Origin: Chrysomallon squamiferum | Lineage: Eukaryota > Animalia > Mollusca | DNA: 64,000 nucleotides | NCBI GenBank assembly: GCA_012295275.1 | Contig: CM022678.1 | Location: 11,408,001 to 11,472,000 of the forward strand | Direction of reading: 5' to 3' | Part shown: piece by piece, positions 1-64,000 of the stretch | How the letters are laid out: each line of letters opens with the position of its first letter | Position numbering within the stretch: the first letter of the stretch is position 1 | The notes under the pieces: model-generated | What the model saw: the letters and a program-made list of their open reading frames with translations, nothing else | Told to the model about the DNA's origin: nothing | The model's database searches: none | Position numbers and translations under genes: made by a program

Positions 1-1593
1 AAAAGTTTAAATATATATATGTATATATATATATATGTTCAGAAAGAAAAGAAAGAGCTACTTTGAAATTTTTATTTTTTGTTTTTAAACCTGTTGAAAC
101 ATTGATTGTGTTAAAAAAAATAAAAGTTTCCTGTTGGAAAAAACTGCTGCACTTCTCAGGTATGTCTGATTCGATGTTTTGTTCTTTCCACTTTTTGTTT
201 TCTTCTTGTCTTTAAACAAAGTTACTGACAGGTTAGTTCAGTTTTATTTGCTGCAGAAAGAAAAAAAATGGAAATCCAGGTTCACAAGTGATAATCATCT
301 GTCCATTGTCACTATGACAAATTTTCAAAACACATTACAAATGTTTGTTTCAATATTTCTATTTCTTTTAATTCTTTAAATTTTTAAATTTTGCAAATAA
401 TATTATATCTCCATTACAAATGTTTGTTCAATATTTCTATTTCTTTTAATTTTTATTTAATCTTTTATTTATTTTATACACAAAAATTTGCAAATAATAT
501 TATAATCTCCATTACAAATGTTTGTTCTATATATTTTTTTTCATTTTTATTTTTTATTTTTTTATTTAAATCAGAGAATATACAAGAGATAAATGATTTT
601 ATTCAGATGCTATCACTGCAGTTGTTGTATCGTTAATATCGTCAATTAATTCAAACATTAACTAAACGGGTTTTTGTTGGGCGTTGAGCAAAAACACATT
701 GTGCTTTGTGTGTCCGTCTGTCTGTGCAGTTAGACGCTTTGTGATGCAGATTCCGGAACGAACAAACAACATTTTCAATTAGGGACATTATTTCGAGGAA
801 AACAGTGCAGTGAAGGTAGCTGTTTTTATGAATAATAAATTGGGAAAATGAAGATGGAACTTAACGCAGCGATGAAGAAATGTTTTGTTGTTTCTGTGGG
901 GAAATCAGCGAGAACGGAAAACGGAATATTTGTTACAGACTCTCGTATGCATGGACGCATGGACGGATTGATAGGTGGATGGATGGATGGACAGTTGATT
1001 ATTTAATTTTATGTGCAGATTGTATACAGTCAGTTTGTCTGTGTGTGTGTTACTGAGCTTTAAAATACCCTGAACACACAGACACACACACAAAACATGC
1101 ACACTACAAACACCACACACACACACACACAACTAACATTATACACACACACACACACACACACACACAGAGACACACACACATACATATTCCAACCTGA
1201 TTTTAATATTACAATTATTATTTTTTTTCTCTAACACAGAACTGACAAGTTGTGATGTTAAATAATGCAGAGCCGCTAGGACAGTGGCTATCTGGACTGA
1301 CCACTAGTGGACATCTGTCTGGCTACAATTAATTTCCCTCAACAAAATCACTGAAGCTAAAACTAAATTTTCGTTAATGACCACTTTTTCTCCCTGTCGT
1401 ATTTTTTTTTTTTTTTCTCTCTGCTGCCTGAGTTGTAAAGTTTTATTGGTTTCTGGTTATGCAATAAATTTCCATTTCTGCTTTTTTCAATCAGTTGAGA
1501 GTGTATCATTGTGTCCAGCTGATAGGTAATGATAGGTCAGTCATCGGTTTTTAATATCAGTTTTCTTTTTTGTGTGCTTACTTAGCTAAACAC

Positions 1594-1598
1594 ATGCA

Positions 1599-1646
<48 letters not shown>

Positions 1647-1655
1647 GACACACAG

Positions 1656-1734
<79 letters not shown>

Positions 1735-1745
1735 TATATATACAC

Positions 1746-1777
<32 letters not shown>

Positions 1778-1800
1778 ACATACAGACACACACACATGGA
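1594..1800. repeat. (CA)n/(TA)n microsatellite
   Basis: Direct inspection. Confidence 0.9.
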
Positions 1801-2571
1801 TAAACACACGCATATCTCATATTTTTATTTTTACTGTTGTCACATTTCGTCGCATTATAAACTAATGTTATTTATGGTAGAGATAAGAGATCACTCACCA
1901 TACATAAATATGTATTAATCTCGTATGTAACAGAGAGTAAACATGATATTCAAATGAGGTAATTAAAAAGAATTATTTTTGTTCTAGCATGAAACCGATC
2001 ACATCTCATCTGTAGCAGATATCTGTGGCGAGCAAAAAATTAGAAAGAAAAATACTCTTTCTTCTTTTTCTTCCTTTCTCTCTCTCCTCCCTCCCTCCCT
2101 TCATCCCTCCCTCTCTCTATCTACCTGTCCATTTATGTACGAATGTATGTATGTATTTACAATTTAATTTTTCTCTCTAATTGTTTATCTGTTTATTATA
2201 CATAGTCCCCCCCCCCACACACACACACACACACACACTGACACATAAACAGACAGACAATATTACATCAGTTCCAACTGTTAATCCTTTTAAAACGAGA
2301 CAAAACAAAAAAAAAAGACTAGGAAGAAAGTAAAAAAATGTGTATAAATATATTTTTAAAAGTTATGATATGGTTTTGCAGTCATTTTTCTTGTCACAGA
2401 TAAAAACTCTGTCCAGCTGTTGCCACATTTCTGGTCAGTTTGTTAATGGTCGACATTAATATCACTGCCTCGATAAATCCTTTTTACAATTTCAATTAAA
2501 TTTGTTAATTACATATCTCCAGAGCATGTGTTCCCAGTCTCAGTGTTTGCAGGGTACTGTCTCAAGTGTTT

Positions 2572-2904
2572 GACACACACAGGACACACACACAGACACA
2601 CTACACATAAATAACATAAATAACACACACACTACACACACACATACACACAACACACACACACACACACAGACACACACAACATACATACACACAGACA
2701 CACACACAGATACAGACACACACAGACAAACACACGGACACACACAAACACACGGACACACACACTCACACACACACATACACATACACACAAACACGGA
2801 CATACAACACACACACAAACATACACACACAGATACACACACACTCAACACATGCACACCCATGCAAGCTCATACATATGTGTATGTGTGTGTATATCTA
2901 TCTG

Positions 2905-2984
<80 letters not shown>

Positions 2985-3021
2985 TACATACATACACACA
3001 CACACATATATATATATATAT
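2572..3021. repeat. Compound (CA)n, (TCTA)n, (TA)n microsatellite
   Basis: Direct inspection. Confidence 0.9.
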
Positions 3022-3479
3022 TAAAAATAAAAATAAAGTTTGCTTCATCAATTTTGAGTGCACTAAGGTTGTTTTTAGAGTACAGGTTTATTTGCAGGTA
3101 AATGCAGGTGATATGCATTACCTACATGTAACATACATCAGTGTGACAAATATATTAACACATGTTTGAAATGTCAGGTGAGGGGGGAGCAGTGAGATCT
3201 GAAAATAATTTTTAATCTTGTGTCTGTGTGTCTGTACTTTGTGGCTGGTGTTAAATGTTAGTTAATTGTGCGTCCAAACAGTTACTGTTACTGAGAAAAA
3301 AGTCTTCTGTGACTGCAGAAACATATATTTGTTATTCCATTACGTAAAAGAGAAGATATCAGCTGTTTTAATGGACTCTTGGAGTTCATTCCTTTTGTGT
3401 GTAATATATGTATTCTAAATAATCATTTGTTTGTTTGTATATATGTAATCATAAACATTTATCTATTCCTTTAATCTTT

Positions 3480-3850
3480 GGATGTTAATTTTTACATTTA
3501 TTTATTTATTTATATATGTAATTGTTACATTTATTTATTTATTTATGTATTCGATCTTTACATTTATTTATTTATTTATATATGTAATTTTTGCATTTGT
3601 TTATTTATTTATGTATTCGATCTTTACATTTATTTATTTATTTATATATGTAATTGTTACATTTATTTATTTATAGAATCTTTACATTTATTTATTCCTT
3701 TGTATATGTAATATTTACATTTATTTATTCCTTTATATATGTAATCTTAATGAACATTCATTTATTCATTTCTGTATATAATCTTTAAAATATTTATTTA
3801 CTTATTTATATATGTATCTAAAAACATTTATTTATTTATTCCCTTACAAA
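3480..3850. repeat. Degenerate ~33-bp AT-rich tandem repeat
   Basis: TTACATTTATTTATTTATTTATATATGTAA units. Confidence 0.7.
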
Positions 3851-3973
3851 CATATATTCATTCATTTACATATGTATTCATCCTAGCATGAATAACTATT
3901 TATGCTTATTTAAATAAATAAATAAATAAATAAATTTAAACGGTTTGTAAAATAAATAAATAATTTAAGTGAA

Positions 3974-4013
<40 letters not shown>

Positions 4014-4080
4014 TTTCTTCATCCCAAATAGTGCCTCACCTATTGTGCATAGATTGAATCAGCTGAGGTGTTCTTTCATG

Positions 4081-4115
<35 letters not shown>

Positions 4116-4837
4116 ACAGAAATCAATTTGCAATTGAGCACCACTTGACACTAATACTGATCTTATCTACACACAAATTTCATAGCCCTTGATTTGTGAA
4201 AAAATAAGTGTGACGTGAGACCTGTCAAATGTAATTTAATATGATTTCCCTTTTTGCTGTTCATTCATTTACTTATTTATTTGTGTGTTTATCTGTTTGA
4301 TTATTTTATTTATTTATTTATTTATTTACTTATTTTATTTATTTTGTTTATGTTTGTTTATTTGTTTATTTGTTTATTTATTTTGTTTATTTGTTTATCT
4401 GTTTATTTGTTTAAGAGTATTTAATGTTATTCAATAAGAAACAAAGAATTGAGAGAAAAAAGGAGAGATAAAGAGAAAAAAAACAACAGAGACCAAAGAG
4501 AAATTTAGAACATATTCAATTTATTAAAATAAATAAAAAATAAATAAATAAATAAATAAATAAACACATAAATATATAAATAAATAAATACATAAATAAA
4601 TACATAAATAAATAAATAAATACATAAATAAATAAACACATAAATAAATAAATAAATGAACGAAACGAATGAATGAATGAATAAGTAAATATTACTGTTG
4701 AAAAGCAGTTGATTTGTAAGAGAAATGTTTTTTGAACAGCTACATAAAACACTGACACGGTTTGAGAAGAATATTCTCTCATGTACGTACATCTCATAAC
4801 AGAGCTGCTTGACATTATTCACAGAAAAAATATAATA

Positions 4838-4840
<3 letters not shown>

Positions 4841-4925
<85 letters not shown>
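4841..4925. repeat. (GA)n microsatellite
   Basis: Direct inspection. Confidence 0.9.
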
Positions 4926-6711
4926 TAATAGAAATAGAAAAGGGTAAATGAGAGAGAAAGAAAGAGACTGAAATTTAAAAAAATATAGGAATGACAAATA
5001 ATAAAATATATATATATTAAGTATTAAAATGAGATACACAGGTAACAGGTAATGTAAGTGTACCTGCTGAACCATGACCCCCCCATGCACACTCCCCCCC
5101 TCTGTAAACTCTGATTCATTGTTTAACTCACAGAGACTTCTTTTGTTTGTTTCCTGTTTATAACTTTTCTGTTCCTTTATTTTCTTCTTTTCTTTATTTT
5201 TTTTTTTATTTTTATTATTTTTTTTTGTATATTAAATAAACAGATATTAAAATTTTAAATAAATAAATATATAAATAAATAAATAAATAAATAAATAAAA
5301 TTAAATAAATATGAAAATAATTAAATAAACATATAAATAAAGAATTAAAAGTAAGTAAATAAATAAATTAAATAAATAAATAAATATAAAAATAAATGAA
5401 TAAATAAGTAAACTAACAAATAAGTAAAATAAATAAATAAATAAAAATAAATAAATATTTGCTGTATTTTCATTTAAACTCAATGCTGAAAACTTTCAAA
5501 TTATTTTTACCTTTTTTAAAAATAAAACAATTCTTATATCTTCATTTTAATTAAACAAAAAATTGAAAAAAAAAAATTAATTAAAAAAAAGCAAAAGAAA
5601 ATATTCAATACATTATTACAGAAACATTAGAGTTTCTTATTAAAAAAAAAATATATATATAAATATTAAATTAAAACATAATCAAATAAAAGATGTTTGA
5701 TCAATTATACTGCTAAAAAAAAAAAAACAAACAAATAAAACAAATAAAAAAACAATAAAATATATTTGAGAAAAATCGTTATGTACATAAAAAAGAGAAG
5801 ATATTTAATACTTTTTTGTGGTGATTTGGTCTGGGTGGTGACAGCTGTCTCGCTAAATGATATAAACTTGTTTCCTTCGCACCTGTTCGCAGTCTCAGTT
5901 TGAATTTCCACTGGTTTATGTGTTTTATGGCTGCTTCACAAAGTGGACTGAGGGTGATGTAAGCTTAGGCGGGGCTGTTATCTCTGGGGTGATGTTTTTT
6001 ATTTCTGTCTGTGACGACAGGACTGTGGTGTAAGTACTAGAAGTTCAGTTTGCTTTTTTTTTTTTTTTTTTTTTTTATTTACTGATTTTTTTATTTATTT
6101 TTTTTTTTTATTATTAGAGATCATTTTATTTTTTAGTTTCGTTTTTTTAGAAATGGTTTTTATTGATTCTTATTGATTTTTTATTTTTCAGAGACATATT
6201 TTAAGGTAGAAATTTTTTTATTTTATTCAGAAAAATATTTTTATTTTTATTTTTATTTTCTGTTTTGTTTTTTAAAAATTTGAAACAAATTTATACATCT
6301 GTTTTGTTTTTCAAACTTTAAAAATAATTTTATTTAGATTTATTTATTTATATTTTTTTCAAATTATTTGGAGTTAACAAATGAAATTTGAGATATATTC
6401 AAATGAAAAAACACCAGAAAACTTTTGACTACTAAAAACATCTTCAGAACTTTTCTACTTGAATAGGAAAACTGAAAATATTTTTTAAAAGAAAAATGAA
6501 ATATTTTTTCTTTTGAACTGACCAATATTACCATTAATCTGTTCATTGGCTGTTTTCTCATAATTCAGATACTGACAATATTATTCCAAATAAAAATAAT
6601 AGAAATAATAATAATTATAATTATAATTATAGTTGTAGCTTTCACTTATTACCTAAACAACATTTTTTTTTTGTTCACAATTATTTTTCAAACTTAGAGC
6701 TTTAGAGTCAT

Positions 6712-6782
<71 letters not shown>

Positions 6783-6828
6783 CTAGTTCTAAATATAACC
6801 CCCAAAAAAAAAAAATGATAATAATAAA

Positions 6829-6864
<36 letters not shown>

Positions 6865-7037
6865 GACAACATAGAAATATTGTACCATTATGAAATTAAA
6901 AAAAATAAACACACAGAACACATTTACACAAAACAAATATGAACGATTTTATATTAGACATTTGTCTTTCATTGTTTCATTTTTCTTTGCATTGAATGTA
7001 CCAAGATTATGTTTGTGTGTGTGTGTGTGTTAATGTG

Positions 7038-7086
<49 letters not shown>

Positions 7087-8521
7087 ACACTCTGACCTGC
7101 AGATGCACTGAAATAAAACTTTGCCCATTCCTTGTACTCTGAACAATTCTGCTTTAATAATGGAGATAGTTGTAGTCGTAATTACAGCATCGTCACAAAC
7201 CAGTCATGTGACAGTCATTGCTTGTTTCAACAACATGTACGTTCTGCAAAACAAAACCTTGAGATGCTTTAGCAAAATGTTGCTAGGGGCAACAGAGTAT
7301 ATTCTGAGAATTTGCTAGTAAAAGACCAAAGTCTCACATTTTTTTTGTTTTTTTTTCATTACTTATTTTTACCAGAAATAGTGTAACATCTTCATGTCAG
7401 TGTGTGTGTGCATGTGTGCGTGTGCGTGTGCGTGTGCGTGTGTGTAAAGTATGTAATGTATTAATATCACTCAGAAGTTTGAACTCTGCCAATGACACAG
7501 AATGAAAGTTTGTAAATTGAGAGAATATTTGAATATTAGGAAATTGTTGTCTTAGTTGTACCGGTTTGGAAAGTATTTCATATGATCATCTAGTTTATTC
7601 ATTCATTCATTTATTTACTCATTCATTCATTCAATCATTTACTCATTCATTCATTCATTCATTTTCATTCATTCATTTGTGTAATTATTTATGTAATTAT
7701 TTATTGTTTATTAATTTATTTTTGCATTCAGTTATATAACTATTTATTGGCATAATTATTTATTCATTTATGTCTTCATTTACTTACTTATTTTATAAAT
7801 AAAATAAAATAAATTAAAGTAATTTCTTCAGACAAACGAATGAATGAATACGAATGGATGAATCAGAAATAAAGAAACAAACATAAATAAATAAATAAAT
7901 AAATAAAGAAAGAAATAAAGAAATAATTAACTAAAATAAATAAATAAAGAAAGAAAGAAAGAAAATATAATAAAATAATGAAACGAAATAAATAAATTTC
8001 AAACTTTGGTTAATGAAAAAAAAATGTCTAACTAATAATTATAATCAACATTTACTGTTTTGTGTATTAAGAATATTCATTTACATTTCCAATCACTTCT
8101 GCTCAAATCAAACAAAATTCATTTATATATATATATTTTTTTTTTTTATGAATCTTGACCAGACAAACAACATGAGATAAAGTCTTATATTTTCTTGAAC
8201 AACAACAAAAGTGGAAAACCAAGGAAGAAAATTCCCATCCTCTTTTTCAAGTGATCTCTAGACTGTATGCACGTCATTTCTGATTTAATTATTTAAATTG
8301 CGTTAGCTGTGATTGTGAAGAAAGGAGTTAGTGTGTAATTTTGTTATTTTTGTATTAAACAATTAGCAGTCTGTGTTAGTAAAAGATGTTCCATTTTTCT
8401 GTCTGTCTTGCTGTGTAATTTCATTATTCCGAGTTTTAGAGATTTCTGTCTCTTAATAGTGTTAACAAAGTTTATGATTTTTTTTTTAATTTATTAATTA
8501 ATTAATTTATTTATTTGTTTG

Positions 8522-8574
<53 letters not shown>

Positions 8575-9107
8575 TATTAATTGTTTTTTCCATTTGGATT
8601 TTAGCATTATTATCATTTTTTTTGAAAAAGTATTATTTTATTTTATATTATTAATTTATTTATTTGTTCATTATTTATTTTATTGGGTTTTTTTTTTTGG
8701 TTTTTTTGTTTTTTTGTTTTATTTTATTATTATTTTTTAAATTAATTAATTAATTAATATTGTTTAACAGAACTAAACATTTTTATAAAAATATTATTTA
8801 CCAAAAAAAGATTAACTATTTCAAAAAATTATTAAACAAATTACTTAAAATGGATTACTGTTAAAAAGAAAAGAAAAAAAAAAACACACAAAAGGAAACA
8901 AAAGTGCAATTATGAGTCCCACATACAGTTAATGGTCTGTTTGAGAAATGTGAAATTGTTGTCAAGTATTTGCTCCAGGATGGTAGGAGAGACAAGTTGT
9001 TGATATTTTAGTGAAAAACAGTCTTTGTTTATTTTTGTGCACAGGAAAAAGAGAACCTAGGATTGGTTTGTTATGTGAGAAACTCTTACAGTTGTCATGG
9101 TTGCAGC

Positions 9108-9404
9108 AGTAGAAGTCGTAGTAGTAGTAGTATTTGTGGTAGTAATAATTATAGTTGGTTGTAGTAGTAATTAGTAGTAATAATATTAATTGTAGTAACA
9201 GTTGAAAATATTGTAGTAGTAGTAGTAACTGCCACAATAGTACTTATAATAGTAGTGGCAATAGAAGTAGTAGTAGTTCTAGTAGTCGTAGTAGTGCTAG
9301 TTGTAGTTGTAGTAGTAGTTGTTGCAGTCATAGTGGTAGTGGTAGTGGTTGTGGTTGTAGTAGTAGTAGTAGTTTTTTTGTTGTCATAGTAGTAGTAGTG
9401 GTAG
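9108..9404. repeat. Degenerate (TAG/TGG/TTG)n
   Basis: Direct inspection. Confidence 0.85.
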
Positions 9405-9949
9405 TTTTTGTTCTTTTTCTTCTTCCTCACTGTTATTTCAAAAATGATACATTAGCTGCAAAAATAATAAAAGTAATTTCATCATCCTTTTTATTTTAAA
9501 ATAAATTTAAAAAAAAACACAAACAAACAACATAATGTAGCCAGAATGGAAAAAAAATTGTCAAGAAAAAAAAAAAAAAAAAAAGAAAAAGATAAAAAAA
9601 ACTGAAGATGACATGCAGTAACGATTCTGTGAGAGAGAGACTTGTGTCCAGTTTGTGACGCACGGTTTAATATCAGCAGTTTTCTCTTGTCATTAGCCAG
9701 GAAGAGAAAAAAAAGTGTCATCTTAATAAAGATTGTGCTTAGATGACCATACAAGACCAGTGCTGACCACTGCACGATGACCGTTTGACCAGTACTTGAA
9801 AAGCCGGCACGTCACAATGGGTTTACTCAGTCCGTTTGATTGGAAAAACTCACTGCAGATTTCACTTAGATTTTAGTCTTGTCTTTTTCTCTGCTGCTGT
9901 TTTTGTTGTTGCCGTTGTTTGATTATTATATACTGTGCAGGGTTCTTAA

Positions 9950-10182
9950 GAGTTCACAGAGGTGTCCTGTTTTTAGAGGTTTAGAGTTTGCGGAGGTGTG
10001 TTGTTTTACGGAGGTGTAGATTTTATAGAAGTGTACTGTTTATACAGGTTTAGGGTTTACAGAGGTGTACCGTTTTACAGAGGTGTAGTTTTTGTAGAAG
10101 TGTACTGTTTTACAGAGGTGTCCTGTTTACAGAGTTGTGGTTTTTGTAGAGGTATGAGTGTTTACAGGGGTGTAGTTTATTG
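9950..10182. repeat. Degenerate ~20-bp tandem repeat
   Basis: Recurrent TTTTACAGAGGTGT core. Confidence 0.75.
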
Positions 10183-10338
10183 AATGGTGCTGTTGTTGTT
10201 GTTGTTGTTGTTATTTAAGAAATGTTTTGTTTTGATGTATGGTTGTCACAGGAAACAACGAAATCGGTAAATACATGAATCCATCATTTTAGAGAAAGAT
10301 GAGTTAATTTCATTTAGTTTTTTTTGTTTTGTTTGGAA

Positions 10339-10380
<42 letters not shown>

Positions 10381-10659
10381 ACACACACTCACACACTGTT
10401 TTTTTATTTAATGAGTATAAAATTACTTTTATATATTAGCCTCTTGTTATGTCCTCGGTGAGCATTAATATTTATGAAGTTTAAATTATTGTGAAATACT
10501 TTATGAGCACATAAATTACATAAATTACATAAATTACATAAACTTTGCCGGAAACATAGAGTAGAAGTATTTTATACTGTCAATTAGAAAGAAAAAAGAG
10601 AGAAAGAAAGAAAAAGAGGAAAGGAATGGAAGACTGATAATATAGATAAAAGAAAATAA

Positions 10660-10727
<68 letters not shown>

Positions 10728-12314
10728 GACAGAGTGAATATGAAAAAGAAACAAAAGAGAGAGAAATGGAGAGAAAGATAAGAAGGCACAGAAATAAATT
10801 ACTCCTATAAAATTTCAGAGCATGTTTAATTTTCATCTTATTAAACAAAAATCACCTTTCATTTTGTTTCCATTTCAAAACCTGGTTTGTGTGAGACATT
10901 TGTTACGTAAGACGATATTTTGACTGTACAAAATAGCAGGACAAAAACCATTCTTTAAATTAAAATAACAAAGTGCTTGTGAAAAACAGTGAGCTGTTGC
11001 CGTGGTGACAGTGATGGTAGGCATAATGCAAGAGAGTTCTGAGAAGGGAGAGAATCAGTTTTTCTAAATGTTTGTTGAAAGAGGTTTGCTGGTCAAACTA
11101 GTGATATACACATGTAAGTACCGATTTCATTTCCAGACTTGTTTTCTTTGTTCTAATCTGATTTACTTATTTTAATTTATTTCTGTCTGTCCTTTTTGTT
11201 TGTTTTTTTTAACTAAAAGAAATTAATATATATATATATACATATATATATTAAAATGGAATGATCATGCATTTCAAAAAATATTTAAAAAAAAGATAAA
11301 TTATCTTAAAATTAATTCAAAAAATAAATAAATAATAAGAAACAAAACCATTGAAACTTAAAATAACTTTAGAAAAATATTTATTATGTGTAGTATTTTA
11401 TTTATTTTTACTCCAGAACTATTTGAAAAAAAAAAAAAAAAAAAACTAACCACATGAAAAAGATTTCAAAATATAATGGCTGACTTTTTTGTTATTTATC
11501 AGAAAATCGTTAGGTTCTCCACGTTTGTTAGTTATGTATGTCTAAGTCTGCACTTGTTCTGATGAATCAAATGAAGTAAAAAAACTAGTAATAATTCTAA
11601 AATGAAACATAAAAATAATAATTTTAAAATAAAAAGTAAAAACTTTAAAGCCAATGAAAATTGGTCACTGTTTCTTTCTTTCTGTTTCTCTTTTCATTCC
11701 ATCTCTATTTCTCTCTGTCAATTTCTCTCTTTTTGTCTCTCACTTTTGTTTTTCTTCTTTCTATTTTTTCTCTCTATCTCTCTCTGTCAGACACAAACAC
11801 GAGGGTATGCACAAGTCAATAAGGGTTGAGACACACACACAGACACACACACACACACACACACAGAAACACAGACACACACAGACACTCTGCAGCTGAT
11901 GCTAGTTATTAATGACCAGTGTCCAGCCCAGCAAGCTGGACAACATCAAATTCCCTGATTGCTGCCCACTGGTCATTTGCTGGATTACTCACTGGACAGA
12001 GCGAGGTTTTTTTTTTATTATTATTTCTTTTTTTTCCCTTCACACACCACACTGCAAGTCAGTGCTGTGCTGGGCATTAGGTCACTTACTTCGTTTTGTG
12101 CTTCAACCGATGTCGTGTACATGTGTGAGTGAAGTCCAGTGGACAGAGGTCAGTGCTGACCACATCAGTGGGGGGGGAAAAAAAAAAAAAATATAAATAA
12201 ATAAATAAATAAAAAAGAAGAAGAAGAAGGCAGCATGAAGGACGACGTTTACGATGTTTTGATGAAAGTTTCCGACTGGGAGCAGGGGTAGGAACGTGAT
12301 TTAGTATTACTGTG

Positions 12315-12357
<43 letters not shown>

Positions 12358-12496
12358 TGTGTAGTGTTTCCTTGTTTTTGCCGGTCAGCTAATGTTACAA
12401 GGGAGGAGGGAGGGAGTGGTCAGTTTGTCCACTAGTAGTTTTTCACTTAGTGCCTTAAACAGTTCAGCTGATTTTCACTCTGTACTCAATGCTAGG

Positions 12497-13210
12497 TTAT
12501 ACTTGTGTGTTAACTGTGCATATTAATAGTTACTTCATACATTATTATTTATACTTGTGTAGTAATATTAACTGTGCATATTAATAGTTACTTCATACAT
12601 TATTATTTATACTTGTGTAGTAATATTAACTGTACATATTAATAGTTACTTTATATATTAATAATTACTTTATATATTAGTAATTACTTTTTATATTATT
12701 ATTTAAACTGTATATATTAATATTTACTTTGTATATTATTATTTATACTTGTATTTTAATATTAACTGTACATATTAGTAGTTACTTTATATATTTTTAT
12801 TTACTTTATATATTATTATTTATGCTTTATAATTAATAATTATTTTATATATTATTAGTTATACTTGTGTATTAATATTAACTGTACATATTAATAATTT
12901 CTTTATATATTATTATTTATACTTTATAATTAATAATTATTTTTTATGTTTTATTTATACTTTATATATTATTATTTATGCTTTATAATTAATAATTACT
13001 TTATATACTATCATTTATACTCATTATGTAATATTAACTTTATATAATAATAACCACTTTATATATTATTATTTATACTTTATATATTAATAATTACTTT
13101 ATATATTAGTAATTACTTTATATATTATTATCTATTCTGTATATATTAGTATTTACTTTGTAGATTATTATTTATACTCTGTATATTATTGTTTATATAT
13201 TAATATTTAT
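12497..13210. repeat. AT-rich degenerate minisatellite (~58 bp unit with sub-repeats)
   Basis: TATTAACTGTGCATATTAATAGTTACTTCATACATTATTATTTATACTTGTG repeated and decaying. Confidence 0.8.
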
Positions 13211-13841
13211 TTCATTACTGAGATATATTAAATAGTTTCTCAGTAGGATGATATTTATTTTGTAATGTTGTGCTTGTTTTTGTTTTTTAGATTGTTAACA
13301 CGTTTCTTAGTTTTGTCATTTTAATCTATGAATAACTAGATCAGAAGTCTCTAGCATGTCAGTAATCTTAAATATAATTAATTTTGTGTTGTACGCAATA
13401 TAATCCCATCAGTTTTATCCTTATTATTTTGTAATGAAGTTACCGATGTGGCATATGGATGTATTATACATATCTAGTTTCAAATACGATTTTAATTATC
13501 AATAACATACATACTTGTGTGTATTTTCTTAATTCATAAGTTGTCTTCCTGTTTAACAACTACTTTTTTATCTGCTAATATTTAGTTAATGGTTGTTTAT
13601 TTAATATATAAGTATTTCTATACATATCTTATTAACAAAATTTTGTGTTGTTTTAATTATCGGTAATATTCTTACTTCCCTAATTTATGAGCTGATATTC
13701 CTGTTTGATAGCGATCCTATTATTATAGTGGTTGTGTTTGTTTAATATGTAAATATTTCTATCTCAGAATTAATTATAATCAGACACACATTACCTCCAT
13801 TGCTTACCTGATACACACAAAAATTATTTATATTTTTCCTG

Positions 13842-13883
<42 letters not shown>

Positions 13884-14344
13884 CAACTCTCTTCTTTTTT
13901 TTTCTGTATGTCTGTCTAATCTATTAATTTGTGTTTTGTATTATTTATAATTTTGTAGAAATACCAAACAGTGTTTATTTCCAACTGGCTTAGTCATCAC
14001 TTAGCCTTCAGTTTATTAATTTATTAATTTATTCCTGTTATGATTATAGTATCTGCTTTCAGAAACAATTCTCTTTTTTACTTTGAATTGAATGTTCTCA
14101 CTTGACAGTTGTTTTGCCAACAAACACAACCTCTCTCGTTTTCTTACTTTCTCCCTTTCTTTATTTCTCCTCACCTTTGAATTTCTTTCTTTCATTCTCT
14201 CTCTCTCTTCCTCACTGTCTTTCCTCTTTCTTTCCTTTCTTTCGTTCTCCCTCCATTTCTTTTTTACATTATCTCTCTCTGACTCTCTCTCTTCTGTCTT
14301 TCTCTGTTTCTATTATTATGTCTACATCTCTCTTTCTCTTTTTA

Positions 14345-14424
<80 letters not shown>

Positions 14425-14870
14425 TCCCTCTCACCCTCTCACCCTCTCTCTGTCTGTTTGTCTTTCTTTCTGTAACAGTTTTATCTCGCTGATAAGAAGA
14501 AGATACGCAGATTAAAGCGGACAATAGCCGCAGAATGACAAACTTCAATATTAAATAATGAATTTTTGAGAGTCGCCTGTTTTTCAAACACTTGGCTAAA
14601 AGTTCAACGTATGATAAAACTTGTTGACTTTCTCACAGGTCACTCACTCACTCTCTGACCACTTTGTTTGACCAGTTCTGGACATGCACCTACATGTGTA
14701 TATCATACTCGGGGTTTGACTCATTGAAGATTACAAGGTGTGGGCAGGAAACTGAAATATTCTATTTCTGTCGTTTGCAAAATATTTTTGTGATGTAAGC
14801 TGATTTTTTTTGAAACTGAAAATAGATCTGTGACATGTAGTATTCTGATTTTCATTCTTACTTCCATCTG

Positions 14871-15132
<262 letters not shown>

Positions 15133-15429
15133 TAGAAACCAGACTACAATATTGTTTTAGTCTACATATGTTCAAAACAAGACTTGGATTAATTGAATAG
15201 TTTCTCCATTACACTAAGTATATTCATATATAAAAAGTTTTTCTTTAAAAGTGTTTTTCTTTGAGGTCCTGTCAGTAGCAAGTCTAGCACAGGCACACAC
15301 CCACACACACACACGCACGCACGTTGCTTGAAATGTGCTTTTTTTACTTTTTTTACTAGTTTGATTTTGATGACGTCATCTTTACAATGTTATAACACTT
15401 GTTTGACATGTTGTTTGAAGACAGTGTTA

Positions 15430-15960
15430 TAAATAATAATAAATAACAAATAAGTAAAATAAATGAGAATAAATAATAAATAAGTAAAATAAATAAATAA
15501 TAAAATAAATAAGAATAAATAATAAATAAAAAAGTAAAATAAATAAATAATAAAATAAATAAGAATAAATAACAAATAAGTAAAATAAATAAATAATAAA
15601 ATAAATAAGAATAAATAATAAATAACTAAATAAATAAATGAATGAAATAAATGAGAATAAATAATAAATAAGTAAAATAAATAAATAATAAAATAAATAA
15701 GAATAAATAATAAATAAGTAAAATAAATAAATAATAAAATAAATAAGAATAAATAATAGATAATTAAGTAATAAATAAATAAGTTAATAATAAATAAATA
15801 AATAAATAAATAAATAAATGAAATAAATAAGAATAAATAAGAAATAAAATACCTAAATTGATAAATAAATAAAATACATAAATAAATAAAATAAATAAGA
15901 ATAAATAAGAAATAAATAATAAATAAAATAAACAAGAACAAGTAATAAAATGAATGAATG
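15430..15960. repeat. Degenerate (AAAT)n-derived array
   Basis: Direct inspection. Confidence 0.85.
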
Positions 15961-16907
15961 AAATTGTTCATCCTGTGAGCTTCACACCTGTAACAGATAC
16001 AAACGATGTGTCTGCTTGCTTTGATCAATGGGTGGGTGGATACCTGTGGGTGGCAATTACAGGCGGGGCAGGTGGGTGGAGTCAGTAAGTGGGTGAAGTG
16101 TTAATAATGACAGTCATCGCACTTCACACTGGTTTTAACAAAAGTGAAAAATCAGATGAAAAGATTTGACTTCTCGGTGCTTAACTGTTAAGTCTTTTTT
16201 TTATTTATTTGCCATTTTAGTTTTTTTTTTTTATTTTATGAAATTAAGGAGTGTCAAGGGATGAACAGAACTTATGTTGTTGTTTTCTTATTCATAAGAA
16301 AAGCTGGCTTATTATTTACTTATTGAAGAAAGTAAAAAAGAAAAGCAAGAATGAAAGAAAAAGCTTTAAAAAATGTTGATGATCAATTTAAAATTACTTT
16401 TATTAATTATTAAATATGACAAAGTTCTGGTTATATAAACTGATATATTTAAATTATTTATTTATTGATTTATTGATTTCATTTCTTTATTTCTTTATTT
16501 ATTTGGTGTAATTTCATCGAAAGAGAGAGAAAAAGGAAACAATTATTACTAGCAAGGGTTCCAAAAGTGTACGTTTTCCTTTACTCATTCTGAGCAGATT
16601 ATTTGCCTTTTGTCTCACCCTTTTTGTTCTCTCAAAATTATCTGATATAATTTTTACTTTTTTTTTTTTACTTTTAATAACTAATGTAATATACTAATCT
16701 GGACCAGATATTTGTAATGTTTGTGAAAACTGATGACAAAACCTGTGTTACCTAATAAGAGAAATGTATTCCTGAAGAAGAACTGCTATAATAAACTGTC
16801 TGAATATAGACACACGCGTGCAGGTTGGTCCTGCGACAGTTTGTCTGAGATGTTCACACACGTGGCCTGGAGGTGACTCTGCAGAGGAAACTCTCCTCAT
16901 TTAATTA

Positions 16908-17771
<864 letters not shown>

Positions 17772-18413
17772 TTGACCTGAATATAATGTTGTATAATTCT
17801 CTATTCTTTGGAGGAAAAGTAAGGTGGGGTGGGGGGAATCTTTTAGGAGAGGTAGGAGGTAACATCTGCAGCATCTTTGTTATCATTCAGGTCGTTCAGT
17901 TTTAAAACAAACAAGATTAAAACACTCCAAACACACACCCTCCCCCCTCTGTCCTAATAATCAATTCTTCCATGAACAGAAGATTCCAGAAAAAAAAAAA
18001 AATATATATATGTATTTATATATATTCATCATAAAGACTGTATCATCACTGTACACTGTGTCTCTCTCCCCCCTGCGCGAAACCCTCCCCCTGCCTGAGA
18101 GAGAGAGAGAGAAAGTGAAAAATGTGCAAGTGCACAAAATGACAGTACCAGTCGCACATCGAAAAGGAAGGGAAAAGTGTCATCTCGTGTCGGAAATGTT
18201 TTCTTCTAAAAGTATTCGCTGCATCACAGTTTTGACCGATTAAAACAAGTGTTTCCTACAGCCGGAGTTTTGAGAAAAAGCAGTAAACAGACGTCTTATC
18301 TCCCAGACAGTAGTAGTAGTAGCCTCTTCTTCAGTTTTGTTTTTTTCTCTATTAGTGTGTGTGTGTCACATGTCCCTCGATGTAGATAACAGTTTTACTT
18401 ACACACGAGTGGT

Positions 18414-18457
<44 letters not shown>

Positions 18458-19486
18458 GTATATGTATGTATTTATGTGTGTGTATATATATATATAAAAA
18501 GAAACATTAATTTAAATTTCATTATTAAAAACGGAGAGAAAAGATAAGAAATGATAGTCGACAGGGAGGAGGACGAGAATATGTGAGTAGATTCATTTAT
18601 TTATTTATTTATTCATTCAGTTGATCTTTTCATCGTGTTTGTTTGTTTTGTTAGTTCATCATCATCATCATCATCGTCGTTGTTGTTGTTGTTGTTATTT
18701 GGTTCCATTCATCTGTCTTATGTAGATTAAGATGAATTTTTTGTTCACATGAGGGAGTTTATTATTACTTTTCTTTTTTAGTTTTCTGTGAGGGCAGAAA
18801 AAAAAGCATATATGTATATGTATGTAGATGTGTGTCTATATAATATACATATAAATGTGTTTGTGTGTGTGTGTGTATATATTTATATATATAGGTATTC
18901 TCCTTGAACTGTGTTGTCCCCCCCCCACCTACCAGCTTCCAACCCCACCCCTTCCTTCCATAGATTCTAGTCCCAGTCTCAGACAGGTGAGGTTGTCTGC
19001 ACACTCAATTACATCATCAGTTACCATGGAAGCCAGGCATCTGCCTGCCTGTCTCAACATCAACCCAACAGAGCAGTTTTGAAAACTTCCATTTCTGTTC
19101 ACTGGTGTGCGGTCAGCCATGACAGAAGCCCTGCTAAGTTTTTATCACTCGGTTACTCAATAGTTGTTGTTTTTGTGACTCGCTGTATATTTTAGCAGAT
19201 GTTATTAATAATACCCGGAGGACCTGGAAACTGAGGGGGGTGTGTGTGCACTGGAGCGGATCCACTCGAGAGCAGTGGAGCAAATCACGGCTGAGTGGAG
19301 CGAATTTTGGCCCCGGGTTCTGGGCCAGTGGTTTTGTGGTCAGTGACTTGTTAAATGGGTTACCTTGTGTTACGCTGTGTTACGTAACCGCTTCGGAAAA
19401 TAGTTCTGCATTCTCCGGGTTACGTAACAGTCATATTTTTATGTTTGTGTGGTTACTTAACGGTTACATTTTTGTGTCTATATGCT

Positions 19487-20122
19487 TATTTAACAATCAC
19501 ATATTTTGTGTTTGTGTGGTTATTTAACAATCATATATTTTGTGTTTGTATGGTTATTTAACAATCACATATTTTGTGTTTGTATGGTTATTTAACAATC
19601 ACATATTTTGTGTTTGTGTGGTTATTTAACAATCACATATTTTGTGTTTGTGTAGTTATTTAACAATCACATATTTTCTGTCTATATGGTTATTTAACAA
19701 TCACATATTTTGTGTTTGTGTGGTTATTTAACAATCACATATTTTGTGTTTGTGTGGTTATTTAACAATCACATTTGTGTGGTTATTTAACAATCACATA
19801 TTTTTCTGTTTATATGGTTATTTAACAATCACATATTTTGTGTTTGTGTGGTTATTTAACAATCATATATTTTGTGTTTGTGTGGTTATTTAACAATCAC
19901 ATATTTTGTGTTTGTGTGGTTATTTAACAATCATATTTTGTGTTTGTATGGTTATTTAACAATCATATTAATTGTTTGTATGATTATTTAACAATCATAT
20001 TTTGTGTCTGTATGGTTATTTAAGTCCTATTTTGTGTTTGTATGGTTATTTAAGCCACATTTTGTGTTTGTATGGTTATTTAAGTCATATTTTTGTGTTT
20101 GTATGTTTATTTAACAATCATA
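19487..20122. repeat. ~33-bp minisatellite
   Basis: Unit ~TTATTTAACAATCACATATTTTGTGTTTGTGTGG, roughly 18-19 copies. Confidence 0.93.
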
Positions 20123-20891
20123 TATATATTTTTTTTATGCATTGTTAGGTATTTGTAACTGTCACATCTTGGTATATTTATTGAAAAGTTTATTTTTATA
20201 TTCACATTTTCTGTCTCGCTTTCTTTTTAACTCCACTTTCAACTATTTTATTCATTTATTCATTTTAATGATCATTTCTGTTTTTTCACGATACCAAATA
20301 TATCTTTGAACGCCAAATATATTCCATGATATAAGGGAGATAATTCAGAATTTTAACAGTTTAATAATAAGGAACATGGCACTTTGAATGCCTTTAGTGT
20401 GTTTGACTGGATTTCAGTTACTACTGAAATTATCCTACAACTGTTCCATGTAAGATATTTATTTATATAGTTTATATTTATTGCTATAATTATATATGTA
20501 CATCTACATAAACATGTGTGTGTGTGTGTGTGTGTGTACACACATACATAAAGGCATGTATATATATATATATATAACTACATACATACATAGGCACACA
20601 CACAAATATAATCTTACTTTTTCTTTTTTTAATTTACAGTGTATGAAATTTCTATGGGGATTTTGGGTTTTTATTTTCTCAAACTCTAATAAGACTTTCA
20701 GTTTAAAATATAATTTGTGATCAAAGAATTGTTGGAAATTACAGCTGAGAAAAGTAACTCAAGGATAAATGTAACTAAATTTTTATATTTTTTTTTTTTT
20801 GATTTTGTTTTGTAATAATATTCTCATAACAAACTATAACTTGAGAAAACAGCCAACAAACAGCTGAAAGATAAACATGGTTAACAAAACT

Positions 20892-20930
<39 letters not shown>

Positions 20931-21682
20931 CAAACATTTTTGCAGTATTTCTGTTGAAACAAAAAAACATTCTGAAATTTTTTTTATTTACCTAATAACA
21001 GGTTTTCTTATTTCTTTTTTCTTTTATAAATTTTAGCTTCATTTGATAGAAAAATCTGTTATTTTTTTGATGTTTTACTGTAAATATTTTTAAAATAATA
21101 GAGAACAAATAAAATGAAGACTAAAAATTAAAAAAAATAAAATGATGTTTCATAACGTATTTAAAAGAAATCAACAAAAAGAGAACAATTCATTTTTTTG
21201 TTTTTTCAAAATGAGATCAATAAACTAAAACTACATCATAAATAAGAAACTAAAGTAGAACTTAATTTTAAAGAATAACAAATAAAAACTATTTCTAAAT
21301 ATGTCTAGTCACACATACTTAGACAACAGAATATACATACATACATACAAACATATAAACATACATACACATGTACATACATACATACAAACATATAAAC
21401 ATACATACACATATATATACATACATACATATATATATATACACACATACATAAATACAAAAAGACACACAGACACACACACACAGAAACACATCTTTGC
21501 TGAAATTTATGAGTGCAGATATCCAGTGATTTCGCTGGACATTAAAAAAATATAAATTGTATTTTTGAACGGGAGACTATAAAACATGATGGGGGTTCAT
21601 AAAGAATCAGCTGTGACAGTTTTATTAACATCAAAAATACCTTTTATTACATACCCTGTGACTTCCTCTGAATTAATATTTG

Positions 21683-21733
<51 letters not shown>

Positions 21734-22089
21734 AACAAATATGTACATAGCCAGACAGACAGACAGACACTGCAAGAAAAAAGAAATAATGACAATGAGA
21801 CAGACAGACAGACAGACAGACACTGTAAGAAAAAAGAAATAATGACAAGACAGACAGACAGACAGACAGACATGCAGACATCAAACTGTGCTTCGTTTGT
21901 AATTTTCAACAGCTGTGTAACAGTCTATTCACTTTGAGAGCACTCATGAATATTCATAAGTCAGACAGATTTTGTTTTCTGGGCAGTTTGAATGGTGTCT
22001 TCTGAAAAAATCTATGAATATTTGATTTACTTTGATTTAATTTCTTTCTTGATGCAGAAACAGTGGAAGATAATTTTTAAAATAAATAA

Positions 22090-22340
22090 CCACTACCAGC
22101 ATATAACTACTACTACTACTACTACTACTATTACCACTACCACCACCACCACTTTAACTAGTATTACTACAGCTACTACCATCAGCACTAATACTGTAAC
22201 TATTACTACTACTACTACCACTACTATTACTACTACTACTACTACCACTACTACTATCACTAATACTATAACTACTATTACTACTACTATCAATAATGCT
22301 TCAAAACAACTATTACCACTATCATCATCATCATCATCAT
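22090..22340. repeat. (ACT/ACC)n and (ATC)n
   Basis: Direct inspection. Confidence 0.85.
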
Positions 22341-22811
22341 TGTTGTCATCAATTTCATCTCCTTTTTTTTTCTTTTATCGTTTTTTTTTTTTATTGTTTT
22401 CGCGTTCATGCATGTAATAATAATTTAATAATTTAAAAGCTTTAAGAATGAAAACGGAATTTCCTCAGCCACCTGGTATAAAAAGTGCACTGAAATTTCA
22501 GAGATTTGTTTAAAGCGACACACAATCCTGTTTTCTCCGATTTATTAAAGTGGTTTTTTATTCAGAATTTATGGTCCTCTCTTAATAAAATCTACGATAT
22601 CGCCAATAAAAATGTCATCTAGCGTTTTTTTTTTTTTTTTTTTTTTTTTTTTCAGTGTTTGATGTTTTTGTCTTTATTTCAGTTTTTTTTTTTTTTTTTA
22701 TATTTGTCTTTTGTTTTCAAAATTATTGTTTTTATTATGCAGCATACATTTATTTATTTATTTATTTGTTATGTACAAACCTTTTTTATATATAAACCCT
22801 CTTCATACTTT

Positions 22812-22864
<53 letters not shown>

Positions 22865-23613
22865 ATATTTTTATTTCTAAATTTCTATCATATAGTAAAT
22901 TATTTGTCTGTATATTTAAATAACCAAATTACATTACATTTGATATACCTGTTTTGATAATAATAATAAATAATAATAGTAACAACAACAATAATAATAA
23001 TAATAATAATAACAAACACTTTTATTAAATTAATAACAAACAATAAATTCATAAAAATATATACCCAACTTTTTAAAATTTTAATTAAAAATTTTTAACT
23101 TACGTGTATCCCATTTTGGGCCCCAGTGGTCAGTCAAACTGAAAACAGAGAAAAAAACAACAAACCTTGGCACCTCTCTCTTTGCCGTTTGTTTATCAGG
23201 TTGTTTTTAATATCGCTGGACAATGGTCAGTAAAGGTTCCTGTTTGAACAGATTCACACTGACCGGTCCAAAGTGGACATGACTTTGGCCATTCCTGAGA
23301 CGTTTTTTCATTCCTGTCGTTCATTACTCATTTTTTTTTATATTTTTATTTATTTTTATTTTATTTTATTTTATTTTTGTTTTTTTGTTGGTGAAGAAAA
23401 CTTGAGTTGTGATCAGGTAAGTAGTAAAGGGTTTTACATTTTGTATTCATTATTGACTGTTATTGTTATTGTTATTGTTATTGTCATTATTATTATTATT
23501 ATCATTAATATATTATTATTATTATAATTAGTTTTACTGTTATTGTTATTATTATCACAATCATTATCATAATAATTATCATTATTATTATTATTACTAC
23601 AACAACAACAACA

Positions 23614-23656
<43 letters not shown>

Positions 23657-24667
23657 TTACTTGTAGTGGTAGTAACATGAGTAGCAGTAATAATAAAAAA
23701 ATAAATAATTTATAAAAAATCTATTACAACCAATACTCCTCCAACTACTACAACTACTACTACTACTACTACTACTACTACTGTTATTGTTTTTCTTAAC
23801 AAATAAATGTTATAATCAGTCACCAGATTCTTACTTCTTTCAGAATAATAATAAAAAAGATATAGTTGTACTGGTGTTTATTTATTTTATTATTTTTATA
23901 GAATAAAATGAGTTTCTATAAATAGCAGAGGGAGACTGGGAATTCAGTTTGTTTGTAATGCTGAGAACTGGTCATTATGGACACTTAACTGGACATAGTG
24001 AGCGGTCACTTTGTGGTGGAATGGATCTATATTTGTATAAATTATTGATGTGGAGGTTCTGTATTCATTGACAAAAAAAGAAAATTAATTTGAATCGGCA
24101 TACAGTAATGAAACTGTTATTTATTGCAAACATTATATTAATTAAATTCTCTCTGTGTGTTGATCTATATTTAAATGTGAAAAAAAAAAAATAATTTGAT
24201 AGAATTTATAACAAAATTAAAAAAATAATTATAATAATTAAATTTTTAAATACATGTAAATGAACTAAAGTAATTTAAATAATGAGAGAAAAAAAAGAAT
24301 GAAAGAATGAATGAATGAATGAGTGAATAAATTAAACAAAATATAAAAAAAAAATTAAATTAAATTGAATAGAAACCAGAAATAACACACAAAAAAAAAA
24401 AAAACAACAATAAATGAAATGTGATAATTTTTTACAATCACGTTTTGTAAAAAAAAAAAAAAAAATGATTACAAACATTAATTTGTTAAAGATTTATTTT
24501 TAACATTTGGTCTTGTGACAAATAGAGTAAACAACACTGAGATAGAAAAAGAAGATAAAAAAGTAGTAATCAAGCGGTCAAGATAATCAGAGGTCACTGA
24601 AAACAAGGTCAGTGTGGGGAGAGGCAGACATCTAGAGTACGGGTGGAGTTCTTTTTATTTTAAACAT

Positions 24668-24995
24668 TTACTATTACTATTATTACTATTACTTTTATTA
24701 CTATTACTATTATTACTATTAATACTGTTATTACTATTACTATTATTACTATTAATACTATTATTACTATTACTATTAATACTGTTATTAATATTACTAT
24801 TAATACTGTTATTACTATTACTATTAATACTGTTATTACTGTTATTATTAATACTATTATTACTATTACTATTAATACTGTTATTACTGTTATTATTATT
24901 AATATTATTATTATTATTATCACTATTATTACTATTGTTATTATTATTATAATTACTATTATTATTATTATCATTTTTACTGTTATTATTAGTAG
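24668..24995. repeat. (TAT/TAC)n degenerate array
   Basis: Direct inspection. Confidence 0.85.
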
Positions 24996-25668
24996 TAGTA
25001 GTTGTAGTATTCTTGTCATTGTTACTTTAGTTGTGATTGTATTATTATTAATATTATTATTATTATTATCAACGTCATCATTAATGCTAGTTTTTTTTCA
25101 TTATTATTTTTGATGTTGTTTTTAATTATTATTATTATTATTATATAAACAGAATTAGATGTAATTTAATAAACACAAAAAACGCAAAAAAAAAATAAAA
25201 AAACAAGTGCAAAAAAACAAATAAATAAGAAAAAAAATACAAGAAAAAATATATATATAAAAAATTAATTAACATTCTTTTATACTAAACACAAAGCAAA
25301 ATAAGCAACAAAATAATTTTTTTTTTTTTTTTTTGCGTACTATAAAGAAAAAACAATGTTTATCTTGAGACCCGCCCACCTCTCTACAGTGTAATGAATC
25401 TCGCAAGTTAGGAATATTTGAAAAGCTTGAGGTGAAGTAGTAGTAGTTGTTGTGTGTGTCTCACAGTAAAATATAAACTCTGTACCTAATCTCTCCTATC
25501 ACTTACATGTCAAGGGGTGGGGGGGTGGGGGTCAAAGTTTTTTTTTTGTCTCTTGTGTTATTCAGGGTGGATCCAAGGTGAGAAAGAGGGGGGAATAATG
25601 AAAATATTTTTTATTTTTTATTTTATTTATTAATTTATTTATTTATTATTGTTGTTCTTGTTCATCTT

Positions 25669-25699
<31 letters not shown>

Positions 25700-25768
25700 T
25701 TATTATTATTATTATATTTTTCAATAATATTAAGTAGTATTAGTCTTTTATTATTTTGAAAAATGTAC

Positions 25769-25802
<34 letters not shown>

Positions 25803-26364
25803 GTTATTATTATATTTTTTAATTTTTGTCCTGATGTCTTTTTAATCATCATCATCTTCATCTTTTTCTTCTTTTTTTTCTTATTATTGTTATTGTTATT
25901 AGTAATGTTATAATTATTGTCATAACCCTTCTTTTTTCTTCTTAATGTTATTGTTATTGTTATCTTTGTTACTATTACATCAGATTTAACAATGAGATAA
26001 AAAAAATATATATTTTATATCTTACACAAACTGTTCTTTAAATATCTTTTTATATTTCTGAAATTTATTCTCGTATTTAATGTCCACAGCAGTAATTTTT
26101 TTTTTTTTTTTTTTTTTTGGCTTCATGCATAAAGGTTTAAGCTGCTTTTTATGTGTTTTGTGTTTCAGGATCTATAAAGTTTTAAATGTACTGTCACTGT
26201 AGGATTGCGTAAATCTGCGTATATCACATTTCTAGTTCAAACTTCTTTCATGTATCTACTCAAAAGTGAGGGGAGTGATTTCACATTGTTTGTTTGTTTG
26301 AACTGACGTACTGTGAGTTTTCTTGTGAGTAGTTTTTTTTTTTTTTTTTTTTCGTATTAAGGCA

Positions 26365-26540
26365 ATTTTCTAGTGAGCAGTTTTTTTGTGAGTATTAAGA
26401 AAAGTGGATTTTTTTCTAGTGAATATTAAGAAAGTGGATTTTTTTCTAGTGAGTAATTTTTGTGAGTATTAAGAAAGTTGGATTTTCTAGTGAGTAGGGT
26501 TTGTGAGTATTAAGAAATTTGGATATTTTCTAGTGAGTCT
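26365..26540. repeat. Short tandem repeat (~45 bp, 4 copies)
   Basis: GTGAGTATTAAGAAAGTGGATTTTTTCTAGTGAG recurring. Confidence 0.75.
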
Positions 26541-26960
26541 TCTAGCAAATGTGATGTAAATTGTTGATACAGTTTATCTGATAAAATCTCGAATACTCTG
26601 ATAAAAAACTACATGATATAATTTTGTGTATTAATTAACATCATTCTAGGTCAGTTGGATTGATTTTATCTATTTATTTATTCATCATCATCATCTTCAT
26701 CATTATGATGATGATGATCATCATTATTATGTTTACAATTTTCTGTATTCTATTGTTATTAATATTAGTTAATTTTATTACATTATTAGTGCAGTTGTTG
26801 TTTTATTATTACTACTACTACAGCTACGACTATTAAAATTACTACTACTGTTGCCACCACTATTTTTACTACTACTACTACTACCACTTTTAGCGACTCT
26901 GTAAACTTTTAAAATATATTCTAAATGTTTTCCTACAGTGAGGTATTATACAGGTTATCA

Positions 26961-27190
<230 letters not shown>

Positions 27191-27646
27191 TACAATTCTT
27201 TTTTTTTTAACAAAAACGTTTTCTTTTCTCTTAAATACTTCCATTCTCTTCTTCTTTATTTATTTTTCTTCTTTTTCTTTGCCTCTCCCAGATCATTATC
27301 CTGTTTATTGTTGACTTCAAGTCTCACTACGTATGTGTTTTCACTGTGTACACAACAAACCAGTGGCAGGCTTTTTAAATGATGTCTTTGTTTTCACCTC
27401 CATAAAATTTTAAAATTCATTTATCTATTCAGTCATTAGTTTATTTCATTTTTGTTCCATTTTGTTCTGTTTTGTGTTTATTTGTTTTATTTTGTTTTAT
27501 TTATTTGTTTATTTTTTTAATTTATTTATTTATTGTCTTATCATCATAGTTGTTGGGTTTCAAGTATTTGGTTTTTTTTAAAATTAGTTTTCTATGTATA
27601 CATCTGTATGTATGTGTGTGTCTCTGTATGTATGATTGTATGATTG

Positions 27647-27679
<33 letters not shown>

Positions 27680-27876
27680 GTATGTATGCATGTTTGTATG
27701 TATGTATGTGTGTATGTAGTTATATATGTATGTATGTATATATGTATGTATGTATGAAGTTATAAATGCATGCATCTATGTGCATATGTTTGTATGTATG
27801 AATATTATTATTTTTTTTCATTTTCTTATTCAAAACCTTTTTAATAGTCTTTGTTTGTTTTTTCTTCTCTTGTTTG

Positions 27877-27909
<33 letters not shown>

Positions 27910-29538
27910 TTTTTCCATATTGACTCACCTCACACCCACCTACGAGTGAAAACATTTTTATTTTTTCTCAAACACTTTGAACAAACGTTAAATGTTTGAG
28001 ATGTTTCATCTGTTTGCGATGTGGCCGATGTGGCTGTCTGTCTGCGACCTCCACAGTGTCGACATAAACTGAACGTTAGATAGCACAGAACCAGAGCTTC
28101 TGATTGGACGATTTGAAGAATGCGTCAATATGTAAATCGGTTTTAAAGTTATGACAAATATTCCAATCATAAAATCCATTTCTTTTTTTTTTTTTTTTTG
28201 GATTTGTTGAATTAAAAAGAAAGAATAAATATAGGAGTCAGTTATAAAGAAAGGAGATTTTTATTCTTTCAAAATGATTTGAAAGAGAAAAAGAAAAATT
28301 TTTTAACAGATCACATTTGTAATAAGCATGAGATAAGTGAAATAAATAAATTAATTAATTAATTAATAAGTAAGAATAATAAAAAAATAAAAATAAATAC
28401 AAATTTAATATTTAAAATTTTGGTTTGTTTAGTTACTGAATGATGGTTGTATAGCAATAGTAATTTTAATGATGATGTGATGATGATAATGATAATGATA
28501 AATAAATGCAAAAATGGAAGTTATTCACAGTGAACAATTTTAAGCAATCAAAATATAAAATGTTATGTCATTTCTTTTTTGTTATACATTTACTGCCACA
28601 CACACACACATACACACACACACTCACACACAATCACGCACACACCCCCTCTACGAAAAAGAAAATGAGTTAAAAACGGTTTGAACTTTGGTTTGTAAGA
28701 CTAAGTCTATTGTACAAATCATGTGACGTCAAGTGTCTTGTTTCTTTGTCACAGGAAGCTAGTACTTAGTAAAACTTAGTAAAACACTCGCTCTAAACAC
28801 GCCCTTTGACCTCAAAGTCCACCAGGAAACTGCTTCTTTTTTTTTTTCTATTATTTTTTAAACTCACTTTCATTCTTTTCAATTTTTTTTTTTTTTTTTT
28901 TTAAATTTTTTATTGTTTGTTATCTTTGAAAGAAAAAACAAAAAAAAAAAACACAACAAAACAATATATTGTGTTGGTAATCATTTGTAATTCTATTTTA
29001 ATTTTAATTAATTAATTAATTTTAGTTACTAACTTTTGTTTTATCTTTTATTTTACTATATTTTTTTCCTGATCGTCTTGTTTATTTTTTAAATTTTATT
29101 TATAACCTACTAAATGTATTTTATATGATAAATTTGATTATTTGCTTACTTTTATTATTACTGATACATGATTTCATTTATCTTTTAATTAATTTAATTT
29201 ATAATAATTTATTTCGTTCTTAATTTATTATTCAATACTGTGTACACACACACACACACACACACACGTACACAGACACACACACACAGTCACACACATT
29301 AATTTTTTTTATATTAATTTCGCATTTCTTTATGTTACTTTTATTTTCACTGTGTATTTAAATTAATTTATTTCTGGTTATTAAACGAAGAACTGATGAA
29401 TTAAGTGGGAGTTTACTTTGCTGTCTGTGTGAATCACTTTTCAAGAGCTCATTGTTCTTTATTTTTGGGAGGGAAATAAAAACAACGTAGGAAAATGTAC
29501 ACCAGGCATGGGGGGGGGAAGCTATGACATATTATCTT

Positions 29539-29581
<43 letters not shown>

Positions 29582-29883
29582 TATGTCATTGTCAACATTT
29601 ATTTAGTTTACTGTTGATATAATCATATATGTCTGTCTGTCTGTCTGTCTGTCTTTCTTAATGTTCTTCTTTTTCTGTCAGTCTGTCTACTTAAACTACT
29701 TACTGACAAACACACAAACAGACACACAAACAGACAAACACACATATTTATTTATAAATGTACATATGTGTGTGTATTATCTGATTTTAAAATTTCTCTT
29801 ATTCTTTATTTATATCAAACATGTCAAATATTTTTTACTGCATATAATTTGGCATTTTAAAAAATAATTTTCTTCTTCTTCTT

Positions 29884-29948
<65 letters not shown>

Positions 29949-30072
29949 AATGTTATTTTCTCATTATCAGCAGCTGCGTATGTATTAAACTCCTGTATGT
30001 CACACACAGACATGTGATGCAGTGTATAAATAAAACCAACCGGATTTTAAAACAAACTTTTCTCTTTTCCAG

Positions 30073-31199
30073 GAGTGATGCCATCTCCCCTAAGGTTGCT
30101 GATGTTGTGGAGAAGGTGATGTCACAACAGCCACCACTACATCACGAGGAGAATCAGCACAACTATGGCAACGTCAACAACAGCAACAGCAACAACAGCA
30201 GCATCAACAACAACAACAACAACAACAGCAGCGGTGCTTACAGCCATCACATTTCATCCATCGCAGACAGTCTGCACGCAGTAGGCCAAACTAGGACGAC
30301 GTCTGCCAGCAACATCTTCCACAACAGCCTGCAGAAGTTCTACGAGGGCTACAGGGTGGCCAGCCAGGACGGCGACAGGTTCACGGCGCTCAACCGCTCC
30401 TTCTCCAACAGCTACAACCTCGCGAAGGAGCAGCTGCTGAGTCCCTCCCGCTACCACGGCTTCGCGTCCGAGCGCTTCAAACCCGACGTCGAGGCTCACG
30501 GGGTCGAAGGTCACGGGGTCGAAGGTCATGGGATCGAAGGTCACAGGATAGAAGGTCACAGGGGCGACGACAGCGGCGCTGAAGGACCCAGGGGCGAAGG
30601 TCGCGACACCGAGAGTCACAGGGGTGAAGGTCACGGCGTTGACCTGGAGGAGCGGTCGTTCGGCGGCAAGTCGGCGGAGGAGGACGAGGCGAAGCGGGAC
30701 TACGTGCACAGCATCCCCATCCCGTCGTTCTACGACAACTTCAAGCTGTCGAAGAGCGACGAGAACGTCAAGATCGCCAACATCTGCGACTACAACCGAA
30801 AGCAGGACGAGGAGTTCAGCAGGAGCCAGTCGATGCTCAACAGCTCCCTCAACGACTCCTACCGCTCCGACGACAACAGCAGCCCCGACTGCGCGCCCGG
30901 GTCCTCCGCTCACGCCCGCAGCCACTACGGCAACTCCCTGGAGCGCGCCTCGCAGGAGTTCAACCGGAGTTTCTCCTTCCACAGCTCCTCCGGCAGCAAC
31001 CAGCCCCTCAGCCCGTTCGAGGACCGGGGGGGCTACCCCAGCCGAAGATACTCCCTCCCGACGCCCCCCCTGTCAGAGTACTTCAGGTCTCCGGCGTCGT
31101 CAACGTCGCCCACGACATCGACTGTCGCGTTGCTGCACGCGAGTAACGTTCACCCGAACTCCGCGGGAATCTACTTCTGTCACCTGTGCAGTTACTCAG
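30073..31199 (+). CDS. hb: hunchback first identifiable exon (acceptor tttccAG at 30071-72; first in-frame ATG 30119)
   Basis: GC-rich ORF MSQQPP...[10 protein letters not shown] ending at the cag|GTGAG donor. Confidence 0.88.
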
Positions 31200-31611
31200 G
31201 TGAGCATTTGTTTGTTGTCTACAGACACACAGACTTACAGACACACACACACACACACAAATGTACACGCGTACATGTACACACATACACAGTTTAATCA
31301 CATATAAACACACACATATACACACACATTATGATAAAAAAAAAATACTTTCGATGATGGCAGTCGATAGAAATTAGTGGCAGCACAGTCTTTTAAGTTC
31401 ATTTGTAGGAGCAGACGATCTTTACAGCTGTAGGAAAGTGAGAGAAGCAAAAGTAAAAAAATGAAAGAAATGAAAGAGATAGAAAGAAAAAAGAAACAAT
31501 TACGCACAGCTTATTTACTACTTTGGTTTATATTGCTTGTAATTTATTGATTTCATTTATTTATTTATTTCTATATCTGTCTATTTTATTTATTTTGTAT
31601 TTGTTTATATA

Positions 31612-31694
<83 letters not shown>

Positions 31695-34600
31695 GTATAT
31701 ATCAATATATCTAAATACATATACACACATATTTATTTATTTATTTATTTGTTTGTTTGTTTGTTTGTTTATTTATGTATTTACTTACTTATTACAGGGA
31801 AATGTAAGGACATGTTTGATGAGCACATGAGCATTCACTTTGAGTACAGCTGTCCCCACTGTGACTACACGTCACGCACGGAGGGGCGACTCAAGCGACA
31901 CATCAAAGACTTCCACACCAACGAGGACCCCAACAACCCCAACAAGTCGCAGCGCACGATGCCGGGCAGACCCAAAGTGTACCGCTGTAAGCAGTGCGAC
32001 TTCTCCACCATCACCAAGGTGCGTAACACTGTAACACAATCACCAGTACGTAACACTGTAACACAATCACCAGTACGTAACACTGTAACACAATCACCAG
32101 TACGTAACACTGTAACTGTAACTCTGTAACACTGTAACACAATCACCAGTACGTAACACTGTAACACAATCACCAGTACGTAACACTGTAACACAATCAC
32201 CAGTACGTAACACTGAAATTTGTAACTCTGTAATTCACCTCACACAATCACCAGTACGTAACACTCTCAAAACAATTACATTTTACGTAAAAAAAAATAA
32301 TAATAAACATTTAACAGAATCAAAAGTCGTTTGGGGTAACTTTAAACTGTAATCTGTAAGAGAATGAGGTTTTATGTTTTATATAGTATGCTGTAAGGTG
32401 TAAATCAATGTTATAATTTGTTGTTTTTTATATTATGTCATAAAACATTATAATTCACCTGTCAGCATTAGGAAATGATTTTTTTTTAAAACCCCAATAA
32501 AATAATAAAATTGAGAACTTAAAAGTTGTTTGGGGTGTTTTATAGGTGATTGCAGAGAATGAGTGTTTATGTTTTAGTAGTATGCTGTAATGTGTAATCT
32601 GTTATAATTTGTTGTTTTACATTATGTCATAAAATATTATACTGTGTCATATTAGGATATGTTTTTGTTATAATAAGCAATTTTTATGTTACATTTATAT
32701 CTTATATAATGTTATGTTTTACATTTAAATCACAAATTACATCATTACGTTATATATGTTGGGTTAAATTAACTTTATTACATAGTATTTTACATTATAT
32801 TATGATATTTTACATTGTATTACATTATGTTATATTGTGTTGTGTTATGTTATGTTAAGTTACTTTATGTTATGTTATGTAAAGTTAAGTTATGTTAAGT
32901 TGTGTTATGTTATGTTATTTTATGTTAGTTAAGCTATGTTAAGTTATGTTATTTATGTTATTTTATGTTGTGTTACTTTATGTTAAGTTATGTTATTTTA
33001 TGTTATTTATGTTATGTTACGTTGTGTTTTGCAGGTTGATTTCTGGCAGCACGCGAGGTCGCACATCAAGGAGGAGAAGCTGCTGCAGTGTCCACGTTGT
33101 CCCTTCGTCACCGAGTACAAGCACCACCTCGAGTATCACCTGCGCAACCACTTCGGCTCGAAGCCGTTCAAGTGCAACAAGTGCAACTACTCATGCGTGA
33201 ACAAGTCGATGCTGAACAGCCACATGAAGTCGCACACGAACGTCTACCAGTACCGCTGCGCCGACTGCACGTACGCGACAAAGTACTGCCACAGCCTCAA
33301 GCTGCACCTGCGCAAGTACAGCCACAAGCCGGCCGCCATCCTCAACAACGACGGCAGCCTGCCGCACGGGCTCGACATAGAGAGCGCCGGACTCTCCCTC
33401 CTCGCCAAGCGCGGCCCTCCCCGGGGCCCCAGGGGGCCGAGGAAGGACAAGAACGACCACTTCGCGCACCTGGGGCCGATGTTCAACTTCCCCATGACGT
33501 CGATGCCGGGGATGAATCCAGGGATGAATCCAGGGATGAATCCGGGGATGAATCCGGGGATGAACGGAGGTCTCATGTCCCCTTACTGGCCGCTGGTCAA
33601 TCCCATTCCCAACGGGATCCACCCTCCTCCCCCGCCCCTGATTCCGGCCAGCAAGATGGGGGGGCCGATGGTTCCAGCGTCGTTGATGACGTCGCCGAGC
33701 AGCAAGATGAACATGATGAAGTCGGCGGACGATGCTGCTGCTGCTGCTGCTGCTGCTGGGAGTAGCGCTGCTGGTGCTGGTTTGTTGAGGTGCAATCTCT
33801 GCACGTTCACGTGTGACAACGGCGACGTCATGAATGGCCACGTGGTCAAAGTGCACGCGCACGCTGAGAACCAGGATCTCTTCAGCATGTTCGGGATTTC
33901 CTCGGAGGCGCTGTTAGACGAGCACGCGAGCAAATCCAGGCAGAACCAGATGTCCAAGCAGTGGCTGTTGCCGGGCAACCACCCCCCCTCCTCCTCCTCC
34001 TCGTCGTCGGCGGGGGGGAACAAGGGAGTCCTGCGAGTCGAGACGGAGTCGCAGCTGCAGCAGCAGCACGACGCCACTAAATCCAGTCCCCACTCCTGGC
34101 CGAGAAACGGAGGTCACGACCTGGGAGGTCAGAGGTTGCCGCCGTACTCGGCCAACTCGCACAGTCTTCCCGAGCTCTTCAACGGCGACGTCGTGGAGCC
34201 GGCCACTCAGGCGGAACGCGACAGCAGCACCGACATTCTGAAGCAGATGACGCTGAAGTTTGGAGGAAGCATGTCGCGACAGCATCCACCACAGCAGCGC
34301 AAAGAGACTCCTCTCGACCTGACGAAGCCGAAATCAGTGTCTCCCGAAATTCCATCACCACCACCACAACAACAACAACAACAACAACAGCAACATCAGC
34401 AGCAACAGCAACAACAGCAGCAGTCCCTGTCAGCAGCACAGCCGATGATGATGATGCCGTCGTACATGAAGCGGCCGATGTCTGATGATGACCAGCGGCC
34501 GGCGGACAGCGCGGGGAATGACGTTGCTGAGGCGAGTCCGAGGAAGAGGTCGAGGAAGGGGAAGGCGTACAAGCTGGACACGTTGTGCCTGAAGCTGCAG

Positions 34601-35674
34601 GAGAAGCAGACCACGTCTCCTTACCAGAGTGACAGCGAGGAGTCCACAGGAGCCCTTTCCTGTGACGTACGAGAAGACGAGGATGAGGAGGAGGAAGGAG
34701 AAGAACAGATGATGACTAACAACAACAACAACAACAACGATCACAACGATAACAATAATAACGATGATGATGATGGTGTCGCTGATTGCCAGAGACCTCG
34801 TTCTGCGGGAGAGAACGACGCGGTTCATCGTGACGATGTTGACAGCGCTGCAGCTGTCAATGGAGTCAGTGAGAGACTGTGTGACAACAACATCGAGGAC
34901 GTGGTTAAGAGCGAGCAGGAGAGCAACCTGAAAGCCGACTTGGAGCAGATCCACAACAACATCCACTTCCTCAACAGCCAGCTGCACCGCGGCGCCGAGG
35001 ACTTCACCGTGGACAAAAGCGAGCCGGAGACTCACAACAACAACGACGACGTCAACGATGATAAACTCTCGTCAGAAAAAGACGCTCACAACGACTACGG
35101 CGCCGACCCCGCGGCCGACCTCGCTCAGTCGGTGTTCACGAACAGACGCAAGCCGATGACGCCCGCGTTGCGTCGCGGGACGGAGCTGGCGTGGAAGATC
35201 CTCAACGACCCCGCCAACCCCGTCAGTGGCAACAGCCTGCTGGGGCCGGGCAACCCCACCCAGACTAGCGAGATCGTCCTTGAGACTCCACCCTCCCACA
35301 ACAACAACAGCAACAGCAACAACAACAACAACAACAGCAGCAGCAACAACAGCAGCAGCAACAACGTCGTCAACGGCCCTGCCCAGCCTCACTCAAACGG
35401 GCTGCAGCACAGCGGCCACCTACCACATCTACCGCAACTACCGCATCTACCGCATCTGCCAAACGGAATGAACCAGATGAAATCGAAGGGCTTCCCCGGG
35501 CTCGAACACTACGAGTGCCCCTACTGCGACATCGCCTTCCGCAACTGCGTCATGTACACCATGCACATGGGTTACCACGGTTACCAGGACCCGTACAAGT
35601 GCAACATGTGCGGGCACTGTGCGAAGGACAAGGTTGACTTCTTCCTGCACATTGCACGGGCCGCTCACAACTGA
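30119..35674 (+). CDS. hb: Hunchback C2H2 zinc-finger transcription factor (spliced CDS 30119-31199, 31798-32018, 33035-35674; ~1313 aa)
   Basis: Diagnostic hunchback middle fingers ([72 protein letters not shown]) and C-terminal pair ([37 protein letters not shown]). GT-AG introns 31200-31797 (phase 1) and 32019-33034 (phase 0) keep the frame. The start at ATG 30119 is inferred; the frame is open back to the acceptor at 30072, so an upstream coding exon is possible. Confidence 0.96.
31798..32018 (+). CDS. hb: hunchback coding exon 2 (end of NF1, NF2, start of MF1)
   Basis: ttacAG|GG AAA TGT...; encodes [39 protein letters not shown]...[13 protein letters not shown]; donor aag|GTGCGT. Confidence 0.93.
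32019..32265 (+). repeat. 27-bp minisatellite at the start of hb intron 2
   Basis: Unit GTACGTAACACTGTAACACAATCACCA, about 7-8 copies with two interruptions. Confidence 0.92.
32815..33022. repeat. (GTTAT)n pentanucleotide array directly upstream of the hb exon 3 acceptor
   Basis: Direct inspection. Confidence 0.85.
33035..35674 (+). CDS. hb: hunchback coding exon 3 (MF1-4, extra finger, C-terminal fingers)
   Basis: ttgcAG|GTT GAT TTC TGG...; open to TGA at 35672-35674. Confidence 0.96.
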
Positions 35675-35829
35675 GCAGGTTTTTCTAGTTTTTGTTATAA
35701 ATTATAAACATTTTTTCAGTTGTGGAGACTACAGTATTATGTATAAAAAAAAGGAAGAAGAAGAAAAAGAAAACAGAGAAAAAGTCTGATCTCTGTTGAA
35801 TCTGAATCCAAGCAAGAAAGATAACTCAG

Positions 35830-37305
35830 CTCAGGGTGCCACGTTATATAAAAAAAAAAAAACAGTAGAGTGGTCTCCCTTCCTTTGTTTTGTCCCCCCC
35901 CCAGCCTCCATTTCATTCTTGTGAATATTTCATGGATGTTTTTTTTTTTTTTTTTTTTTTTTTTTTTCACTTTTGAAAAATTAAGAGCTGTAAGACACGG
36001 AAATGAGTGCAAAGAAAACTAAATCTAATACAAACTTGTATTGGCAGAAGACAGACGGTTGCCATTTTGTTTTTTTATTATTGCTGCACACAACTACCTC
36101 AGATTTTTAAAGTTTTTGTTTGTTTTTCGGTGTTTAAACATTACATCGGATGTTTCTAGTCCTTCGTGAAAGTCATGCTTCATTGAATTTCTGGCAGTGA
36201 AATGCGGAAAAAAAAAAGCAGCCATAATTGTTGATTTTGTTAAAAAAAAATAATAATGATGATGATGATAATTCTGATTCAGTTTGTTGAATGATGAGAA
36301 ACAGGATTATTTAATTATCATTGCCTAGGAAAGATGTTTTATCTTTTTTGTCTGCACGTAAATGTTTGTTTATTACTGTAAAATAAAACACAACAAAGAA
36401 CAAAGAGGTGCTATTTAGGTTCATGTAATTGAAAAAAAAAATAATAATAATAAAAACACATTTAAAGGGACTTTAACATAATTTTTATAAATTTGTAATC
36501 AGTAAATATTCACCAAATGGTGGCCGAAAAACATATTTAAAATCTTCTGACTTGCAAATAAATAGCAGAAGATTCTCGCAGAGTCCCTTTAAATGATGAA
36601 TTCATTTAATGTTTTCAAAAATCATTTTTATACAGCTGTCTATTACTTCTGTTCACTGTGTAAAAGAAAATTAACAGGTCAAGTAATGTATAGTGCTGTG
36701 ACATTTTGCAAAAATATAGTGCCCTAATATTACTACGCAAAATGGCAGTGCTTTGGTTTAAACTGAATTATTATTTTTTAAAGTAGCAAGTCTTTTTGAT
36801 TGTTATGATTTAGAATTGTAAATTAATGTATAAAAGTAGTATTTAATTAACTGTAGCAAAATTTCAAGTAGATGTCCTCCCCCCCTTTTTTTTTTAAAAT
36901 TTTTATTAGAATTATTTATTTGTGTGATTTGCGTTTTAAGATGAAATGTTTTATTAATTGTTTAAAAATACACTTATGTTTTGTTTTTTTAATTTTATTT
37001 TTATGAAAAACAAATACAAAAAGAATGTTTTTAAATTTTACTCTTTTTTTTTTTAAACTTGTTTATAAAGCAAATGTTTTGTAATTATAAATGTACTGAT
37101 TGGGATAACTGTTGCAAGAGAGATAACTCCTTCATAATCATTTTCTCTAAAATTAGATACATTTCATGTCTGTTTGTGCATTTAATCCAAAAAAATGCTG
37201 ATAAAATTTATTTAATTTTATTCAGAAACAAAAACTACCTTTAACATCATAATAGAATAATTATTTTTTTGTTGTTTTTAATATTATTATTGCAATTTAT
37301 TTATT

Positions 37306-37350
<45 letters not shown>

Positions 37351-37703
37351 CTGTTTAATAATATATATATATATAATAAATTATTCACTGTATAAATAAC
37401 TAATTCGTATTTTCAAATTATTTATTTTTTATGAAGATGTAATTTTTCCATGTTATCAGTGTCATGTGCATAATCGGTGATTTTTAATGCACAGAAATTA
37501 AGATGTTTACCTCCATTCCACCCGCAATTCCGCATTAGACTCTTCTATGCTGTTTATTTGGGTCGTCTTATTATGGTTTCTAGGGGTGAGCATGTAGCAT
37601 GAGTATGCTTATAACAATATTATTAGTTTTAGGTGCTGTTTCACCTATTTTTATTCTGTTTCTGTTTTTAGTATAAAGGCTTTAATTAATGTTTAAGTGG
37701 TTA

Positions 37704-37734
<31 letters not shown>

Positions 37735-40473
37735 TTAAACTCAGGGGACACAGATTGGCTTTTCTCAATCTTCTGCTCATTTGTTGCCACGGTAACTGTT
37801 ACCAAGCAACGTACAGTGTTATTTCCTCACTGTTGTAATATATTATTATTATTATTATTATTATTATGTATGATCTTCTGAAACACTGTTTCATTGGCTG
37901 TATGTTAAATGTTACCTGATTGGTTATGTTCTGAATTTAACATTTCCCAGTGTGCTTCATTCTAAATGTCTACCTCTTTCTTCTCATTTTTTTTACCTTT
38001 GTAAACAGATTAAATGGTTACTTTTTTCATTGTTCGAATCTGTTCTCATATTTTTTTTATCTTTTTTTTTCTATTAATTCAATATTTTTTCTTTTAACAA
38101 TTGTAAAAATTTAATTTGTGAATTCAGTGATTTTGTGATTTATGTTTACAAACTCCATGTACACTATAAGTAATAAATATAAATAAATGAATAAATATAA
38201 AATCATAACTGTATTAATTTATACATATAAACAGTTATTACCTTATAACAATTGTAGGTTATTTGCAGATAACATTTTTCATTTTTTTAGAATTTGTATT
38301 ACTTCTTTGTCAATATTTAAAAGTAAAAAAAAAACAAAAAACGTCAGTTACTATTTATTATTTATTTATTTAAATTAAAACATTTTAAAGCTGTTTCCCA
38401 GAATCTAACTTTAAAGCGATTTTGTAATTTTATTTATTTATTTAAATACAAAGCTAGTGCTGCCAAACAAAGCTGAAATTTTTAAATATCTGAAAACAAA
38501 CTTAATTTCGAAGTGCTTGTTTCGTTAGAGTTAAAGCCCCTGATTTCTGTTGGCCCATTCAAGTTTAACAGTTACAGCACCCAAGTGGAACGTTGCATTA
38601 GAATTACTGCCCCTTATTCCTGTTGAACACAGCTGGTCTTTAGAGTTACTCCCCTTTTAGTGTTATAGATTTGTTCTGTTTTGTTTCGTTAGTCACTCTA
38701 GTCTGAACTGTACAGTAACTTTCAGAAGAATAAATTAAGATGCAATATTTGTGTATATTTATTTAAATTAATTTATGATTTTCAGATTTTATACAGTAAT
38801 TATTTTTTCATTCTAGTTAGAAACAAACAAGATATTACAGAAGTTGAGTATTAGATCTGTGATGGTTTGTGATTGGCTGAAAATACATTTTACAGATGTG
38901 GTCAGCCCAGTGATTGGTCAGTTCCAAAACTCCCCTCCCCAATTTGAATGAAACTGATTCCACATGTAAGAAGCTTTCTCATTGGTTCTTTACAAGACAA
39001 TGATCCAATGGTTAATGATAGCTTGTTATTGCAGATGTAAAAATCTGTGTGATTGGTCCTTTCTGAAACTCTGTAATTGGTACAAGGGACATTTGTTGTT
39101 GCTTATTGAAAACAGGACAACATTTCAGCTTTTAGAACCCAGGTTAATGATCATTTTCATTTTCTTATTTCGTAACATAATGTTTTAATAATTTGTGAAC
39201 TGTTTAAGTTACTAAGAATACTAATTTTTTAATAAAAATCTGTGATGCTGTTAATGATCTAGTTTTAATGTTAATCTCAGGGAAGGTGTCAGGTTTTTGT
39301 TTTTAAGATGTTCACACCCAAACCCATTTGATACAATAACATATCAGAAAAATAAATCACAAAATGTTTTAACATTTCACTAACGGAACAAAAGAGTCCA
39401 TTAACTTCCAGTTGTTTGTTTACTTGTTCATTCACTTTTTAAATAAACTAAATTTATCTGTTTTATATTCCTGACTGAAAAAAAAAAAAATGAAAATTGA
39501 TATTCATCTTAATTTTTATTTACTTATCTTTGCTTTTACAATGTTTTTACAGCAGACGTCAGTTTTTTTGTTTTTTTTTAAATTTTAAAATTTTTCATAT
39601 TAATGATGAAAAATCCATTATGGGAAGAAAACGTTTAATAATAATATTACTTTCTTGAGCTTGGAACTTGAGGCAACTAGAAAACTGATCAATCATTTAC
39701 AAATCAGCCATTAAGAATTTTTTCTTCTTCTTCTTCTTTACAATAATTTGTCTGCAGTTGGATAAAGTTCAAAGTAAACTCAGGGTGCAAAGGGTTAACT
39801 GAAAAACAAATCAAGGACGAACAGTTAAAGATTCACGATCAGTGTTTAAGTAAAAACAGTTTTAACAATTAACAAAGCCTCTTTAATTGTTCATTCTTGA
39901 TTTGTAGCAACTTCATTTTTGTCTCTTGATTATGTTCCTTTAATTGTTCACTACAATTTTTAATTTTTGTCTGTGATTACATTCAGCTGATTGTTAATTA
40001 TTAATTTTTATTATTTTATTTTTAATTTTTTTTTAAATGACTATGTCCCTTTAATTGTTAATTACTATTTTCCATTGTTTTTTTCTGATTGTGTCCCTTT
40101 AATTACTCAGTATTGTTACTTTTTTTTTTTTTTTTTACTGATCATTCCCATTGACCTGTTTATTTTTAATACTAAATACATTAATTTAATTATGTGTTAT
40201 GTTTCTTTAAGTGATAATTTTCACATTAAATATTCCAACATTTCAAAGTTGGCCACGCCCACTCATTAATATTAAAAAGTTGAGAGTGATGAGCACCTGT
40301 CAGAGTGATTGATTAGCTGTGGGAGTGAAAGGTGGTGTCACACATGTATTATTTTGTTTATATACACTCCTATACTTTGTTAAATCAGTATTCAAATTAT
40401 GTATTCAAAGCCATTTTGTGTCATCAAATATTAACTGTGAACAAATGTTTCTTGATAGGAACCGAGTTTGTGC

Positions 40474-40543
<70 letters not shown>

Positions 40544-40714
40544 ATTATTATTATTTATATTATTATTATTATTTTTTTTTTTTTTTTATTATTTATTATT
40601 ACTTTTTTATTTTTTTTACTATTAATGTTGAAAAGGAAGAAGAAATGAAAATTGTTAAAATTGTTACAATTCTTGAAAAAAAACAAATTTTGAAGAATTT
40701 TGTTTAATCAGGGA
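35830..40714 (+). promoter_or_regulatory. Cluster of miR-125/lin-4 and let-7 seed-match sites in the putative hb 3'UTR
   Basis: CTCAGGG at 35830, 37740, 39779; CTCAGGGA at 39276; TCAGGGA at 40708; CTACCTCA at 36094; CTACCTC at 37970. Confidence 0.65.
36459..36595. mobile_element. Small inverted-repeat element (possible Kolobok-type MITE, or an RNA hairpin)
   Basis: Perfect 14-bp inverted repeat CATTTAAAGGGACT (36459-72) / AGTCCCTTTAAATG (36582-95), i.e. TTAA|AGGGAC..GTCCCT|TTAA. Confidence 0.5.
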
Positions 40715-41327
40715 TAAAAGTAGAATACCGGTACGTAACAGAAATCCATTTTTTCTGCAAGCATTCCACAAACAAGACTCTTATATTTATATTTATTTAG
40801 TTTTCATTTCTAAAATTCACTTCACAGTATTATAATACAGTTATGTCTAAAAAAAAGATTTTTGTTTATTTGTGAATAGTATATTTATAAATATTTTTCT
40901 TTAATTTCAAAACTCATCTTTTTCTTAAACTTGTATTAAATTTTTAATAATTGCATTCAGTTTAAGTAATTAAAAGATAATTAATTATATTTAATTTAGT
41001 TTGTAAATTTTATTTATTTTGTTTTGTTGTTTATTTTTATTATTTTATTTAACCTAAGGAAATTTACAATTTAATTATCTCAAGACATAAATTCCAGTTT
41101 TCACATCATTCCATTTTTCATTTTTCTTAAATTAATTTTTAACTTTTAATCAATTCCCCCCCCCCTGTGATTGAGTAGAAACCGGTGATTTAATTTCTAT
41201 TACAATCAATTATTTACTAATCCGACTGAATTTATAGCACAATTATTAAATGAGTTATTTAAATCATGTTATGAAATAATCTGTTTAAACTGGTCTAATT
41301 AAATTATTAAACAATCTATTTAAATTA

Positions 41328-41529
41328 CAGTGGACCCTCAGTTGATTACTTTTACAAATGAATTTATTATTTAAAATCTCGTTTACTTTAATAGATTTTT
41401 GTTTTGTTTTCAAATGTGGTGAATAATTGCACACCTCAGTGACATTATGGTTAAAGTATCACCAGTAGACTGCGAGGTACTGGGTTCAAGTCCTGCTGAT
41501 AGAAACATACGTTAATTGAGGTTCCACTG
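41328..41529. mobile_element. Tc1/mariner-pogo (Tigger-like) MITE with TA flanks
   Basis: TA|CAGTGGACCCTCAGTT ... AATTGAGGTTCCACTG|TA; imperfect terminal inverted repeats with CAGT termini. Confidence 0.65.
41433..41500 (+). mobile_element. tRNA-derived SINE head fragment (pol III A/B boxes)
   Basis: A-box-like TGACATTATGG (41440) and B box GGTTCAAGTCC (41483) at tRNA-like spacing; no intact cloverleaf. Confidence 0.5.
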
Positions 41530-41668
41530 TATAAATGTTTTTATTTCATGTTAATTTAATAATGTAATCTTTAATTTTAAATAATTAAATGATTTTTGTT
41601 CAGAAAAGAAATAAGATTGTCCAGTTTAAAAGATTTAAATTTGGGGAATAACAAAGCATTTGATACAA

Positions 41669-41699
<31 letters not shown>

Positions 41700-43177
41700 A
41701 ATAACACTAAAAAACTGTTCAGTAAAAGAATAAGTAGGTAAATTATGTAGATTATGCAGTTTATTAAATAATATTTGTTTAGTTTTACTAATTTCTGTAT
41801 CCCAAAGATTAACAGTCTTCCTGTCTCAAATGTTTGGTAAAAATGTGTTTGTCTGTGTGTGTGTGTGTGTGGTGTGTGTTCTGGAATACATGCTTTGGTG
41901 TTTGTCTCATAAGAATACTGTGCACAGTGATGAATGTGTTGGCAAATAAATGTGTTTCATTCCATTTTTAAATATTTTACTTTTTAATATAGTGGTTTGT
42001 TTTTCATTTGAAATGAAACTGCACACAGATTGTTTGTTTATATTCATCGAAAGTTCCAAAAAAAGTTCATAATGTATAAACATTTATACTATTTAAAAAT
42101 CCATGCTTTTTATATATTTTAAAATCTTGTTTTATATTTGAATGTTTGTGATGATTATTTTTTTTTTTATATACTTTAAATATCTTCTTCCATTATTTCA
42201 TTTATTTATTTATTTATTTTATTTATTTATTTTTTTTTTTCAAACATTTGTTTTGCTGCTGATCTCACAGAAATTATTTCACTCGTCATGGCAACATGTT
42301 GCTATGGAAACAGTTTTAGTTAATATTTGATGACACAAAATGGCTACCTGATCTCATTGTTGATTTAAAATGAAACTGTTTGATTGATGCATGATTTAAA
42401 CACAAATAATAATATATAAACTTATATATATAATGTAACTACTCTCATATACATATATATTTTCTTTCTTTGAATGTTCTGTAAAAAAAAAAAAAAATGT
42501 TATAAAAAAAATAATCATGATTTTTATTTAATTAGCCTTTATATCATTTGTGATTCAATTACTCCTTCTGTGGAGACTATTTGTACCTTCTTTAGTTGTT
42601 TTATTTTTTTTTAATGTAAATTATCTCCCTTGTAGGCAATATGTCTGCCATGATTACTTTGGCTCAGTCACATTTTTCTCCAGTGTAATTTTTTTGTTTT
42701 GTTTGTATCAATAAAGTCTTGTATATTGTCAAAAGTTTTAGTTCTTATTTTACAGTTTTTGTTATCAGCTGTTTCTTATTTCTCAACTCTTTGAACTAAA
42801 TTCTTTAAAACAAAATTGGAAACTAGGCACACACATTCTCAGAGTTTCTGAACTCTGAACAACATTTTTAAATTGAAAAAAAACAAAAAAAAAGGAAATC
42901 GAACACTGAACTAGATAACTTTGACTAGATAACAAGTGAACAGAAAAAAAAATTAGGAAATCAGTCTTTCAAGTGACAAGTACCTCTGGCCAAACTAACA
43001 TCATCCATCTACTGGGTTGCTATGGGTAACACTGAATGAGTAGACACCAATACAAAACTAATGAAAATAAACTAAATCGGTGAAGGTGATAGAGAAAGGT
43101 TTTATGAAAATACACAACCAGTAACAATGTCAAACAACAAAAAATTAAAATATTTATTTTACAACATCACAACAATT

Positions 43178-43335
43178 TCAACCACCTTCTCCATCATCAT
43201 CATCGTCTTTGCTCTCATTCTTATCATCATCATTGCTCTCATCATCATCATCATCATCATCAACTTTATCGTCACCAGTGAGGTTATCAAACGCCATGTC
43301 CTCTTCATCATCTGCTCTGTCTGTTTCCTGGTTTG
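43178..43335 (-). CDS. MRTO4: MRTO4 exon 8 (acidic tail, stop)
   Basis: Phase-compatible acceptor cttAG; [13 protein letters not shown]...DDDDDGEGG*. Confidence 0.8.
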
Positions 43336-44304
43336 CTAAGAAATTAAAACACATTTTTATTATTTTTAAAAACAAATAAATAAAAAATAAAAGTGGTATT
43401 AACTTAGTATGAATGAAATATAAAAATTAAACTTAAATTTTTTTTTAAATGAACTGTAACAAGGCTGTTAGGGAGTTTGTGTAAATGATATTAACAACAA
43501 TAATAATAAAATGAAATGAAATGGAACTAGATAAATAAATAAATAAATAAATAAATCAATTACTGAATTGAAATTTATCAGAATGTCAGAATATTTAAAT
43601 ATTAACAAATATTTAGTATCAATTAAGTCAGTTTAAATCTGTTCCACAACTGATATTAATAAACTGTTTGGGATTTTTAAAATACACTAATTAGTAACAT
43701 TAAATAAATAAACAAACAAATAAGTAAATAACTAAATAGTTTTAAATAAAAGAGATAAAATATTAAATAAATAATAAAATATACAAATGAAGAAATAAAT
43801 AAATATTAATAAAATAAAATAATTTCAATTATAAAAATTATGTATGTATGTATGTATGTATGTATATATATAATAAATAAACAAATAAATCAGTAAGTAT
43901 TAAATAAATAAATAAAAAAGCATTAAATAAGTAACAGAACAAAACATGAGAAAACAAATAATTAAATAAACGAATAAATAAAAGTCCTGTTCACCTTTCA
44001 CTCTGACTTTTGTTGGCACAATGGGTTCTGGTCGTTCAGAGAAAACTTTCCATTTTCCATCATTACTCCAAACTCCTTCTATAGTGACGTGAAACTCCGC
44101 CATTTTGTGTCCAAACAATTTCTAAAAATAGAATTGTAAACTAATAATAATAATACAAACAAAAATATGATTAACAATAATATTATTATTACTACTACTA
44201 CTACTACTACTACTACTAATAATAATAATAATAATCATAATAATACAAACAAAAATATGATTAACAATAATATTACTACTACTACTACTAATAATAATAA
44301 TAAT

Positions 44305-44350
<46 letters not shown>

Positions 44351-44411
44351 AAACAAAAATATGATTAACAATAATATTACAACTACTACTACTACTACTA
44401 ATAATAATAAA

Positions 44412-44452
<41 letters not shown>

Positions 44453-45324
44453 AAACAAAAATATGATTAACAATAATAATAACAATAATAATAATAATAC
44501 AAATAAAAGTACTAAGGATGTCGATGATGATAAGAAAAATGATAATAAGCATGATGACAGTGATGATGATTATTATGATGATAATAATAAAAAGAATGAT
44601 GATTTTGATAGTAATAATAACAGACTGTGAAAATAATGATGATGATGATGATGATGAAAATAAAAGTAAAAAAATTAATATTAATAATAATAACTGTATT
44701 GTAAAAGTAGATGCAATGTCCTGATGGTAAAATTCAAATACATTTTTTTTTTTTTTTAGAGATTATCAAAGCAGACATGACTTTCCTGTTCCAATTCATC
44801 ATTGGATTATTTAGTTAATTTAATATTTATTCAAAATGAACAACCTCCATTAATTTTCATCTGTTCATAATTTCCTCCATTTTGTTTTGCATTTATTCAA
44901 AATAAGCTTAAAAGCTCATACAACTATGGATTTAGACAAAATGAATTTAAAAATGTTTAATGAATAAACAGTTCAAAATTAAAGCTATAAAATATAATTG
45001 TCAATTAATTCTTGGTCAAATAAAAACTATGCTACTGTGCAAAATACAAAATTTATTTTGAACTGTTATTTTTTACATTAAAATAAAGTTTAAAAATAAG
45101 TTATATTTTTTATTGAAATTGAGGTAGATTTGTGTAAAATTGTGTAAAATAAAAAATGTACCAGGACTCTTGCTTGTTCCGGTGTTAAAACTTCGCCAAC
45201 GTCACACACCTTGTGTTCTTTCAACAGCGTAACAACACCTGCAACACAGAAACATGTTAAATATTTATTTTGATTTGTCTTTCTTTTTAACATGGCTGAT
45301 CCCATTATTTATACCTTTATTGAT

Positions 45325-45363
<39 letters not shown>

Positions 45364-48300
45364 TTTAAAAAAAATTAAACTAGATAGTCTGCCAAATGAG
45401 TTTAAAATATTGATTTTAACAAACTGAAATATTAATTAATTAACTTACAAAAAAATCTCTAGTTTTATATCAGTCTCCTTCATAAAATCTTCTAATTTGT
45501 ACTATTTAAAGTAATTTGTCTTTGAAAATTATTTAATCAACTTTTCAAAAACAAATATTATAAAATAAAAAAATAAATAAAAAAATGAGACAAATTTTTA
45601 AAATTAGAACCATAAATCATTTAAAAATTAGAACCTTCAAGTTATCTTTTTTAATTTATATCTAGAGTTACCTCTCTTTAAACTTGTGGGCAGTCCTAGC
45701 TGTCTCAGCTGGGGTTCCATGGAGTGGGAGAAATCTGGGAGTGGTCCCTCATCTAGGATAACTGTCTGGGTTGCAACTGTTCCGGATCGGGCAAAATCTG
45801 GTACTCTTAGGTCATCAAAGTATCTGAAATAATGATACACGAAGATGAGGCTGCCATTTAACAAAATAATTTTGTTACAAGATCAAAACTTCTGGGTGTT
45901 TTACAGTTTAAGCCACAACTACAGAGTGCTGCTGCTGTTGTTGTTGTTGCAATCATCTACACAATAATAGCAACAGTGATTTAACTAGACAAGAAGTGAG
46001 CAGACCACACAAGACACACTAACAACGTCTTTGAGTCTCACAAAACCCCAGCCTCACTTTAACTCACTGAACCCTGTTCCCTGAGTTTTAAGTAGCATGA
46101 ATTATGTGTTAGGAAAGGGAGCTTACTCTGTTGTTTATTTGTCTTTTTCCCTTCCATTATTTTATACATTTCACTGAGTTTATAAAACATTTTAACTTTC
46201 TTCAATTGAAACATGAGCAGGAGTTTTATTGATGGTAAATAAATAAAAAGTCGACAATTATTTTCTTTCTCTAGATTTGTTTTGATGTTTTCTGTGAAAA
46301 ATAGTAAAGATTTTCTTCTGTATGTTTTGTAATGTACTGGAGGAAGCAAAAAAAAAAAAAAACAGCTAATAACTTATTGTTTTGATTTTTTTGCTGTTTT
46401 ATTAATCACAACTTTAAATTGTGTGGATGATAAAACAAAAAAATAAAAATAAAAAAATAAAAATAAAAAAAAAATAAATAAAAACAAAAAAAAAAAACCA
46501 TTCCATTACTTAAGACTGAAAATAAAAATATGTTTCCAAAATATATCATTTGGCACAAGAGTAAATTGTGGATAAAAAATCTGGCCAGTTTTGGCACACA
46601 CACACTTAAAAATGTTACCCACCCATGATTTAGACAATGTTTTCTTTTACCTATTTACAAAAATATTAAAAAAATACAGAGTTAGTTCAGTATGTATATA
46701 TGTCACAAAAGATAGTTTTTTGTTTTTAAGAAAAAAGTAAAATGAAATCTGACTGTTAAAGGGAGATAAACCTACTTTAAAACTTTCTTTTCTGTCTCAT
46801 TTGTGAAGAGCAGACCAGTTTGACCTTTGAGCTGAGAGGTCAGCTTGGAAAGGTTTTCTCTGAATTCGTCATCTTCTGATTTACCAAGAGCCAAACGCAT
46901 AACTCGATTTTTTCCAAAGAAAAACCTGAAAAGAAATAAAAAATTTTAAAAAATTAAAACTGCAATTAAAAATAGTAAAATCAATTTAACAAAAGAATTT
47001 AAATTTAAATTTCAGCTTGCACCCTCTAAATTAAGTCTAATAACAATACAAGAAAGAAACCTGCAGGTCTACTCTTATCAGTTAGCAATAATGTATTTTT
47101 AACATTGAACCTTCCCACTGAAAGGAAAACACATATCATAATCTTTGATATACACTGACAGGGAGTGGTTGGAATTTGAAATAGATGATGGTTGGAATTT
47201 GACAGGAAACTGGTTGGAATTTGAAAATGAATACTGGAATTTTGAACACTGGTTGGAATTTGAAATAGATGATGAAGACAGAATACTGGAATTTTGATAT
47301 ACACTGACAGGAGTACTGGTTGGAATTTGAAATAAATGATGAAGAACACAGACTACTGGAATTTTGATACACACTGACAGGAGTACTGGTTGGAATTTGA
47401 AATAGATGATGAAGAACACAGAATACTGTAATTTTGATACACACTGACAGGAGTACTGGTTGGAATTTGAAATAAATGATGAAGAACACAGAATACTGGA
47501 ATTTTGATGCACACTGACAGGAGTACTGGTTGGAATTTGAAACAGATGAGGAAGAACACTTTTCTCACCTGCTGTGTCTCCACTCCTGTCTGACTTCTTT
47601 CAGCTGAACATTCCTCATGTTCTGAACTGAAAACGTGAAAATCCTTGCATACTTGTCAACACTGTTGTGAATCTGAAAACAATAATAATAAAAATATATA
47701 TATTTTTTACACATTATATATCAATACTATCATGTGTTATGTTCAAATCATAAATTACTTTTTCAAATTAAACTGAAGAAAAATGTCAGATATTCTCCCT
47801 GTAGCTTGTGTACATGTGTGTGTCTGTGAGCATTTGTATGTATGCATGTATGTGTGTGTATATGTCTATGCATTTCTGTGTATATATATATATATGTCTG
47901 TGCATGTATGTATGTATGTATGTATGTATGTATATGTCTGTATGCATGTGTACATCAGTGTACATACATATATACTTACCTATATATTCATATATATGTA
48001 TATCTGTAAGTATGTGTTTATATGCAAGTATGTGTTTATATGCATGTATGTGTTTATATGCATGTGTGTGCGTGCATGTGTGTGTGTCAAACATGAAAAG
48101 AAGAAAACAGTCAGGAACTGTGGTGTGCTGTTTTATAAGATTATAACACAACCGAACTTCAAACAGAAAAACAAGAGAACTTCATCTGAGGTTAGCTCTA
48201 CAAACGAATTTCCATACCTCTTCAACCAGTTTCTGCTTCAGTTCCAAACCTTTCTTTTTCGTCTGTGTCAGAGAAACTGAAATATAAAAGTAATTTGCTA

Positions 48301-49492
48301 TTTTACTATTTACACAAAATCTTGCTGGTTTTGGTGAAGGAAGATGGGATGTAAGTCTATTCATATAAACTATATTTATAATTTTTTATTTACTGTAATG
48401 TTTCTATAATGTACCATTAATCACCCTGCAATGATTATTCATCACATAAAAACTAACTAGAACACTGATCTTGTTTTTAAATAAACACAAATTACTTTGA
48501 TTTATCTCCCTTGCTATCACCGTTTACCATTGTCAGGCAGTCTACTCTCCTGTAAGCACATGTAGCAACATTACCACATAAACCTTCATCAGCTGATTTT
48601 GTCTACAACCATAGTCCACATAAACAGTCAAGCGAAGCAATTTGTGTCGTATTTCAATGATTAAAATTTTATTTTTCTATATTGTTATTTTCGATAATGT
48701 CAGAGAAAATTAACTCTGCATGGCACCATGGTCAACAGAGCTGACATTAGCTGATAATGTGTCAACAACTCCAATTGCCAAATGATTGTTCTGTAATTCT
48801 GAATGGACATGAAGCTTATTACTGATTTGTTAAATTTAACACTTCCAACCTTTTCTTCACATTGTGTATTACAAAAGAACATGCAATAACATACTGAATC
48901 ATTAGTATCAGTGTCTTTAAAATCATGTAATGCCTGGAGAAACAGGAATACACGATATGTAAACAGTCCTGCTGTTACTGTTAGCATTTGGTTTAAATTT
49001 GTTTATTAAGATTTATCATCTGATCTTTTGTTATTCTCTATCTCTAAGACATTAGACAACTGGGCAAGCCCTACCCCACCTATAAGCTTTTGTCAATAGC
49101 ACAATGATAATTTAAATCTCAGAAAGTGAAACTAGAAAGCTAGTAATAATGCCAAAATCAGTCCAATGTGAATGTCGGTATCACAAAGTGATTTACGTCT
49201 TATAAGTTACAAATATAACGTACTACAACTGACATGTTTGACTCAATGACTGTTAATATTAATATTATTATTATTACTATATAAATTGTATAATATATTA
49301 CATGATTACTAATAGTAATAATTATATAAGTATTAGTTTTACTGTTAATTTAATTTCTATTCGTCTGAATAGATTATCAAATTTCATAATAACATAATTA
49401 TTATAAAATAATAAATATGCCTACAGTAATTTTGACTTTACGATATTATAATTCTAATACGAACTTTTCTTATCACGCTTTGATTTCGGCAT
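43178..49492 (-). CDS. MRTO4: mRNA turnover protein 4 homolog (Mrt4, 60S ribosome assembly factor, P0 paralogue); 8 exons, 284 aa
   Basis: Exons 49492-49465, 48276-48218, 47672-47569, 46925-46776, 45823-45672, 45238-45162, 44121-43995, 43335-43178 total 855 nt. They translate to [101 protein letters not shown].. plus an acidic tail. All junctions are GT-AG. Confidence 0.96.
43995..44121 (-). CDS. MRTO4: MRTO4 exon 7
   Basis: [42 protein letters not shown]; donor G|GTGAAC. Confidence 0.88.
44140..44700. repeat. Compound (AAT/ACT/GAT)n with a repeated ATACAAACAAAAATATGATTAACAATAA spacer, MRTO4 intron 6
   Basis: Four copies of the spacer separated by trinucleotide tracts. Confidence 0.8.
45162..45238 (-). 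CDS. MRTO4: MRTO4 exon 6
   Basis: [26 protein letters not shown]. Confidence 0.94.
45672..45823 (-). CDS. MRTO4: MRTO4 exon 5
   Basis: [50 protein letters not shown]. Confidence 0.94.
46776..46925 (-). CDS. MRTO4: MRTO4 exon 4
   Basis: [49 protein letters not shown]. Confidence 0.92.
47143..47558. repeat. 70-bp minisatellite in MRTO4 intron 3
   Basis: ACACTGACAGGAGTACTGGTTGGAATTTG.. recurs at 47301, 47371, 47441, 47511, with degenerate copies to the left. Confidence 0.92.
47569..47672 (-). CDS. MRTO4: MRTO4 exon 3
   Basis: [34 protein letters not shown]; GTGAG donor. Confidence 0.92.
48218..48276 (-). CDS. MRTO4: MRTO4 exon 2
   Basis: [19 protein letters not shown] flanked by ttcAG / GTATGG. 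Confidence 0.92.
49465..49492 (-). CDS. MRTO4: MRTO4 exon 1 (MPKSKRDKK)
   Basis: ATG CCG AAA TCA AAG CGT GAT AAG AAA A|GTTCGT. Confidence 0.92.
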
Positions 49493-50085
49493 TGCTGAAA
49501 CAATTTGCTGCGATTGTACCGAACAGAAATCAACAATCAACACGTGCTTTATTTTAACCGGAAGTAGGAAGTACCTGTTGAATCATGGGATAAGCAAGAA
49601 ATGCAATAAGAAAATTAATTATCATTTAAGCATGTTACTGTCAAAGGATTCAGAAACTAACTGACAAAAATTAGCAATTCAATAATTATTTTTGATTTTT
49701 GATGTGTAGCCATGGTAACTATTACGTCAAGACTACCCTGGGGGTGCGCGAGCGGATCTCACAATTTTGCGCAAGAATTCAAGGACAGATAACTCTTAGT
49801 ATTTTTAGCAACGAAATTATGAAATATAGTTCTACATGATAATTGGATACTATGCAATAAAGCATTAGTGATTTATATCCATTAAACATTTTATTGAAAG
49901 TATTCTCACATTTGAAATTTATAGCATGCACTAAATATTATTTTAATGTAAACTGCTAAAAGTATCTTCCGCATTATGTCATTAATAGCTGAAAGTAGGT
50001 CCTGTGTTCCGCCATTTTGGATTGGATTCTCGTATTTGGTACTGATTTTGTAACACATATCGGTATTATTAATTAATTTGCAAAA
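49493..50085. promoter_or_regulatory. Bidirectional promoter region MRTO4 / 14-3-3
   Basis: Divergent ATGs 593 bp apart. Motifs: CACGTG (49541), ETS CCGGAAGT (49558), X-box GTAGCCATGGTAAC (49706), CRE-like TTACGTCA (49722), YY1-like CCGCCATTTTG (50009). CpGs are locally retained. Confidence 0.8.
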
Positions 50086-55966
<5,881 letters not shown>

Positions 55967-57298
55967 AGGGGAGATAAATCATCTTAAAATTCTGGATAGG
56001 CTTTTTTTTTTTTTTTTTTTAATCAATCTTTATTATTATTATGAATATTTTTATTTTTTATTATTATTATTATTATTTATTTTTTTCGCCTTTTGTGAGG
56101 AAGGATCTGTGCATGGATCTGTCATGTGGTTGGCGTTGTCACATCGTTGTCACAGCGTTGATTGTGTCATCAGATATAAAAAAAAAAGAAACGGTTTCGC
56201 CAGTGAAACTTTGTCATCATTTATTTCTGTGTCTATCAAGAGTGTTGGTGTGTGCTGTCTAGTTCAGATGGGTGGGGGGGGGTGGGTGGGTTCACCTATT
56301 TTTATTTATTTAAATTTTTTTATTTTTTTTATGTAGGCCGCCACTGTTGATTTTCATTGTTGGTAATTGTGGACAAATATTTTTTTTTTTTTTAAAGAAA
56401 ACAATTTTAGGAATAATAATAGTTGTCTTTCCTTGGTTTAGTGACCCATGCTTTATTACTGCAGGGAGGAATGGTTACTGGACTCTTGCCTGGCGTAGAT
56501 GCAGATTTTTCTTTAACAAGTCTCATGTTGGTAATAATTATCATACATTTTTTATTTATTTATTTATTTTATATTTTTTTTATGTTGCATACATTAAGAA
56601 AATCGAAAGGGAAAACAAACATTTTTTCATCATTTAAAAAAAAAAAAAAATTAATTAATTGATGTTGAAAAAGAAAAATTAAGTGTTAAGCTGATAAAAA
56701 TGTTTATTTTTGTTTTGTTGATGTGAGAGTTGTGTTTCTGTCAATCATGTTTAAGTAGATTGTTCCCTTAGTCTTTGATGTACCAGTAGAGTGAAAAAAT
56801 AAATAACAAACAAAAAAAAATATATATATATATATATACACAAAAAGCCTGGATTAAAATTGTTTTTGCCATTGGAAAACCTACCAGTATAATGTCTTGT
56901 TTTTGCGTTGTAAACTTGTATTGATAATGGCTGTCTTGAAAATTAAATAAAATTACTTGTCTTTCTGAGGATGTAATCTGTAAATGTTTCTTCCAGTGAA
57001 CATAGGTCATATTAATGAATTACCTCATTTGAGAAAGACGTAGTTCTGTAGCTTGGCTTTTTGCTCTAGCGTAGTAGTAGTCGTTGTTCCTGCAACGATG
57101 CAGTTCATACATTGGTATCCTGCGAGTCAGACCTGCTTCGATATTGTAATTTGTAAAACTCCCTCTTTTATTTTCAAAAAATTCTTATCGGTAAAAATAT
57201 GACTTCCGTTTTATTTGTTCAAATGAATTATGCTTGGGGGCTGAGCTTTTCAGTTTGTTTCACAGGTAATTAATTACACTCTGCGATTACTATTGTTG

Positions 57299-57330
<32 letters not shown>

Positions 57331-59748
57331 TTTATTATTTAATTTTAAATCTTCAGATATTGACTACAAGACAGTTCAGATTTTTTTGTTTAATTTAAAC
57401 CAGTTGTTATGTATTTTTTATGATTATTATTACAAAAAAAAAAAACCCAGAGAAATGTTTTTTCTTCCTTTGTGACTATATTAAAACCAAGTGGAGAATA
57501 GTTTCAAAAATATATTAAATGTGATTATTCAGAAAATGTGTTTCAATATTAATTATACACAAGTTGTAAACTTAGCAGATATTGTATAAAGAAAAATATC
57601 ACTGGGAACAGTTATTGATCTTTATTTTATGTACATTTTTAACAATAAAAAGATATAAAATTTATTAGTTTCATTCAGAAAAATCTTTTTCTGTTCTTGT
57701 TTTATTATGTTTAATGCTTGCTTCTGGTAATGCATAATAGTACAACAGTGTTAATCTAGTTCACATTAAAATATTTGTGTCCCTGGTATTAAGGTGTGTG
57801 ATGCATGTTTTTAAGTAAAATAAAAGAAAAAAAACAACAACAACAAAAAAAAAACCCAAAACTTCTGTTGAAATGATTTTGAAAATGAAAAACAAAATGA
57901 AATTGGGGAGAAAAAAAAAAAAAACGAAATGAAATATAATAAAAATTCTGAAAGGTAATGCAAGATATATTTTAAACAGTGAGAAAAATACATAAATGTT
58001 GCTTCCCAGAAAATTGTTATTTGTAAAAAAAAAATGTAACAAAAAAAATGTTTTAGTTAGCATTTGTGAAATATGTTATTTAGTAGCTGGTCAGTACAAC
58101 ATGATCTGAGAAATGTTACTTGTCATCAAAAACCAGAAGTGAAAATGTTGTGAATTATTGTTTCGTAGAAACACTGGAACCCAGAGTGAGGCTGTGTTTT
58201 GTTCAACATTGATTGGAATTACAGATTTTTAATTTAATAAACACATGAAACAACAACAATTTTTTATTATTATTATTTTATTTACAAAAATGTTTACTTT
58301 TCCACATCTTGCAGGGTATTTTATCATTTGGTTGACTTGAATTATTGCAGATTATTAATTAATTATTTAATTCATTGATTCAAGACAGAAAATTTTAAAT
58401 AAATTTATTGTGATTTCAGTTTGATGTATTATAAAATGTTTCTTTGTTTATGTCTTTTAACTAAGTTTTATTTGTTTGATATATTCGACTTTGATTAGAA
58501 ATTATTTTCTATTTTAATAAATATATTCCAGATAAATGTGAAGTGGTTTACTTACTGTCATTAATAAACTGTTATTTTGTTCTGTTTATTAAAGCTTCTT
58601 GCTGTGTCTTAAACTGAGATAACTTCTTTAATAATGAAAAATAATCTTAATCACAGATAATAAAATATTTCAGATTTATTTTCAGTTATCAATGGCTTCT
58701 GATATTTTAAATGGAGTTAATTATATAATAAAATTTAAATTAATTGTTTTTGGGGTTCTTTTATTTTATTATTATTATTTATTTTTATTTTTTTTCTTGT
58801 CTTTCCTTCCCCTGTATTCTAAATGAAGATTTTATATAAATTTAATTAACAGCTGATTTTAAAATATTTATACTTCTGATTCTTCAGCTATTTTTCTGCT
58901 CAGTATTCTGAATCACACTTACTTATTAAACATAAAATTCATGCATTTAAAATTCCACATTCTCTAATGTAAAATTCCAACAGTGTTTTAAAAACTGACT
59001 TTTCTGTTGTGTGCATTTTAAATTGAAATAAAAGAAATATTTCCACTGTTAAATTATTAAATTTTATATTCAGCAAACTCACTTGACAATTTCCAGGTTT
59101 ATAAAACTTTTTTGTTTACATATTTTAGATAAATGACCATTTGTTCCAAGTATTCCATGATAAAATAGTTTTAAATAAGAGAAGAATAAACAGGTGAAAA
59201 TTAGTTTCAGTTGATCTTAGGTTTTGTATAATTTATTTTCATTTTCCTGTTTAATTTTGGAAGGTCACTGAGTAGAGAAATTTGTTGAAGAATCTGTTTA
59301 TTTATTTTTTATTATGATTTTTAAAAACAGATTTAGATTTTATTTAGTTAAATTGTTAGATTAGAATTTTTTTTTTTAAAAAAAAAAAAAAAAAAGCCCC
59401 CAAAAACTAATATTCAGAGTATTTTAATTTCAGTTTATCATTTTAATAAATAAGTTGGAACAATAAATATATAATCTTGACATATTTGTCATTTGTGTAT
59501 TTATAATTGATTTTTAAAAAAAATTAAGTATTGGTAACTGTTGTGCCTATTTTATTTTTATTTTTTTTTCTCTACATTTCATTTAAGATTTTGATTTCAA
59601 ACCTCAATTGCTGAAATCAGTTAATAGGCATATTATTAAAAATAAAAAAAAACTTAATATTAATCAGATGAAATTATAACTTATATTTAATCATGTGGTT
59701 TATATATATATATATTTTTAATCATTTTCATTTATTTGTTAATTTCTA

Positions 59749-59809
<61 letters not shown>

Positions 59810-60211
59810 TGAAATTATCAGGAAGTAGGTTGGTCATTTTATAAGTGTATCTTGTTTCATTGTATTACAAAGATTGAAAAAAGATTGTTTTTGTTGTATT
59901 TGTATTTAAGTATGTAACTAAATCAAAAAGAAAAAGATGCAAAATTTTAGGCTTGACTGAACCTAAGGAATATAAATATATAGCTGGTTTTGAATGAAAA
60001 ATAAAAATAATTTCTTTACAATAAAGTGGTTAGCAAAAACAAAAAGACATCTTAATAATAATATGAATTAAAATGAATTAATCTTTGAGAAGCGTTAAAT
60101 GTTTTTAAAAAGAAGTTTTATAATGATGATGTAAGAAGAATTGTCTTAATATTAATGTTAGAATATTTATATAATTTGATTTTGATTGCTACGTTTTTAT
60201 AAAGCATCTCA

Positions 60212-60214
<3 letters not shown>

Positions 60215-60283
<69 letters not shown>
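60215..60283. repeat. (CT)n microsatellite
   Basis: Direct inspection. Confidence 0.9.
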
Positions 60284-60285
<2 letters not shown>

Positions 60286-61624
60286 GTGTGTGTAAAGTAA
60301 ATAATGAAATGTTAGTTTTAATACTTAGAACCACTCTCCTTCAAAAAGGTATCTAAATAAATAAGTGATTTCTGACTTAATGTAAGCAGAAATAAATTAC
60401 TAGTTCACAAATAGTTCATTTCCTAATTTGATGCTAAGTAAAATGTGCAGTCAGTAGTGGTGGTAGTAGTAGTAATAACAGCAATAGCAGTATAATTAAA
60501 TATCACTAATTATTATTATTATTATTGTCACAGTGTCTGTAAATTATATATATTTACATGCCCACACACATACACATACATTATATATATATACTTCAAC
60601 GACATGATGTCATGGAAAAACAATAGTGGTTGTGTATCTCAGAGGAAGAGCTTGATTTAATTGAGCTGTTATTAATTTATTTATTATTTTATTTTATAAC
60701 AAATGTTTGTGTCTGCTGAAAATGAACAACTTGTTCCAGATACACTTCGCAGATGAAAACAGAAAAAGTAAAGAAAAACATAACAAATAACGAAAATCTT
60801 ATATCATTCATTTATTAGGCAGATAAATCCATAAATGTTTACAATAAATAATGCTAGTTACAATTCTGAAGATAAAAGCTAAGAAAGCTTATAAAATCCA
60901 GTTCCAACCTCACTTCTTCAGCAATGCATTAGAAACTACAAAATGTTTCAGTTCGTGTGAAGATTTGTGTAAATGATTGGTTGTGGTTAATTGTTATCTT
61001 TACAGTGAGATTTATCACTATACAAATAACAAACCAAATGAATAAATAAACAATGGAAGTTGTCAGATTTGGAAAAGAAATTATTTACATACATTTTCAA
61101 AAAGACATTCTCTCAGGATTGTTTTGTGAGTGGAGGGGTGAAATTTCGTGGTGGCATTTTCCGTCTTCCTTAGCGCCGTCCCGTTTCCCGTTCCAGCCAC
61201 TGCTCCGTGATTGGTCAATGAAAAGTTAGTGTAAGTGCTGTCGAGTGTGTTTAAATTAAAAATGTTCATTTTCAGTTCTTCACGTTTTTACATTTATGAC
61301 GTCACATAAACCGCAGATTAAAAATCTTTTGTGCATCAGACGACTTTGCCCGAGTGACAAACACCATACAACGGAGAACTGCTATCAAACACACCATTCT
61401 CCGTAACCATGGAATTCGCTTATGGGTAAATAACAACAATAGTAAAACTATGTACGTGCGTGAAAGGTATCCGTAGAACTGCGGCGAATTTGTTTTGTGT
61501 AATTAAAGAATATTTCTAGAAATTTAGTTTTAAAAAAGGGACGTTACTCAGGGAAGCTAAATTTTTGTGGCGAAAGTGTGCAATCAAAACACTGATGGTA
61601 CTAAATTTACTGGGTTTCCATCGA

Positions 61625-61667
<43 letters not shown>

Positions 61668-61767
61668 TTTATTTATTTTTTTTTTCTTCTGTAAGAAGTA
61701 TTTAGTAATTTAATGTATAGTTTTGTTTATTTAAAATTTTCGAATTTTTGGGGTTATTTTTCTTCGT

Positions 61768-61824
<57 letters not shown>

Positions 61825-61865
61825 CCTCGTCTTCGCTTCTTCTTCATCTTATTATTATTTTCTTA

Positions 61866-61900
<35 letters not shown>

Positions 61901-63659
61901 TATTATTATTATTATTATTCACTCAAATGTACTCTCTATTTTCTTCCGCTGAAAGTCAGGTTTTCGATGTAAAAAGTCTATGTACGTCATCATCTCCGCT
62001 GTGAATATTTGGCGTGTTGTGATTGGACAACTCGTGCGGATGAATGTATACCCGGTGATGGTATAGCTTCACCCACCTAGGTTTACATCCACCGCACGTG
62101 AACCCATAAATAAATCTCAAAATATTCAAATGAACCGCGTCAAACTCTTGTTCTTCTACTGGCTGAAAAGAAATAATAATAATAATAATAAAACAAAATT
62201 ATGCATAATTAATTGAAAATTGTGAAATATTCAAGTATAAATAAAATAAAAAAAAATATAAAATGAAGTGAAGAGAAGTAAAATAAAATAAAACAAAAAT
62301 CGTTATTGTTTACGGCATTAATATTATCAGGTGTACAAAAATCCTTGTAAGAATGAGCCGACAAGAAAAAAAAAAAAAAAAAGTATAGTTTTTACCCCTC
62401 GATGTCTTCATATAATTAGTCTTTACCTTTCAAATATCCCATTAAATTTAACGTTATGAGTGGATAATGATGATGATGATAATCTTCAGAGAAAAAGATG
62501 ACTGAGTGCTATTTATTTATTTATCTTCGCGGTAATTAATTAAGTCGATGCACGTGATATTGCATGTCAGAATCTCATCAGATTAACATTGAAATATTTT
62601 TTATTTTTGTTGTTGTTCCATTTTGAATCAACATATCAGTTAATCTGGAAATAGAAAACTAACGTTATAATAATAAATAAAAATAAATACACGAACGAAT
62701 GAATGAATAAATTTGAAATTACAATAATGATAGCTGTATTTGATTTTTAAAAATAACGATAATAATGATCATGCAAAATCTTTTACAAAAAAAAACACTT
62801 CAGATGACGTTTTTCAATCATTTTTTCTTCATTCAAGCATTCCAAAAGAAAAAAGTATTGTGTGAGACATGCGTTCTGTTTCACGCGCCACTCTACATTA
62901 AAACAATTATTTTGCACTGAACTGTCGTCTGCTTTCCTAGCAATATAAATGTAAATAAGAAAAATTAATCATCCATGAACAGCCTCAACATAATTATACG
63001 AAAATGTATATGAAATATGACGCGTTTATATTTTGAGTTTCTTTATCATTTTGCTGTGTCATTTTCTTTTCTTCTTCTTCTTTTCTTTTTTTTTTTTTTT
63101 TAAAGTAAATAATAATAATAATAAATAATGAAACGATCGAACTAAGCGTGTAAAATGCACTGAAATACTTATAGCCTGAATTTATTGATTTGTTCCCAGG
63201 AGTTCAAGCAAAGTTCATACGTCAGGGAAAGCTCAGCAGTATAGCGCATGCGTCAAGATAAAAAGTTTCCCATTAACGCATATTGGCTAGGAATTTAATT
63301 ACTGTGCATGTTACTTTTATTATTATTATTATTATTATTACTACTATTATTGTTGTTGTTGTTGTGATTATTATCATCTTAGTGCATTTTTACTAACAAT
63401 CATGAAAATAAAGTAATTTTTGTTTTCAGGCTATTTAAACCTTTTCCTTTGATTTTTTTTGTTTTTGTTTTTTTTTACATTAAATCTCACTGCAGATTTT
63501 GACAGCAATAAACTTTATGTTATCGTAAACAAGCACTCAACCACGCACATTCTGTATAAAAGAAAAACACTTAAAAGTGTTCAGTAGGTAAATATCTACA
63601 TCCAAAGAAGAAAACGTTTTCTTATAACTACGTCACCATCTTTTATTTCTATATTTCAT

Positions 63660-63660
63660 T

Positions 63661-63741
<81 letters not shown>
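63660..63741. repeat. (CT)n microsatellite
   Basis: Direct inspection. Confidence 0.9.
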
Positions 63742-63744
<3 letters not shown>

Positions 63745-64000
63745 AGCGACTGCAAATAGAATATAATTATACGTCGTCTTTGTTCGATTTCATTAAATTT
63801 TCTGCAGCATTTTTCCTCACAGTGAAAAACAATTTTACAACATAAAGACGACGACAATCGCACAAAATGATTTATTATCTAATTAATTTATAATCATTCT
63901 TCTCCAGTCAGTAATAAAATTTTACATTCATCACAAAATCCTGTATTCATCAAGGATATCTGTTATACATGCATTCACCATACATACATGTTAATTATAT

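Follow-up and report, generated by a model that had tools for sequence, protein, structure and literature searches.

The window, meaning the whole stretch of 64,000 nucleotides of Chrysomallon squamiferum DNA analysed here, carries a hunchback gene on the forward strand, of which three coding exons were delimited (Table 1). Together these exons form an open frame of 1313 aa, and the gene is intact. Since a splice acceptor lies just 5′ of position 30119, further 5′ exons are likely. Within an RNA contig of run X2 the end of the second exon is joined to position 33035, as a loose end. The protein has the central C2H2 finger block, the RKG motif and two C-terminal fingers, and groups with named Hunchback proteins. 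It is 98% identical to that of Gigantopelta aegis across 130 aa and is its sister in a tree built with FastTree (support 0.99), where the position of two loci from other animals, L006 and L008, depends on few columns and is unreliable. Identity, tree and open frame thus bear out the description of this gene, in the initial annotation, as a hunchback of lophotrochozoan type, here a spiralian hunchback. The convergent neighbour that bounds its 3′ region is a gene of the uL10/Mrt4 type.

Table 1. Coding exons, RNA-covered stretches and microRNA seed matches at the hunchback locus (positions in the window)
Feature	Position	Strand	Remarks
hunchback coding exon	30119..31200	+	tblastn and splice dinucleotides; ATG matches Gigantopelta start
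hunchback coding exon, N-terminal zinc fingers	31799..32018	+	
hunchback last coding exon, central and C-terminal zinc fingers	33035..35674	+	stop TGA 35672-35674
Candidate long 3′UTR	35675..39910	+	26% GC; RNA contigs in separate pieces
RNA contig pieces	35477-35900, 35981-36750, 37388-37696, 38383-39490, 39480-39910		
miR-125/lin-4 site 1, 7mer-m8	35830..35836	+	same RNA contig as stop codon (run X2)
let-7 8mer	36094..36101	+	predicted extra pairing -18.1 kcal/mol; RNA cover in X1, X3
miR-125 site 2, 7mer-m8	37740..37746	+	directly after TA repeat; outside listed RNA pieces (nearest end 37696)
let-7 7mer-m8	37970..37976	+	predicted accessibility 97th percentile; outside listed RNA pieces
miR-125 site 3, 8mer	39276..39283	+	predicted pairing nt 1-9; bridged by RNA contigs of X1, X2
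miR-125 site 4, 7mer-m8	39779..39785	+	bridged by RNA contigs of X1, X3
miR-125 site 5, 7mer-A1, weakest of five	40708..40714	+	RNA bin depth 0, 0, 3.1 in three runs; outside listed RNA pieces
Last coding exon of convergent neighbour, uL10/Mrt4-type gene	43178..43336	-	bounds 3′ region of hunchback

The seed classes of canonical microRNA targets are the 8mer, the 7mer-m8 and the 7mer-A1. Five such matches to miR-125/lin-4 lie on the sense strand, 0.16 to 5.0 kb 3′ of the hunchback stop, exactly where they had initially been placed (CTCAGGG in sites 1 to 4, TCAGGGA in site 5). No miR-125 site of the 7mer class or better was found on the - strand of 35675-40800. Elsewhere in the window, miR-125 sites occur on the + strand at 51095 (7mer-m8), 61547 (8mer) and 63222 (7mer-A1), and on the - strand at 46078 (8mer) and 11952 (7mer-A1). 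The earlier statement that CTCAGGG recurs only twice elsewhere on the + strand was exact for 51095, gave ~61546 for the site at 61547 and left the 7mer-A1 unmentioned. The additional 3′ pairing proposed for the match at 39276 is weak: it needs C at position 16 of miR-125, where the molluscan microRNA has U. In the duplex predicted with Biomphalaria miR-125, nt 1-9 alone are paired, nt 13-16 give no supplementary pairing, and strong 3′ pairing with the molluscan microRNA is therefore rejected. The miR-125 sites are unremarkable in predicted accessibility (19th-58th percentile). Their five contexts do not derive from a single repeat, local alignments scoring 10-15 over 128 nt with the seed included.

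The 3′ region also holds two let-7 matches of the 7mer class or better and a let-7 6mer at 37508 on the + strand; all three (36094, 37970, 37508) had been overlooked in the initial annotation. Seeds of a few other microRNA families gave no match or one in the 3′ region, and no miR-100 site was found 3′ of the snail hunchback. The motif patterns of the Nanos response element and the Pumilio element, searched as exact patterns only, gave 0 matches in 35675-43000. Rfam gave no match in the 64-kb window, so that the snail's own miR-125 gene was not seen there.

For each of three regions, none of 2000 dinucleotide shuffles contained as many as five miR-125 sites (means 0.07, 0.08 and 0.10), confirming the excess. 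The window's empirical background is about three times higher (5 sites in the remaining 122,874 bases, both strands). From this background 0.25 sites are expected versus five observed (P 7e-6), or 0.37 within natural bounds, from the stop to the neighbour gene (35675-43170; P 4e-5). Among the 913 heptamers occurring twice or more, CTCAGGG led the words that are not simple repeats when order-1 and order-2 models were trained on the region (rank 9 and 8); of the four remaining models, three placed TGATTGG just above it. The sense-strand 8mer and 7mer matches are therefore above chance, as expected of a multi-site microRNA target. Taken in the window alone, the let-7 excess is weak, two sites of at least 7mer class being reached in 42 of 2000 shuffles (P 0.02-0.055).

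Evidence that these matches are transcribed comes from unstranded RNA contigs of three runs of one study (X1, X2 and X3), mapped to 41,000; among the pieces listed in Table 1, none covers site 2, site 5 or the let-7 match at 37970. The contigs, which are spliced, include miR-125 sites 1, 3 and 4 and the let-7 8mer and reach as far as 39.9 kb. Of these matches only site 1 is joined to the stop within one contig, the others being on separate contigs. Depth is 3-8 downstream of the stop versus 2-7 in the coding exon, and none of the listed differences falls within a seed. Thin cover in two gaps (37.0-37.3 and 38.1-38.3 kb) and past 39,940 is uninformative, since these are contigs and repeats are skipped. 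Eleven AATAAA hexamers are found from 36382 to 39442. Because the contigs reach 39,910, a transcript end near 36.4 kb, which would have left most sites untranscribed, is very improbable. The 3′UTR is likely to be at least 4.2 kb long. It may continue as far as a later AATAAA poly(A) signal, for instance the one at 41945 or 42710, and site 5 may be located past the main 3′ end.

To compare the locus with its counterparts, hunchback loci of other animals were taken from metagenomes. From 47 loci, 21 weak matches (L027-L047), the divergent L026, two loci with only 11 and 79 nt downstream (L012, L013) and the duplicates L005, L015, L019, L022 and L023 were dropped, leaving 18; removal of the near relatives L014, L018 and L016 left 15 non-redundant loci, the snail window excluded. 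Over at most 3 kb, CTCAGGG occurred in 4 of the 15 and ranked 9 of 16,384 heptamers, and CTACCTC, also in 4, ranked 13; both seed families were found together in 3 of 15 loci versus 0.17 expected (P 4e-4). Counted as a 7mer-m8-or-A1 family, miR-125 ranked only 88 of 16,384. With all 18 loci, the miR-125 excess was borderline in 3 kb, with 4 sites versus 1.42 expected (P 0.054) and 3 sites on the antisense strand, and was absent at 7 kb (4 versus 2.54, P 0.25); let-7 gave 9 sites in 6 of 18 loci versus 2.05 expected.

The signal sits in spiralians plus one unplaced panarthropod-like locus. Three of the six spiralian loci have miR-125 sites, the others being L001 (400 nt), L008 (3.7 kb) and L024 (3.0 kb), and sense sites number 3 in 11.1 kb downstream versus 1 in 31 kb upstream. 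A miR-125 8mer and a let-7 8mer follow the gene in the bivalve L002, and a miR-125 8mer in the annelid L007; L004 has sites for both microRNAs within 227 nt, and in L005/L006 a stretch of 1.1 kb holds three let-7 sites together with one at which let-7 and miR-125 matches overlap. None of the other loci has more than one downstream miR-125 site, and none of the eight mandibulate loci has a miR-125 7mer or better. Blastn of the window's 3′ region against the other loci returned low-complexity matches only; as no 3′ region could be aligned with the window, no individual site is established as homologous. In place of the conservation between aligned 3′UTRs that the initial annotation had asked for, the 15- and 18-locus comparisons show alignment-free recurrence of both seeds behind other hunchback genes, weakly at 7 kb.

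With five miR-125 and two let-7 matches in a likely 3′UTR of at least 4.2 kb, our leading reading, to which we give slightly better than even chances, is that snail hunchback is repressed by these microRNAs late in development. The two, co-transcribed from one cluster, would switch on late and repress hunchback via its long 3′UTR, like nematode hbl-1; the pairing of target and microRNA would be old, with turnover of individual sites.

The sites could instead be real miR-125/let-7 targets serving tissue restriction or level buffering in juveniles or adults (e.g. neurons, gut), with no developmental timing, which we consider rather unlikely. Low-depth hunchback RNA in the libraries and the abundance of miR-125 in snail haemolymph and clam haemocytes would suit such a role. 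However, the seeds that are prominent in the cross-locus tests belong to the two classic timing microRNAs and co-occur, and hbl-1 offers a precedent. The cluster is also stage-regulated in the gastropod Rapana: miR-125 rises from 5.46 to 132.68 TPM from competent larva to post-larva (~24-fold across metamorphosis), and miR-100 from 23 to 3974.

An improbable explanation is a chance cluster, arising from the scanning of very many windows and seeds, with equally fortuitous matches at the other loci helped by post hoc grouping. The region was picked around the sites, three further + strand sites lie within 51-64 kb, the miR-125 excess at other loci fades at 7 kb, and top ranks there (4 and 1, 2, 9) come from a group defined after looking. 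Against this stand the significance kept with natural bounds and empirical background, the ungrouped 15-locus test with its ranks and joint P, and the fact that hunchback/lin-4/let-7 pairing was a prior hypothesis.

A shade less probable still is that the distal sites lie outside hunchback mRNA, the RNA pieces stemming from library DNA, from some other transcript or from an extended tail of the gene that converges on hunchback. This would leave just site 1 and the let-7 8mer to be counted, and the motif would be a DNA-binding site or roleless. No contig runs from the coding exon past 35900, the contigs lack strand, and the AATAAA hexamers might mark earlier ends; yet RNA contigs open with exon sequence right at the splice acceptor, whereas the DNA-like run X5 continues into the intron, and cover drops after 39,940, toward the neighbour. 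CTCAGGG does resemble half of the AP-2/COE consensus, a reading we reject because all five matches share one orientation and the palindromic other half is missing.

Returning to late repression of hunchback, the interpretation first offered for this locus is partly supported. The matches at hunchback of clam, worm and other invertebrates suggest that the microRNA brake is likely far older than nematodes. More tentatively, and at odds we put clearly below even, miR-125/let-7 control of hunchback may be a circuit that dates back to the protostome ancestor and persists in molluscs, annelids, other spiralians, nematodes and the panarthropod-like lineage, with miR-125 largely lost from it in mandibulates; in spiralians it would shut down a factor of early identity when larvae settle and metamorphose. 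The sequences behind this proposal come from few, mostly short loci. How far the C. elegans heterochronic pathway extends beyond nematodes is an old question, its microRNAs being conserved and few of their targets known to be. If the proposal is true, hunchback would be added to a very short list of microRNA-target pairs retained between phyla, and the nematode heterochronic timer would be, in its core, a protostome-wide device. The signature in snail, clam, annelid and other loci gives tractable spiralians (oyster, limpet, Platynereis, Capitella) a concrete target with sites, and a candidate switch for settlement and metamorphosis.

Our literature searches found no earlier description of miR-125/let-7 sites behind such a hunchback, and the word 'hunchback' is absent from four supplementary files of an octopus microRNA paper. 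The idea of a microRNA-controlled hunchback outside nematodes has already been voiced: Lin and Abrahante, both in 2003, reportedly described repression of hbl-1 via 3′UTR microRNA sites and are said to have pointed out that the 3′UTR of Drosophila hb has potential sites for let-7 and lin-4/miR-125. The mandibulate loci examined here differ in this respect, as stated above. Elsewhere, lin-4/miR-125 and let-7 act on lin-14, lin-28/Lin-28b and Prtg, and Drosophila let-7-C on abrupt and chinmo; there too both microRNAs bear on one early-fate regulator, although these are other target genes and, unlike snail hunchback, experimentally demonstrated. The Ikaros family is usually compared with hunchback, and miR-125 sites occur behind its genes as well: according to the review PMC3760135, vertebrate Ikzf3 and Ikzf5 carry conserved miR-125 sites and Ikaros itself is apparently not regulated by these microRNAs. 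Among the closest systems is the C. elegans hbl-1 3′UTR, repressed, according to PMC1043860, 10.1101/2020.11.10.377101 and PMC3310729, by miR-48/84/241 and let-7, with lin-4 sites. There, four strong let-7-family sites are present, whereas in the snail miR-125 sites exceed let-7 sites (5 to 2); the candidate case in the snail also differs in its spiralian host, in the spread of sites over 5 kb and in having no alignable sequence. The two genes are orthologous, and each has in its 3′ region several seed matches to these two families of microRNA.

Downstream of hunchback, miR-125 sites are in genuine excess on the sense strand and are accompanied by two let-7 sites, mostly in RNA-covered sequence. 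The three exons form an open frame of 1313 aa. Its nearest named relative is found in the vent snail Gigantopelta aegis: the two proteins share 98% identity across the central fingers and are sisters in the tree (support 0.99), yet are not identical, which makes this animal a related gastropod. The 3′ region is bounded by the end of a convergent uL10/Mrt4-type gene at 43178. All five miR-125 matches of the initial annotation were found at the positions and on the (+) strand claimed, and the let-7 matches had been overlooked; both seed assignments are consistent with Biomphalaria microRNA sequences. Among the other (+) matches, 51095 lies inside the first coding intron of a 14-3-3 gene and the 61547 and 63222 matches lie further downstream.

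Features of the window, and sites at hunchback-like loci (L) relative to the stop codon
Feature	Position	Strand	Remark
hunchback exons	30119-31200, 31799-32018, 33035-35674	+
29-bp tandem repeat	32021-32265		begins exactly at donor of second hunchback intron
uL10/Mrt4-type gene	43178-47625	-	Pfam Ribosomal_L10, RL10P_insert; acidic tail
Tandem array	about 47140-47560		unit roughly 60 bp, within uL10/Mrt4-type gene span
14-3-3 gene	50086-53700	+
miR-125 CTCAGGG	35830, 37740, 39779	+	sequence match
miR-125 CTCAGGGA	39276	+	sequence match
miR-125 TCAGGGA	40708	+	sequence match
miR-125, rest of window	51095, 61547 (8mer), 63222 (7mer-A1)	+	sequence match
miR-125, rest of window	46078, 11952	-	sequence match
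let-7 8mer	36094	+
let-7 7mer-m8	37970	+
let-7 6mer	37508	+
TGATTGG	37097, 37917, 38870, 38911, 39050	+	three are GTGATTGG
L002	first 6.6 kb downstream of stop		miR-125 8mer at +2131, let-7 8mer at +2969
L004	first 227 nt downstream of stop		one miR-125, one let-7 site
L006	first 1.1 kb downstream of stop		three let-7 sites, one miR-125 site
L007	first 645 nt downstream of stop		miR-125 8mer
L008	downstream of stop		one let-7 7mer-A1

The most likely reading, for which we infer binding, repression and timing, is that a miR-100/let-7/miR-125 cluster would switch on late and that its microRNAs would damp hunchback via a putative long 3′UTR. In published work, the three are probably a single transcription unit (PMC2956262) and let-7 expression is reported late in molluscs and annelids (PMC9092520). 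Competent larvae of the gastropod Rapana venosa have miR-125 at 5.46 TPM and miR-100 at 23, against 132.68 and 3974 once metamorphosis has taken place (PMC5714496); ‘hunchback’ is absent from the text and three supplements of the latter study. Set beside these profiles, a role of the sites as a tissue limit or buffer on hunchback, without timing, appears unlikely. miR-100 itself has zero seed matches in the 3′ region of the window hunchback.

A chance cluster would be more improbable still. None of 2000 dinucleotide shuffles reached five sites (means 0.07-0.10 for intervals from 35675 to 40800, 42000 or 43000), which bears out the enrichment proposed initially. The window's own background is above shuffle level: five miR-125 sites in 122,874 bases lead to 0.25 expected (P 7e-6), or 0.37 between the stop and the neighbouring gene (P 4e-5), and the RNA-covered part alone, with four sites, gives P 1e-4. 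Taken alone, the let-7 matches are weak (42/2000 shuffles; P 0.02-0.055). Of the 913 heptamers that the region contains two or more times, CTCAGGG ranked 8-11 under six Markov models; simple repeats came ahead of it, as did TGATTGG in three of the models. A single repeat family was ruled out, since the miR-125 site contexts are unrelated. TGATTGG, which we take to be CCAAT/Y-box-like, occurs five times in 37097-39056 with an enrichment rivalling that of CTCAGGG and a window strand bias of 11 (+) vs 2 (-); the copies could mark an enhancer or RNA element.

Five public runs cover the stretch, four of RNA from a single study and one of unrecorded kind; unstranded contigs of three RNA runs and of the fifth run were aligned to 33000-41000. 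A contig of RNA run X2 starts at an acceptor carrying the previous exon's letters and therefore represents spliced RNA; run X5 continues into the intron and is DNA-like. X2 record 12 (35477-35900) contains both the stop and the first miR-125 site. RNA records cover the let-7 8mer (35981-36566) and bridge the miR-125 sites at 39276 (38383-39430, 38669-39411) and 39779 (39598-39910, 39480-39815). Contig depth, in this one study and without a silent control stretch, is 3-8 downstream of the stop vs 2-7 in the coding exon. Among the pieces listed, the miR-125 sites at 37740 and 40708 and the second let-7 site are without RNA cover, which is patchy past 39,940 (contigs aligned up to 41,000). A transcript ending before 36.4 kb is unlikely, given RNA contigs further downstream (unstranded, one study). 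No contig of this unstranded set connects the distal RNA pieces with the coding exon; that the distal sites lie outside the hunchback mRNA is, in our estimate, improbable. The 22 substitutions listed downstream of the stop all leave the seeds untouched.

Duplexes were predicted with Biomphalaria miR-125, which is identical to that of a clam in its first 18 nt and may differ from the snail's own microRNA; they reach -13 to -16 kcal/mol, with seed pairing dominant. The additional 3′ pairing claimed at 39276 was not recovered with this microRNA, the predicted structure pairing only nt 1-9, since nt 16 of molluscan miR-125 is U. Site flanks are 65-80% AU and predicted accessibility is ordinary.

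Metagenomes searched for the C-terminal fingers gave 47 loci, L001-L025 being hunchback-like. From tree and motifs we assign L002 to a heterodont bivalve, L001 and L007 to annelids, L016/L024 to a divergent, annelid-like group, L004 to a panarthropod-like one and the remaining hunchback-like loci to mandibulates; L005/L006 and L008 are unplaced and probably spiralian, L008 via likeness to L006 only. Neither miR-125 nor let-7 sites occur downstream of the stop in L001, L016 and L024. About 356-366 nt past the stop of L005/L006, a let-7 8mer overlaps a miR-125 7mer-m8 in a single 11-nt word, so that both microRNAs would compete for one site. Upstream of the L004 stop (1-6154, largely a 1361-codon open frame), two miR-125 and three let-7 sites are sense and none antisense, reflecting either coding-region targeting or a composition effect that weakens L004 as UTR evidence. 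Five insect-like loci (L014, L015, L017, L018, L019; 85-93% identity) share a miR-125 6mer in matching position, 370-412 nt past the stop. Mandibulate L025 has four 7mer-class let-7 sites 1.4-4.1 kb past the stop vs 0.42 expected; this region (54% GC) may be another gene. None of these 3′ regions aligns with the window, and what recurs is therefore the target relation, not a site. Among the loci compared, the five-fold array shows up in this snail only; most of the others are short.

Over 3 kb, the 18 loci left after removal of duplicates and of loci with very short downstream sequence hold nine let-7 sites vs 2.05 expected (P 0.0005; antisense 4) and four miR-125 sites vs 1.42 (P 0.054; antisense 3). 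Counts are 6 vs 1.31 and 3 vs 0.79 at 1.5 kb, 11 vs 3.24 and 4 vs 2.54 (P 0.25) at 7 kb. Among 16,384 heptamers in 15 non-redundant loci (3 kb, window excluded, ungrouped), CTCAGGG ranks 9 and CTACCTC 13, and both seed families occur together in three of these loci vs 0.17 expected; m8-or-A1 family scoring places miR-125 at 88 and let-7 at 64 (470 and 260 at 7 kb). For seven non-mandibulate loci, a group chosen after the data were seen, words of let-7 type and of miR-125 occupy ranks 1, 2, 4 and 9 (antisense 392 and 9796). miR-125 sites are present in 3/6 spiralian loci (rank 4) and 0/8 mandibulate loci. Downstream in L001-L024, CAAAGAT/AAAGATC is on a par with both timing seeds in spiralian loci (5/6).

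As judged from these loci, the snail signal appears moderately echoed in independent spiralians. Potential sites in Drosophila hb were reportedly noted by Lin and by Abrahante in 2003. The open literature searched yielded no paper connecting miR-125 or let-7 with molluscan or annelid hunchback; such predictions may exist in subscription journals, target databases or large supplementary files. According to a review, Ikzf3 and Ikzf5 have miR-125 sites that are conserved (PMC3760135). That the miR-125/let-7-hunchback circuit is ancestral and tied to metamorphosis, as first suggested, we hold as a tentative possibility. As far as sequence can tell, the sites behind the snail hunchback would work like those of the nematode heterochronic node hbl-1.
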